Source of the DNA: Patescibacteria group bacterium
Lineage (GTDB): Bacteria; Patescibacteriota; Minisyncoccia; UBA6257; GWB1-50-10
Assembly (NCBI GenBank): GCA_040757555.1
Contig: JBFLWN010000005.1
Span: forward strand, 8,045-72,044
Length of the DNA stretch: 64,000 nucleotides
Direction: 5' to 3'
Shown here piece after piece: positions 1-64,000 of this stretch. A program made the position numbers and the translations under genes. How positions within the stretch are numbered: position 1 is the stretch's first letter; every line of letters starts with the position of its first letter. Under the pieces are notes generated by a model that saw nothing but the letters and a program-made list of their open reading frames with translations, did not search any database and had not been told where the DNA came from.

Positions 1-2098
1 CATTCCCCTCCCTTTTTATTGTCACTTCCACGGTTCCATTTTCTCCGGTATATTTTACCGCGTTTGAAATGAGATTTTGAAAAATAATTCTTGTAAGGCC
101 TTGGTCAAGAAGGAGAACCGGAATGGTGTTATCGTAAAATTCTTTTACCTTTAATTTCTTTTCTTCTATTTTTTGTGAAAGTTCTTTTATGATCTCCTGA
201 GAAATTTCTATAATATTTGTCGGTTGTGGATCAATCGCAAATGTACCCAGATCGATTCGAGAAACATTTAAAAGCGCTGTCACAAGTTGACCCATTCGTT
301 TACTCCCTCGATATACTTCGCCAAGATAGTCTTTTTGTTTTTTATTTAATTTTCCCACATCGCCGTCAAGTAACATCTCGGTGTACCAATTCATTGTAGA
401 AAGCGGAGTTCTTAATTGATGTGATGCAATAGAAACAAATTCTGTTTTTGCTCGATCAATCTTTTTATGCTCAGTGATATCTCTTTCAACTCCGACAAAA
501 AACGCAATTTCTCCAACTTTATTAAGAACGGGTGAAACAGAAATTACCGCGTCATATAATTCTCCATTTTTTCTTTTGTTTCTTATTTCTCCGATGAATG
601 TCTGTTTCTTGTTTTTTATAGTGTCCCAAAAATTTTTATAAAATTCGTCTGACATTGGTGCCTTCCATAAAGTCCCCGCCTTTTTTCCAATTGCTTCTTC
701 TGGATCATAACCCGTAATTCTTTTTATGGCTTTATTTCCGTATAACACAATTCCTTCTTGGTCGGTGATAACAATATGATCAGATACGCTATCTACCGCC
801 AATTTGAACTTCTGGAGGTCGCTTGCGAGGTTTTCGGCTCGTTGCTTTTCGATATCAATATCCTCTAAAATATTTGCAAGTGATTTTCGTTGTTCTTCCA
901 AATACTTGTCTCTTTCTACCAACTCTTTTGTTTTTTCTATAACCTCCCGCTTGGTGTTATTATCCGATTCTTTTATTTTCTTTATCATTATATTTATAGC
1001 GCTATCGAGATTATTGAATTCTTTTATATTTGTTTCTATTTTTGTGTCTACAGAATAATTACCGTTGCCAATTTCCTCAATTTTTTTATTTATTTTTCCA
1101 AAGGGTTTTAAAATTCTTCTTACCACAAGAAAAATAATCAATACGGAAAGCACCGTTGTTGCCAAAACAAAAAGACCGAGATTTGTAGTAAGATCTGTTA
1201 TTGGTTGCATCGCCTCGTTGAGTTTTTTCTCAAACACTATATAAAATGGAAATCCATCTATCTTAGAAACGTTTAAATATTCCAATGCCTTATCTTCATC
1301 ATCGTAGATTTCCTTTTCCCATATTCCTTGTATGTCGAACAAATTATTCTGGATATCATCATATCCCAATGCATCAACCACCTTCCCCCCATAGCGTTCT
1401 TTATTCGCAGTCTCTTTTTTTATTTCACTTATTGACCCGATACTCTTAAACAGATCCTCATTATTAGTCGAATAAAACACAATGCCGAAATTATCAATAA
1501 GCATCACCTCAAGATCCTTCGTAATATTGCTGAAGTTTAGAAGCTCCGAAAGATAGGTGGGATCAATTTTTATTACTGCAACACTAAAAATTTCACCTTC
1601 TTTGTTTTTTATTGGCTTGGAAAAATAAAGACCCAACTCATTGGTAACTGCCCCAAATGCAACATCAATCCCATGCTTCCCGGAAATTGCATCAACGAAA
1701 TAATTTCTGTATGAAAAGTCCTTTTGTAGCAACCGTTCATCTGTGGTGCTAATGACAAGACCAGTCTTGTCCATGATATAGACCGCCAAAAAGTGATCAT
1801 TGTGCTGATATCCCTTCAATACACTTACCATATCTCCATATTTGTACTTTTTCGGTTCCTCAATATATGACACTATCATTTCATCTCCGGCAAGTTTGGT
1901 TATGGTGTACTGAATATCCTTTAAAGCCGCATCTAGATCCCTGGATTTATCGATAATTAAACTTTTTGAGTTTTCTTCAAGATTATTTTTTAAAATATCT
2001 CCCGCATAATAAAAAACAAAAAGTGATGCCACTGTTCCAAAGAATATAACAATAAGGGTGGAAAAAATAAGTATCCTGTTACTGATCGTCGTTTTCAT
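1..2098 (-). CDS. Sensor histidine kinase (TM, Cache-like periplasmic domain, HAMP, PAS, HisKA, HATPase_c); 3' end runs off window start
   Basis: Manual translation from ATG at 2096-2098 gives an uninterrupted minus-strand frame to position 1 (MKTTISNRILIFSTLIVIF...). HisKA H-box SHQLRTPLST and a HATPase region are present. Absent from the ORF track because there is no stop in the window. Confidence 0.7.
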   Translation of the reverse strand, partial: MKTTISNRILIFSTLIVIFFGTVASLFVFYYAGDILKNNLEENSKSLIIDKSRDLDAALKDIQYTITKLAGDEMIVSYIEEPKKYKYGDMVSVLKGYQHNDHFLAVYIMDKTGLVISTTDERLLQKDFSYRNYFVDAISGKHGIDVAFGAVTNELGLYFSKPIKNKEGEIFSVAVIKIDPTYLSELLNFSNITKDLEVMLIDNFGIVFYSTNNEDLFKSIGSISEIKKETANKERYGGKVVDALGYDDIQNNLFDIQGIWEKEIYDDEDKALEYLNVSKIDGFPFYIVFEKKLNEAMQPITDLTTNLGLFVLATTVLSVLIIFLVVRRILKPFGKINKKIEEIGNGNYSVDTKIETNIKEFNNLDSAINIMIKKIKESDNNTKREVIEKTKELVERDKYLEEQRKSLANILEDIDIEKQRAENLASDLQKFKLAVDSVSDHIVITDQEGIVLYGNKAIKRITGYDPEEAIGKKAGTLWKAPMSDEFYKNFWDTIKNKKQTFIGEIRNKRKNGELYDAVISVSPVLNKVGEIAFFVGVERDITEHKKIDRAKTEFVSIASHQLRTPLSTMNWYTEMLLDGDVGKLNKKQKDYLGEVYRGSKRMGQLVTALLNVSRIDLGTFAIDPQPTNIIEISQEIIKELSQKIEEKKLKVKEFYDNTIPVLLLDQGLTRIIFQNLISNAVKYTGENGTVEVTIKREGN

Positions 2099-2112
2099 TA
2101 TATTTTTTAAAA

Positions 2113-2502
2113 TTATCTTATATATTTTTTTACTCTTTCAATCATCTCTTGTATCGAAATATTCGCTTTAATAAGATAATCGGACGCGCCAAGTTTTTTA
2201 GCTTTACTCACATCTTCATCTTGGCCAAGATTAGAGACCATGATAACGGGGATATGCAGAAGGTCTGGATCTGACTTAAGTATTTTCAATGTATCAAAAC
2301 CATTCTGGATCGGCATGATAATATCCAGAAGAATTAATTGTGGATCTTTTTGTTTTGCAATTTCGAGAACTTCTCTCCCATTACTCGCCAAAAACACAAC
2401 ATATCCCTCTTTTTCTAACTTGAGACGAAAAATATTCGCATAATTTTTATCATCTTCACCTACCAATATTTTATTTTTTTTAGGAACTATTTTGTTTTCC
2501 AT
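2113..2502 (-). CDS. Response regulator, receiver domain only (CheY-like)
   Basis: 129 aa; ILVGEDD...LLDIIMP...SNLGQDED...KLGASDYLIK receiver motifs; no output domain. Confidence 0.85.
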   Translation of the reverse strand: MENKIVPKKNKILVGEDDKNYANIFRLKLEKEGYVVFLASNGREVLEIAKQKDPQLILLDIIMPIQNGFDTLKILKSDPDLLHIPVIMVSNLGQDEDVSKAKKLGASDYLIKANISIQEMIERVKKYIR

Positions 2503-2505
2503 ATA

Positions 2506-3870
2506 TTATTTAAGAATAGGAATCGAGAAATAAAATGTTGAACCTTTATTTTCTACACTTTCAAACCATATGCGCCCCCCCCATCTCTCTATATATGATC
2601 TTACAATAAAAAGACCGAGACCTGAACCATCGGGAACACTCAAAATTGCACGAGATCCCCTAAAAAATCGGGAAAAGACCTTTTCTTTCTCGTTATCGGG
2701 GATACCCATTCCAGTATCAGAAACAGATATAATAATTTCGTTTTTTCTGTCTTCTATAATAATGGAAATTGAACCACGAGAAACATTATAACGAATCGCA
2801 TTTCCAATTATATTTTGAATAACATCGCGAAATCGTCTTGGATCAACAATAACATCGATGAGGATATATTTTTTTACATCAAAAGAAACAGAGATCTCCA
2901 TTTTTTCGATTTCTGAAATATATTCTTGAATGACCGATTGAATAATCGGTCCCAAAAGAACGTGTTCTGGACGATCGTCGAATCTCCCCTCTTCAATATG
3001 AGAAATGTTTAAGAGGTCATTTACGAGTCCAATTGCTCGTTTATTTGTTTCATATATGTTTTGGATGATCGATTTCACTGCTTCGGGAAATGAGGTGCCC
3101 ATTTCTTCCATGAGAAGTTCGATATTCCACCGAATTGATCCGAGAGGAGTTCTTAATTGATGTGCTGCCACCGATATGAAACCGCTTTTCATCTCATCTA
3201 TCTCCTTTTCTTTAGTGATATCTCTCAGTGCAATAACCGTCCCATGAAGTACTCCCTGAATAATTACGGGAGAGATATTTAAAGACACGGGAATTTTCTT
3301 CTGAGATCCTTCCTTCTTGAGGTAAAAAAATCCCTTTGGTTTGGTAAGAAATGGAACCGCATCTTCTTTTAAGAAAAATAATTTTTGTAAAGGATGGGTA
3401 CTTTTTGAAATTTTCTTTTCTCTTTCGTCGTACAATCCAATAAATTCAAATATATTCTTCCTCTTCCATTCGTTTTCTTCACACATAAGAATGTGCTCAG
3501 CCTGCGGATTCAAAAAAACAATAATCCCTTTCTCATCGGTCGCAATAATTCCATCTGCAATACTCTTTAATAGCGCCTCGTCTAACTTTTGTTTTTCCTC
3601 AACAGATTCTTTCTCATGACGTACAATGAGAAACGCCTGTACGGTAAGCAACATACTTCCTACAAAAACAAAGATCCCCGAAATACTAGAAAGAAGTTCT
3701 GAAGTAAGATCAGGATTAAAATAAATAAGAAAACGAATTGTGCGTTCCGCAAAACCCGAGACTCCCCATAACCCAAGAAATATCATAAGAAAAGACACCG
3801 TCATGAGTCCTGCGTGTTGACGGGAAACTTCTGAATTAGAAAAGAATCTCCTTTTTGTTAAACGTCGCAT
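2506..3870 (-). CDS. Sensor histidine kinase (2 TM, PAS, HisKA, HATPase_c)
   Basis: 454 aa; H-box VAAHQLRTPLGSI; N/G boxes (GNAIRYN, DTGMGIP, GSGLGL). Confidence 0.85.
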   Translation of the reverse strand: MRRLTKRRFFSNSEVSRQHAGLMTVSFLMIFLGLWGVSGFAERTIRFLIYFNPDLTSELLSSISGIFVFVGSMLLTVQAFLIVRHEKESVEEKQKLDEALLKSIADGIIATDEKGIIVFLNPQAEHILMCEENEWKRKNIFEFIGLYDEREKKISKSTHPLQKLFFLKEDAVPFLTKPKGFFYLKKEGSQKKIPVSLNISPVIIQGVLHGTVIALRDITKEKEIDEMKSGFISVAAHQLRTPLGSIRWNIELLMEEMGTSFPEAVKSIIQNIYETNKRAIGLVNDLLNISHIEEGRFDDRPEHVLLGPIIQSVIQEYISEIEKMEISVSFDVKKYILIDVIVDPRRFRDVIQNIIGNAIRYNVSRGSISIIIEDRKNEIIISVSDTGMGIPDNEKEKVFSRFFRGSRAILSVPDGSGLGLFIVRSYIERWGGRIWFESVENKGSTFYFSIPILK

Positions 3871-3876
3871 TTATTA

Positions 3877-4338
3877 TTAGCGAGTAGCATTAATAACGGC
3901 CCCTTGCTCAGCACGTGGTGCACATACCGTCACACGATTTGTTGCATCCTTCGAGATGCTATATCCGGTACCATATGTCGAAGTCGAACCTGTTGGATCT
4001 ATGGGAATTGATACAAGGTATTTTTTACTGTTGGTAAGAACTGAAAGATCAACAAGATTTGTGCAAATTCCATCCATCTTACAAATTTCCGTTGTCGCGG
4101 CTATTCCACAATCTGAGTTAAGAGGGATTGTTGAGGGAATTGTTCCCGAGTTATCGATTGCATATTGATATACCGCGTTCAATATTGTATTCACGTCAGC
4201 CTTCCGCTGTGTATTTTTTGTATCTGCAAGTTGTTTTCCAGGATTGATGGCAAGGATGATAATACCGGCGAGAATCGCGATGATTGCAACAACTAATAAT
4301 ACTTCGAGAAGTGTGAATCCATCTTGTTTTTTGTTCAT
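3877..4338 (-). CDS. Type IV pilin (class III signal peptide, G|FTLLE)
   Basis: Internal start MNKKQDGFTLLEVLLVVAIIAILAGII at 4338; prepilin cleavage motif; Cys pairs in the C-terminal half. Confidence 0.8.
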   Translation of the reverse strand: MNKKQDGFTLLEVLLVVAIIAILAGIIILAINPGKQLADTKNTQRKADVNTILNAVYQYAIDNSGTIPSTIPLNSDCGIAATTEICKMDGICTNLVDLSVLTNSKKYLVSIPIDPTGSTSTYGTGYSISKDATNRVTVCAPRAEQGAVINATR

Positions 4339-4445
4339 AATAATAGAATCTTCTGCGACTTGTCCTTTTATTTTACCATATTCTGCGCTAAAAAACGGAA
4401 AAACCCACATATATTATGCAGGTTTCTTCGTATTATTATGTATCC

Positions 4446-4904
4446 TTATCGAGTAACTGTTATGGTTTGAGAATTTTCTGCGTGGGGAGCGGTGACAGTG
4501 ATTCTTGAATTTGCTGTCTTCAAAATACTGTATCCGGTACCCACAGTGGATGTCGATTGTGGGTCGACTGGAATTGCAGTCAAATATTTTTCATTGAGTG
4601 CGAGTGTATCAGTCAGATTTACTAGAGATGTACAAGATGAAGTTGCAATCGTGCTTCTACAGATTTCTGTGGTGGTGGTAGTCACTGTTGAGGGAATTGT
4701 TCCTGAATTATCGATCGCATATTGATATACGGCATTCAATATCGTATTTACATCTGCTTTTCTCTGGGTATTCCTTGCATCCGCAAGTTGTTTTCCGGGA
4801 TTGATTGCGAGAATCACGATACCCGCAAGAATTGCGATAATTGCAACGACTAATAATACTTCGAGTAAGGTAAACCCATTTTGTTTTTTGTTGTATGTTT
4901 TCAT
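4446..4904 (-). CDS. Type IV pilin paralog (tandem duplicate of 3877..4338)
   Basis: MKTYNKKQNGFTLLEVLLVVAIIAILAGIV; N-terminal ~70 aa nearly identical to the neighbouring pilin; C-terminus divergent and Thr-rich. Alternative start at 4928. Confidence 0.8.
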   Translation of the reverse strand: MKTYNKKQNGFTLLEVLLVVAIIAILAGIVILAINPGKQLADARNTQRKADVNTILNAVYQYAIDNSGTIPSTVTTTTTEICRSTIATSSCTSLVNLTDTLALNEKYLTAIPVDPQSTSTVGTGYSILKTANSRITVTAPHAENSQTITVTR

Positions 4905-4912
4905 TTTTAATT

Positions 4913-5329
4913 TTAATTTTCCTGCCACGACAAAATTTGAATTGTAGGACTTATTTGATTAATTTGAATATTTATTTTTCGAACAATGGTTCCTACAGTG
5001 CTTGATGAAATAATAGTACGATTTGATCCCCCACCATTCGTTACTGAATATCCACACGTCCCCTGTCCCAAAGTAAGTGTGCCCGAACTCGCAAAAGAGG
5101 GAGAATCATGTATCTGCTGAAGCGCTTCCTCAGCACATGCGTTTGCCAATCCTTTTGCTTGATTCGACTTTTCATTTGCAAAACTTGTTTGCGATGACCC
5201 CACACCAAGCAATATGACAGAAACAGCAATTGCGACACCAATAGCCCCCGCCACCAAAACACTCACTAATGTAATATATCCACCTACTCCGTCATTATAA
5301 CAAATATTATCTTTAAAATTAAAATGCAT
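4913..5329 (-). CDS. Pilus-associated protein with prepilin-like hydrophobic N-terminus lacking Glu5 (minor pilin / assembly component)
   Basis: 138 aa; GGYITLVSVLVAGAIGVAIAV N-terminal segment; sits inside the pilus operon. Confidence 0.35.
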   Translation of the reverse strand: MHFNFKDNICYNDGVGGYITLVSVLVAGAIGVAIAVSVILLGVGSSQTSFANEKSNQAKGLANACAEEALQQIHDSPSFASSGTLTLGQGTCGYSVTNGGGSNRTIISSSTVGTIVRKINIQINQISPTIQILSWQEN

Positions 5330-5343
5330 AATGTTTTTTGTGT

Positions 5344-5886
5344 TTATCGAAGTGTTCCCGATGCGATAAATGTTTTTTGAAAATCATACTCGTTTACGTT
5401 ATTTGGATTCTTGTAGGAAAGGGTAAATTGGATACGGAGAGTTCCAGGAGTGCTTGGACGGGAAAGATTTTGAAATGTGAGATTGGAAGCGGTGATACGG
5501 GAATTGGTAAGTGAAACAGCTGCACCCGCGCCTTCAGTAAGGCGAATTGCTCCTCCAGAGAGATCAAAGATTGTTGGATTATTTGAGGGGACCGTAGTAT
5601 TTAAAGAAAGAGAAGGTGCATTTGTGCCTATACTTGGAGAATTAATGAGATCAGCGTTTCGAATGGTCTGCGTTATAATTTGCATTACTTGCAATCCCTG
5701 TTGCTCAACCTCTCCGATGGCTTGATTTTTAATGCGTGACCCCAGCAACATAGAGAGGAAAACAGATACCGCAACAACCAACACTGCGGAAAGCCCTACG
5801 TACAACAATAACTCAACGAGTGTAAACCCTCGATTGTTTTTTGAGTTTGTGCTGAAAAATTTCTTTGGATTAATATTTTTTTTCAT
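5344..5886 (-). CDS. Minor (pseudo)pilin, prepilin-type N-terminus
   Basis: RGFTLVELLLYVGLSAVLVV motif; 180 aa. Confidence 0.7.
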   Translation of the reverse strand: MKKNINPKKFFSTNSKNNRGFTLVELLLYVGLSAVLVVAVSVFLSMLLGSRIKNQAIGEVEQQGLQVMQIITQTIRNADLINSPSIGTNAPSLSLNTTVPSNNPTIFDLSGGAIRLTEGAGAAVSLTNSRITASNLTFQNLSRPSTPGTLRIQFTLSYKNPNNVNEYDFQKTFIASGTLR

Positions 5887-5888
5887 AG

Positions 5889-7280
5889 TTATGGTGCAAT
5901 CACACTAAGTTCCGCATTGTCGGTTATACCGACACAATATGCACGATCAGATATTTCGTCATACGCAACCCCATTGAATGTCGCACCATTGTATACTCCA
6001 ACTTGTATTGGAACACTCGGAATAGATATGTCGACTATTTCCAATTCACTTGGACCATTTGATTCGGCGAGAAACGCATATGCATTACCGTTTCCCATTG
6101 AAATATCATTAATGACAGCTCCTCCGGTAAACGATGCGACAAGTAGAGGACTCGTTGGAGTCGATATATCTACTATTCTAAGTGACGATCCTTGCCCAAC
6201 TAACAATGTTGAGCTCGCAAGGGCAATAGTTGTTGCATTCGTATTGCCGGCAAAATTTAATCCACTGAGATTAACCGGAGCTGATGGGACTGAAATATCT
6301 ATTATTTCTAACTCTTGCGCATTATCACCCGAAGCAAGATAGGCATAGTTTCCCGAAATAACTATTTCATATTCCGTTTGGCCGAGACTAAGCGATCCAA
6401 TGAGAGATGGCGTACCCGGATTGGAAACATCTATAACTATAAATGTGTCACCCCCTCCCGTATCACGACCAAGATATGCAGTCGAACCAACTACATAAAT
6501 TCCTACTCCATTTCCATTTCCTGGAGCATTATATGTTCCCACAACACTTGGAGAAACTGGGTTTGATATATCGATGATTTGCAATTCTTGGGCATTATCA
6601 TTATTTGTCACATATGCATAATTTCCCAAGACAAAAATATTATTCGGTGTTCCGGGAAGCGTGAGTGATCCGGCAAGTGATGGAAGAGAGGGGGTGCTGA
6701 TATCCACCACAATAAAATCCGGCGTACCGCCATTTCGTACAATATATGCATAATTACCTTGTACGGCTATTTTAAGACCATCATTTGTACCACTCGCATC
6801 ATATGTACCGACAAGCGTATTTGGATTTGCCCAATTTCCAATAACTATCGCCATCCAATTCGTAAGACGTGAAACAAGTGAAACCGAACCCGATCGTTGT
6901 TGATTTTGTTGCCAGGAGACATTTGAGGTAATCAATTTTCTTTTTGCATCAACGGTTGCAATGGTTATTTGGCGAGTGAAACCACCTATCGTATCCTGCG
7001 AACCCGAAAATATCCATTGATTACTTGACGTCGCAAGTCCATATGTTCCATCGACAAGATTTACGTACGATGCATCACGGATATTACGAACCACTTCCAA
7101 GCCCTCTTCTGCGAGTATCGTCGCTCGCACACGACTCCCTGAAAGTGCGGTTGACTCTTGACCATATAAATATGCACCAACAAGTCCGGTTACCAACAAT
7201 CCAAAAATTGTGGCCGCAAGAAGTGCTTCAATGGAAATAAAACCTCTTTTCAAATTAATAACTGACCATTCCTTTTGCAT
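5889..7280 (-). CDS. Prepilin-like protein fused to LVIVD-repeat beta-propeller domain (candidate pilus tip adhesin)
   Basis: Start MQKEWSVINLKRGFISIEALLAATIFGL at 7280 (26-nt overlap with upstream gene). About 6-7 tandem ~44-aa repeats GNYAY..NAQEL.IIDIS.P..P (LVIVD repeat signature). Confidence 0.7.
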   Translation of the reverse strand: MQKEWSVINLKRGFISIEALLAATIFGLLVTGLVGAYLYGQESTALSGSRVRATILAEEGLEVVRNIRDASYVNLVDGTYGLATSSNQWIFSGSQDTIGGFTRQITIATVDAKRKLITSNVSWQQNQQRSGSVSLVSRLTNWMAIVIGNWANPNTLVGTYDASGTNDGLKIAVQGNYAYIVRNGGTPDFIVVDISTPSLPSLAGSLTLPGTPNNIFVLGNYAYVTNNDNAQELQIIDISNPVSPSVVGTYNAPGNGNGVGIYVVGSTAYLGRDTGGGDTFIVIDVSNPGTPSLIGSLSLGQTEYEIVISGNYAYLASGDNAQELEIIDISVPSAPVNLSGLNFAGNTNATTIALASSTLLVGQGSSLRIVDISTPTSPLLVASFTGGAVINDISMGNGNAYAFLAESNGPSELEIVDISIPSVPIQVGVYNGATFNGVAYDEISDRAYCVGITDNAELSVIAP

Positions 7281-7698
7281 TAGTGATGATTGTTCTTGTT
7301 TCATTATTAATTGATGTAAATGTGAGTGTCCCCGTGCTTTGTGGGAGACCCGTGAAACGGCTGAATACATATTCCTGAGTTCCTGATGCAATAATATTTG
7401 TCGGAATAGTAAACACTTCATCAAATGTGGAATCACGACCCACGTAGTTTGGACCCTTAAAAAGAGTAATACTCCCGGATTGCGTGTGTGTACCCCAACT
7501 TGTATCGCCATCGGAAGCCTGGGCTAACAATTGGGCTCGCCGTAAACTTTGTGCAAGGGTCACTGTGGCAATATCGAGTTCATTTCTATTTTGAAACGAT
7601 TGAAAAATCGGAATTCCTGTCGCAACAATAACAGAAATAATCGCAAGCGAAAGTAATATTTCAATAAGGGTGAACCCTCTATTATGTGAAAAATACAT
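7255..7698 (-). CDS. Minor pilin (GspH/FimT-like prepilin)
   Basis: MYFSHNRGFTLIEILLSLAIISVIVA; 147 aa. Confidence 0.7.
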   Translation of the reverse strand: MYFSHNRGFTLIEILLSLAIISVIVATGIPIFQSFQNRNELDIATVTLAQSLRRAQLLAQASDGDTSWGTHTQSGSITLFKGPNYVGRDSTFDEVFTIPTNIIASGTQEYVFSRFTGLPQSTGTLTFTSINNETRTIITNAKGMVSY

Positions 7699-7710
7699 AC
7701 AATGGAAATC

Positions 7711-8811
7711 TTACGGATTTAGTCCTCCAAGGAGAGAATATAATGGCAATATCACTGCGAGAGCAATTCCCGCAACACCAATCCACACAATCACAAGAAG
7801 TATTGGCTCAAGAATTACAGAAAGATTTTTTGTCGTAATCTCGGTTTTTTCTTCAAAAATACTTCCGATGGTGGTAAATATTTTCGCCAAGTTTCCCGAT
7901 TGTTCTCCCGCAACAATCATTTGTTGTATGGGAACCGGAATTAATCTTTTTGTGTAGGGGAATGTAGAAAAACTTTTTTTGAAAGAATTCCCCTCCTCAA
8001 TTTCTTTTCGAATATAATCGAAAAACATTTGATACCTTCGAAATCCCGTCACTTCACTCAATGAACTTAACGCGTCAGTTAAGGATAGTCCGGCATTTAA
8101 AAGTGTTCCAAGCATATATCCAAAACGTGCGATTTCGATTTCTTTCACCAATTTTCCGATTGCAGGAAAAAGAAATAATACATCCTGTCCAATATGTTTT
8201 GTTTTTTTGAATATAAAGAGAAAAAACCAAAGAATGAATAACACAGCAACAAAAATGGGTATCACAATATATCCATATGTTCCCAAATAGGTTCCTACAT
8301 TAATAAGCATGCGGGTAAGAACCGGAAGATCCAAACGTAATCCTGAGAATACGGAAGCAAGTTTAGGAAGTATAAACCACGTGATCCCAATACCGATCAC
8401 GACAGTGAGAGAAAATACGATTCCCGGGTAAAGCATCGCTGAGCGTATTTTTGATTTAAACACGCGATCTTTTCGTTCTTGAGAAATTATCACTTTGAAA
8501 TTTTCTGATAATCTTCCCGTTTCTTCCCCGATGCGGAGAAGAGCAATCACATTTGTGGAAAATATATTGGTATGGTCGAGTACTTTCCATAATGAAACCC
8601 CCGCATCAATCTCCTCTTTCATAAAGTCTATCATCTCTTTCATGGCTTTTGACTTACTTTCCGATTTAATTGCTTCAAGCGCAACCATAATATTCATTCC
8701 GGAAGAAATGAGGAGAGAAATATTCTCTATAAAATAGGCCCGCTCATCCTTGGTGATGCGTGCAAGCGAAAAGAAAGAGAAAAAATTTTTTTGTTTTCTG
8801 TTTTTTTCCAT
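7711..8811 (-). CDS. pilC: Type IV pilus inner-membrane platform protein PilC (T2SS-F family)
   Basis: 366 aa; two GspF-type repeats; polytopic membrane protein. Confidence 0.85.
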   Translation of the reverse strand: MEKNRKQKNFFSFFSLARITKDERAYFIENISLLISSGMNIMVALEAIKSESKSKAMKEMIDFMKEEIDAGVSLWKVLDHTNIFSTNVIALLRIGEETGRLSENFKVIISQERKDRVFKSKIRSAMLYPGIVFSLTVVIGIGITWFILPKLASVFSGLRLDLPVLTRMLINVGTYLGTYGYIVIPIFVAVLFILWFFLFIFKKTKHIGQDVLFLFPAIGKLVKEIEIARFGYMLGTLLNAGLSLTDALSSLSEVTGFRRYQMFFDYIRKEIEEGNSFKKSFSTFPYTKRLIPVPIQQMIVAGEQSGNLAKIFTTIGSIFEEKTEITTKNLSVILEPILLVIVWIGVAGIALAVILPLYSLLGGLNP

Positions 8812-8814
8812 TAT

Positions 8815-10464
8815 TTATTCTTTTGAAGGAGACGAAACACGCAATAATTCTTCTACGGTAGTAATCCCCGCTTTTACTTTCTCTATTCCATCTTCAAACA
8901 AAGACTTCGATCCTTGTGTGCGAGCAAGAGACCATATGTCTTGAGCCGATGGATTTTTCATTACCAAGTCTTTTATTTCAGGTGTCACGTGGATAAACTC
9001 AAATATTCCTGTTCTTCCTTTGTATCCGGTGAAATTACACACCGGACATCCCTTTCCTTTGTATAAAGTAGTTTTTTCTTCAAAGTGTTTGGAAATAAGT
9101 GGAGATATTTTTTCCAATACGGACCGATCCACCGGAATACTGAAACGGCATGCCTCACAGATTTTTCTCACCAACCGTTGTGCAATAATCAACTCAAGCG
9201 TCGAGGCGAGTAAAAATGGTTCTACTTTCATATCAAACAGACGAGGAATTGCGGTTGCGGCATCGTTTGCGTGAAATGTAGAAAATAATAAATGCCCGGT
9301 AAGTGCGGCATTTACCGCAATATCGGCAGTTTCGTTATCACGGATTTCTCCCACCAGAATAATATCGGGATCCTGTCTCACGATCGAACGAAGCCCCTCG
9401 GAAAATGTGAGATTGGTCTGTTCATTCACCTGAATCTGATTGATTCCGGTTATTTTATATTCAATAGGATCTTCGATGGTGGTGATATTTTTTTCCGGGG
9501 TATTAAAAGTTTTGATTAGCGAATACAGTGTTGTGGTTTTTCCGGATCCCGTTGGTCCTGTCACAAGAATCATTCCGAATGGTTTTTGCGCTGCCTTTAC
9601 GAGCATATTCTGATGTTCCTCGGAAAGACCTAAATCACCTAGGGTAAATCCCCTCACATATTCCGAAAGTAAACGTATTGCTATTTTTTCGCCATCCATG
9701 ATTGGAATAACGGAAATTCTCATATCGATATTCTCAGTCCCATTTTTATATCGAAGCGAACCATCCTGCGCGGAAAAATGTTCATCCGTTCTCATGTGTC
9801 CCTGTATCTTTATTCTGTTTAAAATATTCTCGTAATATTCCTTCGGGATTCTCCCCGCTTCCTGTAACACTCCATCGATTCTGAAACGAATCACCACTTC
9901 CTGCTCCTGTGGTTCGAAATGTATATCGGATGCTCGATAGGTCGCAGCATCTTCGATAATTTCTCCGATTATTTCGGGAGCCACTTTTACATTCTGTTTA
10001 ATGATTGATGCAAATCGCGTTTCAAGCGCTTTTTTGTAATACACAAAAGAAGCATTAATATCATCGGGAAGTGAATATGCAAGTGTAATTTTTTTCTCAA
10101 CCCCAAATACCATTTTAAGGCTCTCCCCCAATCCCACTTGGGAAGGATCATCAGTACTTATGAGAAATTCGTCTTTTGTCTCTTTAAACAGCACAACTCT
10201 GAATTTTCTCGCGATATCTTCCGGAATACGAAGTGCTTGTTCGCGAGACGGTTGATGGGAATTAAGGTCCGCATATTGAACAAAAAATGATTCGGCAATC
10301 GCCTGTCCAATCAAATCCCTTGTGATAAGTTCTTTTGATATAAGATAATCGATCGCGGTTATATTTCCCGTCTGTGCGACGATCTCCGCCTTTTTCATGT
10401 CAGCGGGATCAATATAATTACGCTCAATCAATATTTCTTTCACCTTTGGGTCGTATAGGTTCAT
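8815..10464 (-). CDS. pilB: Type IV pilus assembly ATPase PilB (GspE family)
   Basis: Walker A GPTGSGKTT; Asp box; tetracysteine CEAC...CPVC; N-terminal GSPII_E_N-like region. Confidence 0.9.
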   Translation of the reverse strand: MNLYDPKVKEILIERNYIDPADMKKAEIVAQTGNITAIDYLISKELITRDLIGQAIAESFFVQYADLNSHQPSREQALRIPEDIARKFRVVLFKETKDEFLISTDDPSQVGLGESLKMVFGVEKKITLAYSLPDDINASFVYYKKALETRFASIIKQNVKVAPEIIGEIIEDAATYRASDIHFEPQEQEVVIRFRIDGVLQEAGRIPKEYYENILNRIKIQGHMRTDEHFSAQDGSLRYKNGTENIDMRISVIPIMDGEKIAIRLLSEYVRGFTLGDLGLSEEHQNMLVKAAQKPFGMILVTGPTGSGKTTTLYSLIKTFNTPEKNITTIEDPIEYKITGINQIQVNEQTNLTFSEGLRSIVRQDPDIILVGEIRDNETADIAVNAALTGHLLFSTFHANDAATAIPRLFDMKVEPFLLASTLELIIAQRLVRKICEACRFSIPVDRSVLEKISPLISKHFEEKTTLYKGKGCPVCNFTGYKGRTGIFEFIHVTPEIKDLVMKNPSAQDIWSLARTQGSKSLFEDGIEKVKAGITTVEELLRVSSPSKE

Positions 10465-10829
10465 GAAATTATTTTTTGTATTCGTTGTATTATTTCTGCA
10501 ATTGGCGTATCGGATTTCACAAAATAATCCTTCGCTCCGAGTTCAAGCGCAGTTTTAATATCATTATCTTGCCCAAGATTTGAAGAAACAACCACAGGAA
10601 CGGTATTTCCTCTTTTTCTCAATTCTTCAAGTACATCAAACCCATTCTTTTTTGGCATCATCAAATCGAGAATAATGAGATTGTATGTATCGTTTTTCAG
10701 CAAAAGAAGCGCCTGGTCACCATTTTCAGCGATTGTTACTTCATATCCAGATCGTAAAAGTTTTGCCTCAAGTGCTCGCGCCATTGCTTTCTCGTCTTCC
10801 GCCACTAGAATTTTCTTTTTATTATCCAT
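10461..10829 (-). CDS. Response regulator, receiver domain only
   Basis: 122 aa; ILVAEDE...ILDLMMP...KDYFVK; overlaps the pilB start (operon). Confidence 0.85.
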   Translation of the reverse strand: MDNKKKILVAEDEKAMARALEAKLLRSGYEVTIAENGDQALLLLKNDTYNLIILDLMMPKKNGFDVLEELRKRGNTVPVVVSSNLGQDNDIKTALELGAKDYFVKSDTPIAEIIQRIQKIIS

Positions 10830-10860
10830 CTTTTATCAGTATACCATATAAAATAAAATT

Positions 10861-10895
10861 AATTATAAATAAAAAAAATCTCCACCATGGTGAAG
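10861..10895 (-). terminator. Rho-independent terminator downstream of tRNA-His/hisS
   Basis: Minus-strand hairpin AAATCTTCACC/GGTGGAGATTT followed by T8. Confidence 0.6.
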
Positions 10896-10925
10896 ATTTT
10901 CATATAAAAAGCCGTAAAAACGGCG

Positions 10926-11000
10926 GGGGCGCAACGGGGCTTGAACCCGTCGCCTCCTGATCCACAGTCAGGCGCTCTAACCACATGAGCTATGCGTCCC
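10926..11000 (-). tRNA. tRNA-His (anticodon GTG) with encoded G-1
   Basis: Cloverleaf folded by hand: G-1:C73 pair, D-stem GCTC/GAGC, anticodon loop CUGUGGA, T-arm ACGGG-TTCAAGC-CCCGT. One A:C mismatch at 3:70. CCA not encoded. Confidence 0.75.
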
Positions 11001-11007
11001 GTGAAAC

Positions 11008-12345
11008 TTAAGATGAAATGACTGACCTTACCTTATCAACAATTTCAGATTTGTCAACTTCCTGTTGTGTGCGATTCACTGTGTCTTTGAATTGAACAAC
11101 ATTTTTTTCAACTTCGGACATTCCCGCAATAATGGCATATTGCATTTCCAATTTTTCCGCGTATTTCAGTTGCCCACCCATTCCTTTTTCTTTTCCAAGA
11201 TAAAGTTCGGTCGGGATATTGTTCGCGCGAAGCAAAGAAGTGATTTCTTGCACATAGATGCGTGCTTTTGGATTATTTTCAAAGTTAAGCACCAATATTT
11301 TTGCGATACTCTTTTCTTTCTTTGTCATTCGAAGTTCTTTCAACGCGTCAAACAAACGATCTACTCCGATTGATGCACCTACCGCAGGGACAGATATTGT
11401 ACTAAATTTACTTACCAAATCATCATACCTTCCTCCGGAAAATACACTGCCAATAGACGGAAGTTTGGTGAGCATTGTTTCAAACACTGGACCGGTATAA
11501 TATCCGAGTCCGCGAGCAACTGAAAAATCGAATGCCCATTTTTCTTTTGGTACGCCGAGAGCAGTTAGATTTTCAGCAATTTCACGAAGCTCTTTTATTC
11601 CTTGGAGGGCATTTTCCGAATCTTTCACAAGATCAAATACTGCATCCAATGCCTCTTCATTGCCGCGTGGAATATCCAAGAATCTTTTAATTGCCCCAAC
11701 CGCATCAATTGAAATCCCCATTGTGGTAAGCTCTCCAGACACCGAATCCCATGATTGTTTGTCGAGTTTATCTATCACTCGCAATACATCGGTGTTTAGA
11801 TCATTTTCGAACCCAGCAAATTCAGGAAGTGCATTTAGAATTTTTCGATTATTAATCTTAATAATGAAGTCATCAACACCAAGTTTTGTCATAGTGCTGT
11901 AAATCACTGCGACAATCTCGGCATCTGCGGTCATATCTTTCGATCCAACGGTATCAATATCAAATTGATAAAATCCATTGAATCTTCCTTTTTGGGGGCG
12001 TTCTCCACGAAACACTCTTCCGAGTTGATAGCGTTTAAACAAGCCGCCAATTTCATTTCGATATTGGGCATATGCTCTTGCAAGTGCAACCGTAAGATCA
12101 AAACGAAGTGCGATGTCTGTTTCTTCTTTACTTCCACTTTTTTTTACTAAATAAATCTGTTTGGTGAAATTCGGATCGCCTCCAGTTAGAATTTCTAGAC
12201 GTTCTACTTCGGGTGTTTCAAGCGGTAAGAATCCAAACAATTCAAAAGATGCTCGAATTGTATCGAGAATTTTATTTCTCAAAATCATCTCATCTGGGAG
12301 ATAATCTTTAAATCCGCTAGGCAATTGTGGTTTTATCATTTGCAT
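11008..12345 (-). CDS. hisS: Histidyl-tRNA synthetase
   Basis: 445 aa; class II aaRS motifs (FRGERPQKGRFNGFYQFDIDTVG); C-terminal anticodon-binding domain. Confidence 0.9.
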   Translation of the reverse strand: MQMIKPQLPSGFKDYLPDEMILRNKILDTIRASFELFGFLPLETPEVERLEILTGGDPNFTKQIYLVKKSGSKEETDIALRFDLTVALARAYAQYRNEIGGLFKRYQLGRVFRGERPQKGRFNGFYQFDIDTVGSKDMTADAEIVAVIYSTMTKLGVDDFIIKINNRKILNALPEFAGFENDLNTDVLRVIDKLDKQSWDSVSGELTTMGISIDAVGAIKRFLDIPRGNEEALDAVFDLVKDSENALQGIKELREIAENLTALGVPKEKWAFDFSVARGLGYYTGPVFETMLTKLPSIGSVFSGGRYDDLVSKFSTISVPAVGASIGVDRLFDALKELRMTKKEKSIAKILVLNFENNPKARIYVQEITSLLRANNIPTELYLGKEKGMGGQLKYAEKLEMQYAIIAGMSEVEKNVVQFKDTVNRTQQEVDKSEIVDKVRSVISS

Positions 12346-12420
12346 ACCTCTTTATTGTAATAAAAGTTTATTAATAATACTACCATAACAATAAAACTAA
12401 ATCAATGTATTGTCAAATAT

Positions 12421-12450
12421 AAAAACCGCCATTACTTGGCGGTTTATTTT
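12421..12450 (-). terminator. Rho-independent terminator
   Basis: AAACCGCCAAGTAATGGCGGTTTTT on the minus strand. Confidence 0.6.
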
Positions 12451-13275
12451 CTAATTAATTTTTTCTTTCCCCATGATAAACGCTTCTTTGTTGGGATCCT
12501 TACAATTTCTCGCAAAAATAATTACCCCATCAAATGGTGCAAACACAGGAGTTTGCCCATCATATCCAAGAAATTTACCTTTCATCACCGGCTCAAAATC
12601 GGAAAATTCACGATCAATCGTAAAATTCCTTTTTGTCTTATAAATATAACTTGCATATATTTCCCGCTGATTCTTTGTTTCTTTCAATTCTTCCTTTCCC
12701 GAAATAATATCCATTATTTTCAAGAATGTAATAATTGAATCATATGCACGTTTTGGTGCCTCCGGATCTTGATGATATCCGCATTCCACACAGATTCCAT
12801 TTCCTTTGTGTGGATTGTTGTTCACGAAATAATCCGTTCCTCCCCTTTCGATATAATCCCACCCGTGAGAACGGATTGGAAATGGAAGCATCTGTGCTAT
12901 ATGAAATGAATGTGGTTCACAGATAATAAATGGTGTACTTTCTTTTGACATACTTGAATGCACATCAAGAAGCGCAACACTTTCATTCAAAAAAGGCATA
13001 ATTGCTTTTGCGCGTTTCAGTTCATACGAACTTTTTTCTTGTTCTGATAATTCTTCAAATGGACGAAATACTCGATTCATATTCACATCCACCTGGCGCA
13101 CCCCCCGTTCAATCGCTTCTAAGTTGGCAAGTATAAAATAGACCCGCCCCCTTTCTATGGAAAGAGACTCAATTGCTTTCTCAACAGCTTGAACACCGCA
13201 TATTTCATCTCCGTGAACACCGCCCATAATAGTGACGGTATTTCCGGGTTTTTCTCCTTCTTTCACAAAAATCAT
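12451..13275 (-). CDS. Succinylglutamate desuccinylase/aspartoacylase (AstE/AspA) family zinc deacylase
   Basis: IMGGVHGDEICG zinc-binding motif; 274 aa. Confidence 0.65.
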   Translation of the reverse strand: MIFVKEGEKPGNTVTIMGGVHGDEICGVQAVEKAIESLSIERGRVYFILANLEAIERGVRQVDVNMNRVFRPFEELSEQEKSSYELKRAKAIMPFLNESVALLDVHSSMSKESTPFIICEPHSFHIAQMLPFPIRSHGWDYIERGGTDYFVNNNPHKGNGICVECGYHQDPEAPKRAYDSIITFLKIMDIISGKEELKETKNQREIYASYIYKTKRNFTIDREFSDFEPVMKGKFLGYDGQTPVFAPFDGVIIFARNCKDPNKEAFIMGKEKIN

Positions 13276-13367
13276 AGGATTATCCTCCTTGTTTGTTTTT
13301 AAATATTCTGCCTATAGCATCCACAAAAATTGATCATTAGTCAAATTCCATCACTATTCTTTATCGA

Positions 13368-14075
13368 ATGCCCAAAATACCATATAATTTCTATGCGCTT
13401 TTTATGAACAAATTTGGAAACATACTTACATATCAGGAACTTCTCACAGTACCACTTGGAGAAAACAATGAACCTCTTGTTTCGCTTAATTTAATTTGTC
13501 CCGATATAATTTGCGAGTATGAAAAAACCGATATGATTCCTCTCACCGGAAATAATATTTATGTCCGAAAAACGGTAGCCGAGAAACTATGTCGCGTACA
13601 AGAACATATAAAAAAAATATCACCCGAATTTCAATTGCGAGTCGTCTACGGGTATCGACATCCCGACATTCAGAAAAAATACTTTGAACAAAAAAAACAA
13701 GAGTTATTGAACAAGGAAAATATTTCCGATGAAAATATAAACACCGCGGTTCACAGTTTTGTCGCAGTTCCCGAGGTCGCAGGACATCCCACGGGAGGCG
13801 CATTGGATCTCACGATTATAGAAGATGGAAAGGAAATTGATATGGGAACTGGAATCGCCGACTATTCCGACGAAGAAAAAATAAAAACAAACTCAGGAGA
13901 TATAACTCCAAAACAAATGCAAAATCGCATGATACTTCACGATGCCATGCTCAGAGAAGAATTTGCCCCTTTCTATGGTGAGTGGTGGCATTATTCTTAT
14001 GGAGATCGAGAATGGGCTTATTTTTACGGGAAAGAAACATCACTTTATTCCCCTTTGTTCTTCGAAAAGAAATAA
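13368..14075 (+). CDS. D-Ala-D-Ala dipeptidase (VanX/DdpX, M15 family)
   Basis: HPTGGALDLT and GEWWHYSYG motifs characteristic of VanX. Confidence 0.75.
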   Translation: MPKIPYNFYALFMNKFGNILTYQELLTVPLGENNEPLVSLNLICPDIICEYEKTDMIPLTGNNIYVRKTVAEKLCRVQEHIKKISPEFQLRVVYGYRHPDIQKKYFEQKKQELLNKENISDENINTAVHSFVAVPEVAGHPTGGALDLTIIEDGKEIDMGTGIADYSDEEKIKTNSGDITPKQMQNRMILHDAMLREEFAPFYGEWWHYSYGDREWAYFYGKETSLYSPLFFEKK

Positions 14076-14102
14076 AAAACCCCGCTATTGGCGGGGTTTT
14101 TG
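14075..14102. terminator. Bidirectional rho-independent terminator between convergent genes
   Basis: AAAAACCCCGCTATTGGCGGGGTTTTTG. Confidence 0.75.
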
Positions 14103-14105
14103 TAT

Positions 14106-14674
14106 TTAACAATTTCCGTAAAGATACATTCGGAATTCACTTTTTGAAGATACTTCTTTCGCGTGTTCAGAAACATTCTGAATAAGTCCTTCGATAATTT
14201 TTGCGCCGAAGTTCTCATACATATTTTTTGAGTTAGATCCTTCAAGAGCGGTTCTCATAACATAAGTATCGAAGCCATTTTTCTTCGCACACTCAACTCT
14301 CGCTTGTATAAGACTGGTTCCAATACCTCTCTTCCTATAATCAGCATGAACGCCAATTTCTGACATATAACATGCTGTCTCTAATTCAAATGGAAGTCTG
14401 TGTCTATTTTCTTCAAGAAATTCACCGGATTCCCATGATTTTTTTGCCGGAAGTACGCATCCAAATCCTATAACAGATCCATCGGGTGCGAGTGCAAGAA
14501 ATATCTGTCCATCGTTTTCGAGATGTTTATTCCACACTTCGTGTTCAACATATTCATCTGTATAAGATTCAAAATATGGTGGACCTGCAAATACTTCTTT
14601 ATATAAGTTAATGAAATCCTGTTTTTTTCCGAGTTGTTATTTACGTGAACGATTTTGATTCCATCAGGTCTCAT
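14106..14674 (-). pseudogene. GNAT N-acetyltransferase with apparent frameshift in an A7 homopolymer (~14625-14631)
   Basis: ORF 14468..14674 (MRPDGIKIVHVNN...) and ORF 14106..14537 together give a canonical GNAT fold only after a 1-nt shift at GGAAAAAAAC; the downstream half has no ATG of its own. Confidence 0.5.
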
Positions 14675-15428
14675 GGATCACCTCCATGACACTTCGAAGA
14701 ACAACCATTTGATCTCCGAAAAATATCGCCTCAATCGTTCCTCCTGACGGCTGAACAATAAAACGCTCACCGGTAACTTTTCCTACTGCAATTGTCCCCG
14801 ATCCGCAAGAAGATTCGTAGAAAAACGTATCGATCGAACGCACCCATACCACCGGATGCATAATAATCGATTTTCCTTCTTTTTGAATCCACACAACACC
14901 GACTGCGTCTCTTTTCTCAAGACTAAGTTCTTTTGTGATGGCCCGATGAATTTCTTCATAATTCTTTGGAAATGGGGCATCAATAACAAAATGCACAATT
15001 CCTCCAAGATCAACGAGAACACCGGAATAACCCTGAGCCTGTTTTTTCTCTGAGGAAAGTTTCATTCCTGGAAAAATACATCGTACATCAAATTTACTTT
15101 TATCCGCCGTTTCAACTATTTCTCCCGAAACTTCTCCGGAAAAACCCGACATCGTAAAAGAAACCTGGTTTAAATTTTGAATCTTTGAAAATAATAATGC
15201 TGCTGCTCGCGCTGCGTTTCCGCAGAACTCTCCTCCCGCCATTTCAAAATGGCTTTCTGAGGGTATAAGAAATCCGCACTGCTCCGCACCGAATTTTTCG
15301 GTTTCGGCCATAAGTTGTTTTCCCTTTTCTTCATATTCTGCCCTGGGGAGGGCGTGCTCGAGTATGCGGATTGCGGTAGCGTTTCCACCTGCCGCAGAAA
15401 TTACATAAAGATGATTATTTAGTTCCAT
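14664..15428 (-). CDS. DapF-like (diaminopimelate-epimerase fold) two-cysteine epimerase
   Basis: Start MELNNH at 15428 with AAAGGAG RBS. GNAARA region around Cys (FCGNAARA) and second catalytic Cys in SSCGSGT. Confidence 0.55.
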   Translation of the reverse strand: MELNNHLYVISAAGGNATAIRILEHALPRAEYEEKGKQLMAETEKFGAEQCGFLIPSESHFEMAGGEFCGNAARAAALLFSKIQNLNQVSFTMSGFSGEVSGEIVETADKSKFDVRCIFPGMKLSSEKKQAQGYSGVLVDLGGIVHFVIDAPFPKNYEEIHRAITKELSLEKRDAVGVVWIQKEGKSIIMHPVVWVRSIDTFFYESSCGSGTIAVGKVTGERFIVQPSGGTIEAIFFGDQMVVLRSVMEVIHET

Positions 15429-15512
15429 AAGATAGTACTCCTTTTGATTAGTGAAAATTGACAATTTCCTAAGCTCATTATAGGCACCACCCACATGAAC
15501 TGTCAAAAGCAG

Positions 15513-17033
15513 TTATTTCAACAAATCAATAACCTTTTTGAACACATCATCGCGCATCACTTGTATGTCTTTCGATAGAATTCTGTCATTTTCAATATGT
15601 TTCACATATTTTCGTATCATCAAATATGTCCTTTTTGTCCCCTTTCCGAGTTTCTGTGTATCCCGAAAATCAATTGCTTGCGCTGAATTCATATATTCAA
15701 TCGCTAAAACATTTTCGGTATTTTTCACGATATTCCACGCCTTTCGCGCGGCAATTGTTCCCATACTCACATGATCTTCCTGGTTCACCGACGTGGGAAT
15801 TGAGTCAACTGAGGCAGGATGGGCAAGTACTTTATTTTCCGAAACAAGAGACGCGGCAACGTATTGAGGAATCATAAGTCCACTATGGAGTCCCCCTTTC
15901 TTTTCATCAATAAGAAAAATGGGTAAACCTGCATTCATTGATGGATCAATAAGTTTTGCGGTTCTTCGCTCTGAGATATCGGCAAGCTCGGCAATTGCAA
16001 TTCCAAGGGTATCCATTGCAATGGCGATTGGTTCGCCATGAAAATTTCCTCCTGAAACGGCATGGTCTGGATTGGTAAAAATAATTGGATTATCGGTTAC
16101 TGAATTTAATTCGCATTCAACCACCGAATGCACATAATTCACCGCATCGCGAATTGCTCCATGTACTTGTGGTGAACATCGGAGAGAATATGAATCCTGA
16201 ACTCTTCCCTTTATTGAATTTACTAATTTAGATCCGGAAATATATTTCTTTATATTTTTTGCCACAATTGCCTGCCCAGGATGCGGGCGAACGGCTTGCA
16301 CATGCGGGTCAAACGCGTTCGTCACCCCACATACCGCTTCAAGTGTAAGCGCAACCCCCATGTCGGCAATTTCAATAAGTTGTTCCGCTTTATGAAGTGC
16401 GAGTGCTGCAATTCCCGTCATCACTGAGGTTCCATTATTGAATGCAAGCCCTTCTTTTTCCAAAAATCCCGGAGGAATTAATCTCGCTTTTTTAAGCGCC
16501 ACTGCGGTTTTCATTTTTTTTCCCTGATACCACACATCTCCTTCTCCCATCATCGCAAGTCCAATATGGGAAAGTGGGGCGAGATCACCAGATGATCCAA
16601 CAGACCCCTGAGATGGCACAAGTGGAATAATATCTTTTGAAATAAGAGCTGAGAGGAATTCCAAAAATTCAAATCTCACACCCGAATATCCTTGTGTCAA
16701 TGAATTTAAACGCACAAGCATTGCCGCGCGTACCGCTTCCCTTGAAAATAACTCGCCAACACCCGACGAATGACTGCGAATAAGATTTCGCTGTAATTCT
16801 TTTACAAATTCCTTTTCAATAAATTTATCCTTAAAACTTCCAAACCCAGTCGTAACTCCGTAAACAACTTGTTTTTTTTCAACAATGCGTTCAACCACTT
16901 TCCGCGATGCAATTATTTTCTTTTTTGCATGTGGAGAAAGAACAATCTTAATTCCCGGACGATGCGCAACCTCCCAGACGACGTCCGGGGTGAGATGATG
17001 GTCCGGCCCCACCTCAACGATTGATGTTTTCAT
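15513..17033 (-). CDS. hutH: Histidine ammonia-lyase family (MIO-dependent aromatic amino acid lyase)
   Basis: 506 aa; GSVGSSGDLAPLSH region, a Ser-Ser-Gly variant of the Ala-Ser-Gly MIO triad; full lyase fold. Confidence 0.8.
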   Translation of the reverse strand: MKTSIVEVGPDHHLTPDVVWEVAHRPGIKIVLSPHAKKKIIASRKVVERIVEKKQVVYGVTTGFGSFKDKFIEKEFVKELQRNLIRSHSSGVGELFSREAVRAAMLVRLNSLTQGYSGVRFEFLEFLSALISKDIIPLVPSQGSVGSSGDLAPLSHIGLAMMGEGDVWYQGKKMKTAVALKKARLIPPGFLEKEGLAFNNGTSVMTGIAALALHKAEQLIEIADMGVALTLEAVCGVTNAFDPHVQAVRPHPGQAIVAKNIKKYISGSKLVNSIKGRVQDSYSLRCSPQVHGAIRDAVNYVHSVVECELNSVTDNPIIFTNPDHAVSGGNFHGEPIAIAMDTLGIAIAELADISERRTAKLIDPSMNAGLPIFLIDEKKGGLHSGLMIPQYVAASLVSENKVLAHPASVDSIPTSVNQEDHVSMGTIAARKAWNIVKNTENVLAIEYMNSAQAIDFRDTQKLGKGTKRTYLMIRKYVKHIENDRILSKDIQVMRDDVFKKVIDLLK

Positions 17034-17107
17034 GTTTTTATTCTACCCCGTTAAAAATAGAATTCCAGTATTTTATTACTTGAAAAACTAAGGATAGATA
17101 AAAGAAA

Positions 17108-17134
17108 AATCCGAGCATTATATGCTCGGATTTT
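17108..17134 (-). terminator. Rho-independent terminator
   Basis: Palindrome TCCGAGCAT-TAT-ATGCTCGGA followed by a T-run on the minus strand. Confidence 0.6.
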
Positions 17135-17141
17135 ATATTTG

Positions 17142-17657
17142 TTACATTTTTACTTCTTCAAATTCGATTTTTGTGTGCTCGGTATTTGCAAACTTTGCAT
17201 AGAAAAGCCTCAATTCTTTTTTGAGATTTGCTGCTTTTATAATAGCACTTGCTACCTTCTGCAAATCGAACTTCTGTCGCGTCACCATATCAGAGAAATT
17301 TTTGAGGAAAGATCTTCCAAGAGCGGACTTCATTGCCTCATATTTTTTACAATCTTCGTGATTGATCAAGATAATTGTCTTAATTGTTTCATGACGATCG
17401 AGAAATAATGTGAGGATGTCGTTTACCACCTTGAATTCTTTTGGAAAACTTGATGGCTCGGTAAGAGAAGCTATAGCACCTGAAATAGCAATGGGTACAT
17501 ATTCTCCTGTCGAAAGATTAAGTTCGTTCTTCAAAAATTCTTGAAAAGCTCTTTGAAATCTTGGATCAGCGCAGTGTATAACAATTGCTTTTGGATGACC
17601 CGAAAGCACGTCATATAACTTCTGCATCTCTTTTTCTCCGTTCATGAGTTGCCTCAC
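17142..17657 (-). CDS. Hypothetical protein with beta-carbonic-anhydrase-like zinc ligand motifs (CxDxR...HxxC)
   Basis: HCADPRF and INHEDC motifs; 171 aa; weak assignment. Confidence 0.35.
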   Translation of the reverse strand: MRQLMNGEKEMQKLYDVLSGHPKAIVIHCADPRFQRAFQEFLKNELNLSTGEYVPIAISGAIASLTEPSSFPKEFKVVNDILTLFLDRHETIKTIILINHEDCKKYEAMKSALGRSFLKNFSDMVTRQKFDLQKVASAIIKAANLKKELRLFYAKFANTEHTKIEFEEVKM

Positions 17658-19367
17658 TTAAGAAGATTTTTCGGTATTGTCGTCTTTTTTATCGCCAACC
17701 ATACCGATGAGTTCACTGATGTTTATTCCTACTTTGTTTCCAAGATCTTCAAGATCAATACCCATAACCTTCAAGTTTTTAAGAACATTAAAAACGGTTT
17801 CAGGAACAACATTTCCGAGTTTATTCAAACCATTTCCATTTCCACCCATATCAACGATCTTTATCTGATCGATTGAACCGAATGGTTGTGCAACTGACTT
17901 AAATATTGCTTCGGCAATTTTACTTCCTGCATCACCGAATTTATCAACGAGACCCGGCAAACGATCAAGAACGAGAATAAATCTTGCTTTGTCGTCCATT
18001 TCTTTCAATGAAGCAGCCATTGCACTCGTACCTGCGGCATCAGCAAGAAGATATTTTTCCTTACCAAGAGCTTCGGCAAGAAGATTCTTTTCCTTACCAA
18101 GAGCTTCGGCAAGAAGATTCTTTTCCTTACCAAGAGCTTCGGCAAGAAGATTTCTTTCTTTACCTTCAGCATTAGCAAAAGCAATTGCTTTTGTTTTTGA
18201 GCTTTCGCCTTCGCCTTCCAATACTTGCGCCTGCTTTTTCGCAGTTGCCTCTTTTGTAATTTTTATTGCGGTAGCATCAGCGTCAATTTCTGCTTTTTGC
18301 TTGTTAACATTTGCTTCAATAAGTGTTTTTTCTTTTGCGGCTTCCGCTGGTTTAATAACTGTAGCAACAAGCTGTTTTTCCATTCTTAATGCTTCTTTTT
18401 CTTGAACACTAATCTGAGCTTCTTTTTCAGCGCTATCGCGTTCGGCCTGTTTTACCTTGAGAACCTTATCCTGTTCCGCAAGTTGAATATCCATCGCTTT
18501 TTCAGCTTTTGCCTTTGCAGTATCAGTAACCACCTTCATGTCCGCAATTTTTACATCGCGGTCTTTTTCGGCATCGGCAACTTTTATTGCGTTTCCGGCT
18601 TTTACCACATCAGCTTCCATGAGAGCATTTGAAACTTTTATTTCGGTATCTCTTTTTGCTTCAGCAACCTTGATATCTCTTTCTTTTGTTGCTTCTGCAA
18701 CAGTAATATCGGCATCTCTTTTTACGAATGCCACTGCCTTTTTGCCCATTGCATCAATGTATCCTTCCTTGTCATCAATTTCCTGTATAACAAGAGTCAT
18801 GAGTTGAACCCCAAGGTTCTTTAACTCATTACCGGATTCATCAATCACTGTTTGATTGAACTTATCGCGTTCTCGTAATAGCGAATCAATATCAAGTTTA
18901 CCAACGATCGAACGCAAGTGGCCCTTCAGGATATTTTGAACAAAAAGATCTCTTTCTTCCTCAGTCTTCCCGAGAAAGTTCTGGGCCGCATTAATCAAAT
19001 CTTCTTCATTTGTACTAATTTTACACGTCGCCACACCCTTCACATTGATTTTTACCGTATCTTTGTTTGGGATGCTGGTTTCGTCGATATCAACCTGAAA
19101 TGCCGTGGTCGACATCTCCTGCACACTTTCAACAAATGGCATAAGAATTCGTCCGCCACCATTTAAGACCTTGAACCCGAGAGTTACGGGTTTCCCTTCT
19201 TTATCATGGTGTACATATTTACGACCATAAAAGATAAGCGCTTTATCGGGCGCACACTTTTTATAGCGACTGCCAATGAACTTTATTGCGAGAATAAATA
19301 CAATTGCCACGAGCAAAATCATTCCCGGAATAAACAAATGCTGAAAGAAATTTGATGCTGATTCCAT
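17658..19367 (-). CDS. Flotillin / SPFH (band 7) family protein
   Basis: 569 aa; N-terminal TM, SPFH domain, long Ala/Glu/Lys-rich helical region with a 3x EKNLLAEALGK repeat. Confidence 0.8.
   Translation of the reverse strand: MESASNFFQHLFIPGMILLVAIVFILAIKFIGSRYKKCAPDKALIFYGRKYVHHDKEGKPVTLGFKVLNGGGRILMPFVESVQEMSTTAFQVDIDETSIPNKDTVKINVKGVATCKISTNEEDLINAAQNFLGKTEEERDLFVQNILKGHLRSIVGKLDIDSLLRERDKFNQTVIDESGNELKNLGVQLMTLVIQEIDDKEGYIDAMGKKAVAFVKRDADITVAEATKERDIKVAEAKRDTEIKVSNALMEADVVKAGNAIKVADAEKDRDVKIADMKVVTDTAKAKAEKAMDIQLAEQDKVLKVKQAERDSAEKEAQISVQEKEALRMEKQLVATVIKPAEAAKEKTLIEANVNKQKAEIDADATAIKITKEATAKKQAQVLEGEGESSKTKAIAFANAEGKERNLLAEALGKEKNLLAEALGKEKNLLAEALGKEKYLLADAAGTSAMAASLKEMDDKARFILVLDRLPGLVDKFGDAGSKIAEAIFKSVAQPFGSIDQIKIVDMGGNGNGLNKLGNVVPETVFNVLKNLKVMGIDLEDLGNKVGINISELIGMVGDKKDDNTEKSS
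18049..18165. repeat. 33-bp perfect tandem repeat (3 copies plus degenerate flanks) inside the flotillin CDS
   Basis: TTACCAAGAGCTTCGGCAAGAAGATTCTTTTCC x3; encodes LAEALGKEKNL repeats. Confidence 0.8.
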
Positions 19368-19432
19368 GTGGAACCTCCTTAAGTTAAATGAAAGAAATAA
19401 TTACCTTTTTACTTTTCCTATGTGATACAAAA

Positions 19433-19984
19433 TCATTTTTGTTCAACATATAATTTACCACCCACTACATCTACCACAACAATGGACGATCCTTTTTGAA
19501 TTAGGTTTCCATTTTTTGAATATGCGAAGTATGTTTGTGACTGTCCCTTTACAAGAATTGATACTTCGCCCATTCCCTTTTCTGAGATGGTTGTGGTAAC
19601 TACTCCATTTTGTCCAATACAGGTATTTGGGTTGAGAATTGACGTCGATTGCTGAGAATACAGTATGCGCATAATGCCATACATAAGCCCAGCAGCCAGA
19701 ACACCAACGCCAACGCCGATAACCGAGGCAAGTTCATATGATGCATTGAGATGACGCGCAATAGCGCCCGCCGCACCAAATGCAGTAACAAACGAGCTTA
19801 ACACCTTCATTGAAAAAATACTGATAGTTGGCTCATCACTTATTTCGCCGTGATCGGCATCATGATCAAGATGAACATCATGATCATGATCAAATGCGCC
19901 TTCGTGTTCATCCCCCCCACCAAAAATGTGAGAGCCGATGAGAAAAAGTGCACCTGTAATCGCGATTGAAACAAACACTAACAT
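19433..19984 (-). CDS. NfeD-like membrane protein (flotillin partner, YuaF/YqiJ type)
   Basis: Start MLVFVSIAITG at 19984 preceded by GGAGG. His/Asp-rich loop, TM segments, C-terminal OB-fold-like region. Directly upstream of flotillin. Confidence 0.65.
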   Translation of the reverse strand: MLVFVSIAITGALFLIGSHIFGGGDEHEGAFDHDHDVHLDHDADHGEISDEPTISIFSMKVLSSFVTAFGAAGAIARHLNASYELASVIGVGVGVLAAGLMYGIMRILYSQQSTSILNPNTCIGQNGVVTTTISEKGMGEVSILVKGQSQTYFAYSKNGNLIQKGSSIVVVDVVGGKLYVEQK

Positions 19985-20169
19985 TTTTTCCTCCTTCTTT
20001 GATTTGTGAATTCTGTATATAGATTTGTCAATTTGTATTGCTGGCAGTATTCTAACATTTATAATATAAATGTCAATACCTAGTAGATTTGACAAATACA
20101 CGCAAAATATTTATTGTATCTCAAGCACTATTAAATAAATATTTCTAATAAAAGGAATGGAGGTATCAT

Positions 20170-21333
20170 ATGGAATCAGGAATTTTAGTTGCTTTCATTA
20201 TTGTTTTTTTGATTGGTCTCGGTATTGGATTTGCTTGGGGGAAAAAAACAAGAAAAGAAGAGAGAGAAGATAATCTTCGTTTTCAACAATCGCCATCACA
20301 ATTTGTATCTCCCCCACCACGAAGAAAAAGTCCTATTGAGGAGTTTGGCGATAGACTGAATGAATTACTGAGAACAAATGATCTAAAAACTGCATTTTTT
20401 TCTGCATTCAATGAAGTGAGTAATAAGTTTTCTGACGGTGATAGGTTAAATTTTGCAGAAGCATTAGAAGAGACGGCAAAAAACAGTAAGTATAATCCGT
20501 CAGATCTTGTGACAATAATGGCGGAAGAGAACTACTCACTTGGGAAAATTGCAAACTTTTTGAACGATAACACAAATCTTGAGGTGAAAGAGTTTACTGA
20601 AGCACTTGTTCCATTTGCAAAAGGAGATACTCCAAAACTCAAGGCGGCGGAACTATTAAGCGCCATAGAAAACATCTTTGATCTTAATGATGAGGGTGAA
20701 AATCTTATTCCTTCGCTCATCACATTAGGATGCTCGCCGAACGAAATTGCCGAATCATTGTACGAGAATACATCAATGGACCTTCTGGATGTAATAAAAG
20801 CAATGAAGTGGGAAAATTCTCCTTTGGATATTATCGCACTCGCAAAGAAATTGAAAACCGACCTCACGGATAGCGATGAGTATAAATCACTTCGGGACAC
20901 CGAAGGTATCGATTTTAAAACCGCCGCAAAAATTCTTAAAGAATGTGGAAGTACGGCACTTGATATCCTAAATACCGAAGAAGAATATGACACTATCCCT
21001 GATGATGATACGGATGAAATGAAAAATGTTATTGAGATACTCTCTGCAGCTGAATTTTCAAGAAGCGAAATTCTTGATGCAATATGGGAATCCAATTTTA
21101 TGCAAAATAAAAATGGCGGAGAAATTGTCGATTCGCTTTATGATGCTGGTGTTCCTATGAATGAAATCAATGAACTGCTTATTGCAAAAAATTATGATCT
21201 GGACGATCTCGATCAAGAATTACGTGATAATACAGGCATGGAGTTGAAAACTCGCATAGAGCTCATGCACATGTTTTTGAACACAGATAAGAAAAACCCG
21301 GTAGAAGAAAAGAAGGATGGGGAGAAATCGTAA
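20170..21333 (+). CDS. Hypothetical membrane-anchored acidic protein with internal helical repeats
   Basis: N-terminal TM (ILVAFIIVFLIGLGIGFAWG); repeated ~35-aa units containing xPxEIxxSLYE-like motifs. Confidence 0.5.
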   Translation: MESGILVAFIIVFLIGLGIGFAWGKKTRKEEREDNLRFQQSPSQFVSPPPRRKSPIEEFGDRLNELLRTNDLKTAFFSAFNEVSNKFSDGDRLNFAEALEETAKNSKYNPSDLVTIMAEENYSLGKIANFLNDNTNLEVKEFTEALVPFAKGDTPKLKAAELLSAIENIFDLNDEGENLIPSLITLGCSPNEIAESLYENTSMDLLDVIKAMKWENSPLDIIALAKKLKTDLTDSDEYKSLRDTEGIDFKTAAKILKECGSTALDILNTEEEYDTIPDDDTDEMKNVIEILSAAEFSRSEILDAIWESNFMQNKNGGEIVDSLYDAGVPMNEINELLIAKNYDLDDLDQELRDNTGMELKTRIELMHMFLNTDKKNPVEEKKDGEKS

Positions 21334-21346
21334 CCATTCCAAAATA

Positions 21347-21377
21347 TAAAAACCACCAAATATATCGGTGGTTTTTT
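21347..21377 (+). terminator. Rho-independent terminator
   Basis: AAAAACCACCAAATATATCGGTGGTTTTTT. Confidence 0.7.
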
Positions 21378-21446
21378 AATGGCAAGAAGATATTATATCT
21401 TAAGTAATATTTCATTTAATCCAAAAACAGAGTAAATTTACGATAT

Positions 21447-22160
21447 ATGCCACCAGAATTTACCATAGTAATCCCCGCAAAAAATGAGGAACACTATATA
21501 GGAAAGCTACTCGAATCAATCAGGGATCAGGATTATCAAAATATAAAAGATGTGCCGATTTTTGTTGCGGACGCTGAATCAACCGACCACACACGCGCGG
21601 TTGTCGAAACATTTTCTAATATACTGAACATCGCCATCATCAAAGGTGGTCCTGTTGCAGTCGGAAGAAACAATGGCGCTGAATATGCAAATACAAAGTA
21701 TCTTTTGTTTATCGATGCCGATGTTGAATTGAAAGATAAAACAATACTACGGCGAACGATAGAAATAATGGAGAAAAAGAAACTTCATTGTGTAGGTGCA
21801 TATATACAATGCAGTAATGGAACAATACCTGATCATTTCACTTATTTTTTGAACAACCTTGTCCAATTTTTCGCTCGGTTTTCTTCCCCGTTCGCAGTGG
21901 GGGCGTTTATGTGCATACGAAAAGACATTTTTGAAACATTAGGAAAATTCAATACAAACATACACTTTGCCGAGGATTATTTCCTTTCAAAAGATATTTC
22001 CCCAAGAAAATTCAGAATAATTGGAAGTGTATTTACCGATAATAGAAGGTTTAAAAAGGTGGGTCACTGGAATATGGTAAAAAAATTTGTGAGAGTCGCC
22101 TTGAACGCAAAAAATCAATCTTATTTCTTCAAACACAAGCCCGAAGATTATTGGGATTAA
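21447..22160 (+). CDS. Family 2 glycosyltransferase
   Basis: FTIVIPAKNEE...DAESTD...FIDADVEL (GT-A DxD region). Confidence 0.75.
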   Translation: MPPEFTIVIPAKNEEHYIGKLLESIRDQDYQNIKDVPIFVADAESTDHTRAVVETFSNILNIAIIKGGPVAVGRNNGAEYANTKYLLFIDADVELKDKTILRRTIEIMEKKKLHCVGAYIQCSNGTIPDHFTYFLNNLVQFFARFSSPFAVGAFMCIRKDIFETLGKFNTNIHFAEDYFLSKDISPRKFRIIGSVFTDNRRFKKVGHWNMVKKFVRVALNAKNQSYFFKHKPEDYWD

Positions 22161-22166
22161 AAACGT

Positions 22167-22194
22167 CTAGGAAAGTACGATCGTACTTTCCTAG
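22167..22194. repeat. Perfect 28-bp palindrome CTAGGAAAGTACGATCGTACTTTCCTAG
   Basis: Read directly from sequence; sits just after the GT2 stop. Confidence 0.9.
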
Positions 22195-22221
22195 ACACTG
22201 TGTTCTCTAGTGTAAAGAAAA

Positions 22222-22249
22222 ATCCCGCCGTTCCATGGAACGGCGGGAT
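22222..22249. terminator. Perfect 28-bp palindrome ATCCCGCCGTTCCATGGAACGGCGGGAT; terminator for the minus-strand gene
   Basis: Flanked by an A-run (T-run on the minus strand). Confidence 0.6.
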
Positions 22250-22257
22250 AAATGGTG

Positions 22258-22485
22258 TTATTTCGGCTGACTTTCTTGTTTTAGAAGATAAATTTGCCGT
22301 TCAAAATTCATAAGTTGTTTGTTCAATGTTTGTATGGTTTCCACATTTTTCCCGATAAGCACATCAGTGATATACACTTGCCACCAATACATCACACCAA
22401 CCGCAATGATAATAATCACGGTTTGCCCAATAATAAAATATAAAATACTTTTCCCCCCAGTTTTCTTCTGATTCATAGAATACAC
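22258..22485 (-). CDS. Small single-TM protein with C-terminal coiled coil (FtsL/DivIC-like architecture)
   Basis: 75 aa; TM followed by a heptad-like segment. Confidence 0.35.
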   Translation of the reverse strand: MYSMNQKKTGGKSILYFIIGQTVIIIIAVGVMYWWQVYITDVLIGKNVETIQTLNKQLMNFERQIYLLKQESQPK

Positions 22486-22607
22486 AAGATTCTGATGACC
22501 TTTCTTTGATTATACCATACTGAAAACCCGGAGAACCCAAGAAATTGACTAAATCTTGTTTTTCTATCACTATAGTACAAGCTCATAAAAATAAAGAGGT
22601 GTGTGAA

Positions 22608-22964
22608 ATGACAACAGAAACAAGGAGTTTTCTCCAAAGTGTCCTAAAAAATGAATTTGATCCCATTCAAGATGAAATTTATGCTATCGTTCCAGAAGGT
22701 AAAAAAAATATCGCTGTTGCCCGCGCATGGCTTGAAAGTAAGGGAAAAACAATTCTTTTTCTTGTATGGAAAAGAAATTCCGGTCGCATGAAGTATATGC
22801 AAATCAAGAAAGTTGCCAATAGAGAAGAACTTCACGTAGACCAAATTGTTGTTCAAAATGGGATGGTAATTATCTCAATTGACGCAGGTGAAGGATATGG
22901 AAAAAGACATCTCATGGAAAAAAGAGAAATCCCCTTATCTGAACTAAAGGGACTAAAGAAATAA
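22608..22964 (+). CDS. Hypothetical protein
   Basis: Start MTTETRSF preceded by AAAGAGGTG; 118 aa. Confidence 0.4.
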   Translation: MTTETRSFLQSVLKNEFDPIQDEIYAIVPEGKKNIAVARAWLESKGKTILFLVWKRNSGRMKYMQIKKVANREELHVDQIVVQNGMVIISIDAGEGYGKRHLMEKREIPLSELKGLKK

Positions 22965-22968
22965 AATA

Positions 22969-23000
22969 AAAATCCCCCGCTAAACGCGAGGGATTTTTTT
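22969..23000. terminator. Bidirectional terminator
   Basis: AAATCCCCCGCTAAACGCGAGGGATTTTTTTG between convergent genes. Confidence 0.65.
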
Positions 23001-23007
23001 GTCGGTA

Positions 23008-23313
23008 TTAAAACCTTCGTGGAGGTCTTCGATCTCTATCATAATCTCTCCTTGGAGGCCTATCTCCCATTGGTTTTGCTTCATTAACCACCAATGTGCG
23101 TCCGCCAAATTCTTTTCCGTTCCATGTTTCTATCGCTTTTTCCGCTTCATCGTCATTTGCCATTTCGACAAATCCGAATCCACGTGAGCGTCCGGTCATT
23201 TTATCAGTGATGATTGATGCTCCGGTCACTTCTCCAGTTTGTGCAAACACTCCTTTCAATTCGTCCTCGGTAGTGGAATATGGTAATCCTCCGACATATA
23301 GTCTCTTTGACAT
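23008..23313 (-). CDS. RRM-type RNA-binding protein
   Basis: RNP-2 LYVGGL and RNP-1 RGFGFVEM; Arg/Asp-rich tail. Confidence 0.85.
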   Translation of the reverse strand: MSKRLYVGGLPYSTTEDELKGVFAQTGEVTGASIITDKMTGRSRGFGFVEMANDDEAEKAIETWNGKEFGGRTLVVNEAKPMGDRPPRRDYDRDRRPPRRF

Positions 23314-23473
23314 ATATTTATGTGAATTTAAATTACTGTAGGACGACCCTCTTCTCTCCCGCCGCCCTCAAGTGATGAGAACCATATCTCACAAACTAAA
23401 GAAACAAAGCGTCTGAGACCCTACAGGTATGATAGTACAACTATTCTCCGTAATGTAAAGGCTGTGTATATCT

Positions 23474-24787
23474 CTAAAATGAGAACCTCTCATAATGGAC
23501 ACGTCTTCTCGGAATACCTATCTCTTTGAGTGCATCCAATACTCCCTTCATCATAGGCGATGGACCACAGAGATAGATATCGCGCTCTTTCACATCGGGA
23601 ACAAGCCGAAGAATTTTTTCCTTATCAATAAATCCTTTTTCTCCGTTCCATTTTTCATCGTTACTCAACACGTGATACACACGAAATCCGTCCTTCAAAA
23701 AAGAATTTAACTCCTCTTTAAAAATAATATCTTTCTCTTCTCTGTTTCCCCAGAGAAGAACTTCATCTTTCTTTCCTGAAAAATATTCTATGAGTGATCG
23801 TATGGGAGTGATTCCAATACCTCCCGCGATATGAAGAACCTTTTTTTCTTCGCTTACTTTATGGGTAAATATGCCGTGGGGACCATCAATAAGAACCGGA
23901 GTACCAATCGGAATACGGGAAATCTTTTCACTGAAATCTCCAAGACTCTTCACGGTGATTCTGATAAAAGTGCCATTCGGGGCAACGGAAAGAGAATACG
24001 GATGTGCATCAAAGAAAAAGTTTTTATGCAAAAAACGAAATATAAAAAATTGACCCGGATCAAGATGGAACTTCTCCATATGTTTTCCCGAAATGTAAAT
24101 CGAAACACATTCATTATTTTCGTGTACCACCCGGTCAACAAAAAACCGATGTTTCCAGAAATTATACAATGGGGTGAAAAAACGATAAAAAAGCAAATTT
24201 CCAAAAACGAATATATACAGTACATACCAATACACCACGAAGGGAGTATTATTTTGGAAATCTCCCCCATTTTCTATCTGATGTCCGAATGCAAGCGCAA
24301 TTGCGACATACATCCCAAGATGCATTACATACCACCATTCATATTTCAATTTTTTCTTTATGAGAGAAAACGAAATAACAATGAGGAAAATAAAAATGAG
24401 GAACGCCGCATATGCCTGAAGCATATCACTCCAATTGAATAGAAATAGTTTTGTTTGTTCAATATACGATACCTCACTAAATCCCTTATATGCGGTAGTG
24501 ATAAAAAATGGATGTAAAAAAACAAAGAAAAGAGTGGCCACTCCATTTATGTGGTGAATGCGAAATAATTTATCCAACCCAAAAAGAGATTCAACCCACT
24601 TTACTCGCCCAATAAGCACTAACTGAAAAAGAGATGCAAATGCAGCGAGGAGACCCGCAAGGCGCCCAAGCGACAATACCACTTGCCGTATATCACCGAA
24701 AAGCAAAGCGCCCGATTTTTGAAACCAAAAAAACAAAAGGAGTCCAAAAACAAGAACGCATAAAATAAATAAAAATAATTTTTTCAT
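23474..24787 (-). CDS. Ferric-reductase-like transmembrane domain fused to FAD/NAD(P)-binding FNR-like domain (NOX/Fre-like membrane oxidoreductase)
   Basis: 6 TM with conserved His; HPYSLS flavin motif; GGIGITP NAD(P) motif. Confidence 0.75.
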   Translation of the reverse strand: MKKLFLFILCVLVFGLLLFFWFQKSGALLFGDIRQVVLSLGRLAGLLAAFASLFQLVLIGRVKWVESLFGLDKLFRIHHINGVATLFFVFLHPFFITTAYKGFSEVSYIEQTKLFLFNWSDMLQAYAAFLIFIFLIVISFSLIKKKLKYEWWYVMHLGMYVAIALAFGHQIENGGDFQNNTPFVVYWYVLYIFVFGNLLFYRFFTPLYNFWKHRFFVDRVVHENNECVSIYISGKHMEKFHLDPGQFFIFRFLHKNFFFDAHPYSLSVAPNGTFIRITVKSLGDFSEKISRIPIGTPVLIDGPHGIFTHKVSEEKKVLHIAGGIGITPIRSLIEYFSGKKDEVLLWGNREEKDIIFKEELNSFLKDGFRVYHVLSNDEKWNGEKGFIDKEKILRLVPDVKERDIYLCGPSPMMKGVLDALKEIGIPRRRVHYERFSF

Positions 24788-26508
24788 TATTCCCCCTTAC
24801 ATTTTTTACATAAATCTTTCACTGCGGCTGGCACCATTTCACACGAAGGAGCCATCATAAAATTCCTACACATATCTTCACTCAAAGCACCCTGGGGCGT
24901 ACCCATGGGAATTCCCTGAGGAGATACCATTCCACTTGGAATATTTTGGGGAATAACTCCCCTCATTTCTTCCTCAATAAGTTTTTTTGCTTCCTCTGGA
25001 CTCCGTATCTCTCCTTGTCGTATTTTCTCTTGTATACCGCTCGACCCAATCTTTTCTTCTATTATTCCCCTCATTTCCTGTGGAACCTGATTCAAACCCT
25101 CTTGCATCTTCTGTTGCATCATTCCCTGCATAACACCGGCACATCCCTCAAATACACCGGCGATTTCTGGTCCAATTTCAACATCTTCTCCACGTTTTAT
25201 TTTTTCTATTGTTTCTTTTCCAATTTTTTCTTCAACACAACCCATCATTTCTGGAGGCATTGTCTCAAGCGCATCTCTCATTTTTTTTATTCCCTCTTCC
25301 TTCATTTTTGAAAAACAATTTTTCATGACATCGCCCATTTCTGGGGTTGGCGCATCCCCGTTTTTTATCGCATTAAGCTTGTCTGAACCACCCAATCCTT
25401 GTTCTAAGCATTGAATAGTTTCAGGGGTTGCAATCTTCAATCCTTCATTTATTTTTTGCTTTATTTTTGGCAAAAATGCATCAACACATTTTTTTACCTG
25501 GTCTCCAAGTAATGGACCAGGAACCAATGTTCCTCCCTCTATTTTCTGAACAACATCATCTCCAAGATTATTTTTCAAACACCCGACCATCTCTTCTGGC
25601 ATCTGTCGTATCCCAGATCGAAGTCTTCCCATCCCCTCTTCAATTTCTTTTAATTTTTCCTCTGGAATAATGTTATGTTCTTTTGCAAATGCAAAACATA
25701 CCCCTTGGTTTTCTGGTGTATTACAATACGCATCACACGATTCTTTTGATCGACATCCCCCAGGACCCTTTCCCCCAGTTTTCTTTGCCATTTCAATTTC
25801 TTCAGCACTCACAATCCCAGTTTTTTCTGCAAATGAGATACACTCATTGAAATGTGTATCTGCCTCACAATACAATTCACACTCTGCCTTCGTTTTGCAT
25901 TTTCCAGGAGATTCCCCCCGTGTAATATAAGGAAGCACTTTTTTTGCCTGTTCGATTTCTTCTTTTGAAAAAAATCCTGCTTTTTCCCCAAACGCGAGAC
26001 ATTCGTCAACATGTGCTGTGTCCGCACAATATTGTTCACAACTTGACTTGTCCTTACATTGTCCAGGCAATGTTCCTCCTTCTTTTAAAGCTTTAGCAAC
26101 TTGTTTTGCCTGTGCTAAATCTTCAAGTTTTATGAAATTGTGTTTTTCCGCAAAGGCAATACACTCATCTGCGTGCGCAATGTCATTACAATATACTTCA
26201 CAATCAACTTTGTTCCTGCATTGTCCCGGCCCTTCTCCTTTCAATACATCTGCAAATTCTCTTGCCCTCTCCGCATCGTCTTTTGAAATAAGATTATGTT
26301 CTGTTCCAAACGCAGTGCATTCCGTTATATGATCCGGTTGGTTGCAGTATGTCTTACAAGTTTCTTGATTCGTACAGTTTCCCAATTCTTTTACCGGAAA
26401 CACAATTGTGGATACCTGTGCGTCCACAATAATCCAAAAACTTACAAAGATACCTAAAAAAATGATACCAACGGAAAAAAGAAAACGTTTCATATTATTT
26501 ATTTTCAA
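24787..26508 (-). CDS. Secreted/anchored cysteine-rich repeat protein (novel)
   Basis: N-terminal signal/TM; five ~48-aa repeats with C-x5-C-x3-C-x8-C spacing; then four ~45-aa PEEM.GC..EKIG repeats; Cys-rich tail. ATGA overlap with the upstream oxidoreductase. Confidence 0.6.
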   Translation of the reverse strand: MKINNMKRFLFSVGIIFLGIFVSFWIIVDAQVSTIVFPVKELGNCTNQETCKTYCNQPDHITECTAFGTEHNLISKDDAERAREFADVLKGEGPGQCRNKVDCEVYCNDIAHADECIAFAEKHNFIKLEDLAQAKQVAKALKEGGTLPGQCKDKSSCEQYCADTAHVDECLAFGEKAGFFSKEEIEQAKKVLPYITRGESPGKCKTKAECELYCEADTHFNECISFAEKTGIVSAEEIEMAKKTGGKGPGGCRSKESCDAYCNTPENQGVCFAFAKEHNIIPEEKLKEIEEGMGRLRSGIRQMPEEMVGCLKNNLGDDVVQKIEGGTLVPGPLLGDQVKKCVDAFLPKIKQKINEGLKIATPETIQCLEQGLGGSDKLNAIKNGDAPTPEMGDVMKNCFSKMKEEGIKKMRDALETMPPEMMGCVEEKIGKETIEKIKRGEDVEIGPEIAGVFEGCAGVMQGMMQQKMQEGLNQVPQEMRGIIEEKIGSSGIQEKIRQGEIRSPEEAKKLIEEEMRGVIPQNIPSGMVSPQGIPMGTPQGALSEDMCRNFMMAPSCEMVPAAVKDLCKKCKGE

Positions 26509-26761
26509 ATGGGTTTATGTACGCGCCTTTATATGGATTTACTTCCACCTTAAATGGATTTGTCTCCGGAATTTTTTCTGCGGGATTTTTCGGAATCGCA
26601 TCGTAAATTGTTCCTCCCAGCGTGTTTTCCTGTATTAATTTTTGTTTTTGTATGGCTTGATTATCCTGAGTGTCTTTATTTTTGCCAAAAACAAAAAATA
26701 AGACCACGACGATAACAACAAGAACCAACACAACGATAATGTTTTTTATTTTTGTGTCCAT
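26495..26761 (-). CDS. Small N-terminally anchored protein
   Basis: 88 aa; TM IIVVLVLVVIVVVLFFVF; 14-nt overlap with the next gene. Confidence 0.4.
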   Translation of the reverse strand: MDTKIKNIIVVLVLVVIVVVLFFVFGKNKDTQDNQAIQKQKLIQENTLGGTIYDAIPKNPAEKIPETNPFKVEVNPYKGAYINPFENK

Positions 26762-26829
26762 AAAATGGCTATGAATATTTTTAAAGACTTTTATTTACAA
26801 ATTCAGTATACCATAGACACAAGGCAAAA

Positions 26830-27675
26830 CTATGTGGAATGCATAACGATATTTCCCGCCTCCTGTAAAACTTTCTTTAATTTTGATTCCGGTAAATTAA
26901 ATTCTTTCAGTGTTGAGGGATCGTCTTTTACTTGTTTGCACAATACGATATTTTTTTGCAAAAGCACATGCTGTTGTCCGGGTCGTAAATTTGAAAGACA
27001 CGTTACCGGATGCAATCCCGAAGACTCAATAAGATCCTGAAGACTTCCATTGTCCGGATAACTCCACCCAATCGCTTTCATTCCCACACATTCCGCATAC
27101 TGAATTGCATCGCTCGTAAGTTTTGTATTGGTAACAAGCCATATCTCCTGAAATTCACAAAGTCCTCCTTTTTCTGCAATACACTTTCGTTTTATATCCT
27201 CAAAACGTGCCTGTACATATAATGCAGTTTTTACATCCGATTTCATCCCCTGCTGGTTATGAAATTTACACTCTACAAGAATTCTTTTTCCATCCTTTTC
27301 GGCTACCACATCAACCTCATGGGTCACACACGCCCCTTGTACAATCTGAGCTATTTTGACGGCATATCCCTTAGCACGAAGCAATTCTCCCACAAAATGC
27401 TCAAACGGATGTCCACTCGGTCCCATGTCCATCACAGCTTTTTTCAAATGATATCGCGTTGCCACCATGCGCTCTTCCCGACGTAAAAGAGAAAACGCCT
27501 GTTTATAGATATCCGATGTGGAAAGCACCGCGCCGTCTTTTAAAAGACGCTCTATGTCGACTACGACACGATCAATGAGCTGGGAGGAAGCTCCCGAACG
27601 CATAAGCGAATTTCTTAACTTTTCCTCGGAAAATAACTCTTTTTGCCCGGATGCTTTTGTAATGAATAAATCCAT
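26830..27675 (-). CDS. ATP-cone domain fused to Mrr-like PD-(D/E)xK restriction-endonuclease domain
   Basis: N-terminal ATP-cone (ITKASGQKELFSEEKLRNSL); C-terminal EVDVVAEKDGKRILVECKFH nuclease motif. Confidence 0.6.
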   Translation of the reverse strand: MDLFITKASGQKELFSEEKLRNSLMRSGASSQLIDRVVVDIERLLKDGAVLSTSDIYKQAFSLLRREERMVATRYHLKKAVMDMGPSGHPFEHFVGELLRAKGYAVKIAQIVQGACVTHEVDVVAEKDGKRILVECKFHNQQGMKSDVKTALYVQARFEDIKRKCIAEKGGLCEFQEIWLVTNTKLTSDAIQYAECVGMKAIGWSYPDNGSLQDLIESSGLHPVTCLSNLRPGQQHVLLQKNIVLCKQVKDDPSTLKEFNLPESKLKKVLQEAGNIVMHST

Positions 27676-27744
27676 AGATATCTCTAATTATACATACGAT
27701 TGCAGAATATAAAAACTTGATGTAGTGTGAGAGAAAACAAAAAT

Positions 27745-28857
27745 ATGGAAGAACAAAATAAAAGTTACCAAAACATCAAAGTATCGGGGGTGAAACATTC
27801 GATGATTGAAATTGAAGGTGAAATCACCGCAGAGGCACTGGAAACACATCGAAAAAAGGCGCTTGCAAAAATAAAGAAAGATTTTGAAATGCCAGGATTT
27901 CGAAAAGGAAATGTTCCTGAACACATCCTTGAAAAAAATATCGACAGCAAACATCTTCTTGAAGATGCCGCATACACTGCACTTGAAGAAGCATATCCAA
28001 ATATCGTAGTGGAAAAAAATATTAAGGTATTTACAATTCCAACGATCTCCATCACAAAACTCGCATTCGGAAATCCCGTCTCGTTTAAAATATCCGTTGG
28101 GGTCGTTCCGGAATTCAAACTTCCGAATTACAAAAAAATTGCGGAGGGAATAATGAAGAAAGAAGATGTGGTTACTGTCGAAGACGATGAAATAGAAGGA
28201 GTAATACGTCAGATACAAGTGATGCGCGCACCATTAAAGCCAAAAGAAAAAGAAACTGATGGAGATGAGGTGGCACATCCTGAATTTACCGATGAATTTG
28301 TAAAAACACTTGGGGATTTCAAGGACGTGGATGATTTTAAGAAAAAAGTAAGAGAAAATATTCTCGAAGAAAAGAAATTTGAGGCAAGAAAACAAAAACG
28401 CGAATTACTTGCAAAGAAACTTGTGGAAGAAACCTCGATAGAAATCCCCGCTTCGCTTATTGAGGATGAAGTATCGCGCATAAAAGAACGACTGGAAGAA
28501 GAAATGAAAAAATATAATCTCACAAAAGAAGAATATTTCAAAAAAATCAATAAAACCGAAGAACAATTAATCCAAGAACAACGGGAATACATCACTAATC
28601 AGCACAAAACAAAACTCATTTTAAAGAAAATCGCTGAAGAGGAAAAAATAGTACCGACAAAAGAAGAACTCGAGCACGAATTCAATCATTTAATCGAACA
28701 CTATAAGGATGTTGATCCCTATCGCGCCTACGGATACATCGAAGGGATGCTCACAAACGAAAAAACACTAAGATTTCTCGAGGGAGAAGAAAAAGAAACA
28801 AAAGAAAAAGAGAAAAAGGGAGAAAAAGAAGAAGACACACATTTGCATAGTCATTAA
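27745..28857 (+). CDS. tig: Trigger factor (no PPIase domain evident)
   Basis: N-terminal ribosome-binding signature PGFRKGNVP; length and charge pattern fit TF N+C domains. Confidence 0.65.
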   Translation: MEEQNKSYQNIKVSGVKHSMIEIEGEITAEALETHRKKALAKIKKDFEMPGFRKGNVPEHILEKNIDSKHLLEDAAYTALEEAYPNIVVEKNIKVFTIPTISITKLAFGNPVSFKISVGVVPEFKLPNYKKIAEGIMKKEDVVTVEDDEIEGVIRQIQVMRAPLKPKEKETDGDEVAHPEFTDEFVKTLGDFKDVDDFKKKVRENILEEKKFEARKQKRELLAKKLVEETSIEIPASLIEDEVSRIKERLEEEMKKYNLTKEEYFKKINKTEEQLIQEQREYITNQHKTKLILKKIAEEEKIVPTKEELEHEFNHLIEHYKDVDPYRAYGYIEGMLTNEKTLRFLEGEEKETKEKEKKGEKEEDTHLHSH

Positions 28858-29038
28858 AAACTGTGTTTTAAGCTGGGCTGTGCATAAATCCCTTTGACCA
28901 CACATCGAAACGTTGTTAATATATAAATATCCACAGGAAAGAACGCCACTTGAGATTTTTTCTCCGGTGGTGTTTTTTAATCAAAAAGAAGAACCGCTTT
29001 GTGGGCGGCTCATTTTTTAATGGTGTATATCACTAAAG

Positions 29039-29419
29039 TCAAGAAAAATTAAAATCTCTGATGTGTTTTCTCATTTCTTTCATAGTCTGCTCCACTAATC
29101 GGTAAAATTCATCTGAAGGAAGATTTAATTCACGCATGGTGTCCTCGGGAGACCTATCTTCAAACAAATATAAGTCAAAAAGTTTCCGTTGTTCTCCGGT
29201 AAATTCTCCATTTGTGCGAAGAAGCACCTCCCTTACCATATCATTTCTCCTTGTTCGGATGGTTTCTGCACGAGAGAGATTCTTTTGGCGCTCAATATCG
29301 ATTTTGGACAAAACTTTTGGAGCCTCCTGCACTCCTGGTGCCATCTCTGTTTTTTTCTGTTCTTGCGCTTTTTCCCTCTCTCTCTTTTCCTTCCTTTCCT
29401 TCTTTTTACTCGACGACAT
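29039..29419 (-). CDS. Small protein with sigma-70 region-4-like HTH and Lys/Glu-rich N-terminus
   Basis: EQRKLFDLYLFEDRSPEDTMRELNLPSDEFYRLVEQTMKEMRKHI resembles the Sigma70_r4_2 consensus. Confidence 0.45.
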   Translation of the reverse strand: MSSSKKKERKEKREREKAQEQKKTEMAPGVQEAPKVLSKIDIERQKNLSRAETIRTRRNDMVREVLLRTNGEFTGEQRKLFDLYLFEDRSPEDTMRELNLPSDEFYRLVEQTMKEMRKHIRDFNFS

Positions 29420-29514
29420 AGGATGCCTCGCGTTTTTTAATTTTTAAATGAGTGAGTTAACTGAAACTAAATTTAGAATAGAAAAAAATAAGCCCCTTGT
29501 CCAGGGGTTATTTT

Positions 29515-29901
29515 TTAGTTTTTCTGTTCGTCTTTTAACGTGGTAAGTTTTTTGTGTCTTATACTTCTCTCATTTATGAAAGTGGAGATGAGGTCACGGA
29601 TGTGATTTTGTTCCCGAAGAACCTCCGAGAGGTGAAACTTTGATGAAGCAATGGTATCTTTCACTCGATTTATAACCTGGTAATCATTTTTATTTGCTTC
29701 CCCTTTTGATGCAAGTTCTATAAGCTCTCCCCAAAAAACCTTATCTTTTTCCAACCCACTTTTTATGTCGGCAATATACACTTCGTTTCTATCGAATTCA
29801 TTTTGTAATCCATCAAGTACCTCCTCAAATGTCTGTTCGTGTTCTTTTTGATTTTCCGGTAGGGTATCCCCCACAAAAATTTCGTTTTTATTTATATCCA
29901 T
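29515..29901 (-). CDS. Hypothetical protein
   Basis: 128-aa ORF; no recognisable motif. Confidence 0.4.
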   Translation of the reverse strand: MDINKNEIFVGDTLPENQKEHEQTFEEVLDGLQNEFDRNEVYIADIKSGLEKDKVFWGELIELASKGEANKNDYQVINRVKDTIASSKFHLSEVLREQNHIRDLISTFINERSIRHKKLTTLKDEQKN

Positions 29902-29913
29902 ATATTGATTATA

Positions 29914-30654
29914 TCAAGGTTTCTGTATTTTATTCAATTGTTCAGAAAAATTTTCCCGCTCCCGAAGATGAGCCCGAATGTCGAGAAACATTTTAAGTGC
30001 CCAAAACACAATGAGGAAACCAACCGAGTTATTTCCAAGAAGAAAAAATATCACTGCACCAATGAGAAGAGTAATATGCATCACTACAATCCGCTTATAG
30101 GGCTGAAACATTTGTACGAAGGGACTTATCTGTTCGCATTCTTTGTTTCCGATAAAATTCTGAACATATGAAAATCCGTGACTTATAAAAAGTGACAACG
30201 CGGCAATCCAAAATCCATGAATATCGGAAAATGCAGAAATTGGTCCCGAATAAGAAACGGTGTAAGAAACGGAAGACCCGGAGGAGATAATAGTGGGAAG
30301 AATATTTCGTAATGCAATCTCACGAAAACCAAGGAGAAATCCCAAGTGTGCAAGCATAAAAACTCCATAATGAAATGTGAAGAATGGGATGAGAAAAAAG
30401 CGGGATAGTATACTTGAAATTCGATAACTTATACGTATTCTTACGTCTGAAATAGATGGAATATACTTCGAAAGTCCGCCCGACGCCTTGGTCATTTTTG
30501 GTATGTTCCATATCCCGATAATAAGACTCTCAATCCAGTAGAGAACGAGCATTGAAAATATATCCCACCCCCAGAACAACACTCCAAAAAGTGGTATAAG
30601 GTTTGCGAGAATAAGGGAAATAAGTGATTTGTATTTAAAGATTGTATTTATCAT
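29914..30654 (-). CDS. Hypothetical polytopic membrane protein
   Basis: 246 aa; about 6 hydrophobic segments. Confidence 0.45.
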   Translation of the reverse strand: MINTIFKYKSLISLILANLIPLFGVLFWGWDIFSMLVLYWIESLIIGIWNIPKMTKASGGLSKYIPSISDVRIRISYRISSILSRFFLIPFFTFHYGVFMLAHLGFLLGFREIALRNILPTIISSGSSVSYTVSYSGPISAFSDIHGFWIAALSLFISHGFSYVQNFIGNKECEQISPFVQMFQPYKRIVVMHITLLIGAVIFFLLGNNSVGFLIVFWALKMFLDIRAHLRERENFSEQLNKIQKP

Positions 30655-30664
30655 CTATAAAAAA

Positions 30665-31477
30665 CTAATCCTGGGTGAGGGTGTAAATTTCAATATCCGG
30701 TAGGCAGGGATAGTTATAAAAAAACACCTTCCTATTATCAGGATCGAAACCCGTGACCGTTCCATTCACCAAAACCGTTCCTGAATATTGCTCTCCCCTT
30801 TTATCTTTCCAATGTATATACGCATAGGGATGTTTTTCGTCTTTTGGAATGCGTTCAATAACATACCAACTTCCGTCCATCGCATTAAAATACACTTTTC
30901 CTTGCCACGAGACTTCATCTCCAATTTTTATTCCGGTTGCGATTTCACATTTTTCAAAATCTTTCACCACACCGTGAGTTACCGGGATAATTTCTTGTGG
31001 AATACGATTAAGTTGCCATATGGAAAAATTTAACACGGATGCAAATGATACCCATAACAAATAAGGAATGAAAAGAATTCCCGCGATCTTTTTGATGCGG
31101 AAAAAAAGAAACGCGGTAACGAGTATCGAAAGCCACAGTATTATGATTTCAATAAATGCAAAAAACGGATTATTGAGTCCAAAGAAAATTATTGACCAAA
31201 GTGTATTGAGTACCAGATGCCCAAAAAACACCACCATCGCAACTCTTTTTTTATTTTTATCACTATCACTCTTCCATACAATAAAAAGAGAGACCCCCAT
31301 CAAAATATAAAGAAGGGTCCATACGGGACCAAAAATCCAATTGGGAGGACTAAAAGACGGCCTTATAAGCGTGGCATACCACGAATTGATCGCCGGCGTT
31401 GTAAAGAAAGACCCAATAAACCCTGCCGCGAGTGGCAAGACCAAAGAAACAATAAATTTTATTTGTTTTGAAAGCAT
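30665..31477 (-). CDS. TspO/MBR (tryptophan-rich sensory protein) fused to a C-terminal ~110-aa soluble domain
   Basis: TspO signature (SWYATLIRPSFSPPNWIFGPVWTLLYILMG); extra C-terminal domain of unknown function. Confidence 0.7.
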   Translation of the reverse strand: MLSKQIKFIVSLVLPLAAGFIGSFFTTPAINSWYATLIRPSFSPPNWIFGPVWTLLYILMGVSLFIVWKSDSDKNKKRVAMVVFFGHLVLNTLWSIIFFGLNNPFFAFIEIIILWLSILVTAFLFFRIKKIAGILFIPYLLWVSFASVLNFSIWQLNRIPQEIIPVTHGVVKDFEKCEIATGIKIGDEVSWQGKVYFNAMDGSWYVIERIPKDEKHPYAYIHWKDKRGEQYSGTVLVNGTVTGFDPDNRKVFFYNYPCLPDIEIYTLTQD

Positions 31478-31499
31478 GGGGATAGTATTAAAATTTTCC

Positions 31500-31673
31500 C
31501 TACATCGTTTTTCTCACTCCCTTAAATAAGGTTCTCTTTTTCTTCATTTGATCCAAAAATCTTTTCTTATCGTCACGCTTCGTCCAGCGTTTTAATTTCG
31601 GATTCCATACCTGATCTCTCTTCTTTATTGCGCCAGTTCTTTTCCCGTCTTTTGGTAAATTTGTTGCCATATT
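31500..31673 (-). CDS. Small basic protein (57 aa)
   Basis: MATNLPKDGKRTGAIKKRDQ...; TATAAT box upstream; the upstream part of the ORF-track ORF is probably artefactual. Confidence 0.3.
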   Translation of the reverse strand, partial: NMATNLPKDGKRTGAIKKRDQVWNPKLKRWTKRDDKKRFLDQMKKKRTLFKGVRKTM

Positions 31674-31726
31674 GTGTGTATGAATATATATGACCTTTCC
31701 TTTATTATATACTTTTATGCCAAAGA

Positions 31727-31756
31727 AAAATCCCCAACATCTGAGGGGATTTTTTA
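31727..31756 (-). terminator. Rho-independent terminator
   Basis: AATCCCCAACATCTGAGGGGATTTTTT. Confidence 0.65.
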
Positions 31757-32146
31757 TTAATTTGTAAATAACGTGCCATTTCTTATTCCCTGAATTATTC
31801 CGCCGACAATGTACGCGACAAGAAACCAGAGACCGAAAAAACAAAATGTGACAAGAAGGGCCATTATTAACGTCAACGAATCGGAAATTATAAAAGATAT
31901 AAGAAAATATCCAATCAAAAACAAGAAAAGGCAAACAAGAGCATATCCGGTAATCTCCTTATTTTTCGGCGCCATAGAAATATTCATGAGATACACAGGA
32001 AACGAAAGCGTTATCAAGATGTGCCATCCAAGTCTTTGCCACCCTGTTTTTTTCCCTTCACCTTTTTCACAGGCCATCAGATAAACATGTGCGAACAATT
32101 GCGTCATGAAAAAAATAACTCCGACGATAAACATTATTTTTTGCAT
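31757..32146 (-). CDS. Hypothetical membrane protein
   Basis: 129 aa; 4 TM. Confidence 0.4.
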   Translation of the reverse strand: MQKIMFIVGVIFFMTQLFAHVYLMACEKGEGKKTGWQRLGWHILITLSFPVYLMNISMAPKNKEITGYALVCLFLFLIGYFLISFIISDSLTLIMALLVTFCFFGLWFLVAYIVGGIIQGIRNGTLFTN

Positions 32147-32427
32147 TCCTCTTCCTCCTCTATTATTACTTCTATATTATTTTCCTCTACCCAGTTACCA
32201 AAAACAATTTTTGAACTCTGATATCCATTACCAAATCCAAATCGTAGAGGTTCATTTGTTGGGTTTGGATCGGGATATCCTTTTGCAAGTTTCAATCTCT
32301 CGAACGGAACATGAATTTTTTCACAACTGGAAACAAATTCTTCCCATTTCTTTCGAGAGTCAATGAAACCAAATACTCCACATGCATCAAAATAAAAAGG
32401 TATCCATTTTCCTGATTTTCCTTTCAT
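32134..32427 (-). CDS. Hypothetical protein
   Basis: 97 aa; 13-nt overlap with the downstream gene. Confidence 0.4.
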   Translation of the reverse strand: MKGKSGKWIPFYFDACGVFGFIDSRKKWEEFVSSCEKIHVPFERLKLAKGYPDPNPTNEPLRFGFGNGYQSSKIVFGNWVEENNIEVIIEEEEECKK

Positions 32428-32602
32428 ATTTTTCTCCGATATACGTTATTAAAAATGCTAGCTATAAAATAACAGAAATATAGATATTCAGTCAAGCTAA
32501 AACATTTCCCTTGTTTAGCTCTTTACAAAACAAAATATATGTAATATAATATATACAGAAACTTACTAAATATATAACCACTTAAACACAGAGGAGATTT
32601 CC

Positions 32603-33058
32603 ATGACGCGAGTACTTACCATTAAAGAAGCAACTCTTCTACTTCAAAAAGTAAAAGAGCTGAAATCAATCACACGTCCGATGGTAGAAAACATCCCCGG
32701 TCTCATCGCATCACGTGATAAAAATGCCGCGGATTCACTTGAAAACGAATTAGATGTTCTCGGAGCACAGATTAAATCACTGGAAACGGATTTAAAAAAT
32801 GCCCGTTTTATATTTCCAGAAAAACAAGATAAAGAAGTATGGATGGGAAATATCATTCTTGCCTCATTTGATGGAAATCCATCATCTGAGTTTATAATGT
32901 CTGATCTCGTTGAAAGAAATGACGGAAGAATGGCGATTTCTTCATCGTCACCAGTAGGAAAGGCGATACTCGGAAAAAGCATGGGAAGATATGAAATACA
33001 ATTACCAAAGAAAAAGATGGTCATGGAAATTCATAAAATACTTCCCCCAGAAGATTAA
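32603..33058 (+). CDS. greA: Transcription elongation factor GreA
   Basis: C-terminal ISSSSPVGKAILGKSMGRYEIQLP matches the Gre C-domain; N-terminal coiled coil. Confidence 0.7.
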   Translation: MTRVLTIKEATLLLQKVKELKSITRPMVENIPGLIASRDKNAADSLENELDVLGAQIKSLETDLKNARFIFPEKQDKEVWMGNIILASFDGNPSSEFIMSDLVERNDGRMAISSSSPVGKAILGKSMGRYEIQLPKKKMVMEIHKILPPED

Positions 33059-33063
33059 AAAGA

Positions 33064-33090
33064 AAAAAACCCCAATATACGGGGTTTTTT
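33064..33090. terminator. Bidirectional terminator
   Basis: AAAAACCCCAATATACGGGGTTTTTT. Confidence 0.7.
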
Positions 33091-33097
33091 ATATTTT

Positions 33098-33994
33098 CTA
33101 TTTCTCTTTCTTTTCTTTTAGTACCTCAAGATATTTTAGAAGTTCATTATATCTTTGAAATAAGTGGTCGAAAATAATTCGCTCAATTGCTTCAGTATCA
33201 TTAAGATCCCAGATACACTGCAATAGTCGTTCTATTGGCTCATCTTTTGCTCGGGCAATGAGCACTTCACGTATTAATTTCTGAGCATCTTCTACCTTAT
33301 CCGCCTTCCATGCATTATTCAAAAATACTATCAGTGAATCGAATGTGAAATCATATATTTTATTTACAATTTCATCATATGCTCGCATCACAAGTTCGTT
33401 TGAACATGCAACTACTATCCTCTCAAATTCTTTTGGAAGAAGGTCCGGAAGTTCGAGGTTCAACCGATCGAGATAGTTTCGTTCAAGCATATCCTGCATG
33501 TCATCTTCCATGGACTCAATAACCTCCTCTCGAGAGACAAGTTTCAGCGCCTCCTGAAACTCTTCAAGAATAATGTCGGTGGCGTCGAGATAAAAATCCG
33601 CTTTTTTGAAAAGAATAATTAGTTCTTTTACCGGCCTTCCTTCGATGGCATCGGCAAGTCCCGCAGAAAGACATGTGCATGTTTCTATATTCTGTATGAT
33701 AGGAAAATACGGCAAAAAATCCTCTGGAGACATTGATTTCATCCTCTCAAGAAGAACAAACTCAACAATTTTATTTACATCCTCATATTTCTCACTTTCC
33801 TTTTCTTCTATTCCTATATCTCCGTCCTTAAGAAGAAAAAGAACCTTTAATCGTTCTTCACCGAGTTTGCTGTGAAGAATAATAAGTTCGTGTGTCGAAA
33901 GTTTCTCTACGTGCCCCTTAAATTCTTCAGAGGTTATCTTTCCTATTTGATATAACGCAAGAGAGACTACTGCCCTTAATTCAGATGCTTTCAT
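33098..33994 (-). CDS. Hypothetical protein
   Basis: 298 aa; acidic, helical. Confidence 0.45.
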   Translation of the reverse strand: MKASELRAVVSLALYQIGKITSEEFKGHVEKLSTHELIILHSKLGEERLKVLFLLKDGDIGIEEKESEKYEDVNKIVEFVLLERMKSMSPEDFLPYFPIIQNIETCTCLSAGLADAIEGRPVKELIILFKKADFYLDATDIILEEFQEALKLVSREEVIESMEDDMQDMLERNYLDRLNLELPDLLPKEFERIVVACSNELVMRAYDEIVNKIYDFTFDSLIVFLNNAWKADKVEDAQKLIREVLIARAKDEPIERLLQCIWDLNDTEAIERIIFDHLFQRYNELLKYLEVLKEKKEK

Positions 33995-34089
33995 TTCAAT
34001 CCCCTTTTTAGTTTTTAGTTTCTATTTATAAGGTCGTACAAACATGGGCGGATGTCAAATAAAACTCCCCAAATATCTGGGGAGTTTTC

Positions 34090-34440
34090 TTATATCTTCG
34101 AACCGATAAATTTCTGAACATCGGATGAATCACCAATACATTCTTCGCACATACACGACTTATGGGTCCTTACACCATCTACTGTTACCTCTTTGTGCTC
34201 ACAATGATGTTCGTTGTGCGAATCGGTTTTACATCCGTCACAGATTACTTCAAGCGGAAGTAAATTTGTTGTTTTTCCAAAATAGCGTTCGCGGATAATA
34301 AAACAATCCTGGCAAGTAAAAAGTTCTTTACCTTCCGGACTGAACTTAGGAAGATATTTAATCGTGGCCGGTTTTCCACAATCAAAACAAATTTTATCCT
34401 TAAATGGGATAATTTGTACAAGTCCTGAATTTTCAGCCAT
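34090..34440 (-). CDS. Cys-rich zinc-ribbon protein
   Basis: Start MAENSG at 34440; multiple CxxC pairs (CFDCG, CQDCF, CDGC, CEEC). Confidence 0.45.
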   Translation of the reverse strand: MAENSGLVQIIPFKDKICFDCGKPATIKYLPKFSPEGKELFTCQDCFIIRERYFGKTTNLLPLEVICDGCKTDSHNEHHCEHKEVTVDGVRTHKSCMCEECIGDSSDVQKFIGSKI

Positions 34441-34582
34441 TTTTCTATTCCTTATATGAATTAATAAAAACTGAGAATATGGTACATATAAAAACATACC
34501 TGGTCAACCAGTGTTGCGAATAGTTAATTTTTTCTTTACCCTAAAAAAATGCCCCGCTGGATTAACCATATGGGGCGAATAA

Positions 34583-34816
34583 TTACCTTAAAAATCCGGA
34601 ATATACAACCACAAAGAAAAGAGTAAGAAGAGAATAAACAAAAACCTCAATCCACATCAGTGGAAGAACTTTTCTTTTTAGGTAGTTCTTATAGTCTTCT
34701 GCTTTTAAAACTATAGATTTCGATCTCTTTGTATTTACAAGAGTTAAAATCGAAACCAATAGAAGCCCTCCGGAAAACGCTAAGGCAACGCTAGCTATCG
34801 CTGCTGATATGTACAT
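34583..34816 (-). CDS. Small membrane protein
   Basis: 77 aa; 2 TM. Confidence 0.35.
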   Translation of the reverse strand: MYISAAIASVALAFSGGLLLVSILTLVNTKRSKSIVLKAEDYKNYLKRKVLPLMWIEVFVYSLLTLFFVVVYSGFLR

Positions 34817-34866
34817 AATTTAACTCCTTTAATGTTCTGTGTCTATTATAGCATATACAAATAATA

Positions 34867-35526
34867 ATGTCAATATCTCCAATTTTACCTGAAAACATCA
34901 TACTTATCGATAAACCAAAGGGAATCACCTCTTTTGACGTGATTCGTGCACTCAGAAGAAAAATGAATATACGAAAAATGGGACACGCGGGCACACTCGA
35001 TCCCCTTGCAACTGGCCTTATGATTATCGGAATAAATGAAGGGACAAAAAAGCTGAGTGATTATTTGAAACTTCCAAAAACATACGACGCGGAAATACTC
35101 TTCGGTATAAAAACGGACAGTGGTGATGTTGACGGAAAAATTATCGAAGAAAAAACTATTCCCCCATTTGAGAAAGAAAAAATTGAAGATGCACTGCACC
35201 AAATGATTGGCAAAAGAAAAATACAGGCACCGATGTATTCGGCATTAAAAGTTGCGGGAAAACCGTTATACAAATATGCCCGTGCAGGAGATACATCCGT
35301 TGTTGCACCGGAAAAAGAAATGGAAGTCCGTGGAATTGAATTCCTCGGTGAACGATGTGAAAACCAACGCCAAATCATTTCGGCTCGTATAGACGTTTCG
35401 AGTGGAACATATATTAGATCTCTTGCGGAAGAAATCGGAAAATTACTTGGTGTTCCCGCTACAATAAAAAACCTTCGCCGCATTCGCATTGGAGAGTTCA
35501 CTATTGAGCAAGCGGAAACGATATAG
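34867..35526 (+). CDS. truB: tRNA pseudouridine(55) synthase TruB
   Basis: LIDKPKGITSFDV...GHAGTLDPLATG catalytic Asp motif. Confidence 0.85.
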   Translation: MSISPILPENIILIDKPKGITSFDVIRALRRKMNIRKMGHAGTLDPLATGLMIIGINEGTKKLSDYLKLPKTYDAEILFGIKTDSGDVDGKIIEEKTIPPFEKEKIEDALHQMIGKRKIQAPMYSALKVAGKPLYKYARAGDTSVVAPEKEMEVRGIEFLGERCENQRQIISARIDVSSGTYIRSLAEEIGKLLGVPATIKNLRRIRIGEFTIEQAETI

Positions 35527-35557
35527 AAAAAATCCCCATCATTGTGTGGGGATTTTT
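35527..35557. terminator. Bidirectional terminator
   Basis: AAAAAATCCCCATCATTGTGTGGGGATTTTT. Confidence 0.7.
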
Positions 35558-35558
35558 A

Positions 35559-36545
35559 TTAATATGCTATCGTTCGTGTTCGATGGAATGGCTCTTTGAA
35601 CTTCATTTTCCGAGTCATGCCCCAAAGCACAGAATCTATCTGCGCAGGAGTATATTTCCCGTTATGAAGCTCACGAATCAATTCGACCGCACGCACCGTC
35701 GCAGCACGGATCTGCACTTCAGCCGGATCATCTCTTTCTATCAATTCATTCTTGCGAATTTTTTCAGCAAGATATGGGGAATATTCCAACACCCCGAATT
35801 CTCTGAGTACCTGAGGCACTCGATAGTCGGCAAATGCAGTTAATTCGGAAATATTCTTTAGTCCACTTTCTCCGTAACGTCGAAGCACTTTATGGGTGTG
35901 ATATGCACATAACTGTGCGCGCTTCAAAAATGGAACACGCATACTTCGAAACCGTGATGTATCAAAATATGAAGAAAAGTTTTCCGCAATAAGATCCACT
36001 AATGCAACCGCATCGTAATCCGCCTCTTCAACGACATTCTGATACTTCCCCCTGAATTTACCGATGAGAACGAATCCAATATTTTTTAAACACAACAATC
36101 GTTCGTGAACCATCGGAATTTCTGTTCCAAGAAACCCACGAAACAAGTATTTCACCTGTTCCTCAGTGAGAGTGTTCAAAAAATTTGGAGAAAGTACTTT
36201 CGTCCCACTCTTGAGTGCTCGATCAAGGGAGATGCTCAACGCATCGGCACCCCACCTTGTATGGCGAGATTCACCCTCTTTTTCCTCAATCACCCATTGC
36301 CGTTTTGACACATCGGGCCAAAACGAAAAATTCACGGCATTCTTTATAAAAATGAGTTGCAGATCATTTTTCAATTCATCTCCGATAATTTTCAACGGAG
36401 CGTGAGAGGTATTCGAAAATTCAGGAATTTTACGGGCAAGTGTCAGTACCTGTTCATTGTTTATTTTTACACACGATGCCCGTTGCATCACTTTTTCTGT
36501 TGAGGGGAGAAGATCTCTTAACCCAACTTTTTTTACTTCTATCAT
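35559..36545 (-). CDS. Putative queuosine-salvage family protein (DUF2419/Qng1-like)
   Basis: 328 aa; C-terminal FHRTRTIAY-type motif recalled for this family; assignment tentative. Confidence 0.4.
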   Translation of the reverse strand: MIEVKKVGLRDLLPSTEKVMQRASCVKINNEQVLTLARKIPEFSNTSHAPLKIIGDELKNDLQLIFIKNAVNFSFWPDVSKRQWVIEEKEGESRHTRWGADALSISLDRALKSGTKVLSPNFLNTLTEEQVKYLFRGFLGTEIPMVHERLLCLKNIGFVLIGKFRGKYQNVVEEADYDAVALVDLIAENFSSYFDTSRFRSMRVPFLKRAQLCAYHTHKVLRRYGESGLKNISELTAFADYRVPQVLREFGVLEYSPYLAEKIRKNELIERDDPAEVQIRAATVRAVELIRELHNGKYTPAQIDSVLWGMTRKMKFKEPFHRTRTIAY

Positions 36546-36654
36546 TACTTCCTCTGTTTGTTATATAAATATGCTGTGCATATTTTGTCATATAAACCGT
36601 AATATGTCAAAAATTTCTTTTCATATAAGAAAAAAGTGGTTACAATAAAAGGAA

Positions 36655-37353
36655 ATGAGAGAAGAAAAAGAATTCGTAGACACGCTTATCATCTCTGACA
36701 TACATCTTGGATCAAAAGTGAGTCGTGCACATGAGGCACTTACCATGCTCAAAAAATATTCATGCAATCGTCTGATTCTCCTCGGCGATATTTTTGACGA
36801 TCTGAATTTTGAACGTCTCAATAACGATCATTGGGCATTCATCTCATATATACGTGACCTTTCGGCGCAGGATCAAAAAACTGAAGTGGTCTGGGTCATT
36901 GGAAATCACGACGAACTATTAATGAAAGTGATGTCCCACTTAATGAATATGGAAGCGCACCGATTTTATGAATGGGAGTATTTGGGAAAAAAATATCTTG
37001 CCATACACGGACATCAGTTCGACCGCTTTCTTTCCGAAAACATCATTTTGAGCGCCATTGCATCCTCAATTTACTTTTTTATTCAGCGTATCGATACAAA
37101 AAAACAGCGTATCAGTAGGGCGATAAAACGAATGAGTAAATCATGGCTTCGTCTTTCCGAAAAGATTGCAAAGTCGGCTTCGCTTTTTGGAATGTTCCGG
37201 AAAGCAAATTATGTATTTTGCGGACACACACACCAAGCGATGAAAAAAGAATTCAAGAAAAATAAATACTATAATAGCGGATGTTGGACCGATATCCCTT
37301 CTAACTACATCACCATACTGGAAGATAAAATAACCATCCACGACGTAGCATAA
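36655..37353 (+). CDS. Calcineurin-like metallophosphoesterase (LpxH/YbbF-like)
   Basis: DIHLG...LGDIFDD...GNHDE...HGHQFD...GHTHQ. Confidence 0.65.
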   Translation: MREEKEFVDTLIISDIHLGSKVSRAHEALTMLKKYSCNRLILLGDIFDDLNFERLNNDHWAFISYIRDLSAQDQKTEVVWVIGNHDELLMKVMSHLMNMEAHRFYEWEYLGKKYLAIHGHQFDRFLSENIILSAIASSIYFFIQRIDTKKQRISRAIKRMSKSWLRLSEKIAKSASLFGMFRKANYVFCGHTHQAMKKEFKKNKYYNSGCWTDIPSNYITILEDKITIHDVA

Positions 37354-37395
37354 TTCCTCCGTTTCACGGAGGAATTTCTTAATTACTCCAAAAAA

Positions 37396-37863
37396 TTAAT
37401 AATGGTATGTTTTGCCATTCATGATTGTTACCGCTCTATATATCTGCTCGAGAAGTACTACACGTGCAAGTTCGTGTGGAAATGTGAAAGATGAAAGTGC
37501 AATCTTTTTATGTGGAAGCGAAAGAACCTCTTCGCTCATTCCCAGTGATCCGCCAATTACAAATATGGTTGGTTTTAACGTTGTTTCGAGTGCGCCCGCA
37601 AATTGCTCCGATGTATACTCCTTTCCCCGCTCATCGAGAATGAATACCTCACATTCTCCCCTTTTTTCTAAAAATCTTTTAATTCGTTCCCCCTCTTTTT
37701 GTTTTACCTTATTCTTTTCTCCCTCGTGACGAAATGGTTCATACGGAATTTCCTCAACTGAAATCCGAGCATAGAGAGAGAGACGTTTCGTATATTCTTC
37801 ACACGCTTTTTTGAAATACTCTTCTTTTATTTTCCCAACCGTAAGAATGGTGATATCTAACAT
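37396..37863 (-). CDS. rlmH: 23S rRNA (pseudouridine1915-N3)-methyltransferase RlmH (SPOUT)
   Basis: MLDITILTVGKIK...FVIGGSLGMSEEV; typical RlmH length and motifs. Confidence 0.8.
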   Translation of the reverse strand: MLDITILTVGKIKEEYFKKACEEYTKRLSLYARISVEEIPYEPFRHEGEKNKVKQKEGERIKRFLEKRGECEVFILDERGKEYTSEQFAGALETTLKPTIFVIGGSLGMSEEVLSLPHKKIALSSFTFPHELARVVLLEQIYRAVTIMNGKTYHY

Positions 37864-37968
37864 TTTTCCATTATCACGCACTTTTCTTATTAAAGAAAGT
37901 TAAGAAATGAGATTGACTAAATATAAATAAAATATTAAAATATAAAACAGATATTTAACTCATTAAAT

Positions 37969-38385
37969 GTGGAGAGGCTAATGAAGAATGAAAAAGTGGT
38001 AAAAGCAATTGCACATCAACTCTTTCAATCAGAAAAAAAAGAGAGTGAAAGCGGAAGTCTTGATATTCCGATAAAGAAAGTGTCACGACACATGCATTAT
38101 AAAATAGGAATGAATAGCTCAAAAAATATCGTCTATTTTTCCATTTTCTATCCTTTTTTTTCCCGCACGAATAAAACAGTAATAAAACATTTTATTGCAA
38201 AAAAAATGGAAGAAGTGAAAAAGGAACCATTTTCTTCAATTCAAATGATGTATCTCAGTAAAGACACGGGAAATCTCGGCATCACCCAAACTATTTCGAT
38301 AGAAAAGGTGACAAAAAAGGAACTTACAGAAAAAATTTCATTTCTTCTTGAGCAAGTCGAAAAATTTTGGCCATTTAAATATTAA
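37969..38385 (+). CDS. Hypothetical protein
   Basis: 138-aa ORF. Confidence 0.4.
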   Translation: MERLMKNEKVVKAIAHQLFQSEKKESESGSLDIPIKKVSRHMHYKIGMNSSKNIVYFSIFYPFFSRTNKTVIKHFIAKKMEEVKKEPFSSIQMMYLSKDTGNLGITQTISIEKVTKKELTEKISFLLEQVEKFWPFKY

Positions 38386-38413
38386 AAAAAGCCCCGAACA
38401 TATCGGGGCTTTT
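38385..38413. terminator. Bidirectional terminator
   Basis: AAAAAAGCCCCGAACATATCGGGGCTTTT. Confidence 0.65.
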
Positions 38414-38507
38414 ATCCAAGTTCTTCGTCGATCATCTCCATCACAAACGCTGCGGGAATAAGTATGACGCCGAGAAAAAGTTTTGTATACTCTAATGCTT
38501 TTTTCAT
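38412..38507 (-). CDS. Possible 31-aa hydrophobic peptide (below ORF-track threshold)
   Basis: MKKALEYTKLFLGVILIPAAFVMEMIDEELG with AAGGAAAA RBS. Confidence 0.25.
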   Translation of the reverse strand: MKKALEYTKLFLGVILIPAAFVMEMIDEELG

Positions 38508-38555
38508 ATCTATTTTCCTTTATCCTACCAGACATCAAACAAAATGCAACAGAAT

Positions 38556-38735
38556 TTATTCACAGATAAATGCGGGAGGTATTGGATCTAATGGTTTTCC
38601 GTGTGCTTCCCATTTTCCATTCACACAAATCCATTCGTCTTCATTCCCTCCGAAGAAAAATCGAACAGTAAACACACCGACAATCACTATAAGCACGAGA
38701 AAAATACCTACATATATTTTTTTCTTCTTTTCCAT
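38556..38735 (-). CDS. Small membrane-anchored protein
   Basis: MEKKKKIYVGIFLVLIVIVGVFTV... Confidence 0.35.
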   Translation of the reverse strand: MEKKKKIYVGIFLVLIVIVGVFTVRFFFGGNEDEWICVNGKWEAHGKPLDPIPPAFICE

Positions 38736-38740
38736 ATACA

Positions 38741-39235
38741 TTAAAATGCCCGCTCCGTGTATCCTTCGCACTCAGGAGGAACAATGCACGTATCCTCACG
38801 TCCACTTGGCCCAATTTTGGGCATACAATCCACCCATTTTGGACATCCCGCATATTTCTTCTCATTGGGAATTTGCACCGGATTTTCCCCAAACCCCGGC
38901 ATTTGTTCTAATTCTCCACCCTTTTTGTCTTTTCCACATTCATTTCTAAAAAATTGCCACTCCTCACATTCCTTCCCATCCGGAAATACACAATATCCAA
39001 CTTCACCTCCACTTTCATCTTTTCGTATTTCAAGTTTATATCCATACGCTACACACACCTGAGATGCGGGATTCGCAATACCAACATTACTTGATGTGGT
39101 ATTTCCGCTTGAGGGAATAGTTTCATTCTTTTGAATATCTTTTTTTTGCAATGAAGGAGCATATACAATACTTGCGACTACAATGATTAGCCCCACCGCC
39201 GTTAGTATATTTTCTTTCGTAAATACATTTTTCAT
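38741..39235 (-). CDS. Secreted DUF333-domain protein (putative hemolysin-like)
   Basis: NPASQVCVAYGYKLEIRKDESGGEVGYCVFPDGKECEEWQFFRNEC matches the DUF333 consensus; N-terminal signal/TM. Confidence 0.55.
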   Translation of the reverse strand: MKNVFTKENILTAVGLIIVVASIVYAPSLQKKDIQKNETIPSSGNTTSSNVGIANPASQVCVAYGYKLEIRKDESGGEVGYCVFPDGKECEEWQFFRNECGKDKKGGELEQMPGFGENPVQIPNEKKYAGCPKWVDCMPKIGPSGREDTCIVPPECEGYTERAF

Positions 39236-39252
39236 ATATTTATATTACCACA

Positions 39253-39966
39253 TTATATTTGTCCCTTGAGATACTTCTTTCGTAACGCCTCTGGAAATCG
39301 TTCAATCGCATAGCGAAGTGCGGTCCTCGGCATATTTTTATAATGCTTTCTAAGAAACTCTTCTTCTTTTTTAAAATCCCGTTTTCCCACTTCACGAAGC
39401 ATCCATCCAACTGCTTTATGTATTAAATCATGTTCATCATCCAACAATATCTCTGCGAGACGACACGTATCATCAAATGCATTGTTTCGGATACAGGTGA
39501 GTGTGGAAATAATTGCAATTCGTTTTTTCCAAAGATGTCTAGATCGCGCAAAATTGTACAATATTTTTTTTGGTCTGTGTAATAGATAATCACCAATAAT
39601 GGATGGCGCGCTGATATCAACCAAATCCCAATTATTTACGTTCTTATAGTTTTTTAAATAAAGTTTGAATATCCTCTCTTTTCCTTTTATATCCGAACGT
39701 TTGTACTGCTCCATTAATATAACCAGAGCAACAAGACGATATTCATGAATATTACTTTTCAAGAGGACTTCTACATCTTTGTGAGATAGTTCTGTATATT
39801 TTTTTGCAACAACCCTTTGTACGGGAACTTTAATTCCTAAAAACACATCACCCTCTCCATATTCCCCTCTTCCTGTTTTAAAAAAACGTTTCAATACCTC
39901 TGCTTGTTTTTTATCTTGCAACTTGTTCAATTCTTTTTTTAAATTCATCAGATTCATATACCCCAT
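39253..39966 (-). CDS. DNA alkylation repair protein (AlkD-like HEAT-repeat glycosylase family)
   Basis: FFKTGRGEYGEGDVFLGIKVP N-terminal signature. Confidence 0.65.
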   Translation of the reverse strand: MGYMNLMNLKKELNKLQDKKQAEVLKRFFKTGRGEYGEGDVFLGIKVPVQRVVAKKYTELSHKDVEVLLKSNIHEYRLVALVILMEQYKRSDIKGKERIFKLYLKNYKNVNNWDLVDISAPSIIGDYLLHRPKKILYNFARSRHLWKKRIAIISTLTCIRNNAFDDTCRLAEILLDDEHDLIHKAVGWMLREVGKRDFKKEEEFLRKHYKNMPRTALRYAIERFPEALRKKYLKGQI

Positions 39967-40022
39967 TGTATCAAAAATCCCGCCAATCCGAAGATGGGCG
40001 AGATTTTACGAATCATAACACA

Positions 40023-40217
40023 CTAAACAGTGGTGGTTGGTTTGCTGAAGGCAATAACCAATTGGTATAACGCGGAAAGACCAACAAGAACATAAACAAT
40101 ACGCGAAACAACTGCGGCCTGTCCTCCAAAAATTTCTCCGATATCCCAGCCAAATAACCCAACAAGTAACCAATTTAATCCGCCTACAATAAGAAGAATA
40201 AGAGTTATTAATTTCAT
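40023..40217 (-). CDS. DUF378 small membrane protein
   Basis: LIVGGLNWLLVGLF...VYVLVGLSALY. Confidence 0.55.
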   Translation of the reverse strand: MKLITLILLIVGGLNWLLVGLFGWDIGEIFGGQAAVVSRIVYVLVGLSALYQLVIAFSKPTTTV

Positions 40218-40273
40218 AATATATATAAATTCTATTCGACCTTTCCTATATACATATATATTACCATATCGCC

Positions 40274-41860
40274 CTAATTTATATCTTCCTTTTTCTGCCG
40301 AACAAATCCATTGAAATTCTCGAGAAATTCAACAAACATTTGAAACGGGAGCTCAATCAAAAGATTAATAAAAATAACAATCGGGTTAAAACGCGCAAGT
40401 CCGTCGATCACCCATCGTCCTACAGTTACAAATGGCATACTTAACAAATCAAATATAAAGGTGAGTACGTTTGTTTTTTTCTTTTCGAGATTCATCTCGT
40501 TTGCACGATTGTGAATTCGTACCCCCGCAGCAGCAACGAGAGAAACAAAAAATATAAATACAAGTACGTTTGCTATATTGAAACGAAGTGGGGTGAGTAA
40601 TTCATAAAAAAGATAGAATACTGCAAGAACGGTAAAAAGATAGAATAGATTTGAAACAATTTCCGTTATGATTTTTTTCTTTTTTGGAATGGATAACACA
40701 TATTTATGTCCATCCTCTCCGGGAAATACTACGGCATGAATTTGATCGGAAACAAGGTGAAAATTAATGGGACGAGGCATTTTTATACTGAGTACAATAA
40801 GAAACATCAATAGGGGCGGAACAAAAATATTTAATGTGGTATTCAGCACCGAAAATGTTCCCGTAAGATGGGTTTCTATCGGAACTTCAATCAAGAGAAC
40901 AATCAAAATCTTGGAAAGAAGAAAAGAAAGAACGCTCAAAAAACCAATGCGCTTTAACTTTTTCTTTGCGGCAACAAAACGAATATCATAGACTTCCCTG
41001 GTTTCTTTCTCAAAAAGCGTCGGATCTGAAATTATCTTTTCAAATGTTTCATAATCTTTTGATCGATCAATTACATCTCCTAAAATATTAAACACAATCG
41101 CATATCGCGCACATAGTTTTGTAAATGGTTTTTTGAGTGGATGAGTCAATACTTTTCTAATGTGCCTTCGAATCGCTGGAATATACGCTCCCACACGTGG
41201 ACATTCATCCATACTAATATCCTCCCAGTCGGGATATAAAAATTTTAATAACTGATACTGTAATTGTTCTTCATCTGCCTTCAGAAGTGTTTTATAAATC
41301 GCCGCAAAAAGCTGAGTATTTATATCGTCCTCGGAAACACTTCCTCCTCGCACCACAAGACGAGCTTTTAGTGTTTGGAACATGATATTCACCAGCGTAT
41401 CTTCCCGATAAGAAGGAAATAATTTTTCTTCTACTGAACTTGCGGTAATTGAAAAAAGCCAATCCAGACGATTTTTATACTTTTTCTTATCTTGTGACGG
41501 AATAAATCCGCTTAATGCTACGTGTTTATCGATAATTTTTTGAATTTCATCGATCGTACTTTCGGGAATTTTATCATTCGGGAGATATCCCGCCCGGATA
41601 ATTTCCTTAATTAATACTTCCCCAATACCACTCCCGTCCTGCTTGAGGAGGAGACGACGATGCAACACCCGATCGATAAATCCCCTGCGGATAAGATGCT
41701 CTTCTTTGTAATCAATAACATTCCTAGCCTTTTCATAAAATGCCGCAACCTGCGAAGCTACCTCGTCCGTATGGATACGCGGAACATCTTCGGGAAGATC
41801 CTGTTTCTCGATGGCTTTTTTGTAGTATATTACTCCATTGGTGACTATCTCTGATATCAT
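40274..41860 (-). CDS. Hypothetical protein with C-terminal multi-TM region
   Basis: 528 aa; soluble N-terminal half, about 6 TM in the C-terminal half. Confidence 0.45.
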   Translation of the reverse strand: MISEIVTNGVIYYKKAIEKQDLPEDVPRIHTDEVASQVAAFYEKARNVIDYKEEHLIRRGFIDRVLHRRLLLKQDGSGIGEVLIKEIIRAGYLPNDKIPESTIDEIQKIIDKHVALSGFIPSQDKKKYKNRLDWLFSITASSVEEKLFPSYREDTLVNIMFQTLKARLVVRGGSVSEDDINTQLFAAIYKTLLKADEEQLQYQLLKFLYPDWEDISMDECPRVGAYIPAIRRHIRKVLTHPLKKPFTKLCARYAIVFNILGDVIDRSKDYETFEKIISDPTLFEKETREVYDIRFVAAKKKLKRIGFLSVLSFLLSKILIVLLIEVPIETHLTGTFSVLNTTLNIFVPPLLMFLIVLSIKMPRPINFHLVSDQIHAVVFPGEDGHKYVLSIPKKKKIITEIVSNLFYLFTVLAVFYLFYELLTPLRFNIANVLVFIFFVSLVAAAGVRIHNRANEMNLEKKKTNVLTFIFDLLSMPFVTVGRWVIDGLARFNPIVIFINLLIELPFQMFVEFLENFNGFVRQKKEDIN

Positions 41861-41994
41861 AATTAATCAAAAAAGGGTTGTTTTTACCCCTTTTCTTACT
41901 TTCTTATCATAGCACCCAAAAACACATTTTCCAATCAAAATGCTACAATTACTATTAGTTCCAACAAATTTCATAGGAGAGGAGGAATGATGAG

Positions 41995-42393
41995 GTGAAA
42001 AAAAAGAAAAAGACGAAAAAAATAACCCTCGCGGAGATTCGAGAATTGGTACGCACAAAAGCGTCAAAGGATTCTATATATTCGATAAATAAGGGATTAT
42101 ACAGAGAAGATCTTGTTATGTTGACACTTATCGAGATGAAGAAAAAGAAAGAAATCTTTGATTATATAAAAAGTGGACGATTTGGCAGAATGGATTTGAA
42201 AGGAATTGATTTTGTCGTGATAGTCATAAGAAAAGCAAAATATGAACCCATACGAATATCAATAACTGGACCACAGTGGATCTCGTATCACAAAGAAAAA
42301 CATCCCAATATCCCAATTCTTTGCGTGGAAGACGGAGATGATATAAATAGAATAAAAGAAAAGCTATTGAAGGTTATAAACCCGGCCCAATAA
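41995..42393 (+). CDS. Hypothetical basic protein (GTG start)
   Basis: GGAGG RBS then GTG; 132 aa. Confidence 0.4.
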   Translation: MKKKKKTKKITLAEIRELVRTKASKDSIYSINKGLYREDLVMLTLIEMKKKKEIFDYIKSGRFGRMDLKGIDFVVIVIRKAKYEPIRISITGPQWISYHKEKHPNIPILCVEDGDDINRIKEKLLKVINPAQ

Positions 42394-42503
42394 TTAATAT
42401 GTACGGCCGGTTTTTTGTATTAAAAACCTTGTAAAAAATACCGAATTTGGTAGTATTACTTTGTTATCTTTTTTGGAGATAATATATTGAGAATTTAATA
42501 GAT

Positions 42504-42578
42504 TCCGGAGTAGCTCAGCGGTAGAGCAGGTGCCTGTTAAGCACTTGGTCGTAGGTTCGAATCCTACCTCCGGAGCCA
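42504..42578 (+). tRNA. tRNA-Asn (anticodon GTT), CCA encoded
   Basis: Acceptor TCCGGAG/CTCCGGA, D-arm GCTC-AGCGGTA-GAGC, anticodon loop CUGUUAA, T-arm GTAGG-TTCGAAT-CCTAC, GCCA 3' end. Confidence 0.85.
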
Positions 42579-44066
42579 AGTAGGACTACTAGCTAGTTCT
42601 AGTACTAAGTTGAAGGGAGAACGCAAGGTAAAATCTAGCGTTCTTTCATTTACGGTCGGGTTCTGAAGCAGATAATTCAAAAATACTCGTTTTTCTTCTG
42701 GTTCAGAACTTTCGAAAATTTGTTTGGCCCTGCGAGCGACAGAAAGTACCATAGATACAGTCGTTTGATAGTCGTAGTCGGCTTTTGTGTGTTCTTCTAG
42801 TTCAATGTTTAAGAGTTGAAGCCTGTCGTGGTATTCTTGATGTTTCTTGTCATAGATATTCTTAGTAATACTCTGTTGTGGATCTAGATAAACCTCAAGA
42901 AGTCGATTGTCCTTCTCTTTGGTTCGTTCATATTCATTGCGTATTCGAGCTATTTGAGCTTTATGAAAAACAATCTCGCTTTCTGTATCTTTTCTCAACT
43001 CTTCTACGAGATAATCTTGAGTTGCTTGTATAATACTCTCAAATCGGCCAAAAACCTCGTATACGGGCTTTAAGAGGTCTTTCTCGGGTATATAAAGCCT
43101 TTTACATATTCTTTTTGCATTTGTGCAGGAATAGTAATTTATTCCTTTATGAAACTCTCCAGACATAGAGCAACCACAGTTACTACATTTAAGTAAGCAA
43201 TTTCCAAATACATATTTTTTCTTCGTAAGTAATTTTGATCTGCGTTTGTTACGTTTTGCACGTACTTGTTGGCACATATCAAAGAGTTCCTTAGTAATTA
43301 ATCTAGGGTATTTGTGAGGGTACGGTCCATATTTTTTTGATATAGCTATTCCACAATAAAAGCTATCTTTTAAGATATGTTCAACTCCACTTTTTGATAG
43401 CTTGTTTTCTTTTAAGGTTCTTAAACCAAGTTCAGTTATTGTATTTCGAATAGTTTCAAGTGAATATTGTCCCGTTGCATATAATTCAAACATTTTTTTT
43501 ATTAAATATTCCCGTTCAGGATCAAGAATAATATCCTTACGCAATCTTTTTTCTGCATCAAGTTGAACATTTAAATAACCTAAACGTACTACTCCTGTCC
43601 ATTCTCCATTCCTACGCTTTTGTTCAAATGCCCGTTTTACATTATCGCTAATAGCGTCTGAATAATACTTAGAAAGACCAAGTTTCATTCCAAACGCAAA
43701 CTTATCCCCGGCAGACATTTTGTTGTTGATTACTTGTCCATCTGAAACAAAATGAAGTTCAATTTTATCATCAACAGCTCGCTCATAAAGTAACGCAACT
43801 CGCTTATCAAAGATATTTCGAGATAAACGATCTACCTTATCAAAACAAACCGCAATTTTTTCTTTAGAATTGTTTACACATTCAATGATTTTGTCGAATT
43901 CGTCTCTTTTGGTTTTATATGCACTTTCATCAAAACTGAACTCTTGAGTAACAATATAATCATTTCGTTCACAATAATCACGCATACGATTAAGCTGAGC
44001 GGGTAAGGAATTATTAGCCTCTCTTTGCTCTTCAGTTGACACTCTTGCTACGATTACTGCTTTCAT
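42564..44066 (-). CDS. Large serine recombinase (integrase)
   Basis: N-terminal resolvase catalytic domain AVIVARVSTEEQ (Ser nucleophile); recombinase domain; Cys-rich zinc ribbon (CSNCGC...C..C); C-terminal coiled coil. Confidence 0.85.
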   Translation of the reverse strand: MKAVIVARVSTEEQREANNSLPAQLNRMRDYCERNDYIVTQEFSFDESAYKTKRDEFDKIIECVNNSKEKIAVCFDKVDRLSRNIFDKRVALLYERAVDDKIELHFVSDGQVINNKMSAGDKFAFGMKLGLSKYYSDAISDNVKRAFEQKRRNGEWTGVVRLGYLNVQLDAEKRLRKDIILDPEREYLIKKMFELYATGQYSLETIRNTITELGLRTLKENKLSKSGVEHILKDSFYCGIAISKKYGPYPHKYPRLITKELFDMCQQVRAKRNKRRSKLLTKKKYVFGNCLLKCSNCGCSMSGEFHKGINYYSCTNAKRICKRLYIPEKDLLKPVYEVFGRFESIIQATQDYLVEELRKDTESEIVFHKAQIARIRNEYERTKEKDNRLLEVYLDPQQSITKNIYDKKHQEYHDRLQLLNIELEEHTKADYDYQTTVSMVLSVARRAKQIFESSEPEEKRVFLNYLLQNPTVNERTLDFTLRSPFNLVLELASSPTWLRR

Positions 44067-44072
44067 AGTTAA

Positions 44073-45038
44073 TTATAAATTTGGTGAATAAGAAATAGAT
44101 TTTATATAATCCTCCATAAATTGCCAATCAAGTTGACCATCGTTAGTAACTGGAAATTTTACCTTCAATGCAGAAAGTCTCTCCTTTGTCGCTCCTCTGC
44201 CATAGTTAAATTTCTTTGCAATTTCCAAATTTAATAGAGGGAGAATAAATTGTGAATTATATCTATTAAGATTCTTATTCCTAAATATATTTACTTTATT
44301 TCCTGTTATGAACGGTGTGGGCTGATAAAATGCCTTAAATCCTTCAGCTCCGATTGTTATGCACCCCCCTTTTTCGGTCGGTATTGATGTTTCATTTTTA
44401 ATGAACAATTCAACTCCATTGTTCTCTGTTGTTCTTGTGACATATGCTATCTTCCCAACTTCTTCGTTTTCAATCTCTTCTCTATGAATTGGCTTACCAA
44501 GTGAAGGCTCAAATATTTCGTCTAGTTTGAAATACTTCCATTTGTCTATATTTAATTTTTTATCTTTTATAGATAATGCTTTTTTTTCTAAAGAATTTAG
44601 TTTATCTAAATCGAGGTCGGTCCATTCATTGGGTATTCTTTCTGGAATTAAAATATCCTTCAATGTTTTGTTTGCCTGCCTACCATAATTATATCTATAT
44701 TTATTCTTACGAATGCAATAACAATAAAAAATCATCTCAATTTCAGATGGTTGTTTTTTGGGTATTAAAATATAAATATCTCTCCCACTATAATATTGCT
44801 CGTGTTGAAAAAAGGTGGCTAAAACAGAACCGCCACCCGCAACTGAAATGGTATGGGCTGGATTCGGCTGAATTTCATTTATTTTTTGTACATAGGCAGA
44901 CACCCCATTGTTTTTGTCGGTTCTAGAAACAAAGTTAACAGAATTCCTGTCTTGTTTCGAACATTCCTCCAAACTAATAAGTTCTAAGTTCACCCCATAC
45001 TTAACTTCAAATAGATCACTAACTTTTACCAACTTCAT
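44073..45038 (-). CDS. Restriction-modification specificity subunit (two target-recognition domains; HsdS/BcgIB-like)
   Basis: Two half-repeats beginning VKVSDLFEVKYG and FKLDEIFEPSLGK; 4-nt overlap with the MTase gene. Confidence 0.6.
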   Translation of the reverse strand: MKLVKVSDLFEVKYGVNLELISLEECSKQDRNSVNFVSRTDKNNGVSAYVQKINEIQPNPAHTISVAGGGSVLATFFQHEQYYSGRDIYILIPKKQPSEIEMIFYCYCIRKNKYRYNYGRQANKTLKDILIPERIPNEWTDLDLDKLNSLEKKALSIKDKKLNIDKWKYFKLDEIFEPSLGKPIHREEIENEEVGKIAYVTRTTENNGVELFIKNETSIPTEKGGCITIGAEGFKAFYQPTPFITGNKVNIFRNKNLNRYNSQFILPLLNLEIAKKFNYGRGATKERLSALKVKFPVTNDGQLDWQFMEDYIKSISYSPNL

Positions 45039-46843
45039 AAATATAGTTCTTTAAAATAAACAAAATCTTTGACCGACTTTACGAAATCTTCTTTAGATAA
45101 ACCCGAATAGTCTGTTTCCATATAAGCCTCAGCACACCACTCATCATCGGCAGAGACAACTTTAGTGACACTAAAACCGGGTCTCTCTTCTTTATTTAGA
45201 TATGAGGTTATCCAATCTTCTTTTATCTCTTTCTCAAATTTCTGATACAAATCAATCCTTCCTTTCATTTTTCGTTTTACAAAACCATCATTTTTATAGT
45301 AACCGAAGTAAACCTTTTTATTTTTAGGATGAGGTCTTTTGGCTGTAAAAACCATAATACAAGAAACGACTCCAACCTTTGAGTTAAAAAATAATTCGTC
45401 AGGCATAGAAAAAACTGCTTCCAGAGTGTGTTGTTCTAGTACCCTTTTTTTATATTCATAAACCTTACCAGTTTGAGCTAGTGCAGATTGCATAGGAATA
45501 ATAGCAACACATTTCCCGCCTTGTTCTAAAGAATCCAGATTGTTTAATATAAATTCATATTCATCTACATCATTTTTCTTGTCTGCTTTATAGGGTGGAT
45601 TCAGAAGCCCTACTGTGGGTTTAAATTTTTTGGCTTTTTTTATAATATCTTCATCAAAACAACTCCCATTCAGAATATTAGTTTTGCCATCTTGATGGAT
45701 AAACATATTTGAACAAGCAAGTGCAAATATATGTGCCTGATATTCGACACCAACTAACTGATTCTTCTTTATATTTTTTATTTTTTCTTGGTCTCCTTTT
45801 GCATCTTTTATCATTAAGTTCATAGCACTAACTAAAAATCCTCCGGTGCCAGCACAATTATCATATACCGTGCTATCCTTATTTACCTCGGCTAATTCCG
45901 ACATAAACTCTGTGATATGCGGAGGCGTAAGAACTATCCCCAAACCTTTGTCACTATTAGCATATCTCAGAAATTCAATATAAAGCTGTCCAAGAACATC
46001 AAAATATTCGTGAGTTTTTATAAAGTCTTTTATATTTTCATTTATATCGGAAATAATATCTCGCAAAACATTGTTTTTCTTTGATAGTGATGTGTCTGTT
46101 TTTATAAATTCAAAGCGACTAGTTAAAATTGCTAACTTAATTTCCCCAATGTTCGCATTTTGAAATTCATTTTTAACCGTGGTGACTAAATATTCAGCTA
46201 ATTGTTTTGGATCTGAATAATCTTTATAAGATTTGGAAAAGGCCTTGTTTTCGAGCGCAATCAAAATACAACTTATAAGTAATCCTCTATCACTTTCAAC
46301 TATTTTTTGTCCGTGTAATTTTTCATTTAATTCCTTAGAAAATATCAATAATTTTTCGTAATCTTGTCTAAATTTTTCAGGACTTTTAATATAACCATCC
46401 AGATAATCATCCGGGGATAAAAGTTTATTACTAAATATTTCAATTGCCTTCCTATCTCCTTTTAGTTGAAGAAAATGTGATATTTTTTTGTTTTTATTCG
46501 TTTCACCACTAACAGCAATAGATAGTACATCAAATTCTTTTGAAAGATATGAACTATACAAAAGAACACCATCTACCGAAAAGTCTTTGTAATTTTCTCT
46601 ACTAGAACTTTCGTGCTTAGTAACATCGGCCTTACATTCAACAACAATAACGAAATCTGGGTTTTTCTTATATTGGATAATAAATTCAGGGAACCCAGTA
46701 CCTAAGCCACCTTTGGAAGCTGTTGCTAATAATTTTTTTATTTTTGGATTATCAGATGATTGTTCTTCTAAAACTATGTTCTTAGGGAATTTTTCGAAAT
46801 GACTTCTGACTATCGACTCGGTTTTCCGTTCGTTTTTTGACAT
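45035..46843 (-). CDS. BcgI-like RM subunit: N-terminal PD-(D/E)xK nuclease domain fused to gamma-class N6-adenine DNA methyltransferase
   Basis: NPDFVIVVECKAD nuclease motif; MTase motif I DNCAGTGGF; motif IV NPPY. Confidence 0.75.
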   Translation of the reverse strand: MSKNERKTESIVRSHFEKFPKNIVLEEQSSDNPKIKKLLATASKGGLGTGFPEFIIQYKKNPDFVIVVECKADVTKHESSSRENYKDFSVDGVLLYSSYLSKEFDVLSIAVSGETNKNKKISHFLQLKGDRKAIEIFSNKLLSPDDYLDGYIKSPEKFRQDYEKLLIFSKELNEKLHGQKIVESDRGLLISCILIALENKAFSKSYKDYSDPKQLAEYLVTTVKNEFQNANIGEIKLAILTSRFEFIKTDTSLSKKNNVLRDIISDINENIKDFIKTHEYFDVLGQLYIEFLRYANSDKGLGIVLTPPHITEFMSELAEVNKDSTVYDNCAGTGGFLVSAMNLMIKDAKGDQEKIKNIKKNQLVGVEYQAHIFALACSNMFIHQDGKTNILNGSCFDEDIIKKAKKFKPTVGLLNPPYKADKKNDVDEYEFILNNLDSLEQGGKCVAIIPMQSALAQTGKVYEYKKRVLEQHTLEAVFSMPDELFFNSKVGVVSCIMVFTAKRPHPKNKKVYFGYYKNDGFVKRKMKGRIDLYQKFEKEIKEDWITSYLNKEERPGFSVTKVVSADDEWCAEAYMETDYSGLSKEDFVKSVKDFVYFKELYL

Positions 46844-46847
46844 AAAA

Positions 46848-47030
46848 TTATTTTGTTTTCGTTTTATTTAAAAACTCCTCAAATTCGACTTTGTCTATCC
46901 GAAACTCTTTACCGATTTTATACGCTTTAAGTTTCTTTGCTTTGATGTATCGATAAATCGTCATAATATTTACCTCTAATTTTTCAGCCAAATTTTTTGC
47001 AGTATAAAATTGTTTTTCTCTATCTCCCAT
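46848..47030 (-). CDS. Excisionase/AlpA-family HTH DNA-binding protein
   Basis: 60 aa; NIMTIYRYIKAKKLKAYKIGKEFRI. Confidence 0.55.
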   Translation of the reverse strand: MGDREKQFYTAKNLAEKLEVNIMTIYRYIKAKKLKAYKIGKEFRIDKVEFEEFLNKTKTK

Positions 47031-47032
47031 AA

Positions 47033-47302
47033 TTAAGCTATTTTTTTAAAACTTGTTTCTTTTTTAATCCAAATATCAACCACATTTTTATTATCCGGAT
47101 TCTCTTTTTCATTGAGTTCTATGGTTTTAGTTAAGTATCCTTCTTTTTCAAGATCTTCTATATATTCTTTAAATCTAGGATTAGTCCTATTAAAATGCCC
47201 ATTGTATTTATATCCCATTGCCAGTAATTCACTGTGGTCATATTCTGGGTTAGGACCAGTACCACCTCCAGCAAATGCATCCTTGTATTTATTTATATCC
47301 AT
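47033..47302 (-). CDS. Hypothetical protein (island)
   Basis: 89-aa ORF. Confidence 0.35.
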   Translation of the reverse strand: MDINKYKDAFAGGGTGPNPEYDHSELLAMGYKYNGHFNRTNPRFKEYIEDLEKEGYLTKTIELNEKENPDNKNVVDIWIKKETSFKKIA

Positions 47303-47333
47303 AAAATAATTATACTTTACATTGCTTTACACA

Positions 47334-48440
47334 CTAAGTGGATAACTTTTTATATTTATATGGCTCAAATTCAGCAAGTGCTTCATCTATTTGGATCACC
47401 CAGTTTCTGATTTTATTATTGGTAATTATTTTATTTGCTGTTTGCACATCTCTCATAAATCTATACCAAGTGCGACAATTGGATTTTTTTGAAAGAATGG
47501 ATCGTAACATTCTAAATCCCCCGTCATCCTTAGCGAGTGTGGTTAATCCAATTAAATAAATCGCTTGTTTTGGTCTTATTTTTTTATTACCCACAAAAAG
47601 TATTCGCAAAGCATCCTTCATACTAAATGGCAATGCAAATAGTCCGAGACTTCTTTCTTTTATTAATCTATTCCAATAATAGATCATTACTTTCTGGCTA
47701 AGATCGGAATTAAATATATCTTTGAAGATTAGATTTTTTTGGTAACCTAGTTGTTCAAAGAGCTTATTCATCTTTTGTTTACTTCCTAATCGTATCTCAA
47801 AACGAATTATTTCAACTGATCCTTCTTTGAGATCTTCAAAAAGACTCCGCTGATATTTTGGTTGCTCTTTATCTATCGCTCGCTTATCTTCTTTTTTGAG
47901 ATCCGCGATTTTGTCATAGATAACAAGTTGATGAGAAGTAGTATGAGCATATAAACTCTCTCCACCGTTGATGTATCGAGTTTGTGCTAAATCAAAACAT
48001 TTTGTGATATTAACTTTATTTATTTCAGAAATTACATAACTTACTGTAAATCCATCCCTTAGTTGTATATTTTTAGAAAAATGAACCGAACTTACCGATG
48101 CATTCTCTAACACCTCCTTATCTGCTATAACTCCCATTGCGTTTAATCTTTCTTGCAACATATTGATCACTGATGGAAAATCACTCTGTTGGACCTCATC
48201 CAAATTATTAAGAAAAAGTAATTTCGGGATTGAAAACTCTATTCTTATATTCTTTTCCTTGCCCAACCCATTGCGTTTATAGCCCGTAAGACGGGGTAGA
48301 TAAGACCATTTCTCCAAATCATTTTTTGATGGATTTCTCACGAACTTTTGATATTGAGCAGTTTTTGAATTAAGATCCCAGGCCCCGACAGAAAACCTTA
48401 ACTTGTCCATTGGGATAAGCAGATTTATTGTATCAATCAT
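47334..48440 (-). CDS. Hypothetical protein, possible replication/mobilisation initiator of the element
   Basis: 368 aa; position between xis-like gene and an origin-like intergenic region; no firm motif. Confidence 0.3.
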   Translation of the reverse strand: MIDTINLLIPMDKLRFSVGAWDLNSKTAQYQKFVRNPSKNDLEKWSYLPRLTGYKRNGLGKEKNIRIEFSIPKLLFLNNLDEVQQSDFPSVINMLQERLNAMGVIADKEVLENASVSSVHFSKNIQLRDGFTVSYVISEINKVNITKCFDLAQTRYINGGESLYAHTTSHQLVIYDKIADLKKEDKRAIDKEQPKYQRSLFEDLKEGSVEIIRFEIRLGSKQKMNKLFEQLGYQKNLIFKDIFNSDLSQKVMIYYWNRLIKERSLGLFALPFSMKDALRILFVGNKKIRPKQAIYLIGLTTLAKDDGGFRMLRSILSKKSNCRTWYRFMRDVQTANKIITNNKIRNWVIQIDEALAEFEPYKYKKLST

Positions 48441-48657
48441 TGTTTTGTAATTGTTTTTTTACGTAAAGCGACGGGTTTATTCGCTTGTCGACTTTTATAA
48501 GTAATGCGAAAAAACCAACAAGATTATGTCTCTCTTCTGACGATAATTCATCTAACTTTCCACATTTTTTCTTATCAACTTCCTGCATAAATAATAATCC
48601 AGTGTTTATGCAACTAGGCTATTATTTACTTGAAATCTTATACAAGAATTTTGTGTA

Positions 48658-49485
48658 CTACACTTCTTTTCTTCTTTTTTTCTGAATGGAAATAATTTTT
48701 CCTATCATCCCCTCATCCACCGAAAGCTCGTCTGGAAAACGTTCAATGACTAGACTCATAATTTTTTTGTGTGGAAGTTGACGGCTATCATAGATAAATA
48801 GATCTCTTTGGACTATAGATTTCTTTTTTGTTTTTATTTTTCCAATTTTAACTTCGGTAATCTTATACCCATTTTGTAGTGGTTTGACCTCTGTTTTATA
48901 TGTTTTTTCGATAAAATCTAAAATATCTCTCTTGCTCATATACGGACTTATCTTAATTGCGATTGGATATGCCTTATTGTCATATTCCTCAAAACATTCG
49001 TAATCTTCTCCAAGGTCTTTTTTGTCTCGCAACAAATCTCTTACAACTGCAAGATTATAAGAATTAAAATCCACTGGCTCTACGAACTCGTCGTAAAAAA
49101 GATAATTAAGAAAAACTTCATACCATTCGAGATAATGTAGATAATATTTATCAAGAAGGGTCTTAATTTCCACACTCAAAACACCCCACTTTTTCTTGTT
49201 TCTTATATATTTCCATTTTCCTGGCATTATAAATCTGGATGACGGATTATATTCATCTCTTTTTTCTACTGGAGAAAATCCAGAATCGGGAATTTCAAGT
49301 TCTTTCCTAAGTTTTTTTATTTTTTCGTTCACAAAATCACTCTGTAAAATCACCTCTACATAATTCTTAAGTTTTTTATAAGACTGCGTCTTAATATTTG
49401 CACTCGTACGTTTTTTTGCGTTTTCTTCAAGAAACTGAAACATCGGAACAAATTCCCCGTTTTCATTCAGATTTGCCATATACAA
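48658..49485 (-). CDS. Hypothetical protein (island)
   Basis: 275-aa ORF; basic. Confidence 0.35.
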   Translation of the reverse strand: MYMANLNENGEFVPMFQFLEENAKKRTSANIKTQSYKKLKNYVEVILQSDFVNEKIKKLRKELEIPDSGFSPVEKRDEYNPSSRFIMPGKWKYIRNKKKWGVLSVEIKTLLDKYYLHYLEWYEVFLNYLFYDEFVEPVDFNSYNLAVVRDLLRDKKDLGEDYECFEEYDNKAYPIAIKISPYMSKRDILDFIEKTYKTEVKPLQNGYKITEVKIGKIKTKKKSIVQRDLFIYDSRQLPHKKIMSLVIERFPDELSVDEGMIGKIISIQKKRRKEV

Positions 49486-49589
49486 TAATTAAAACCTATT
49501 TAAAAACATTTCATAGTCTTCACGTAATTCTCAAAAAACGATAAAAGTGCTAACGTATAATCAACAACCAAATAAGAGACCTAACCCCA

Positions 49590-49815
49590 AGAAATTCCAA
49601 CATTTTCCGATATTTCCTGGGTAGGGTTTAAAACAAGCGCGACGAGCATAAAGATCCCATCATCAGGGTCGCTCGTCGCGTCATACAGGGAAACTTGTAT
49701 GTAGGTCGCAAGGCCTTACCTGGTGGTGGGTTTTTTGATTTTCTACCCCCCAGGTTTTCCTATATTTACCGAAGTCTTGTCCCCGATAGTTCCTTATATT
49801 TTCCGATATTTGTTT
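49590..49815. promoter_or_regulatory. Structured, GC-richer intergenic region with 10-bp perfect GC inverted repeat and three copies of TTTTCC(G/T)ATATTT (origin/oriT/att-like)
   Basis: CGCGACGAGC...GCTCGTCGCG hairpin at 49637..49680; iteron-like repeats at 49604, 49755, 49799; CCTGGGTAGG / CTACCCCCCAGG inverted motifs. Confidence 0.4.
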
Positions 49816-49859
49816 TTTAGAAATTTTATTAAAAGGTCAAAAAATAATGATAAATTCTT

Positions 49860-50048
49860 ATGAATTTAGATAAAAAGATTAAATTCAGTGATGTTTTGTG
49901 GTCAATTATTCCGGCAAGTATTTTGATTTCTGCGTTAAATGTGTTTTTGGGCGTAAGGGGTACATTAATTCCGATATTATCAGTTGCCTTTTTCACATAT
50001 CTAATAAGTAGGGTTAGGATTTGGAGAAACACACACAAATCTAAATAA
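49860..50048 (+). CDS. Small 2-TM protein
   Basis: 62-aa ORF. Confidence 0.3.
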   Translation: MNLDKKIKFSDVLWSIIPASILISALNVFLGVRGTLIPILSVAFFTYLISRVRIWRNTHKSK

Positions 50049-50143
50049 AATGGCCATAATTATTTGTAATACCATAAAAATTTGGATGTTTTATACCCCC
50101 ATTCTTCCTAGTTTTTCCTAGTTTTAAAAATCTTTAATTACAT

Positions 50144-50446
50144 ATGGATAACAATAAAAACACCATAGTTATTATATTCTTGACATATTGGATTGGAGCG
50201 ACCGCCACGTTGTTATTGCCAATAAAAAATTCCCCAAGGAATATATTTTTAGTCGCGATTATAGGAATTATTTGGTCATTTACTATTTTTATTTCCCTTT
50301 TTGACAAAAATAATTCTGGCAATTTATATCGATACACGAGAAATAGACCTAATATTCGGTTTAAAAATAAAAAGAAGGTTATACAAAAATCACTCGTTAG
50401 GTCATTACAAGAAGAAAAAGATCTAAATAATAAAGAGGATTTTTAG
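50144..50446 (+). CDS. Small membrane protein
   Basis: 100 aa; 2 TM plus basic tail. Confidence 0.35.
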   Translation: MDNNKNTIVIIFLTYWIGATATLLLPIKNSPRNIFLVAIIGIIWSFTIFISLFDKNNSGNLYRYTRNRPNIRFKNKKKVIQKSLVRSLQEEKDLNNKEDF

Positions 50447-50489
50447 CTCTTTACTTCAACTTGCACAATGGTATTGTTTCATACATAAA

Positions 50490-51263
50490 ATGGAAGTCCC
50501 AAATAATATAAGACACATTTTCGAGAAAATCGAAAAAAGCGAGGATGAATGGAAAGCTCTTTATATGGCTGTTTGGTATTATTCTTATTACATCAAAGAT
50601 GAATATATAGACAGTGGAAAAAATGACCCAGCAGAGAAATTATCTAGACTTATAAATGGCTCTGGAACAGCCTCCACTATTAAAGTGTTTGATTTTAAAA
50701 CAGGAACAGGGACTGCTAGTAGTGCCGTCATAGTGTTTCCAGATGAAAGTCCGGGTGAAGAGATAATTAATCTTGAATTACCAGCATCAAAAAAGGGGCA
50801 CTCTTACAAATGGAAGCCAAAAGAACTTTATTCTATTCTCACATCCCGGGATGGACAATTTACTCTCGGCCATCTACAAACACTCTTCTCATTATTTGAA
50901 GAGTTGTTATGTGAAACATCTAAGACGCTTTTTGATTTAGAAATAAATACCGGAAAATGGAAGGGAATAGAAACTTTCTTTAGCCAAAATAGTTTTAAAG
51001 ATATTCTTTTACCAGAAGAACTCGGGGAATTAAAATTAGCAAAAGAAACAAGAAATTGTTTTATTCATAACAACTCAAAAATAGATGATAAGTGGTTGTC
51101 TGCATATCAAGGCGTCAGAGAAACCAAAACATTACTCCCTGACTTAATAGGAGCAGATTTAGATAGTGGGCTACAAAATACATTCCACGAAATAGAAAAT
51201 TGGCACGATTTAATTGTCGATATCTCTAAAAGAATTGTGGAAAAAATCTCACGTATGAATTAA
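50490..51263 (+). CDS. Hypothetical protein with HEPN-like R-N-x3-H motif (Abi-like candidate)
   Basis: ELKLAKETRNCFIHNNSKIDD near the C-terminus. Confidence 0.4.
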   Translation: MEVPNNIRHIFEKIEKSEDEWKALYMAVWYYSYYIKDEYIDSGKNDPAEKLSRLINGSGTASTIKVFDFKTGTGTASSAVIVFPDESPGEEIINLELPASKKGHSYKWKPKELYSILTSRDGQFTLGHLQTLFSLFEELLCETSKTLFDLEINTGKWKGIETFFSQNSFKDILLPEELGELKLAKETRNCFIHNNSKIDDKWLSAYQGVRETKTLLPDLIGADLDSGLQNTFHEIENWHDLIVDISKRIVEKISRMN

Positions 51264-51265
51264 CT

Positions 51266-51766
51266 ATGATACCTATAAAAACGAAAATACGAAGGTTCTG
51301 TCTACTCTGCAAACATCATAAACTTTTTTCGTTTCTCTCTACTCGGTACAAATTAAAATTGAACTCTCTTCACGGGAAAAAACATTGGTCCCGCGTTGGG
51401 AAAATCGGAACTTATTTGTCTTATTATACCGGTGCTGATTGTGAGGTGGTGTTTTTATTCGCCTATTTACACGACATAGAGCGGAACAACGAAAATTATG
51501 ATCCAGAACACGGACAAAGATCGGCTGTATTTATAGAAAAATTATATAACGAAAAAAAGATTAAAATCTCACAAAACCAATTAGAGCTACTCACATTTGC
51601 CTGTCAACACCATAACAACTCTGATATGAAAAGTGATAATGTCACCATTCAAACTTGTTGGGATGCAGATAGACTAGATTTATGGCGCGCTGGCATCATT
51701 CCCGATCCATCTCTACTGAACACCGAGTTTAGCAAAACAGAAAACGCAATCAATTATCTAAGATAA
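51266..51766 (+). CDS. HD-domain phosphohydrolase
   Basis: H...HD...H...D pattern: LHGKKHW, YLHDIER, CQHH, DADRLDL. Confidence 0.5.
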   Translation: MIPIKTKIRRFCLLCKHHKLFSFLSTRYKLKLNSLHGKKHWSRVGKIGTYLSYYTGADCEVVFLFAYLHDIERNNENYDPEHGQRSAVFIEKLYNEKKIKISQNQLELLTFACQHHNNSDMKSDNVTIQTCWDADRLDLWRAGIIPDPSLLNTEFSKTENAINYLR

Positions 51767-51814
51767 GATCCCTATTTACCACAGTTTATAAAGTGATATT
51801 GTTCAATATATAAA

Positions 51815-52006
51815 ATGGATGTATTCGAAATAACACTAAACATAATCTGGAAGCCCATATATTTCGTATGGAGATTAATACGTTGGTTTTCTCTCCTTAT
51901 TTGGAAGTTTTTGAAGGATATAATGAACAGTCTTTATGGAAAAATAATAGCAATCTTAGCTACCGCCATTTTGACATATCTAATATCCCAACTATTGAAC
52001 AAATAG
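51815..52006 (+). CDS. Small membrane protein
   Basis: 63-aa ORF. Confidence 0.3.
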   Translation: MDVFEITLNIIWKPIYFVWRLIRWFSLLIWKFLKDIMNSLYGKIIAILATAILTYLISQLLNK

Positions 52007-52033
52007 ATCTACTAGCCTATCATCAGGATAAAA

Positions 52034-52291
52034 TTGTATAATAGAACTATGACTGATAAAGAAATAATTTTTAATACTCCAAAAAACCTCGATGAGTTTA
52101 CAGATCAATTTGTGATTTTCTTCTCAGAAGATGCAGAACCAAAAGTTTTGTTCAATTCTTTTATTGCGGAAGAGACCTACAAAAAAGCTGAAGAAATAAA
52201 AATAGAACAAAACAGGGAGCCTGTGGTAATTAGAGTTCAGAAAAGTAATATATCTAACAGCATCACACAAATGTTGTCGATGAGGTTTTAG
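52034..52291 (+). CDS. Hypothetical protein
   Basis: 85-aa ORF. Confidence 0.3.
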   Translation: MYNRTMTDKEIIFNTPKNLDEFTDQFVIFFSEDAEPKVLFNSFIAEETYKKAEEIKIEQNREPVVIRVQKSNISNSITQMLSMRF

Positions 52292-52295
52292 TTGT

Positions 52296-52967
52296 ATGTT
52301 CTGTAAGGTCCCATATACAGCAATAGGAGGAAGACACCGACCTTATCTCGAGGTTGTTTTTTCTAATAAACTGAAAAATAAAAACAGTAACAAAACATTT
52401 GCGATGGTTGATTCTGGTGCAGATCATACCGTTATCCCATTTTCAATAGGGGCATTTATAGGACTAACTGAGCCAACTCAAGAAGAAAAATTAGCAAACG
52501 TAAGTGGTGTTGGTGGTAATTTAAGTTACATAGAAAGAAAATGTAGAATTTATGTCGCTAATAGGATGAGAAACAAGACCTATGGGTTTGATGAAACTGT
52601 TTGGTGGATATATCCAGATGCCGACACACAAAAACAACAAGAATCTCTAGCAAAAACGCTTCAGGAACTACAAGTCCTTCAAGCTCAAAGTTATCCAGGT
52701 AGTGATCTTTTTAATCACTTCGAAAATCAAAAAAAGCAGACAATTGATAATTTTATAGCAATTGCCAATAAATTAGAAACTGGGGTTCTTTTAGGTCGTC
52801 CATTCTTCGATAATTTTGATTTTATCCAGTTCTTCCATAAGGATCGAAGTAGAGAAGACAGGTGTTTTTTTAATTATAAGGTCGCTAACAACAAAGCGGT
52901 TGAGGTATTACCAATTCAACAAACCGACTTTATAAACCAGATTCAAGCTACTAAGCAAGAAGGTTAG
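52296..52967 (+). CDS. Retropepsin-like (clan AA) aspartic protease domain protein
   Basis: AMVDSGADHTVIP (D-S-G-A active site) and LLGRPFF flap/C-terminal motif. Confidence 0.5.
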   Translation: MFCKVPYTAIGGRHRPYLEVVFSNKLKNKNSNKTFAMVDSGADHTVIPFSIGAFIGLTEPTQEEKLANVSGVGGNLSYIERKCRIYVANRMRNKTYGFDETVWWIYPDADTQKQQESLAKTLQELQVLQAQSYPGSDLFNHFENQKKQTIDNFIAIANKLETGVLLGRPFFDNFDFIQFFHKDRSREDRCFFNYKVANNKAVEVLPIQQTDFINQIQATKQEG

Positions 52968-53144
52968 TGTGGAAGGATTTTTTGGGATTTACAAAATCAA
53001 AGATTCCACTAAACTCAAGTTCCTGTTTTATTAACCCCCAATTAAGAGTTCTGAACTTGTTTACCATTGGGAGCAGAGTTGACAAATCTACTTTTATGCC
53101 TTATAATATGGGCAGTATTTTAATTCATAAAAAGGAGTATCAAA

Positions 53145-53585
53145 ATGATTGGTCAATACACCTTAAAACTCTCTGACGTTGTAGCATCCGAGAATTTATT
53201 CTCAGACAAGGAAAAAATTAATAACATTATCCGAGTCCTTACATTTGATTCAATTGAGGGCTTCCTATTCTGTCTCAAATTTAATTTCTTGCCAGGATGG
53301 ACACTTCCAGAAGATATCCAACAGCATCATGTCTTCTACAAAGTGAAAAGAGAAAACGGAGAACTCACTCCCCTCAGATGGGCTGACTCCATACAAGGAG
53401 AAACAGAAAAGATATTTGTCCTCGCCTTGAAAGATAGTACCTTCAGAATAATTCTTCGAGAGAATTATCAAATTCATTTCTCCGAAGTACATTCCGGAAA
53501 TCCAAAAATGATTTTAGGTGTCAGAGAAATTCCGGGTGGCTATGATATAGCTACTGATATCGGAAAATATAGTATACAGAATTAA
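53145..53585 (+). CDS. Hypothetical protein
   Basis: 146-aa ORF followed by a strong terminator. Confidence 0.4.
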   Translation: MIGQYTLKLSDVVASENLFSDKEKINNIIRVLTFDSIEGFLFCLKFNFLPGWTLPEDIQQHHVFYKVKRENGELTPLRWADSIQGETEKIFVLALKDSTFRIILRENYQIHFSEVHSGNPKMILGVREIPGGYDIATDIGKYSIQN

Positions 53586-53588
53586 AAA

Positions 53589-53616
53589 GAAACCCCGATC
53601 TATTTCGGGGTTTTTT
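53589..53616 (+). terminator. Rho-independent terminator (cassette boundary module)
   Basis: GAAACCCCGATCTATTTCGGGGTTTTTT. Confidence 0.75.
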
Positions 53617-53636
53617 CTTTATTCCACTTTAATCCT

Positions 53637-53706
53637 GGTTCTAATATCGTCTAGCACTGTGAGCAAACGTATTGACAAACGTAAATAACCGTGCTATAAT
53701 TAGCAC
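53637..53706 (+). promoter_or_regulatory. Cassette promoter-operator module copy 1
   Basis: GGTTCTAATATCGTCTAGCACTGTGAGCAAACGTA-TTGACA-17nt-TATAAT; palindrome GTGCTATAATTAGCAC overlaps the -10. Confidence 0.6.
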
Positions 53707-53736
53707 AGAAAATAAAAAACATCAAAGGAGTTTAGT

Positions 53737-54006
53737 ATGGGAACTACGGTATTGGATATTCTAAAAGCTGAACAAACAGCATTGGATATTGCAGCACAAA
53801 AAATTGACCTAACATACGAACAAGTATGTGGGAATTTAAAATTTTATTGTGGCTGGAATCCAAAAACAGAAGAAGGAATAAAAGAACAAATAACTTCTGG
53901 ACTACCGCAACTAAAAGACGTAAAGGTTAAAGTGTGGGGATTTTTTCACGTAAAAATAACTTTTACTATGCCAGACGGAACTCGTAGGAAATATGAGTAC
54001 AAATGA
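53737..54006 (+). CDS. Hypothetical small protein (cassette 1)
   Basis: AAAGGAG RBS; 89 aa. Confidence 0.45.
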   Translation: MGTTVLDILKAEQTALDIAAQKIDLTYEQVCGNLKFYCGWNPKTEEGIKEQITSGLPQLKDVKVKVWGFFHVKITFTMPDGTRRKYEYK

Positions 54007-54094
54007 ATTTTTAACTTAAGCCACCGAAATATATAGTAGGTGGCTTTTTTTCAAAACTCTACATCAATTCAAATTCATTTCGCATTCCTCACCT

Positions 54095-54163
54095 ATTCTC
54101 GTTCTAATATCGTCTAACACTGTGAGCAAACGTATTGACAATAGCACATCTCTGTGCTATTGT
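54095..54163 (+). promoter_or_regulatory. Cassette promoter-operator module copy 2
   Basis: TCTCGTTCTAATATCGTCTAACACTGTGAGCAAACGTA-TTGACA; palindrome ATAGCACATCTCTGTGCTAT in the spacer; TATTGT -10 candidate. Confidence 0.6.
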
Positions 54164-54190
54164 TTTTATAGTTCTATCACACAAATAAAT

Positions 54191-54427
54191 ATGGAAGAAA
54201 AGGCATTTTTAGTCGGAACGCACAGAGCAATGTTTCACGCTGGAGAACCAGCTGAAATTACTGAAGTTGTTTTTTCAACTCCAGAAGGACTTAAACCTCG
54301 TGCCTGTTATCGAGTTCGTTTTGAAAATGGAGATGAAGACCTTATACCGATTTCTGAATCTCATCATTTCGAAATAATATCGGAAAGTGATGTAAAATCA
54401 GAAAAAATACCTGAAGTTATTCATTGA
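54191..54427 (+). CDS. Hypothetical small protein (cassette 2)
   Basis: Start MEEKAFLVG downstream of the promoter module; the ORF-track start 54122 lies inside the promoter. Confidence 0.45.
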   Translation: MEEKAFLVGTHRAMFHAGEPAEITEVVFSTPEGLKPRACYRVRFENGDEDLIPISESHHFEIISESDVKSEKIPEVIH

Positions 54428-54439
54428 TCAATATTAGAA

Positions 54440-54466
54440 AGAAACCCCGAAATTCTCGGGGTTTTT
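54440..54466 (+). terminator. Rho-independent terminator (cassette boundary module)
   Basis: GAAACCCCGAAATTCTCGGGGTTTTT followed by GCTATTTTATATCCCCCAC. Confidence 0.75.
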
Positions 54467-54486
54467 GCTATTTTATATCCCCCACC

Positions 54487-54552
54487 CTCGTTCTAATATC
54501 ATCTAAAACTCTGAGCTAAAATTAAAAAAGATGATTTTGCGTCATCTTTTTT
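54487..54552 (+). promoter_or_regulatory. Degenerate module copy (no -35) plus hairpin terminator
   Basis: CTCGTTCTAATATCATCTAAAACTCTGAGCTAAAATT then AAGATGATTTTGCGTCATCTTTTTT. Confidence 0.45.
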
Positions 54553-54674
54553 AATTTCTGTTTTTTGACGGTAGGATTCGAACGGGAAAGGGGTCGGGAA
54601 AACGGAAGTTTTCCCGTGGTGGAAGTATTGAAACCGCAAGGTGTCAGAGAGCGAATAAAATGGGCGACGTGAGA

Positions 54675-54689
54675 TTCCTACCTCCGGAG
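54675..54689 (+). repeat. 15-bp exact direct repeat of tRNA-Asn 3' end (TCCTACCTCCGGAGC); candidate attR core
   Basis: Identical to 42562..42576; extended 17/18 match. Confidence 0.65.
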
Positions 54690-54694
54690 CATCC

Positions 54695-54723
54695 ATTGAC
54701 AATAGCATAGAAATATGCTATTT
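54695..54723 (+). promoter_or_regulatory. Cassette promoter-operator module copy 3
   Basis: TTGACA-ATAGCATAGAAATATGCTAT(palindrome)-TATTTT at 17-bp spacing; immediately follows the tRNA-fragment repeat. Confidence 0.55.
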
Positions 54724-54760
54724 TGTTTGTAGAAATTATTAACAAATTATAGGTGAAAGA

Positions 54761-55189
54761 ATGAAGGGAAAATTGCCGATCACAGAAAAAATTATCCTCG
54801 AAAGCAATGAGGATCAGTGGCGATTAAAAGTAAAAAAACTCATCACTGATTTCAAGACGTCTGGGATCATTGAAAAAGAACCTGGCACAAAAGTGCGAGT
54901 GCAACTTACAATAAACGAAATCATTCCTCCGGAAAGGGTCCGCTGGGAAAAAATACTGTCTCTCAAAACAGACAACCATGAGGAATATACGGAAAGTCTA
55001 AGAAAATCGCTTTTGTTTCTCTATGATTCGATGCTCAAGACAATCTGGACCTTTTATGGATACATAGAAGGAGAACAAAGAATCCCTATAATCATTATTT
55101 ACGTCGAATCCACGAATGTTGGTATATATACGCAAAAACTGAAAAGTGAATCGACAGAACATTTTTTCCCACCACATCTCTTGAATTAA
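54761..55189 (+). CDS. Hypothetical protein (cassette 3a)
   Basis: RBS AGGTGAAAG; 142 aa. Confidence 0.45.
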   Translation: MKGKLPITEKIILESNEDQWRLKVKKLITDFKTSGIIEKEPGTKVRVQLTINEIIPPERVRWEKILSLKTDNHEEYTESLRKSLLFLYDSMLKTIWTFYGYIEGEQRIPIIIIYVESTNVGIYTQKLKSESTEHFFPPHLLN

Positions 55190-55201
55190 AAGGAGGTAAC
55201 C

Positions 55202-55570
55202 ATGCCACTCGTACTTGTGCAGTATAAACAATTAGCATTCCTGGAAGAGGTTGTAGAAAAACTTTCAAAAGCGCTTCCAAAGATTGTAGCACCGAACCTT
55301 AATCTTTCTGAATATGAACGACTCGCGGGAGGTGTACTTCCAGAAGATATTATTGTTCGATGCACCAAGGGAGGGAAAATGGATACAAATGAAAAAGATA
55401 TTGGAATCATTATCTTTGCCCACGACTTCCCCGAGCGAAAAGAAAATCTCGAAGAACGCAAAGACGCTATCATAAAAGGCATTCATGAGTTTCTGGCTAC
55501 CAATTATGAACGCAACGTCTCTGGCTTCGTATGGATACTACTCGCACCGTCTGCATTTGGACAGTTATAA
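55202..55570 (+). CDS. Hypothetical protein (cassette 3b)
   Basis: AAAGGAGG RBS 12 nt after the previous stop; 122 aa. Confidence 0.45.
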   Translation: MPLVLVQYKQLAFLEEVVEKLSKALPKIVAPNLNLSEYERLAGGVLPEDIIVRCTKGGKMDTNEKDIGIIIFAHDFPERKENLEERKDAIIKGIHEFLATNYERNVSGFVWILLAPSAFGQL

Positions 55571-55576
55571 TTAATA

Positions 55577-55605
55577 TAAAACCCCGATCTATTTCGGGGT
55601 TTTTT
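55577..55605 (+). terminator. Rho-independent terminator (cassette boundary module)
   Basis: AAAACCCCGATCTATTTCGGGGTTTTTT followed by GCTATTTTATATCCCCCAC. Confidence 0.75.
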
Positions 55606-55623
55606 GCTATTTTATATCCCCCA

Positions 55624-55693
55624 CTCTCGTTCTAATATCGTCCAAAACGTTGAATAAATATATTGACTAACACCACCCGTAAGTGGTATTTTG
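55624..55693 (+). promoter_or_regulatory. Cassette promoter-operator module copy 4
   Basis: CTCGTTCTAATATCGTCCAAAACG...TTGACT-17nt-TATTTT with CCAC..GTGG inverted repeat in the spacer. Confidence 0.5.
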
Positions 55694-55730
55694 TTTTTAG
55701 TTGTTTATCAATATCATTTTGGAGGTTTCT

Positions 55731-56297
55731 ATGAGAATTACAGAACAAGTAAGAGAATTACTCGAAGAACTCATGGATAATAAATGGCACCTTCAACCGC
55801 CTCGTGGGGTTGGAAGGAAAACAGTAGATTTCTGGATTGAACGCAATTGGATCAAAACAAAAACCGTTCCAATCGCCAGCAAAAATAAAGTCCAATCCTT
55901 TTTTATGCCACTTCAAATTACAAAGAAGGGGCGAATTGTCTATCTGAATCAGAAATATCAAAACAAGAAACGTTTACCGAAAGAACTCATTGAATACCGA
56001 TTAAAACAACTTCGACAAGTGGTAGGCGTTCAGGTTGTCCGATCTCTTCAAACACGGAAATCATTTCTTTTTGAGTGGCGCCGTTCAACCCCCCACAACT
56101 GGTGGGTAGAGAACAGGAGGGGCAAAATGCTGTGGCATTCTTCTGACGATCGCAGTATACGACAAATCCCCGATTCGATGTTATTCGAAATAGTAAAACA
56201 CTCAAAAAATCTTATCATTACCGGTTCGTGGCTTGCAGGAAGAGATGAAGGAAGGCCCGAAGAAACAATATATCGACTTAAAAAGATTTATTCTTAA
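55731..56297 (+). CDS. Hypothetical basic protein (cassette 4)
   Basis: GGAGG RBS then ATG (MRITEQ); 188 aa; Trp/Arg-rich. Confidence 0.45.
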   Translation: MRITEQVRELLEELMDNKWHLQPPRGVGRKTVDFWIERNWIKTKTVPIASKNKVQSFFMPLQITKKGRIVYLNQKYQNKKRLPKELIEYRLKQLRQVVGVQVVRSLQTRKSFLFEWRRSTPHNWWVENRRGKMLWHSSDDRSIRQIPDSMLFEIVKHSKNLIITGSWLAGRDEGRPEETIYRLKKIYS

Positions 56298-56302
56298 AAA
56301 CA

Positions 56303-56328
56303 AAACCCCGATAACCATCGGGGTTTTT
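56303..56328. terminator. Terminator (partial boundary module)
   Basis: AAAACCCCGATAACCATCGGGGTTTTTGCTATA. Confidence 0.7.
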
Positions 56329-56350
56329 GCTATACTCTAAAACAAAATAT

Positions 56351-57628
56351 TTATTTCGATTCTTTGAGCTTATTAATTTCCTCCTTTAAGGCAACCATCT
56401 TAAGCTCCCGACCCACCATAAGTTGATTCAATCTTGTAAGCTCATTTACTTTTTCCGTAATCACAAGGTCGTTTTGTTTTCTTTTTGTGATATCAATAAT
56501 GGAACCAACCATTCGTATGGGCTTTTTTGTTTCATCATATTTTGTCACCCCTGTCGCCAAAAACCATTTATAATCCCCTCCTTTTGTCTTCAATCGATAT
56601 TCGGTTTCAAAAGGTTTTCCATCTTGGAAACATTGATTCACAATTGCAAAAGTTTTTTCCATGTCCTCGGGATGCAAAATAGCCTTAAACGCATCAAGAT
56701 TTTCTTTTAACTCACCCGATTCGTATCCAAGAAGCGCACACACTCGTGGAGACCAAAAAACATGATTCGTGAGCACATTCCAATCCCATATCCCCGCTCC
56801 CGTTCCGTTAACTGCCAACCTATATGTTTCTTCTGTCTCGCGCAATTTTTCTTCAAGATCTTTATATTTTTTAATCATCTCCTCAAGAGTAACTATTTTT
56901 GTTTCAAGATCAGAGCGAAAGTTTACTATTTCCCAAAAGTTTTTTGGTTTCTCTCGTTTTTCTTCAGAAAACCCTCCTGATTTCAAGAGATACGCAATAA
57001 GAGGCGCACCAATGAAAGACAATACCAAACGAGTTATAAGATTACTTTTTAACATCGAGGCATAGAGATCTGAATTCCAAAAGGCTCCCGTAGTAAACAC
57101 GAGAGCATCAAGTGCAAAAACTCCGAATATAATAATAAAAACACGAACAGGGAGAGGAAGAGATTTTACCTTCGAAAGAAGTTCCCACACAAATGCCAAA
57201 AAGAGAATATCAAGCACAATAGCGAGAATGGACCAAAAATAATACACTCCGCGCGTCAGATCAAACTGCACCCAATGAGTGACGTCTACCTGGAGATTTA
57301 AAAGATATACTATACCGATATAAAAAAATGAAGTAAATAATACCGTAAATAATCCGAATCTCCCTGCACGTGGCCCCTCGAAGAGATATAAAAAAAGTAT
57401 GGCAAACATAAGAGTAGTAAAAAAAGAGAATGATCCAATGAGGAAAAACCATTGATTCACTACAATTGAAAACCCAAGATCGGTGAGATTGTGAGTAAGG
57501 ATTGTTAACATCCCTATGTATGCATAGAACGGGATGAGTGTAATACGATTCCTCGTGCGATAAAGGATCCCAACAAAAAACCAAAGAAGAAGTGTCTGCA
57601 CGCACAAAATAAGAAAAGGAGTAATCAT
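56351..57628 (-). CDS. Membrane PAS-domain sensor protein (multi-TM N-terminus, PAS, coiled coil; no catalytic output)
   Basis: About 8 TM, then a PAS fold (GIWDWNVLTNHVFWSPR...KPFETEYRLKTKGGDYKWF). Confidence 0.6.
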   Translation of the reverse strand: MITPFLILCVQTLLLWFFVGILYRTRNRITLIPFYAYIGMLTILTHNLTDLGFSIVVNQWFFLIGSFSFFTTLMFAILFLYLFEGPRAGRFGLFTVLFTSFFYIGIVYLLNLQVDVTHWVQFDLTRGVYYFWSILAIVLDILFLAFVWELLSKVKSLPLPVRVFIIIFGVFALDALVFTTGAFWNSDLYASMLKSNLITRLVLSFIGAPLIAYLLKSGGFSEEKREKPKNFWEIVNFRSDLETKIVTLEEMIKKYKDLEEKLRETEETYRLAVNGTGAGIWDWNVLTNHVFWSPRVCALLGYESGELKENLDAFKAILHPEDMEKTFAIVNQCFQDGKPFETEYRLKTKGGDYKWFLATGVTKYDETKKPIRMVGSIIDITKRKQNDLVITEKVNELTRLNQLMVGRELKMVALKEEINKLKESK

Positions 57629-57637
57629 AATTATGTT

Positions 57638-58366
57638 CTATCTGTTTTTATTATACACTTTTTTAATAAATTTCTTTTCTTCCAAGAAGAAAAAGGAAAA
57701 AACCAAACATTGGTTTAGTGCCGCAACACACAAACCAGGAATAGAACCATACCATAGCGCAATTGCATACGACTGCAACTGTCCGATTCCATACATCGGA
57801 TTACTAAAATATTTATATGGGCCCATCACTATAAAGTCACGGATTTTTCTCCCTAAAAACATATCCTTCCAATAGTAAATATCAATTGATGCTACTTTCG
57901 CGGAAAGAATTTTTGTAATAAGACCGACGCTGGACATTATTAGTACTATTACAAATAAAATTCCCCTAGGAAAAAAATCAAATACATCCCCAGAGGTCGA
58001 CGAAGTGATATATGCGATACTTATCACGTTGTTTAAAAATAAAAATCCAAGAATTGCCTCAAACGCCAAATATCCCTTCTCTTCACTCCCCCATTTTTTG
58101 ATAAACCAATGACGACATCCATTCTCTGGCAACACAAGATATATAAACCCTATATATAAAATTTCGGCTACCAAAAAATAAATGAGGGCCAGCTGTGAGT
58201 TGAGGGGTTGAAATAAGGAAAGATAAAGTGAAAAAAAGAGTACAAAAGATATCGCAATGGTTCTGAGTATTGTGGCATGTTTCGGCACATATCCAGACAT
58301 TGAGAGAACAAGCACAATATAATCGCGCATTTCCCCTAAAAATTTTGAAAAGGCTTTTTTATACAT
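57638..58366 (-). CDS. Membrane methyltransferase, PEMT/ICMT (phospholipid/isoprenylcysteine) family-like
   Basis: GPYKYFSNPMYGIGQLQSYAIALWYGS resembles the family C-terminal motif. Confidence 0.45.
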   Translation of the reverse strand: MYKKAFSKFLGEMRDYIVLVLSMSGYVPKHATILRTIAISFVLFFSLYLSLFQPLNSQLALIYFLVAEILYIGFIYLVLPENGCRHWFIKKWGSEEKGYLAFEAILGFLFLNNVISIAYITSSTSGDVFDFFPRGILFVIVLIMSSVGLITKILSAKVASIDIYYWKDMFLGRKIRDFIVMGPYKYFSNPMYGIGQLQSYAIALWYGSIPGLCVAALNQCLVFSFFFLEEKKFIKKVYNKNR

Positions 58367-58424
58367 AATATTATTCTCACTAATTCGGGCAGTGGTAAAA
58401 GTATACCATAACTTAAAAACCCCG

Positions 58425-58445
58425 AATTAAATCGGGGTTTTTATT
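58425..58445 (-). terminator. Rho-independent terminator
   Basis: AAAACCCCGAATTAAATCGGGGTTTTT. Confidence 0.7.
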
Positions 58446-58461
58446 AATTAACTCTACATCA

Positions 58462-58764
58462 TCAGTCGGGACAGCAACTTGGCAAATCCTGTCCTGGGAA
58501 ATTTTTTTCATTCCATGAACCCCCATTCTCTTCCAACTCGAGAAGTTCGGATGTTTTTTCTAAACCCCACATAGTTCGGCGACCACGAAGATCGCGACAG
58601 GTAACATCAGAACAATAGAAATTGATGTAAGGATCTCCTGGAATGGGAATATCTTCCATTGCGAGACTTCCACAGGCAGGACAATGGCCAAATGGAGCGT
58701 TTTGATTCCAGTCTTTCTTCTCTACTCGAATATCAGATCCTGGGGTACGTAGATAATCACTCAC
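58462..58764 (-). CDS. Hypothetical Cys-containing protein
   Basis: 100 aa; HCPACG, CSDVTC, SCCPD. Confidence 0.35.
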   Translation of the reverse strand: MSDYLRTPGSDIRVEKKDWNQNAPFGHCPACGSLAMEDIPIPGDPYINFYCSDVTCRDLRGRRTMWGLEKTSELLELEENGGSWNEKNFPGQDLPSCCPD

Positions 58765-58918
58765 AGTTTTATTCTCCTTTTATTGTAAATATAACTATTC
58801 AATAGTATATACAACACTTCCTTTTTGTCGAATTACCCGTTTTTTTGATATTCCAAAGAAAAATTATACACAAACCGCAGATATAGTAATTTCGAATGAA
58901 ATCTTGTATAGTAAATCC

Positions 58919-59173
58919 ATGGCAAAAACCAATTCGGCGTTCATGAAGCCGATGAACGTCAGTGAAGAGTTAGCAGCGGTAGTCGGAAAGGGACCAATGC
59001 CACGGTCTGAGGTCGTCAAAAAGCTTTGGGTATACATCAAGGAGAAAGATCTCCAAGATCCAGCCAATAAGCGGAACATTAATGCCGACGAAAACTTAAA
59101 GAAAGTATTCGGTGGCAAAGCGGTAGTAAACATGTTCGAAATGACGAAACTCGTTTCAAAGCATCTTTCCTAA
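58919..59173 (+). CDS. SWIB/MDM2 domain protein
   Basis: ELAAVVGKGPMPRSEVVKKLWVYIKEKDLQDPANKRNINADENLKKVFG matches the SWIB consensus. Confidence 0.65.
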   Translation: MAKTNSAFMKPMNVSEELAAVVGKGPMPRSEVVKKLWVYIKEKDLQDPANKRNINADENLKKVFGGKAVVNMFEMTKLVSKHLS

Positions 59174-59283
59174 GATCCGACGATGAGTAAAGAAATGGCG
59201 TCGATACTCTCGGCGCTATTTTTTTGCTCTTATGAATAATCTCCATTCAAATAATTGCTATATTGTGACTTTTTTGACATAAT

Positions 59284-60768
59284 ATGCATCGCTACGGAAC
59301 ATACACATCTATGGCACATAATGAAGTTATATTAAGGTTTGACAAGGTATCCTTTGAATTCGGACACCACCACCCCATTTTGAATGAGGTTGATTTTGTA
59401 CTCCGCAATGGGTTGAAAATGACACTCATGGGACAAAATGGTGCAGGAAAGAGTACTATCTTTCAACTTATTACCGGCACTCTCCAGCCGGAATCCGGAT
59501 CGATCAGTATTGCCGATAAATTGAGTATTGCAACCGCGCGACAAGTAATTCCCCGCGGAGAAATGCATCTTACGGTGCGAGAATTTTTCGAAAAATGTTT
59601 TTCAAAAAAAATATACGATATTGATCCCCGTATCGACGAAGTGCTTGAAATCGTAAATCTCCAAGCACCCCACGATCGCACCGTGAAATCATTTTCAGGC
59701 GGACAACAGGCCAGACTCCTTCTTGCTTCCGCACTTATTCAGAAACCAGACATTCTCCTTCTTGACGAACCAACCAATAATCTCGACAAAGCAGGAATTG
59801 CACATCTCACCCAATTCCTTATCGATTACAAAAAAACCTGTGTGGTGATCTCACACGATGCCGATTTTTTGAATGCATTCACACAAGGGGTGCTCTATCT
59901 TGATGTCCATACCCGAAAAATTGAACAATACGTCGGAAATTATTCCGATGTGGTCGCACAAATTTCGTTGCGTATTGAAAAAGAAAACAGAAAAAATGCA
60001 CTCCTCGCAAAAGAGATTCAAGAGAACAAAGAAAAAGCAAACTTTTTTGCCCATAAGGGGGGACAAATGCGTTTAGTTGCAAAAAAAATGCGCGAAAAAG
60101 CGGAAGAAATGGAAGAAGCAATGGTGGATGTAAGAAAAGAAGATAAAACTATCCGACAATTTGTTATTCCTTCTCAACCCGAAATAACCGGAGAAATACT
60201 CCATATTTCTTCATACAGCGTATTCACTCATCACAAACCGGTAAATAAAAAGGTAAATATTTCCATTAAAAAAAATCAACACTTTCTATTACAGGGACCA
60301 AACGGCATCGGAAAAAGCACACTTCTTGAAGCGCTTACCCATAAGGAAAGAAAGGGTTCCACGATAGCAGAAGGAGTCCGTGTGGGATATTATCGACAAG
60401 ATTTTTCTACACTAAATTTTGACGATTCGGTATATCATGCCCTCTCATCGGTTGCCGATAAAATAACCGAAGAAGATATTCGTTCTACCGCTTCGGGATT
60501 TCTTATTAATGAACACGTGATGCGCGCAAAAATCGGAACCCTCTCAGAGGGACAAAAGGGATTAGTTGCATTCGCACAACTCGTATTGTTGCGTCCGGGA
60601 CTTCTTATCCTCGATGAACCTACCAATCACATGAATTTTCGTCATCTCCCAATAATTGCTGCCGCGCTCAATAAATACGACGGTGCAATGATTCTTGTGA
60701 GTCACGTACCCGAATTTATTAGTCAAATCCGTATTGATGAAATAATTGATCTAGAAAAAAACGCATAG
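59284..60768 (+). CDS. ABC-F family ATPase (tandem ABC domains, no TM; translation factor-like)
   Basis: Two Walker A sites (GQNGAGKST, GPNGIGKST), two signature-like motifs (SGGQQARL, SEGQKGLV), and an inter-domain linker. Confidence 0.8.
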   Translation: MHRYGTYTSMAHNEVILRFDKVSFEFGHHHPILNEVDFVLRNGLKMTLMGQNGAGKSTIFQLITGTLQPESGSISIADKLSIATARQVIPRGEMHLTVREFFEKCFSKKIYDIDPRIDEVLEIVNLQAPHDRTVKSFSGGQQARLLLASALIQKPDILLLDEPTNNLDKAGIAHLTQFLIDYKKTCVVISHDADFLNAFTQGVLYLDVHTRKIEQYVGNYSDVVAQISLRIEKENRKNALLAKEIQENKEKANFFAHKGGQMRLVAKKMREKAEEMEEAMVDVRKEDKTIRQFVIPSQPEITGEILHISSYSVFTHHKPVNKKVNISIKKNQHFLLQGPNGIGKSTLLEALTHKERKGSTIAEGVRVGYYRQDFSTLNFDDSVYHALSSVADKITEEDIRSTASGFLINEHVMRAKIGTLSEGQKGLVAFAQLVLLRPGLLILDEPTNHMNFRHLPIIAAALNKYDGAMILVSHVPEFISQIRIDEIIDLEKNA

Positions 60769-60787
60769 CATTACGTAATATTGAAAC

Positions 60788-60817
60788 AAAAAGCCGAGAT
60801 ATTATCTCGGCTTTTTG
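60788..60817. terminator. Bidirectional terminator
   Basis: AAAAAGCCGAGATATTATCTCGGCTTTTTG. Confidence 0.75.
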
Positions 60818-60841
60818 AGTAAATCTCGTTTTCAATGAGAT

Positions 60842-61054
60842 TTATTGTGTATCTTGAATAAGAGACACGTTTACTGCATTCGGTCCTTTCGGCGAATCGG
60901 CTTTTTCGAAAGATACTCGATCACCTTTTTTCAGCTCGTCAAAGGTAATTCCCTTGAGTTCATTGCTGTGAAAAAATAAATCTTTCTCTTCACCGTCAAC
61001 CGTGATGAATCCAAATCCCTTGTCAGTGACAAGATTCTTAATTGTTCCTTCCAT
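60842..61054 (-). CDS. Cold-shock protein (CspA family)
   Basis: KGFGFITV and FFH RNP motifs; 70 aa; ~140-nt 5' leader. Confidence 0.85.
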   Translation of the reverse strand: MEGTIKNLVTDKGFGFITVDGEEKDLFFHSNELKGITFDELKKGDRVSFEKADSPKGPNAVNVSLIQDTQ

Positions 61055-61195
61055 GTGTTAGGTTACTATAATTGTTATTTTAAGGTTTTGAGGTTTTATC
61101 CTAAAGTTTAGCTCCCTGAATAAACTCGACTAAATAAATATTAGGTAACTATCTTACCGTTGATAATATTAGCATCTAAAAATTAATTAGTCAAG

Positions 61196-61762
61196 TTACA
61201 ATAATTCTCCCAATAGTTCTTCAGTGCCAATATTTTTTTTAGCTGAATAAGGAATAATGAGGTGTGATCCAACGAGGTCTCTTATTTTTTTGAACTGTTT
61301 TTGATATTCGGATTTTTTTATCTTATCTATTTTATTTGCCACTACCACAATGTCTTTTTTATAATCCTCTAAGCTATGAAGCATATCCAGATCATCTTTC
61401 GTTGGGCCAATATTTGCGTCAATGATTATCACGACTTTTTTCTGATTATAGTGGGAAACAAAAAAATACCATTTAATCATTGCGGTAAGACTATTTCTTA
61501 TTTCACCCGGAACCTTTGCGTATCCATATCCCGGAAGATCGACAAAATATAGGGAATCATTTATCAAAAACAAATTTATCATCTGTGTGCGTCCGGGAAA
61601 AGAACTGGTGTTCGCCAAACCATCTTGATGTACAAGAGAGTTGATAACACTCGACTTCCCCACATTCGAACGACCAATAAATGCGACTTGAGGAATCCCA
61701 TTATCAAATATTCCATCACTCCCACGTACGCTTTTTATAAAACGAGCTGATGTTATTTTCAT
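61196..61762 (-). CDS. engB: Ribosome biogenesis GTPase EngB/YsxC
   Basis: AFIGRSNVGKSSVINSL (G1), DLPGYG (G3), NKIDK (G4). Confidence 0.85.
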   Translation of the reverse strand: MKITSARFIKSVRGSDGIFDNGIPQVAFIGRSNVGKSSVINSLVHQDGLANTSSFPGRTQMINLFLINDSLYFVDLPGYGYAKVPGEIRNSLTAMIKWYFFVSHYNQKKVVIIIDANIGPTKDDLDMLHSLEDYKKDIVVVANKIDKIKKSEYQKQFKKIRDLVGSHLIIPYSAKKNIGTEELLGELL

Positions 61763-61820
61763 ATATACAATAATTGTATGTTTGATGAAAAACCGATCAT
61801 GATAATCGGTTTTTATATTT

Positions 61821-62444
61821 TTACTTCTTCGCTTTTTTACCTTTTTCGGATGATTTTTTATTTAGAACCTTCTTTGATTTTTCTTTTTCTTCAATCACCA
61901 CTTCTTTCTTTTCTTCTTTTCCTCGATTCGACAGAGCTAGGATGTTTATAATTCTATCAAGTTTTGAATTTAACATATCAAACTGTTCTTTGTATTGACT
62001 TGTGGCTTTCTCATTACCCCTCCCCATAGAACCCCCGCTTTTTTCAAAACAATCGCTACAATATACCGGTTTATCTCCCGTTGGCCTAAATGGAATCTGA
62101 CATCGTTTTTTACAGTTGGCACACATCGCTTCGAACATCGGCTTATCTCTGAACGATTGTTCTTTTCTCCCCCCAAAACTCGGTTTTCTGAAATTACCTC
62201 CCGTGGATCTTGTTCCCCCTCCATCGCTATCATGATTTCTAAAACAATCACTACAATATACAGGCCTGTCTCCCGTTGGTTTAAATGGCACTTCACATTC
62301 ATTATTACAATCGCTACACACTGCTTTATTCAATGTCTGCCTTCTTTCACCACCGCCAAACCCACGCCCACCAGAATCGCGTCTACCAAATCCCCTTCCT
62401 CCCCCTCTTCCATTTGATTTATTATCTCTCTTAAAAAATGCCAT
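61821..62444 (-). CDS. RGG-rich protein with duplicated CxxC...CxxC zinc-ribbon modules
   Basis: Start MAFFKRDNKSNGRGGGRGFG; two copies of C..C...C..PF.PTGD.PVYCSDCF; Lys-rich tail. Confidence 0.45.
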   Translation of the reverse strand: MAFFKRDNKSNGRGGGRGFGRRDSGGRGFGGGERRQTLNKAVCSDCNNECEVPFKPTGDRPVYCSDCFRNHDSDGGGTRSTGGNFRKPSFGGRKEQSFRDKPMFEAMCANCKKRCQIPFRPTGDKPVYCSDCFEKSGGSMGRGNEKATSQYKEQFDMLNSKLDRIINILALSNRGKEEKKEVVIEEKEKSKKVLNKKSSEKGKKAKK

Positions 62445-62530
62445 ATATAAATAGACTCTATTCCTTTTTGAAAGAAACAGCAAATTGTGCTGAAAATCAA
62501 ATCCGAAGATATCGTGATATAATTATATAT

Positions 62531-63061
62531 ATGAAAAAAACAACGTGGGGAATCATCATTATAGTTTTAATGATTTTCGTCGGAATATTTGTATTGAGAA
62601 CGTATAACACGCCACTCGTTCAAGTAGACTCAAGAAATAGCACTTATATCATAGAAAACAAACCAGTCACATTAATAAATGGATTTGCTGAAGAAGAAAT
62701 CACTCCTGGATCGGCGTCAAAAATTATTACCCGCTATTTCGGCAATGAAGCGTTGGGAGATTTAAATAATGATAATCAAGAAGATGCCGCCTTCTTACTT
62801 TCACAAGATGGAGGAGGAAGTGGAACTTTTTATTATGTCGCGGCTCTTTTATACAAAAAGGATGGAACCCAAGGAACAAACGCAATATTTTTAGGTGATC
62901 GTATTGCTCCACAAGCTACGGAAATACGAGAAGGAAAAATTATTGTGAATTATGCCGATAGAAAACCTGGGGAACCAATGTCTGCACAACCATCAGTTGG
63001 CGTGTCAAAATATTTTAAAATTGAGGGGGGTATATTGGTAGAATTAAAAGAAAAAAATTAG
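62531..63061 (+). CDS. Hypothetical N-terminally anchored protein
   Basis: Start MKKTTWGIIIIVLMIFV; 176 aa. Confidence 0.45.
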   Translation: MKKTTWGIIIIVLMIFVGIFVLRTYNTPLVQVDSRNSTYIIENKPVTLINGFAEEEITPGSASKIITRYFGNEALGDLNNDNQEDAAFLLSQDGGGSGTFYYVAALLYKKDGTQGTNAIFLGDRIAPQATEIREGKIIVNYADRKPGEPMSAQPSVGVSKYFKIEGGILVELKEKN

Positions 63062-63074
63062 TAGAATTAACTAC

Positions 63075-63377
63075 ATGAAAGGATTTATTATTTTTATTCG
63101 CGAACAAGGAGTCGTGGGTTTGGCAGTTGGGTTTATTCTCGGAGGGGCAGTTTCTAAAGTGGTTTCCGCACTGGTCACCGATATCGTGAATCCAATCATC
63201 GGCATTGCACTCGGCGCAGCTGAGGGATTAAAAACCGCCTCAATTTCGATTGGATCAACCCATATTCTCTATGGCGATCTCATTAGTGTTCTGATTGATT
63301 TTGTTATTGTCGCACTCGTCGTGTATTACGGAGTTAAAATACTCGGGATTGATAAGTGGGATAAGAAGAAAGAATAA
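63075..63377 (+). CDS. mscL: Large-conductance mechanosensitive channel MscL
   Basis: FIREQGVVGLAVGFILGGA...NPIIGIALG signature. Confidence 0.85.
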   Translation: MKGFIIFIREQGVVGLAVGFILGGAVSKVVSALVTDIVNPIIGIALGAAEGLKTASISIGSTHILYGDLISVLIDFVIVALVVYYGVKILGIDKWDKKKE

Positions 63378-64000
63378 TGGAAATTATATTTTTTTCAGCG
63401 CTTCTTTTTTTATCGCTTTTTTTGGTTCTTAAAAGTGCGGATTTTGCTATCCGATACTCAACTCGACTTGCGGAGGGATTTCGTCTTCCAAGATATGTTG
63501 TTGGCTTTCTTGTTGTTGCGGTCATCTCAATCATGCCCGAAACATTTATTTCCATCACTTCGGCTATTGAAGGAACTCCCTCGTTGGGACTTGGAACGCT
63601 TTTTGGTTCAAACATCGCGGATCTCACTCTTGTCTTTGCATTCGTTATCTTTGTTTCCGGCCACCCCCTGAAAGTAGAGAGTAAATTAATAAAACACAGA
63701 TTTTCGTATATTTTCATCATGCTTATTCCGATCATTTTGGGCATGAATGGATATTATTCGAGAATTGAAGGACTTGCCCTCATCCTTATAGGACTACTCT
63801 TCTATATTTATATATTCAAAAGCAATCCAAAAAAAGAGGAGAAACAAAAAAAAGAATATTCTATAAAAACAATTTTTCTTCTTCTCCTGAGCATGGCGGT
63901 TCTTCTTTTGGGCGCGCACTTCACGGTCACTTTTGGTGTCGAGGTTGCGCATGAACTCTCATTAAGCCCTACCCTCATCGGACTCTTTATTATTGGGCTT
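63377..64000 (+). CDS. Na+/Ca2+ exchanger (CaCA/YrbG) family membrane protein, 3' end beyond window
   Basis: TAATG overlap with mscL; alpha-repeat motif GTLFGSNIADLTLV; open frame to the window end (absent from the ORF track). Confidence 0.65.
   Translation, partial: MEIIFFSALLFLSLFLVLKSADFAIRYSTRLAEGFRLPRYVVGFLVVAVISIMPETFISITSAIEGTPSLGLGTLFGSNIADLTLVFAFVIFVSGHPLKVESKLIKHRFSYIFIMLIPIILGMNGYYSRIEGLALILIGLLFYIYIFKSNPKKEEKQKKEYSIKTIFLLLLSMAVLLLGAHFTVTFGVEVAHELSLSPTLIGLFIIGL

What the first reader, a model, noticed from the sequence alone, without database searches (positions are those of the whole stretch)
5889..7280. Prepilin fused to a multi-blade LVIVD-repeat beta-propeller: candidate pilus-tip adhesin
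Inside a type IV pilus operon, one gene has a canonical class-III prepilin N-terminus (KRG|FISIEALLAATIFGL). Its remaining ~400 residues are 6-7 tandem ~44-aa repeats (GNYAY..N.QEL.IIDIS.P..P). This is the LVIVD beta-propeller repeat signature. The only propeller protein classically linked to type IV pili, PilY1, is a separate non-pilin protein. A covalent pilin-propeller fusion would place a propeller on the fibre itself. In a small-genome, possibly host-attached bacterium it is a strong candidate for the surface/host-binding determinant.
Basis: partly seen in the sequence, partly recalled or inferred. Interest (0 to 1): 0.7.

Follow-up and report, generated by a model that had tools for sequence, protein, structure and literature searches.

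The report
Pilin carrying a seven-blade propeller head
This gene from an ultrasmall (Patescibacteria) bacterium encodes a pilus subunit fused to a seven-blade propeller domain, probably shown at the pilus tip to bind something. The design is real and widespread, but it was already catalogued in 2021, and a similar propeller-bearing pilin was tested in a related bacterium in 2024.

Summary
Window 5889-7280 (minus strand) encodes a 463-aa protein with three parts:
- a class III prepilin signal (KRG|FISIE, Glu+5 invariant in 68 homologues);
- a small pilin module whose predicted fold is closest to GspI/XcpV-class minor pseudopilins;
- a short linker followed by a 7-bladed LVIVD beta-propeller (Pfam E = 4.6e-41; AlphaFold pLDDT 90.6).

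It sits second in a four-gene minor-pilin cluster ordered like gspH-I-J-K, downstream of pilB-pilC. Two major-pilin paralogues follow, and two-component regulator genes flank the cluster. This cassette is conserved in other Patescibacteria.

More than 2,400 homologues were found, and the best 120 are near full length. The same pilin module, in the same operon slot, carries other heads elsewhere (fn3 arrays, TNF/BclA-like, DUF2341, double propellers).

The most likely role is a tip-displayed ligand- or host-binding head covalently fused to a core minor pilin. That role is inferred, not shown.

It is not a PilY1 homologue. Pilin-LVIVD architectures are listed in Raynaud et al. 2021 (Dataset S1). 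A propeller-bearing minor pilin, PilX2 of Saccharibacteria TM7x, has been shown to promote host binding.

Verdict: a real feature and a new member of a known kind. Interest is moderate.

The parts
5889..7280 (-). Gene for the bimodular minor pilin (463 aa plus stop). An alternative start at 7304 gives the 471-aa NCBI product.
   Evidence: ORF and translation. It is 100% identical to NCBI 'MAG: hypothetical protein AB1333_02750, Patescibacteria group bacterium'.
7242..7280 (-). Leader peptide, residues 1-13, ending in Lys-Arg-Gly. This is the class III signal, with predicted prepilin-peptidase cleavage after Gly13.
   Evidence: The G|F..xE motif is present. Gly-1 occurs in 58/64, Phe+1 in 61/64 and Glu+5 in 68/68 homologues. 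Homologues pass the Pfam N_methyl cut-off. Leader residues are otherwise variable (entropy 2.66).
6861..7241 (-). Pilin module, residues 14-140: the alpha1 helix (16-67) plus an antiparallel beta-sheet (78-140). It is GspI/PilV-class.
6819..6860 (-). Inter-module linker, residues 141-154.
   Evidence: The only internal stretch with pLDDT below 50 is 144-146. Conservation is lower here.
5892..6818 (-). Seven-bladed LVIVD beta-propeller head, residues 155-463.
7255..7698 (-). Upstream minor pilin, GspH/ComGD-like (147 aa). Its end overlaps the start of the propeller-pilin gene.
   Evidence: N_methyl at E = 1.9e-07. ComGD at 5.5e-11 and GspH at 5.4e-07, both below the curated cut-offs.
5344..5886 (-). 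Downstream minor pilin (180 aa) with a canonical GFTLVE motif, in the GspJ/PilW-like slot.
   Evidence: N_methyl at E = 5.6e-06. Weak matches to PRK10557 and HpsC. It is conserved in L001 and L003.
4913..5329 (-). Fourth minor-pilin-like gene (138 aa). It has a hydrophobic N-terminus but no Glu at +5, and occupies the GspK/PilX-like slot.
   Evidence: Alignment of three orthologues shows no Glu+5. The class assignment is inferred from gene order.
4446..4928 (-). Major-pilin-like gene 1 (160 aa).
   Evidence: N_methyl at E = 1.7e-09. GspG- and ComGC-type matches.
3877..4410 (-). Major-pilin-like gene 2 (177 aa), a paralogue of gene 1.
   Evidence: N_methyl at E = 8.5e-09. It is 67% identical to gene 1, with a nearly identical N-terminal half.
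7711..8811 (-). PilC-type platform protein.
   Evidence: T2SSF at E = 3.1e-43, two domains.
8815..10464 (-). PilB-type assembly ATPase with an MshEN N-terminal domain.
   Evidence: T2SSE at E = 2.3e-121 and MshEN at 4e-07.
10461..10829 (-). Response-regulator receiver gene at the head of the cassette.
   Evidence: ORF. A Response_reg gene occupies the same position in L001, L003, L004 and L005.
2113..3870 (-). Histidine kinase (2506-3870) and response regulator (2113-2502) at the tail of the cassette.
   Evidence: ORFs. A kinase-plus-regulator pair occupies the same position in L001 and L003; L005 has sensor/kinase genes there but no regulator within the stretch held.

Best explanation
The gene encodes a bimodular ('modular') type IV minor pilin of a Patescibacteria bacterium.

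Shown or predicted from sequence:
- A class III signal peptide is followed by a GspI/PilV-class pilin module, a short flexible linker, and a seven-bladed LVIVD beta-propeller.
- The gene is the second of four minor-pilin genes ordered like gspH-I-J-K, directly after pilB-pilC.

Inferred mechanism:
- A prepilin peptidase cleaves after Gly13.
- The pilin module joins the three neighbouring minor pilins in the membrane to form the complex that primes filament assembly. That complex ends up capping the pilus.
- The covalently attached propeller is therefore displayed at or near the tip as the ligand-binding head. The ligand is most likely a surface component of a host or partner cell, or another substrate.
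- In function it would replace the non-covalently docked PilY1/PilC adhesin of classical type IVa pili.
For: - Prepilin motif: Glu+5 is invariant, and Gly-1 and Phe+1 are conserved. Homologues pass the Pfam N_methyl cut-off.
- Model: pLDDT 90.6, with a 52-residue alpha1 helix, a beta-sheet, a linker and 7 blades.
- LVIVD: E = 4.6e-41.
- Gene order: regulator, PilB, PilC, H-like pilin, this gene, J-like pilin, a K-like gene without Glu5, then two major pilins (one in L005). Kinase/regulator genes follow in the window, L001 and L003. The order from regulator through the pilin genes recurs in a complete Moraniibacteriota genome (L001) and in L003 and L005. L004 matches as far as its contig reaches.
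- Family size: more than 2,400 homologues; the best 120 cover 96-100% of the query at 41-80% identity, most at about 50%.
- Exchangeable heads: of the 150 best cluster representatives that share the pilin module, 73 carry the LVIVD propeller and 77 do not. Other heads include fn3 arrays, fn3 plus LVIVD, DUF2341 and TNF/BclA_C-like domains. These proteins occupy the same operon slot (L005 and L006). This is the expected pattern for a specificity module on a constant carrier.
- Precedents: S. sanguinis PilB and PilC are modular pilins acting as tip adhesins (PMC8179133). TM7x PilX2 is a minor pilin with a heptabladed propeller that is needed for efficient host binding (PMC11623550).
Against: - No experimental data exist for this family. 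Processing, incorporation into the pilus, tip location and ligand are all inferred.
- The window protein itself gives no Pfam N_methyl or TIGR02532 hit at E <= 1. Only the motif and its homologues support the signal.
- No prepilin peptidase, PilM/N/O or PilT gene was found among the larger ORFs scanned in the 64-kb window.
- Among the 67 homologues aligned (48-78% identical overall), the propeller is only moderately less conserved than the pilin module. The mean top-residue frequency is 0.61 against 0.70-0.81. That fits a conserved ligand or a structural role better than a fast-evolving host-specific adhesin.
- LVIVD repeats have no established function.
- Structure searches return only generic propellers, so they give no hint about the ligand.
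Confidence: 0.6

Rival explanations
1. The propeller mainly serves pilus biogenesis. It acts as a cap that stabilises the minor-pilin priming complex and sets pilus number or length, as PilY1/PilC does in type IVa pili. Specific ligand binding would be secondary.
For: - The gene sits inside the core minor-pilin cluster.
- The LVIVD head is fairly conserved among the 67 aligned homologues, which are 48-78% identical overall.
- In Neisseria, PilC is required for biogenesis because it stabilises PilK (bioRxiv 10.64898/2026.09.18.752573).
- In TM7x, deleting pilX2 changed filament number and length.
Against: - The same carrier pilin works with unrelated heads in the same slot. The head is therefore unlikely to be a required structural part of the assembly complex.
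- TM7x still made pili without PilX2.
Confidence: 0.15
2. The pilus is a DNA-uptake or nutrient-capture filament, and the propeller is the receptor for DNA or another soluble ligand. It would then be comparable to the DNA-binding minor pilins ComP and ComZ.
For: - Patescibacteria pili are often proposed to take up DNA (general knowledge, not tested here).
- ComGD and ComGE models give the best, sub-threshold matches to neighbouring minor pilins.
Against: - The structural matches are generic for 7-bladed propellers.
- No comEA or comEC gene was identified near the cassette.
- The TM7x pilus that carries the propeller pilin did not contribute to competence.
Confidence: 0.1
3. The propeller is an enzyme displayed on the pilus, for example a hydrolase acting on a host envelope component.
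For: - The solved structure closest by sequence and by Foldseek is the Sphingobium phosphotriesterase propeller 5hrm/5ioj (E = 4e-13, 15-21% identity).
- Modular pilins with peptidase modules are known.
Against: - The residues conserved in the propeller are the repeat-defining Gly, Tyr, Glu, Asp and Pro positions of each blade. They do not form a distinct catalytic set.
- The phmmer match to 5hrm is not significant (E = 0.47).
Confidence: 0.07
4. It is not a pilin. It is a surface protein anchored by an N-terminal transmembrane helix, or exported with an ordinary Sec signal, that merely lies in a pilus operon.
For: The window protein has no N_methyl HMM hit at E <= 1. No prepilin peptidase was found in the window.
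Against: - Glu+5 is invariant, Gly-1 and Phe+1 are conserved, and basic residues lie directly before the Gly.
- The hydrophobic stretch continues into a 52-residue helix packed on a GspI-like sheet.
- Orthologues pass the N_methyl cut-off.
- The gene's position between other pilins is fixed in every locus examined.
Confidence: 0.03

Closest known systems
Modular type IV pilins (Raynaud et al. 2021, PNAS, PMC8179133), including the catalogued IPR012902-IPR013211 (N_methyl-LVIVD) architectures
   Same: - An N-terminal pilin module is joined by a short linker to a bulky module that is not specific to pili.
- Dataset S1 of that paper lists 30 proteins with IPR012902 followed by 1 to 13 IPR013211 repeats. 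The text mentions a Candidatus Falkowbacteria pilin with 12 copies.
- IPR013211 is the LVIVD repeat.
   Different: - That paper calls IPR013211 a 'motif of unknown function' and does not analyse these proteins further.
PilX2 of Nanosynbacter lyticus TM7x (Saccharibacteria), Grossman et al. 2024 preprint, PMC11623550
   Same: [quoted passage not shown] Deleting it halves host binding, and the authors propose it as the tip adhesin.
   Different: - The PilX2 propeller is described as RCC1-type, whereas this one is LVIVD. No RCC1 family appears.
- PilX2 was reported to lack a predicted PilD signal, whereas this family has a canonical one.
PilY1/PilC, the tip adhesin of type IVa pili
   Same: It is a large beta-propeller protein associated with the core minor-pilin complex at the pilus tip, and it is involved in adhesion and biogenesis.
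   Different: - PilY1 is not a pilin. It docks non-covalently through a 12-residue C-terminal plug onto PilK.
- Its propeller belongs to another family (IPR008707).
- Here the propeller is covalently fused to a GspI-class pilin.
GspI/XcpV/EpsI (and PilV-class) core minor pseudopilins
   Same: - The gene holds the same second position in an H-I-J-K-ordered cluster.
- GspI forms the tip trimer with GspJ and GspK (titles of PDB entries 3ci0 and 5vtm).
   Different: - GspI proteins are single-module and about 100-120 aa, with no C-terminal head.
- There is no significant sequence-level match. The gspI HMM is not among the hits for this protein, and the profile search against PDB sequences found nothing significant.
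S. sanguinis PilA-PilC tip complex (PMC9934059)

Membership tests
Type IV pilin / class III signal peptide proteins (Pfam N_methyl PF07963, IPR012902) | A short basic leader ending in Gly (or Ala), then Phe+1 and Glu+5 at the start of a hydrophobic stretch of about 20 residues. | tested here: met
   The sequence is KRG|FISIEALLAATIFGLLVTGL. In homologues, Gly-1 occurs in 58/64 (Ala in 6), Phe+1 in 61/64 and Glu+5 in 68/68.
Type IV pilin / class III signal peptide proteins (Pfam N_methyl PF07963, IPR012902) | A match to the N_methyl / TIGR02532 HMM above the curated cut-off. | tested here: inconclusive
   The window protein gives no hit at E <= 1. Orthologues P0016, P0058 and P0118 score 24.0-29.7 bits against a cut-off of 21.2.
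Type IV pilin / class III signal peptide proteins (Pfam N_methyl PF07963, IPR012902) | The pilin fold: a long N-terminal alpha1 helix packed on an antiparallel beta-sheet. | tested here: met
   [not shown]
Type IV pilin / class III signal peptide proteins (Pfam N_methyl PF07963, IPR012902) | Cleavage and N-methylation by a prepilin peptidase, and polymerisation into a filament. | not testable with these tools
   No PilD-type gene was found among the window ORFs scanned. The rest of the genome was not available.
Type IV pilin / class III signal peptide proteins (Pfam N_methyl PF07963, IPR012902) | The gene is encoded alongside type IV filament machinery. | tested here: met
   PilB and PilC lie directly upstream and four N_methyl-positive pilin genes lie around the gene. 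The same order occurs in L001, L003, L004 and L005.
LVIVD-repeat beta-propellers (PF08309 / IPR013211) | Multiple LVIVD repeats above the Pfam cut-off. | tested here: met
   E = 4.6e-41, 138.3 bits against a cut-off of 20.2, in 6 stretches.
LVIVD-repeat beta-propellers (PF08309 / IPR013211) | The repeats fold into a closed multi-blade propeller. | tested here: met
   [not shown]
PilY1/PilC tip adhesins | A C-terminal PilY1-type propeller domain (IPR008707). | tested here: not met
   [not shown]
PilY1/PilC tip adhesins | A non-pilin protein that docks on the minor pilins through a C-terminal plug. | tested here: not met
   The protein has its own prepilin signal and pilin module, so attachment to the filament would be covalent.
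Modular pilins (sensu Raynaud et al. 2021) | An N-terminal pilin module, a short linker, and a module defined by a signature not specific to type IV filaments. | tested here: met
   The architecture IPR012902-IPR013211(xN) is listed in their Dataset S1.
GspI/PilV-class core minor pilins | The small GspI-type fold and a position between the H-like and J-like genes. | tested here: met
   [not shown]
GspI/PilV-class core minor pilins | Sequence-level membership (TIGR01707 gspI or a PilV model). | tested here: not met
   No gspI or PilV hit for this protein at E <= 1. The profile search against PDB sequences found nothing significant. One source (JGI) labels homologue P0030 'PilV'.
GspI/PilV-class core minor pilins | Forms a tip complex with J- and K-class subunits. 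| not testable with these tools
The test would need AlphaFold-Multimer or co-purification.

The most novel reading that the evidence does not exclude
In many Patescibacteria, the GspI-class core minor pilin of this conserved cassette may act as a universal carrier whose C-terminal head is swapped between lineages. The heads seen are LVIVD propeller, double propeller, fn3 arrays, TNF/C1q-like and DUF2341. Under this reading the slot is the partner- or host-range determinant of the pilus, much like the receptor-binding proteins of phage tail fibres, and the LVIVD propeller is its most common head, recognising a conserved envelope ligand. It would also give LVIVD repeats their first function.
Probability: 0.3. 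Interest if true: 0.65.

Novelty: new member of a known kind. Interest (0 to 1): 0.4.

Why it matters
Almost all Patescibacteria are uncultured, and how they recognise and attach to partner cells is a central open question. Type IV pili are the best-supported attachment organelle in the few cultured Saccharibacteria.

This gene belongs to a very large, conserved family in which the presumed binding head is covalently fused to a core tip pilin. That makes it a well-defined, easily expressed target for ligand screening, such as glycan arrays or pull-downs on candidate host envelopes.

The exchange of heads at one operon slot suggests a simple genomic marker for differences in attachment specificity between lineages.

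The design principle is already published, and no function is shown here, so the finding is useful rather than surprising.

Tried and rejected
- DNA-level tandem repeats: none were found. The repeats are visible only at protein level.
- Sequence search of the whole protein against PDB: nothing significant, best E = 0.18.
- Profile of the pilin module against PDB sequences: only insignificant hits, including enterotoxin IIB B chain at E = 0.02 and pilin alpha1 segments at E around 1. These were rejected as chance or helix-only matches.
- PilY1 homology: rejected.
- Search for PilD, PilM or PilT in the window: not found among 20 larger ORFs.
- Retrieving the rest of the source contig through the exact protein: not on record.
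- Literature search for LVIVD together with pilin or Patescibacteria: one unrelated paper, and none that mention both LVIVD and Patescibacteria.
- PMC13622651 and PMC10936435 were checked and do not concern this protein.
- Mapping conservation onto the propeller faces, and checking phosphotriesterase metal ligands, could not be done. Model coordinates are not exposed to the scripting tool.
- Hypervariability of propeller loops: not seen in the set of homologues at about 50% identity. That set was chosen by similarity, so this result says little.

Full report
**Observation**

The finding lies on the minus strand. The ORF at 5889-7280 encodes 463 aa beginning MQKEWSVINLKRGFISIEALLAATIFGL. NCBI annotates the same gene from an ATG 8 codons upstream (7304, 471 aa) as a hypothetical protein of a Patescibacteria-group metagenome-assembled genome. 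No clear ribosome-binding site separates the two starts. Several homologues begin at the position of the second Met.

Pfam LVIVD (PF08309) matches at E = 4.6e-41 in six stretches, and Beta_propel (PF09826) matches above its cut-off. There is no DNA-level tandem repeat, so the periodicity is an old protein repeat and not a recent duplication or an assembly artefact.

**The N-terminus is a prepilin signal**

The window protein itself gives no N_methyl or TIGR02532 hit at E <= 1. The motif is nonetheless canonical. In an alignment of 68 family members, Glu+5 is invariant, Gly-1 is present in 58 of 64 (Ala in the other 6), and Phe+1 in 61 of 64. Basic residues lie directly before the Gly, and the leader is otherwise variable. 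Orthologues P0016, P0058 and P0118 pass the Pfam N_methyl gathering score. An ordinary Sec signal is therefore very unlikely. Cleavage itself cannot be tested here, and no prepilin peptidase gene was found among the larger window ORFs.

**Predicted structure**

AlphaFold2 with the 68-sequence alignment gives mean pLDDT 90.6. The model has these parts:
- a 52-residue helix (16-67);
- a beta-sheet (78-140);
- a short linker, which holds the only low-confidence internal residues (144-146);
- 28 strands forming seven four-stranded blades (155-462), each 39-47 residues long.

The first 140 residues are a separate pilin module.

**Class of the pilin module**

S. sanguinis PilA and Thermus competence pilins follow. 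Sequence-level searches do not detect this relationship.

**Genomic context**

On the minus strand the order is as follows:
- response regulator (10461-10829);
- PilB ATPase (8815-10464);
- PilC platform (7711-8811);
- a GspH/ComGD-like minor pilin (7255-7698);
- the propeller pilin (5889-7280);
- a canonical GFTLVE pilin with weak PpdB/HpsC-type matches (5344-5886);
- a 138-aa protein with a hydrophobic N-terminus but no Glu+5 in three orthologues (4913-5329);
- two major-pilin-like paralogues that are 67% identical (4446-4928 and 3877-4410);
- a histidine kinase and a response regulator (2113-3870).

This mirrors the gspH-I-J-K and fimU-pilV-W-X order. From general knowledge of type II secretion, the last and tip-most subunit is the one that lacks Glu5. 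The propeller pilin occupies the 'I' slot, in agreement with its fold. The J and K assignments are inferred from order and weak matches only.

**Family and synteny**

The best 120 cover 96-100% of the query. Five are 75-80% identical, three long forms of about 760-800 aa are 41-45%, and the rest are 47-55% identical and 448-503 aa long. The sources that name them use Patescibacteria lineage names: Parcubacteria, Moraniibacteriota and Gracilibacteria.

The cassette from regulator through the pilin genes is found in a complete 1.11-Mb Moraniibacteriota genome (L001), in a contig whose NCBI record names Candidatus Gracilibacteria (L003), and in L005. L001 and L003 also show the trailing kinase-plus-regulator pair. 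A 798-aa form with more LVIVD repeats, probably two propellers, sits in the same order as far as its contig reaches (L004).

**Exchangeable heads**

The pilin module alone (residues 1-155) was searched against 1.84 billion cluster representatives. This gave 2,720 hits, 205 of them at E <= 1e-30, with lengths from 135 to 1,300 aa.

Among the best 150, a profile of the propeller detects it in 73 and not in 77. Twenty of those 77 are at least 500 aa long, so they are not mere fragments. Their C-terminal parts include:
- fn3 arrays and fn3 plus LVIVD;
- DUF2341;
- weak TNF/BclA_C-like matches;
- domains unknown to Pfam.

Two such proteins were located. Both sit in the same slot after PilB, PilC and a small pilin, and before the pilin of about 170 aa (L005 and L006). 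The carrier is thus conserved at 50-60% identity while the head is swapped. That is the pattern expected of a specificity or binding module. It argues against the head being a required structural part of the assembly complex.

**Mechanism**

Shown or predicted from sequence: the architecture, the class of the carrier, the operon slot, the family size and the head exchange.

Inferred:
- processing by a prepilin peptidase;
- assembly with the three neighbouring minor pilins into the priming complex that ends up capping the filament;
- outward display of the propeller as a ligand-binding head.

I give the tip-displayed binding head about 0.6. The rivals are:
- a mainly biogenesis or capping role like that of PilY1 (0.15);
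- a receptor for DNA or another soluble ligand (0.1);
- a pilus-displayed enzyme (0.07);
- a non-pilin surface protein (0.03).

One caution applies to a narrowly host-specific adhesin. Among the 67 aligned homologues (48-78% identical overall), the LVIVD head is only moderately less conserved than the pilin module. That suggests a conserved ligand.

**Comparison with what is known**

That premise no longer holds.

- Raynaud et al. 2021 defined 'modular pilins' and listed 1,219 proteins in 264 architectures. Their Dataset S1 contains IPR012902-IPR013211 architectures totalling 30 proteins. The text mentions a Candidatus Falkowbacteria pilin with 12 such repeats, called a motif of unknown function. 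IPR013211 is the LVIVD repeat.
- Grossman et al. 2024 showed that TM7x PilX2, a minor pilin with a heptabladed RCC1-type propeller, is needed for efficient host binding and competitive fitness. They proposed it as the tip adhesin.
- PilY1/PilC, by contrast, docks non-covalently through a 12-residue plug onto PilK.

The present protein works like these tip adhesins. It is not a PilY1 family member, because that membership feature was tested and not met. It is a member of the modular-pilin class and of the LVIVD class.

No open-access paper found here discusses LVIVD pilins in Patescibacteria beyond the 2021 table.

**Verdict**

This is a real and well-supported feature. I rate it a new member of a known kind with moderate interest (0.4). 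The most novel reading still open is that this slot is a general, swappable partner-range determinant of Patescibacteria pili. I give that about 0.3 probability, and it would deserve about 0.65 interest if true.

Noticed in passing
window 42504-46843, and about 44000-52000: A tRNA-Asn (42504-42578, +) is directly abutted, with about 15 nt of overlap, by the 3' end of a large serine recombinase gene (42564-44066, -). Type I restriction-modification S and M subunit genes follow (44073-45038 and 45035-46843). The adjoining 44-52 kb region has the lowest G+C in the window (0.30-0.33, against about 0.38 elsewhere). This looks like an integrated mobile island at a tRNA gene.
   Followed up: partly
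window 3877-4928: Two tandem major-pilin-like paralogues are 67% identical overall. Their N-terminal halves are almost identical and their C-terminal halves diverge. This may indicate two antigenic or functional variants, or a heteropolymeric filament. A pair of small pilin genes occupies the same position in L001 and L003.
   Followed up: partly
window 1-3870 and 10461-10829; L001, L003, L005: Signalling genes bracket the pilus cassette. A receiver-only response regulator lies upstream of pilB, and a histidine kinase plus response regulator lie downstream. A second histidine-kinase-like ORF of more than 700 aa runs off the window start on the minus strand. The upstream regulator recurs in every related locus examined except L006, and the downstream kinase-regulator pair in L001 and L003. 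This suggests dedicated sensory control of this pilus.
   Followed up: partly
L001 6174-7613, L005 5139-6614, L006 3059-4498: In some relatives the PilC platform protein is longer (479-491 aa) and carries an extra SH3_3 domain. That domain is absent from the 366-aa PilC of the window.
   Followed up: no
window 7255-7304: The propeller-pilin gene overlaps the end of the upstream minor-pilin gene by 26 nt, or by 50 nt with the NCBI start. A comparable overlap of 26-50 nt occurs in L001, L004 and L005 but not in L003, which is consistent with translational coupling within the minor-pilin cluster.
   Followed up: no
window 24787-26508, 40274-41860, 47334-48440, 20170-21333: Several large ORFs (368-573 aa) have no Pfam match at E <= 1e-4. 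They were not examined further.
   Followed up: no
window 8815-10464: The PilB ATPase carries an N-terminal MshEN domain (E = 4e-07). From memory, this domain binds c-di-GMP in MshE. Whether that applies in a Patescibacteria genome was not checked.
   Followed up: no

Follow-up and report, generated by a model that had tools for sequence, protein, structure and literature searches.

An integrative element with a large serine recombinase occupies a tRNA-Asn gene of a Patescibacteria bacterium

Gene content of the tRNA-Asn locus

We analyzed a stretch of 64,000 nucleotides, here called the window, from a Jorgensenbacteria-like member of the Patescibacteria, a tiny CPR bacterium. ARAGORN and Rfam (73 bits) identified a tRNA-Asn (GTT) gene on the plus strand at 42504..42578, which is the integration target discussed below. 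It is adjoined by a gene on the minus strand (42564..44066) for a 500-aa large serine recombinase, the integrase, whose reading frame ends with ...TGG CTC CGG AGG TAG within the tRNA 3' end. The TAG stop lies inside the tRNA T-stem and the two genes overlap by 15 nt, which bears out the claim of the first-pass annotation that a large serine recombinase gene overlaps the 3' end of tRNA-Asn. The protein has the three domains of such enzymes, Pfam Resolvase (E = 1e-19, residues 3-156), Recombinase (E = 9e-15) and Zn_ribbon_recom (25.7 bits, slightly over the cut-off of 25.3), and matches a PHROG integrase family (E = 3e-69). The nucleophilic serine S10 in RVSTEEQ is invariant across 35 family members and the cysteines C294, C297, C314 and C321 are conserved in the family alignment. 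The last two integrase codons co-vary with the acceptor stem of the host. An NCBI protein from a Patescibacteria MAG is 100% identical to the integrase, and exact-sequence look-ups of the integrase and three flanking proteins gave no match. Relatives of the enzyme number more than 2000 cluster representatives, the top 120 of them at 67% identity or above.

Next to the integrase gene and on the same strand lie genes for a restriction-modification (RM) specificity subunit with two target-recognition domains (44073..45038; Pfam Methylase_S, PADLOC Specificity_II E = 1e-31) and for a fused type IIG REase-MTase of 602 aa (45035..46843; a full-length match to PADLOC REase_MTase_IIG at 564 bits; Pfam N6_Mtase). 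A fused REase-MTase together with an S subunit in which both Specificity_II halves are matched is the arrangement of BcgI-like type IIG/IIB enzymes, and the pair makes up a BcgI-like two-gene RM system. Its position is a variable cargo slot, since other members of the element family carry other RM systems there. The next gene on this strand (46848..47030) encodes a 60-aa excisionase-like DNA-binding protein (Pfam HTH_17, E = 4e-12; PHROG excisionase), which is 72-74% identical in all family loci and is a candidate directionality factor or regulator. It is followed, again on the minus strand, by genes for an 89-aa protein (47033..47302) that is not conserved across the family loci examined, a 368-aa core protein (47334..48440) that is 52-61% identical in all family loci, a 51-aa core protein (48433..48588; 44-69% identical in all of them) and a 275-aa protein (48658..49485), the first of the leftward operon, whose position is kept in the family and whose sequence is not.

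The 368-aa protein gave weak Rep-like signals. One of its 902 homologues is named 'Replication initiation protein' in UniRef, and Pfam Rep_trans (PF02486) matched weakly (E = 0.002) in one of 33 members, the protein from the window itself being without a match. In BFVD it matched unnamed viral proteins of about 370 aa (E = 2e-7) and, weakly, a 'REP' of Inoviridae; its AF2 model has a pLDDT of 72, and neither its sequence nor its fold gave a significant match in the PDB, solved Rep structures included. The family has an invariant Y175-D176-K177 and a block R213-F214-E215, which may resemble the motifs of Rep_trans. It is just possible that the protein is a rolling-circle replication initiator.

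A LOOT RNA (Rfam RF03000; 66.8 bits against a gathering threshold of 46.4, matching the model over its full length) lies on the plus strand at 49578..49717, in the divergent intergenic region, where it precedes the rightward cargo genes. Another LOOT RNA (77.6 bits) is found in an unrelated element with a large serine recombinase (LSR) at the same tRNA (contig L009). The rightward cargo (49860..52967, plus strand) consists of small membrane-like ORFs together with genes for a 257-aa protein, for an HD-domain protein (51266-51766) and for a pair formed by an 85-aa protein and a retropepsin-like aspartic protease (52034-52967); a family locus on contig L014 has an analogous pair of DUF5678 and Asp_protease proteins. 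The first-pass annotation had the RM pair, the HTH protein, a Rep-like candidate and the cargo all following the integrase on its strand. This is right for the first three; the cargo (49860-54427) is transcribed in the opposite direction.

All core ORFs are intact. Within 42.5-54.7 kb, searches of Pfam, NCBIfam and PHROG yielded no match to a relaxase, type IV secretion system, coupling protein or oriT; several ORFs matched nothing, and one of these might encode a novel relaxase. Temperate phages often carry large serine integrases and HTH proteins of the excisionase-like kind, and both proteins of the element have PHROG matches, so that the locus might be taken for a prophage or phage satellite instead of a plasmid-like integrative element. 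We regard this as very improbable. Pfam and PHROG searches found no virion structural or packaging genes among the ORFs; capsid, portal, terminase and tail genes are absent from every family locus examined, and there are only 12 kb of space. Furthermore, two scans of 2.9 million viral contigs (IMG/VR) revealed no full-length family member: the integrase alone gave no match, and the family profile found LSRs of only about 25% identity.

Insertion into the 3' end of tRNA-Asn

The 15-nt sequence TCCTACCTCCGGAGC from the tRNA 3' end occurs in two exact copies in the window, in direct orientation, at 42562-42576 and 54676-54690. The first-pass annotation had recognized this repeat and placed the distal copy one nucleotide too far left, at 54675-54689. 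None of 100 shuffled sequences gave a match, even with two mismatches allowed. The last five nucleotides of the proximal copy, GGAGC (42572-42576), are a short core shared with a site at 53070-53074. The distal copy is succeeded by the native tRNA trailer and promoter and marks the outer limit of inserted DNA.

Empty sites, which the first-pass annotation had named as the comparison to be made, are present in four independent contigs (L097, L098, L099 and L101) of one related bacterium whose left-flank protein is 86% identical. These contigs have an identical tRNA-Asn without an insert that continues directly into ACCCATTGACAATAGCACAG..., homologous to the window from 54691 onward (ATCCATTGACAATAGCATAG...), and they allowed a three-way alignment of attL, attR and attB. 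Gene order is kept on both flanks, and the empty-site contig holds a homologue, at 64% identity, of the 142-aa gene that lies directly to the right of the repeat. Because the tRNA of the relative runs straight into the sequence found after 54690, 42577-54690 is an insertion in the 3' end of a chromosomal tRNA-Asn gene, and the earlier proposal of integration into the tRNA gene is thereby supported by an empty site and by synteny on both sides. This DNA carries a complete integrative element built around the large serine recombinase. The sequence here is GGAGCACCC, without an encoded CCA, in the empty-site relative and GGAGCCAAG in the window; the tRNA is intact in the occupied state, the encoded CCA being supplied by the element. 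Two further contigs are not empty sites because a different integrase occupies each: one came from a GTDB scan with the left-flank protein and ends about 110 nt beyond the tRNA, and the other from a JGI scan with the exact tRNA.

Composition agrees with a foreign origin of most of the insert. The GC content is 0.332 in the element versus 0.377 in the host and tetranucleotide usage deviates with z = 3-4.3 across 42-53 kb, returning to the host level by about 53-54 kb. The compositional shift that the first-pass annotation suggested looking for thus exists and is confined to about 42-53 kb.

That annotation had also entertained a tandem or nested element reaching about 56.3 kb. Modules at 55569-55653 and 56293-56329 indeed share 89-92% identity with modules on the left side of the repeat, as would be expected if a single unit of 13.8 kb, or two intact elements in tandem, included the cassettes past 54690. 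These modules recur in the empty-site relative (L097, 8208-8296), which has the same promoter straight after its tRNA as well as the homologue of the 142-aa gene; 54691-56345 has the host GC value (0.382), and the window contains no further integrase. The cassette array past 54690 is chromosomal because the insert-free tRNA of the relative adjoins that sequence, and we consider the longer extent highly improbable.

A family of elements at a hot spot

The conserved core of integrase, HTH_17 protein, 51-aa protein and a protein of about 370 aa recurs in numerous Patescibacteria contigs with an identity of about 70%. Family members combine this core with a swappable RM system and transcribe their cargo divergently from the core; nearly every copy examined has a different RM system. 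We found no prior description of the family. On contigs L002, L010 and L012, integrase homologues of 69-78% identity share the gene order and the 15-nt overlap with tRNA-Asn, and on L014, where the tRNA has a group I intron, the integrase gene overlaps the 3' exon. In all, the integrase stop codon falls within a tRNA T-stem in five lineages, and in four of them the tRNA is tRNA-Asn.

The family sits at the same tRNA in several other Patescibacteria contigs with differing flanking genes and differing tRNA-Asn sequences. This speaks against an ancestral island that is fixed and bears the repeat by chance, with no mobile insertion at all, and so do the relatives with empty sites, the failure of the 100 shuffles to yield the repeat and the intactness of every core ORF; such an island would account for the fact that no excised form was observed, and we judge it extremely improbable. 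From comparison alone we infer that the tRNA-Asn element is mobile.

In close relatives, tRNA-Asn is taken by two other LSR lineages, one of 548 aa (L001/L009) and one of 527 aa (L096), each with a gene that overlaps the tRNA end. At least three serine-integrase lineages therefore use this tRNA. Tandem junctions at TGGCTCC were found in L002, L103 and L003; the contig obtained for P0010, which ends 1.3 kb upstream of the integrase, shows a tandem arrangement.

The distal end of the element

A family motif of 27 nt, GCTCCCAATGGTAAACAAGTTCAGAAC, is located on the minus strand at 53048..53074; we propose it as the P half-site of attP together with the GGAGC core (53070-53074). It lies inside a conserved block of about 70 nt; each element has a single copy of it in all family loci, and non-family loci have none. 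The motif forms a dyad with the integrase 3' end, and the GAAC-GCTCC spacing is 23 nt in the motif arm versus 18 nt in the tRNA arm in all five tRNA-linked members (5/5). As a sequence pattern, this corresponds to LSR att sites, in which inverted half-sites flank a short core and the ZD motif is 5 bp nearer the centre in attB. Such a 5-bp shift between attP and attB is documented for LI integrase and belongs to the site rule for LSRs (PMC3783163). Some of the conservation of the P' half-site may come from the C-terminal integrase peptide, itself conserved, and not from a DNA site. A dyad scan of attP and attB rebuilt from the 15-nt repeat returned weak and uninformative maxima only. The motif to which the 5-bp attP/attB rule would apply is GTTCAGAAC.

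The geometry of an attP half-site at 53048-53074 implies that the present mobile unit probably ends at 53074. The motif is then probably where the family element functionally ends (attR), and 42577-53074 (10.5 kb) the probable excisable unit. On L002, the gene for another LSR has its TGGCTCC end immediately next to the motif. Six contigs with an identical integrase (P0004, L003-L008) have 281 identical nucleotides around the motif, and therefore their left break point lies further out.

If the unit ends at 53074, the remaining 1.6 kb of the insert (53075-54690) is probably an older remnant from earlier events at the hot spot, with the displaced native 3' end of the tRNA at its far side. On the plus strand at 53075..54514, each of three small cassettes (146, 89 and about 78 aa) has its own TTGACA promoter and terminator, and modules like those in the chromosomal array lie between them. 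Composition is host-like from about 53 kb, and we consider these genes probably an older remnant or captured cassettes. They are followed by a structured non-coding segment (54515..54675, minus strand) made up of a bidirectional terminator (54525-54553), an inverted copy of half the tRNA T-arm (GGTAGGATTCGAAC, 54570-54583) and about 90 nt more, with a long-range helix in which GGTAGGA pairs with TCCTACC. The same structured layout is found in L010 and L012; fold z-scores are -1.75 in the window and -5.2 and -4.5 in these two contigs. A minus-strand tRNA or tmRNA at 54515-54690 was considered and rejected, as neither ARAGORN nor Rfam finds one there.

The chief competitor to an end at 53074 is a single element of 12.1 kb that has its distal att site in the 15-nt repeat at 54676-54690 and the 27-nt motif as an internal feature, e.g. 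a replication origin or a site bound by a regulator. The repeat is exact and native trailer follows it; in L012 a repeat of 24 nt adjoins a homologous structured segment, and the window and L012, although in different hosts, have sequence in common in the terminal segment at the repeat. Several observations fit this poorly. The arm interior to the repeat has the tRNA-like spacing of an attB-type site, not that of attP. No clear copy of the tRNA end was found within 10 kb in L002, L010 or L014, so that L002 and L014 are without such a repeat in that range, and L002 and L003-L008 lack the structured segment beside the motif. The abutting TGGCTCC end in L002, and the +5 offset and dyad that suit the motif as a P half-site, point to 53074 as well, and the DNA from 53 to 54.7 kb is host-like and carries chromosomal-array modules. 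We therefore consider the 12.1-kb unit unlikely, while still a serious candidate. With the favored end at 53074, the earlier suspicion of a nested or composite arrangement is probably right as to its kind and wrong as to its place: the composite would lie inside the region bounded by the repeat, not beyond it.

A model for integration and excision

In our model, the circular form of the element would carry an attP of about 55 bp, with the last integrase codons (..AGTTCTAGTAC..) as P' half-site and the 27-nt family motif as P half-site. The integrase would recombine this attP with the tRNA end, at or beside GGAGC/CCA, and the T-loop of the tRNA would serve as an attB half-site placed 5 bp nearer the centre than its counterpart in attP. 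The tRNA would stay intact because the element brings its own copy of the last tRNA bases, CCA included; the integrase ORF would then stop at the TAG in the T-stem. The HTH_17 protein would likely act in excision or regulation, and the 368-aa protein may replicate the excised circle.

The two candidate units predict different junctions. With 53074 as the end, attP would read GGGAGC joined to CAAGTAGGAC; with 54690 it would read CTCCGGAGC joined to CAAGTAGGAC, with GTGAGAT before. More fully, excision of the 10.5-kb unit would create an attP junction of ...GAGTTCTGAACTTGTTTACCATTGGGAGC with CAAGTAGGACTACTAGCTAGTTCTAGTAC and an attB junction of ...GGTTCGAATCCTACCTCCGGAGC with AGAGTTGACAAATCTAC. 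For the 12.1-kb unit, attP would join ...GGGCGACGTGAGATTCCTACCTCCGGAGC to CAAGTAGGACTAC and attB ...CCTACCTCCGGAGC to ATCCATTGACAATAGC.

Discussion

We consider our account as a whole, i.e. an insertion at tRNA-Asn, an element of an LSR family, the attP mechanism deduced for it and a likely composite structure, to be very probable. The element is a mobile element of a fairly ordinary kind, and the pairing of integrase and target is what is unusual. Serine integrases are generally held not to target tRNA genes. A survey from 2020 described its few predicted serine-integrase/tRNA cases as unreported and in need of proof (PMC7192596). A large family that swaps RM systems would be a main vehicle of defence genes in tiny-genome bacteria, for which we know of few other mobile elements. 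The family moreover supplies many natural sets of integrase, attP and attB with readable site geometry, which could serve as orthogonal recombinases for genome engineering.

A more tentative idea concerns the cassettes near tRNA-Asn, at 53.1-54.5 kb, at 54.7-56.3 kb and in the empty-site relative. Each inter-cassette module holds GCTC-N19-GAAC, which has the length and spacing of the attP half-site of the family plus core, and is then followed by a promoter, exactly like the tRNA end. Since the modules share both the half-site spacing and the following promoter, each would be an old attR scar. Elements that integrate at the tRNA and excise via alternative attR-like sites would drop or gain distal cassettes. 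We think it possible, though rather doubtful, that the cassettes form a gene-capture array built by serine integrases; if so, CPR bacteria would possess an integron-like platform based on large serine recombinases and a tRNA gene.

Comparison with known systems

The element shares individual traits with several known systems. A possible likeness to rolling-circle plasmids of the pT181 type comes from the Rep_trans match (E = 0.002) of the 368-aa protein in one family member. With the LSRs of phages (A118/LI, Bxb1, phiC31, SPbeta) the integrase has in common the Resolvase, Recombinase and zinc ribbon architecture and a short shared core, and its proposed attP resembles theirs in the length of about 55 bp, the inverted half-sites and an attB half-site motif that is 5 bp nearer the centre, as in LI (PMC3783163). 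It differs in that the element is non-phage and targets a tRNA gene, identity to phage LSRs in IMG/VR is about 25%, and the integrase ORF enters the target so that one attP half-site is coding sequence.

SCC elements (SCCmec, Ccr) are likewise non-phage, non-conjugative islands that are moved by large serine recombinases, enter a conserved housekeeping gene at its 3' end and preserve it, carry RM and defence cargo, and form tandem or composite islands and recombinase-less remnants at one site. In contrast to these, the present element uses tRNA-Asn and not rlmH (the rlmH-like gene of the window, 37396-37881, is untouched), has a single recombinase and resides in another host phylum. The integrase scores low against the NCBIfam models CcrB, CcrA and CcrC (73, 51 and 43 bits versus cut-offs of 700-900, that of CcrB being 900), which places it outside the Ccr recombinases that define SCC.

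The arrangement at the tRNA is that of Islander-type tyrosine islands (PMC4383910): an integrase beside an intact tRNA whose 3' end is restored, a displaced 3' fragment at the far end and uninterrupted, empty sites in relatives. Unlike those islands, the element has a serine recombinase, and no tyrosine integrase, as its sole recombinase, and its probable crossover core is only about 5 nt long. The same rare combination of a serine integrase and a tRNA gene was seen in the TIGER survey, where 14 of 297 S-Int elements were located at t(m)RNA genes (Mageeney et al., 2020). In comparison with those cases, the pairing here characterizes a whole very large family and, at this tRNA, two or three further LSR lineages as well, the hosts are CPR bacteria, and a probable architecture of the att sites can be proposed.

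Integration at tRNA-Asn and the empty site in relatives

The tRNA-Asn(GTT) gene, called by both ARAGORN and Rfam, lies at 42504-42578 (+). Its 3' T-stem, 3' acceptor strand and discriminator form the 15-mer TCCTACCTCCGGAGC (42562-42576), which recurs in direct orientation at 54676-54690. No third copy was found when the window was searched at up to two mismatches, and 0 of 100 shuffles gave a match. The first-pass annotation had described this exact, direct copy correctly but placed it one base too low (54675-54689). Its claim that a serine recombinase gene overlaps the tRNA 3' end also holds: the integrase, a large serine recombinase (LSR) of 500 aa (42564-44066 (-)), has Resolvase, Recombinase and zinc-ribbon domains, and its gene reads ...TGG CTC CGG AGG TAG, so that CTA in the tRNA T-stem serves as its stop codon. 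The window also contains a tRNA-His gene at 10925-10999 (-).

An NCBI MAG labelled Patescibacteria group bacterium encodes a protein with 100% identity to the integrase, and homologues of a 528-aa left-flank protein are named Candidatus Jorgensenbacteria, which identifies the host as a CPR bacterium. In GTDB and JGI scans, the exact tRNA-Asn was found in only two contigs (L001 and L009), both of which hold a different LSR of 548 aa, 27% identical to the window integrase, that likewise ends in the tRNA. A 94% relative (L096) carries a third LSR of 527 aa, again with a 15-nt tRNA overlap. Relatives with an empty attB, a comparison proposed in the first-pass annotation, were indeed found: four contigs of an 86% relative (L097, L098, L099 and L101, from three ENA samples and one NCBI MAG) carry neither integrase nor insert. 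There, an identical tRNA is directly followed by ACCCATTGACAATAGCACAGAGATGTGCTATTTTG, and the window from 54691 reads ATCCATTGACAATAGCATAGAAATATGCTATTTTG. The empty site equals the tRNA side of the window up to GGAGC and its far side from TCCTACC on (84% over 82 nt in blastn), and the three-way alignment fits the expectation for attL, attR and attB. Synteny with this relative covers 15 kb on the left; on the right, it has homologues of the window's 142-aa gene (54761-55189) and SWIB gene (58865-59239). Given the empty site and the synteny on both sides, we therefore conclude that 42577-54690 is inserted DNA. The compositional comparison, also proposed earlier, sets the insert apart by its GC content (0.332 inside versus 0.377 outside) and by tetranucleotide deviation (z = 3-4.3 across 42 to 53 kb). 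The window tRNA-Asn has an encoded, element-supplied CCA (42576-42578, GGAGCCAAG); the empty-site tRNA-Asn has none (L097 9209-9212, GGAGCACCC), and GGAGCCA is also present in L001 and L009, whose tRNA is occupied by the other LSR.

Gene content and the element family

A type II specificity subunit lies upstream of the integrase on the same strand (-), which also encodes a fused type IIG REase-MTase (PADLOC, 564 bits), an HTH_17 excisionase-like protein, an 89-aa ORF, a 368-aa protein, a 51-aa ORF and a 275-aa protein. Genes from 49860 on run in the opposite direction; hence the common orientation first assigned to the RM pair, the HTH protein, the Rep-like candidate and the cargo stands for all but the cargo. 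No virion or conjugation genes were found in the element. A LOOT RNA (Rfam RF03000; 49578-49717 (+)), opposite in orientation to the integrase, heads the cargo genes. A second (L009 717-839 (-), 77.6 bits) resides in a relative, where the unrelated element with the 548-aa LSR occupies the same tRNA and contains it, and none reached the gathering score in the scanned family loci of other hosts (L002, L003, L005, L006, L010, L012, L014). The cargo further includes a small protein and, following it, a retropepsin-like aspartic protease (52034-52967 (+); weak Pfam RVP and clan AA matches), a pair that recurs as DUF5678 and Asp_protease_2 in the cargo of L014 (1870-2660), a distant member of the family.

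More than 2000 integrase relatives exist, the best 120 all being at least 67% identical. As derived from the genomic contexts of seven of them, the core operon consists, in transcription order, of a variable first gene, a ~50-aa and a ~370-aa gene, sometimes a small gene, HTH_17, an RM system and the integrase, and ends beside the tRNA. The RM system varies by locus (Dcm and SacI-like; N4/N6 MTase and EcoO109I-like; Eco57I-like; type IIG and S in the window element), and defence-type cargo is transcribed divergently (AbiEii, AbiTii, SocA, aspartic protease pair). By tblastn, the loci share only the integrase (69-78%), HTH_17 (72-74%), the 368-aa protein (52-61%) and the 51-aa protein (44-69%). 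The integrase overlaps tRNA-Asn in L002, L010 and L012 exactly as in the window, and its last two codons vary with the host acceptor stem (CGG AGG, CCC GGG, CGG GGG, CGG TGG). The tRNA beside the integrase of L014 was missed by ARAGORN because of a group I intron (11526-11742; Rfam, 89.9 bits); such introns have been reported in tRNA-Asn genes of Patescibacteria (PMC13011429). IMG/VR contained no family member. Two contigs with identical integrases differ by reversal of a 7.5-kb downstream block (L003 11900-19284, L005 8148-15507) containing HTH, N4/N6 MTase, ResIII helicase and AAA_13 genes; the break lies ~310 nt past the integrase stop, and the flip is possibly a recombinase-mediated inversion. 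In L002, a 26-nt part of the tRNA-Asn 5' region is duplicated (11574-11599, 11721-11746), 147 nt beyond the tRNA.

Its family name and strict conservation make the HTH_17 protein a natural candidate for the role of directionality factor or regulator. The 368-aa protein has no Pfam match itself. It has 902 homologues, one of which is named replication initiation protein in UniRef, and 1 of 33 family members matches Rep_trans at E = 0.002. A search with its AF2 model (pLDDT 72) found unnamed viral proteins of ~370 aa (E = 2e-7) and a weak match to an Inoviridae 'REP' protein; the PDB gave no match. Possibly, this protein replicates the excised circle.

Proposed attachment-site geometry and probable extent of the mobile unit

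A 27-nt motif, GCTCC-N18-GAAC (window (-) 53074 to 53048), occurs once per family locus inside a ~70-nt conserved block and is absent from non-family loci. In the integrase direction it starts with GCTCC, the complement of GGAGC in the tRNA. Its arm has ..AGTTCAGAAC 23 nt from the G of GCTCC and the tRNA arm has the matching ..ATTCGAAC (T-loop) at 18 nt, an offset of 5 nt in all five tRNA-linked members. The motif is dyad-symmetric with ..AGTTCTAGTAC in the last integrase codons, the centre lying 1 nt outside GCTCC. This offset and dyad correspond to the published geometry of serine-integrase sites, which have inverted half-sites and, in attB, a zinc-ribbon motif 5 bp nearer the centre (PMC3783163).

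Tandem junctions in the family agree with the motif being an attP half-site. In L002 it comes immediately after TGGCTCC, at which another LSR gene ends. L103 carries two LSR elements in tandem (1304-2911, 11028-12669); the family integrase lacks the TAG stop there and extends to 535 aa past TGGCTCC into foreign sequence, and the second LSR (526 aa, 25% identity), 8 kb away, has the 15-nt overlap with tRNA-Asn and its TAG in the T-stem. The integrase ORF of L003-L008 extends past TGGCTCC into an arm with attP-type 23-nt spacing and no tRNA. Site geometry and junctions therefore point to an attP with the motif as P; it would comprise P' (integrase 3' end), a centre near GGAGC/CCA, and P. On this sequence evidence, the functional attR of the window is probably 53048-53074, and the mobile unit would measure 10.5 kb. 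A perfect sigma-70 consensus promoter (TTGACA-17-TATAAT, 12/12) at 53079-53107 (+) begins 5 nt past the proposed attR core and drives a 146-aa gene; a TTGACA promoter stands at equal distance in the native tRNA trailer of the empty site.

The distal segment and the cassette array

The remaining 1.6 kb of the insert (53075-54690) has near-host composition. Its three small cassettes have modules that share 80-87% identity with one in the array of the empty-site relative, and it ends with a structured ~170-nt segment containing an inverted T-arm copy, followed by the 15-nt repeat. The arm inside this distal repeat retains the spacing seen in the tRNA and agrees with the tRNA at 17 of 29 further positions; for this reason it appears to be the native tRNA end, displaced in an earlier event. 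The alternative, a single 12.1-kb unit ending at the repeat, draws support from L012, where a 24-nt repeat adjoins a homologous structured segment. We regard the single unit as rather unlikely and prefer the boundary at the 27-nt motif.

Because the structured segment (~150-170 nt; window 54515-54690 (-), L010 4490-4650, L012 2409-2600) begins with the tRNA-Asn 3' end in complement, any transcript of it would be antisense to the tRNA. A same-sense T-arm half and a terminator close the segment, whose fold z-scores are -1.75 (window), -5.2 (L010) and -4.5 (L012). Possible readings are a small RNA, a single-strand origin and a recombination scar.

Inter-cassette modules are located at 53580-53700, 54084-54171, 54432-54514, 55569-55700 and 56293-56345 in the window and at L097 8208-8296. 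Each combines a terminator (AAAACCCCGA..TCGGGGTTTT) with a conserved spacer, at the end of which stands GTTCTAATATCnTCTAnnACTnTGAGC, and with a TTGACA promoter bearing an operator-like palindrome, ATAGCAn..nTGCTAT. The modules at 55.6 and 56.3 kb, in view of which the first-pass annotation called the element boundary provisional, are chromosomal: the empty site has the same tRNA-following promoter, and the array of the empty-site relative has the same terminator-spacer module. Read from their sequences, all modules are GCTC-N19-GAAC (spacer, reverse complement) followed by the promoter. This format equals P half-site, core and tRNA trailer, which suggests that the array may be a row of old attR scars.

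Comparison with known systems

A survey covering 2168 genomes placed serine integrases at t(m)RNA genes in only 14 of 297 cases and described such a location as unreported (PMC7192596). Our literature search, of incomplete coverage, found no paper on this Patescibacteria integrase family; the nearest one deals with genomic islands in Patescibacteria and makes no mention of integrases or tRNAs (PMC12455944). The window element is similar in appearance to a classical tRNA island, but such islands are defined by a tyrosine integrase and a serine integrase is found here; in its working it is like the SCC-type and phage-type serine-integrase elements.

Follow-up and report, generated by a model that had tools for sequence, protein, structure and literature searches.

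Mixed cargo of unrelated parts in a small mobile island of a Patescibacteria genome

Islands that target tRNA genes and carry defence or toxin-antitoxin cargo together with large serine recombinases have a characteristic layout, in which the recombinase gene adjoins the tRNA gene and the 3′ end of the tRNA is repeated, an HTH_17 gene and a restriction-modification (RM) module are present, GC is lower and the cargo varies. The locus described here, from a 64,000-nucleotide stretch of DNA (the window), shares all of these features. It differs in its host, a Patescibacteria genome, in backbone proteins (u368 and u275) that match nothing known, and in having a LOOT small RNA as part of the element.

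The enzymes of the cargo also have described counterparts. HEPN RNases (HepT of HEPN-MNT, and the Cthe_2314-like, Apea-like and RiboL-PSP proteins) are small, with a helical body and a motif of the Rx4-6H type, and are often encoded in mobile or variable regions. YedJ/YpgQ HD phosphohydrolases (PDB 3gw7, 5dqv, 2pq7, 3djb) have an H...HD...H...D metal-binding pattern. In bacteria and archaea, DUF5678 (PF18929) is found paired with or fused to Asp_protease_2, the small gene coming first and the abutting or overlapping protease gene second; our full-text literature searches turned up no study that characterises DUF5678 or its pairing with a protease. The retropepsins RimB, RloA, APRc and the Saci_1895-type enzymes, like the protease of this island, have the single-domain clan AA fold, whose active site needs a dimer, and RimB works with RimK. 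Physiological roles have been described for the bacterial enzymes RimB and RloA (PMC11957051) and APRc (PMC4140852), RloA being secreted and APRc membrane-anchored (PMC11957051, PMC4140852), and the type III CRISPR association of Saci_1895-type small retropepsins in Sulfolobales provides an earlier case of such proteases linked to defence loci (PMC3973734). The protease of this island, in contrast, has no hydrophobic segment such as would resemble RloA or APRc and no ATP-grasp partner as RimB has, while none of the four types has been described with a DUF5678-type partner.

An island at tRNA-Asn

The integration target is a tRNA-Asn (GTT) gene at 42504..42578 on the forward strand (ARAGORN; Rfam tRNA, 73.1 bits). 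The 3′ end of this gene, GAATCCTACCTCCGGAGC at 42559..42576 (+), is the proximal att repeat, and it matches at 17 of 18 positions a distal copy at 54673-54690 (+), found by repeat search 12.1 kb away, which marks the end of the island. The window holds no other copy, and a search with the 16-nt core gave as many matches in none of 100 shuffles. Overlapping the tRNA with its 3′ end is the gene of a 500-aa large serine recombinase (42564..44066, −; Pfam Resolvase 1e-19, Recombinase 9e-15, Zn_ribbon_recom 1.5e-5), a layout that recurs in two other loci (L027 and L014).

The remaining genes of this arm are also on the reverse strand. They encode the S subunit of a type I RM system (44073-45038; Pfam Methylase_S 2.6e-22) and its M subunit, an N6 DNA methylase (45035-46843; Pfam N6_Mtase 1.1e-32), with no R subunit recognisable among the island proteins scanned; a small DNA-binding protein of the HTH_17 (excisionase/MerR) type (46848..47030; Pfam HTH_17 4.2e-12), which is a candidate directionality factor or regulator; and the backbone proteins u89 (47033-47302), u368 (47334-48440), u51 (48433-48588) and u275 (48658-49485). 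The backbone proteins (47033..49485) gave no Pfam, PHROG, PADLOC, NCBIfam, PDB, phage or plasmid match. One other locus, L023, carries u368, u51 and u275 together (45%, 56% and 38% identity respectively), and u275 is also present in L038. GC is 0.30-0.35 over 44-54 kb, against 0.35-0.41 across most of the remaining window. The first-pass annotation had described the cargo genes without this context, having missed the tRNA-Asn, the serine recombinase and the att repeat.

Taking these observations together, we consider it likely that the best explanation of the locus as a whole is an island of ∼12.1 kb (∼42559-54690), inserted by the large serine recombinase into the 3′ end of tRNA-Asn, with a cargo arm that is a mosaic of independently assorting modules. 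Repeats of 16-18 nt are long for a serine recombinase att, which counts against this reading, and matching att repeats were sought in L014 and L027 and not found. Furthermore, promoter-gene-terminator cassettes (region 53672..54690, +), encoding u89b (53737-54006) and u101 (54122-54427), occupy the distal end, and because such cassettes continue past the distal repeat, the island may have a more complicated right border.

An integrase adjoining a tRNA would also suit a prophage or phage satellite carrying ordinary replication, structural or lysis genes, with the small membrane ORFs as holins and the protease serving capsid maturation; the HD hydrolase family described below has a PHROG match and members on viral contigs. 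We give this reading next to no credence. The island is only ∼12 kb long, and neither PHROGs (ten cargo and backbone proteins) nor Pfam (20 proteins in or beside the island) gave a capsid, terminase, portal or tail match. None of 2.9 million viral contigs carries a member of the families of the 257-aa protein, the protease, u368 or u275 (the searches for u368 and u275 reaching close relatives only), and in other genomes the protease family lies amid housekeeping genes.

Cargo genes and their assortment across related loci

The integrative island's cargo arm is headed by a LOOT small RNA (Rfam RF03000) at 49578..49717 (+), which scores 66.8 bits over the full model against a gathering threshold of 46.4, lies directly upstream of the first ORF, and had been overlooked. 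A TATAAT −10 hexamer can be read from the sequence upstream of it (49556-49561), and a hairpin and T-run at 49715-49738 are terminator-like. Further copies are found in L027 (80.8 bits) and L028 (72.5 bits), with compensatory changes in 18 of 37 predicted pairs across the three copies. In the mosaic reading, this RNA, equipped with a promoter and a terminator of its own, would be the first cargo module.

Downstream, the ORF listing confirms all eight same-strand ORFs of the first-pass annotation at 49860-53585. Homologs support four of them: the 257-aa protein, the HD hydrolase, u85 and the protease. Three others are hypothetical membrane ORFs of 62 aa (49860-50048, +; hydropathy maximum 2.08), 100 aa (50144-50446, +; hydropathy maximum 2.63) and 63 aa (51815..52006, +), the C-terminal coding DNA of the last being 71% identical to that of the first (repeat family D6). 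They had been described as small transmembrane proteins; the ORFs are indeed there and are hydrophobic, but neither tblastn nor clustering found homologs in any fetched locus, and they are missing from the GenBank record, whose locus tags run consecutively with no gap in which they could fit.

The 257-aa protein (50490..51263, +) had been called HEPN-like for a C-terminal R-N-x3-H motif, and both points hold. In the motif, T-R-N-C-F-I-H, R188 and H193 are invariant among 41 homologs, and in 52 more diverse members H193 is again invariant and R188 at least 90% conserved. The only Pfam families that recur are of the HEPN clan, all below threshold; the top recurring matches of individual members in two scans are HEPN_Cthe2314, HEPN_Apea, HepT-like, RiboL-PSP-HEPN and DUF4145. 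The AF2 model (pLDDT 86) is helical except in a lineage-specific insertion of ∼45 aa. Like the described HEPN RNases, these are small proteins with a helical body that carry the motif and are often encoded in mobile or variable regions. In contrast to them, none of its members reaches a Pfam HEPN threshold, Foldseek with the model gave no significant match, HEPN included, and an exhaustive profile search from the family reached no annotated HEPN family. It also has a conserved N-terminal region of its own (S-E-x-x-W-K-A-x-Y-M), further invariant residues (H128, D121, E137, W238), no adjacent MNT nucleotidyltransferase such as HepT has, nor any other constant partner, and a distribution confined to CPR bacteria and DPANN-type archaea. 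Judged from its sequence, the protein probably belongs to a new small HEPN family of these two groups (86 clusters; 100 representatives in 1.84 billion proteins), whose presence on both sides of the bacteria-archaea boundary indicates horizontal transfer.

The next gene encodes a 166-aa HD phosphohydrolase of the YedJ/YpgQ type (51266..51766, +), as the earlier call of an HD-domain hydrolase had it. Pfam HD scores 18 bits, below its cutoff, while the family profile matches 2pq7 (1.5e-8) and YedJ (1.6e-5) over ∼120 residues, with the metal ligands H40, H69-D70, H82, H116 and D133/D135 invariant. It differs from the described enzymes in being ∼50-60 residues shorter at the C-terminus, in a conserved C-terminal motif (T-C-W-D-A-D-R-L-D-L-W-R), and in being common on viral contigs: the family (at least 238 clusters; phrog_3921, 1.5e-7) is present on 49, with no other protein of the window. 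The junction with the 257-aa gene, given earlier as a 4-nt gap, is TAA-CT-ATG, a gap of 2 nt. The two genes are probably co-transcribed here; elsewhere they are not partners. The second module would consist, by prediction, of a stand-alone HEPN-superfamily protein acting as a metal-independent RNase and an HD nucleotide phosphohydrolase starting 2 nt after it, and any cooperation between the two is likewise predicted.

The last ORF of the run, u146 (53145-53585), lies between a TTGACA-17-TATAAT promoter (53079-53107), a perfect sigma-70-type match, and a strong terminator (53587-53616). With both signals of its own it is a separate cassette (53079..53616, +) rather than a member of the set in which it had been placed. 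It is annotated in GenBank, forms a singleton cluster and is without relatives at the fetched loci; as a fourth module it would be an orphan.

The run had been proposed to be one novel defence or cargo module. On this reading, all eight genes would make a multi-component anti-phage system with HEPN and HD effectors, a retropepsin maturase or effector, and membrane proteins as sensors or pores. The genes share a strand, have tight junctions of 2 and 4 nt and no strong terminator between 49860 and 53585, and lie in a mobile island with RM genes aboard; the protease weakly matches the PADLOC candidates PDC-M52B and PDC-M08B (E ∼1e-3), although no protein has a meaningful PADLOC score, in keeping with the earlier view that none belongs to a described system. 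Across ∼50 related loci, however, the genes assort independently. The protease is in none of 13 distinct contexts of the 257-aa family, and the HD gene in one (L010/L011), 5.5 kb away. Conversely, the 257-aa gene is in none of 19 protease-family loci, and the HD gene only in L025, directly upstream of u85 and the protease. In L023 the same backbone abuts u85 and the protease directly, without the block from the 62-aa to the 63-aa membrane ORF. When every island protein was compared with 50 loci by tblastn, and in all-versus-all clustering, u85 alone emerged as a regular neighbour. The first-pass annotation had itself suggested asking whether the gene set is conserved as a unit, and had named failure to recur elsewhere as grounds for abandoning the single module; with the 257-aa gene and the protease together in no other locus, that reading is largely refuted. 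Given also the membrane ORFs without homologs or annotation, the self-contained u146 cassette and an HD family that travels alone on viral contigs, we regard a single system as very improbable. Our conclusion is that the run is mixed cargo of unrelated parts.

A small protein paired with a retropepsin-like protease

The most interesting part of this cargo is a small protein always paired with a retrovirus-type protease. The protease (223 aa; 52296..52967, +) had been called a retropepsin-fold enzyme, and the evidence bears this out: DSGAD and LLGRPFF are invariant, Pfam RVP scores 18.4 bits (below cutoff), and the five top Foldseek matches of the AF2 model (pLDDT 90.8) are RSV, HIV-2, HTLV-1 and EIAV proteases at probability 1.00. 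The preceding gene, u85 (85 aa; 52034..52291, +; GenBank starts it at ATG 52049, giving 80 aa), ends 4 nt before it (TAG-TTGT-ATG). Listed at first as an unrelated protein of 85 aa, it is an obligate partner, directly upstream of the protease gene in 19 of 19 loci.

While the DUF5678 HMM gives no direct match to u85, hhalign aligns it with true DUF5678 at a probability of 72.9%, and in a second comparison at 82.9% (E 9.2e-6; controls at most 0.6%). In five loci a true DUF5678 gene precedes a more distant Asp_protease_2 gene, in four of them with an overlap between the two, and L045 has the two fused. With the same gene order and the same DSGAD...LLGR core, u85 and the protease appear, on profile comparison, to form a diverged branch within a wider DUF5678 and retropepsin pairing. 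They differ from its other members in the divergence of u85 beyond reach of the HMM, in a ∼50-aa two-helix hairpin inserted at residues ∼109-160 of the protease, and in the longer C-terminus of the latter (223 aa against ∼140 aa).

In long loci, the pair's neighbours include an NgoPII RM system (L027) and genes for an OLD nuclease and a GajB-like helicase (L028), while elsewhere it stands alone amid housekeeping genes, whether for the cell wall (L012) or between SSB and L11 (L013). Such positions would fit ordinary CPR/DPANN physiology, with the island location due to chance and the proteins serving RNA processing or turnover, YpgQ-like house-cleaning and RimB-like regulated intracellular processing. 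In one lineage, two diverged genomes place the 257-aa gene after M50 protease and Trypsin_2 genes and before an aminoacyl-tRNA synthetase and MreBC, a conserved housekeeping position that suits a physiological role no less than one in conflict. The YedJ/YpgQ relatives of the HD protein are enzymes of the housekeeping type, and the physiological roles of RimB, RloA and APRc count in the same direction. We nevertheless think this account unlikely as a whole, though worth keeping in mind: the families of the 257-aa protein and the protease are small and of patchy distribution (the latter with 39 clusters), the former spans bacteria and archaea, and among their neighbours are serine recombinases, RM systems, a Gabija-like pair and a Panacea antitoxin.

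Toxin-antitoxin pairs, too, occur alone between housekeeping genes, and we infer that u85 and the protease are a toxin-antitoxin-like protease and regulator pair. The fusion in L045 is not what is usually seen in a classical toxin-antitoxin pair; a DUF5678 part serving as prodomain, adaptor or substrate would be consistent with it too. As the third module of the mosaic island, u85 would act like an antitoxin or inhibitor, binding the dimeric protease and controlling it; once u85 or the element was lost, the protease would be free to cut proteins of the host or of an invader. If this is true, the pair would stabilise the island or abort infection.

Gene content and conservation of the flagged run

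The first-pass annotation had proposed that the genes at 49860-53585 form a single defence or cargo module combining HEPN-like, HD and retropepsin-like proteins, and this proposal stands in part. Its gene calls hold: all eight same-strand ORFs were recovered, at the same coordinates. Four of these represent real protein families: those encoding the HEPN-like protein (257 aa), the HD protein (166 aa), u85 (85 aa) and the protease (223 aa). Three short ORFs (62, 100 and 63 aa) are hydrophobic, with membrane-like scores, and have no homologs in any fetched locus; they are absent from GenBank, whose consecutive locus tags AB1333_03015 to AB1333_03050 offer them no place. Towards their 3′ ends, the coding sequences of the 62-aa and 63-aa ORFs (49959-50006 and 51938-51985) share 71% DNA identity. 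The last ORF, u146 (146 aa), is annotated in GenBank; it is a singleton flanked by a perfect TTGACA-17-TATAAT promoter and a strong terminator of its own. Two junctions are tight, that between the 257-aa and HD genes reading TAA-CT-ATG and that between u85 and the protease TAG-TTGT-ATG.

What does not stand is the unity of the run. Every island protein was compared by tblastn and all-versus-all clustering with all contexts sampled, comprising 13 distinct contexts of the 257-aa family and 19 of the protease family. The 257-aa gene and the protease occur together in no other locus among the 50 compared by these methods. The HD gene lies 5.5 kb from a 257-aa homolog in two near-identical contigs (L010 and L011) and immediately 5′ of u85 and the protease in one locus, L025, and is absent from the other collected contexts. 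In locus L023, homologs of the island backbone are followed after ∼80 bp directly by u85 and the protease, and therefore the block from the first to the third membrane ORF is dispensable. Over the 50 loci the genes assort separately, an outcome that the first-pass annotation itself had named as counting against its proposal, and a single co-conserved module is rejected. The accompanying remark that the proteins match no described system was borne out by PADLOC-DB 2.0, which finds none and returned weak matches only (PycTM, 0.0044; Cas3 HD, 0.018; PDC-M52B, 0.001; PDC-M08B, 0.0021).

We conclude from these results that the run is a mosaic, the cargo arm of an integrative island in a CPR genome. 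It contains a generic HD enzyme, the small RNA LOOT, a protein of what is probably a new HEPN family, and a two-gene unit that is real but has been little studied.

The island and its borders

The host is a Patescibacteria MAG, in which a tRNA-Asn gene (42504-42578) marks the integration target side of the island. A large serine recombinase of 500 aa, encoded on the minus strand, overlaps the 3′ end of this tRNA gene. It carries Resolvase, Recombinase and Zn-ribbon domains and lies beside its target in a region flanked by att repeats, which is the arrangement of an integrative element. The distal repeat, at 54673-54690, reproduces the last 18 nt of tRNA-Asn with 17/18 positions identical, a number of matches never attained by shuffled sequence, and the window holds no further copy. 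GC content is 0.30-0.35 over 44-54 kb, against 0.35-0.41 in most of the remaining window. We read the region as a ∼12.1-kb integrative island, with the flagged run as its plus-strand cargo arm. Past the recombinase lie type I S and M subunit genes, a gene for an HTH_17 protein, and then the backbone genes u89, u368, u51 and u275. Homologs of u368, u51 and u275 are carried by L023, and one of u275 by locus L038. The layout in which a recombinase gene overlaps a tRNA gene recurs in loci L014 and L027, where a search for att repeats found none.

Given an integrated element beside a tRNA gene, we also considered a prophage. Scans against Pfam and PHROG detected no phage structural function in the set of proteins examined, and no close relatives of the backbone were found on viral contigs, phages or plasmids. 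With no structural genes in these scans, and no viral relatives found for the 257-aa protein, the protease, u368 and u275, a prophage is rejected. Two further candidates concerning u368 were rejected: stop-codon recoding in L023, where the u368 homolog is intact and truncated only by the contig end, and a gpII-type rolling-circle initiator, suggested by an N-terminal resemblance that found no support from any tool.

Two other features of the region were observed. The type I restriction-modification S and M genes (44073-46843, minus strand) have no recognisable R subunit nearby, and may be an orphan methyltransferase module protecting the element. Separately, positions 53580-56330 (and 58417-58440) carry a run of cassettes, each with promoter, gene and terminator, whose control sequences are nearly identical and consist of a promoter block conserved among cassettes and a terminator of the form AAACCCCGA-N6-TCGGGGTTT. 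At 54458-54732, ∼180 bp holding the tRNA fragment interrupt the block of that copy. The series runs on beyond the distal att repeat and might represent an older, decayed island that had integrated in tandem.

The u85-protease pair and the LOOT RNA

The protease (52296-52967) is predicted to be a retropepsin-like aspartic protease of clan AA, and here the first-pass call is upheld by both catalytic motif and fold. Across 30 sequences, D39, G41, A42 and D43 never vary and at least 90% keep S40, while L165, G167, R168, F170 and F171 are likewise invariant; the motifs DSGAD and LLGRPFF correspond to the D-S/T-G-A and hydrophobic-hydrophobic-Gly signature of the clan. The AF2 model (pLDDT 90.8) adds a two-helix insertion to the fold, and retroviral proteases make up its five best PDB hits (probability 1.00, TM-target 0.51-0.57). 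Pfam RVP scores 18.4 bits, against a cutoff of 20.7. GenBank gives the protease (AB1333_03040) as 187 aa, with a start 36 codons downstream of ours; conservation across the family extends over residues 1-36 (Y7, R15-P16-Y17-L18-E19), which makes the 223-aa start likelier. The GenBank start of u85 is likewise internal (ATG at 52049, 80 aa).

u85 (52034-52291) lies directly 5′ of the protease, on the same strand, in 19/19 loci. Shorter and more distant Asp_protease_2 genes have a true DUF5678 gene (PF18929) upstream in five loci (L041-L044 and L050), and in four of these the two genes overlap. Where the gap here is 4 nt, three of the distant pairs (L041, L042 and L044) have an overlap of 4 nt. 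The DUF5678 HMM gave no direct hit to ten u85-family members, the window copy included; profile-profile comparison by hhalign aligned u85 with DUF5678 over 50 columns at 82.9% probability (E 9.2e-6); the controls, reversed or unrelated, stayed at ≤0.6%. The pairing of DUF5678 with a retropepsin is general, and our literature search found no paper characterising DUF5678 or describing its pairing with the protease.

The surroundings of the pair vary. In L027 it adjoins an NgoPII restriction-modification system and a UvrA-like ATPase; in L028 its neighbours are an OLD-family nuclease and a GajB-like helicase; and in L012 and L013 it stands alone among housekeeping genes. In L028 the OLD-family endonuclease-like gene and a UvrD-type helicase gene, whose best PDB hits are Gabija GajB, occupy 4048-8213, directly 5′ of the pair and divergent from a LOOT gene; the two resemble a Gabija-like system, carried here by a metagenome contig from CPR.

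The pair has the layout of type II toxin-antitoxin systems, being two small, tightly linked genes that are patchily distributed and found on islands, and we infer from this that it may work as a toxin-antitoxin-like protease/regulator module. Locus L045 (8092-8712) encodes a DUF5678-protease fusion, with which a prodomain or adaptor role for the DUF5678-type partner would also be compatible. Characterised prokaryotic retropepsin-like enzymes, RimB and RloA (PMC11957051) and APRc (PMC4140852), differ from the protease described here in localisation or partners. Small retropepsin proteins adjoin type III CRISPR loci in Sulfolobales (PMC3973734), a precedent for the association of such proteases with defence.

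The LOOT RNA (Rfam RF03000) is encoded at 49578-49717 on the plus strand (66.8 bits, where the gathering score is 46.4; model positions 1-121), between the backbone and the cargo arm, which it heads. It has a -10 box upstream and a terminator-like hairpin downstream. Further copies lie in L027 (8968-9082, plus strand) and L028 (3693-3826, minus strand), and none was detected in the other 39 loci scanned. The u85-protease pair is present in 3/3 LOOT loci, and the helices of the RNA are preserved by compensatory changes across the three copies. Essentially nothing on LOOT was found in the literature, and these data may be the first to connect it, by context, with serine-recombinase islands in CPR bacteria. 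Flanking the RNA and overlapping it, at 49585-49811, are three direct repeats of ∼31 nt (CCCC...TTTTCCGATATTT) that could be protein-binding sites.

The HEPN-like and HD proteins

The 257-aa family is small and has no Pfam domain; an indexed search gave 86 clusters, and 1.84 billion proteins yielded 100 representatives. In its motif, T-R-N-C-F-I-H, R188 and H193 are invariant and N189 is conserved in at least 90% of 41 sequences; among 52 diverse members H193 is again invariant and R188 reaches at least 90%. This matches the Rx4-6H motif of HEPN proteins, with its polar residue after the arginine. Scans of each member against Pfam returned nothing above gathering score, and the HEPN-clan families HEPN_Cthe2314, HEPN_Apea, HepT-like, RiboL-PSP-HEPN and DUF4145 recurred below threshold in both scans (best E 3.8e-4 for HepT-like and 1.8e-3 for RiboL-PSP-HEPN). 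The sole other recurring family was DUF2555, in two members in the first scan. AlphaFold models the protein with confidence (pLDDT 86), as helical except for a lineage-specific insertion; Foldseek with this model gave no significant match, and PDB profile searches returned nothing. Nor was a transitive link to an annotated HEPN family reached by exhaustive profile search or PDB searches. The HEPN-like call of the first-pass annotation appears largely right, and we consider it quite likely that the protein belongs to the HEPN superfamily, a prediction that draws on the invariant motif and the sub-threshold Pfam matches.

A HEPN-MNT (HepT-MntA) toxin-antitoxin system was rejected, as no MNT nucleotidyltransferase gene adjoins the 257-aa gene in the window or in the 13 related contexts. 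Also rejected were a constant upstream partner of ∼200 aa, since no common family links the proteins encoded upstream in L001, L010, L014 and L019, and a common chromosomal hotspot with the protease pair (the RRF/M50/MreB region), since L026 puts the pair in another slot.

Serine recombinases lie near 257-aa homologs in L014 and L019, the latter also with a Panacea antitoxin nearby, and the neighbourhood in L001 includes UvrD/PD-(D/E)XK, NucS-like and DUF2726 genes. In two diverged genomes the homolog occupies a conserved housekeeping slot after Trypsin_2. Throughout one lineage (L006-L009 and L015) it is fixed directly after a Trypsin_2 (HtrA-like) protease gene, with an M50 protease gene on one side and an aminoacyl-tRNA synthetase/MreBC/PBP2 cluster on the other, which suggests a domesticated or physiological role there. 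The family also occurs in DPANN-type archaea (L002, L016, L017 and L020), assigned by an archaeal RNase P RNA at 11856-12199 of L002 and by Pacearchaeota and Woesearchaeota record titles; its presence in both groups implies transfer between CPR bacteria and DPANN archaea.

The HD hydrolase call was confirmed by its metal ligands and by profile matches. H40, H69-D70, H82, H116, D133 and D135 are invariant, giving the H...HD...H...D ligand pattern, and the family profile matches PDB entries 2pq7 (1.5e-8), 3djb (2.2e-6) and YedJ (1.6e-5). The window copy alone scores 18 bits against a Pfam cutoff of 22, and several homologs carry PF01966. Compared with YedJ/YpgQ-type HD phosphohydrolases the protein is shorter, yet keeps all metal ligands. 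The family is large (at least 238 clusters), matches phrog_3921 and occurs on 49 IMG/VR viral contigs (L051-L099), some >200 kb, which carry none of the other window proteins. The 2-nt gap suggests that HD is co-translated with the 257-aa gene in this island, a pairing that is not conserved elsewhere. In L010 and L011, a 1,529-aa AAA_11/AAA_12 helicase with a Top1-type zinc ribbon (779-5429) stands between the HD and HEPN-like homologs, and thus this neighbourhood looks variable or defence-type.

Wider reading

It is conceivable, although we think it improbable, that pairings of DUF5678-type proteins with retropepsins are a widespread, undescribed class of module carried by mobile islands in CPR, DPANN and beyond, acting through proteolysis in toxin-antitoxin or abortive-infection fashion; that the CPR branch travels with LOOT as a regulatory or mobility component; and that the HEPN-family protein nearby works independently as another suicide RNase.

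The genomes of CPR bacteria and DPANN archaea are tiny and, to our knowledge, most known defence systems other than restriction-modification and CRISPR are rarely detected in them; it is for this reason that conflict-type cargo on their mobile elements is informative. The 257-aa proteins are a compact HEPN-like family limited to CPR/DPANN episymbiont lineages and spanning the boundary between bacteria and archaea. The obligate pairing of a small, DUF5678-linked protein with a retropepsin offers a simple two-gene model of how a retrovirus-type protease is controlled in prokaryotes, and the position of LOOT beside this pair on serine-recombinase islands may be the first contextual clue to the function of the RNA.
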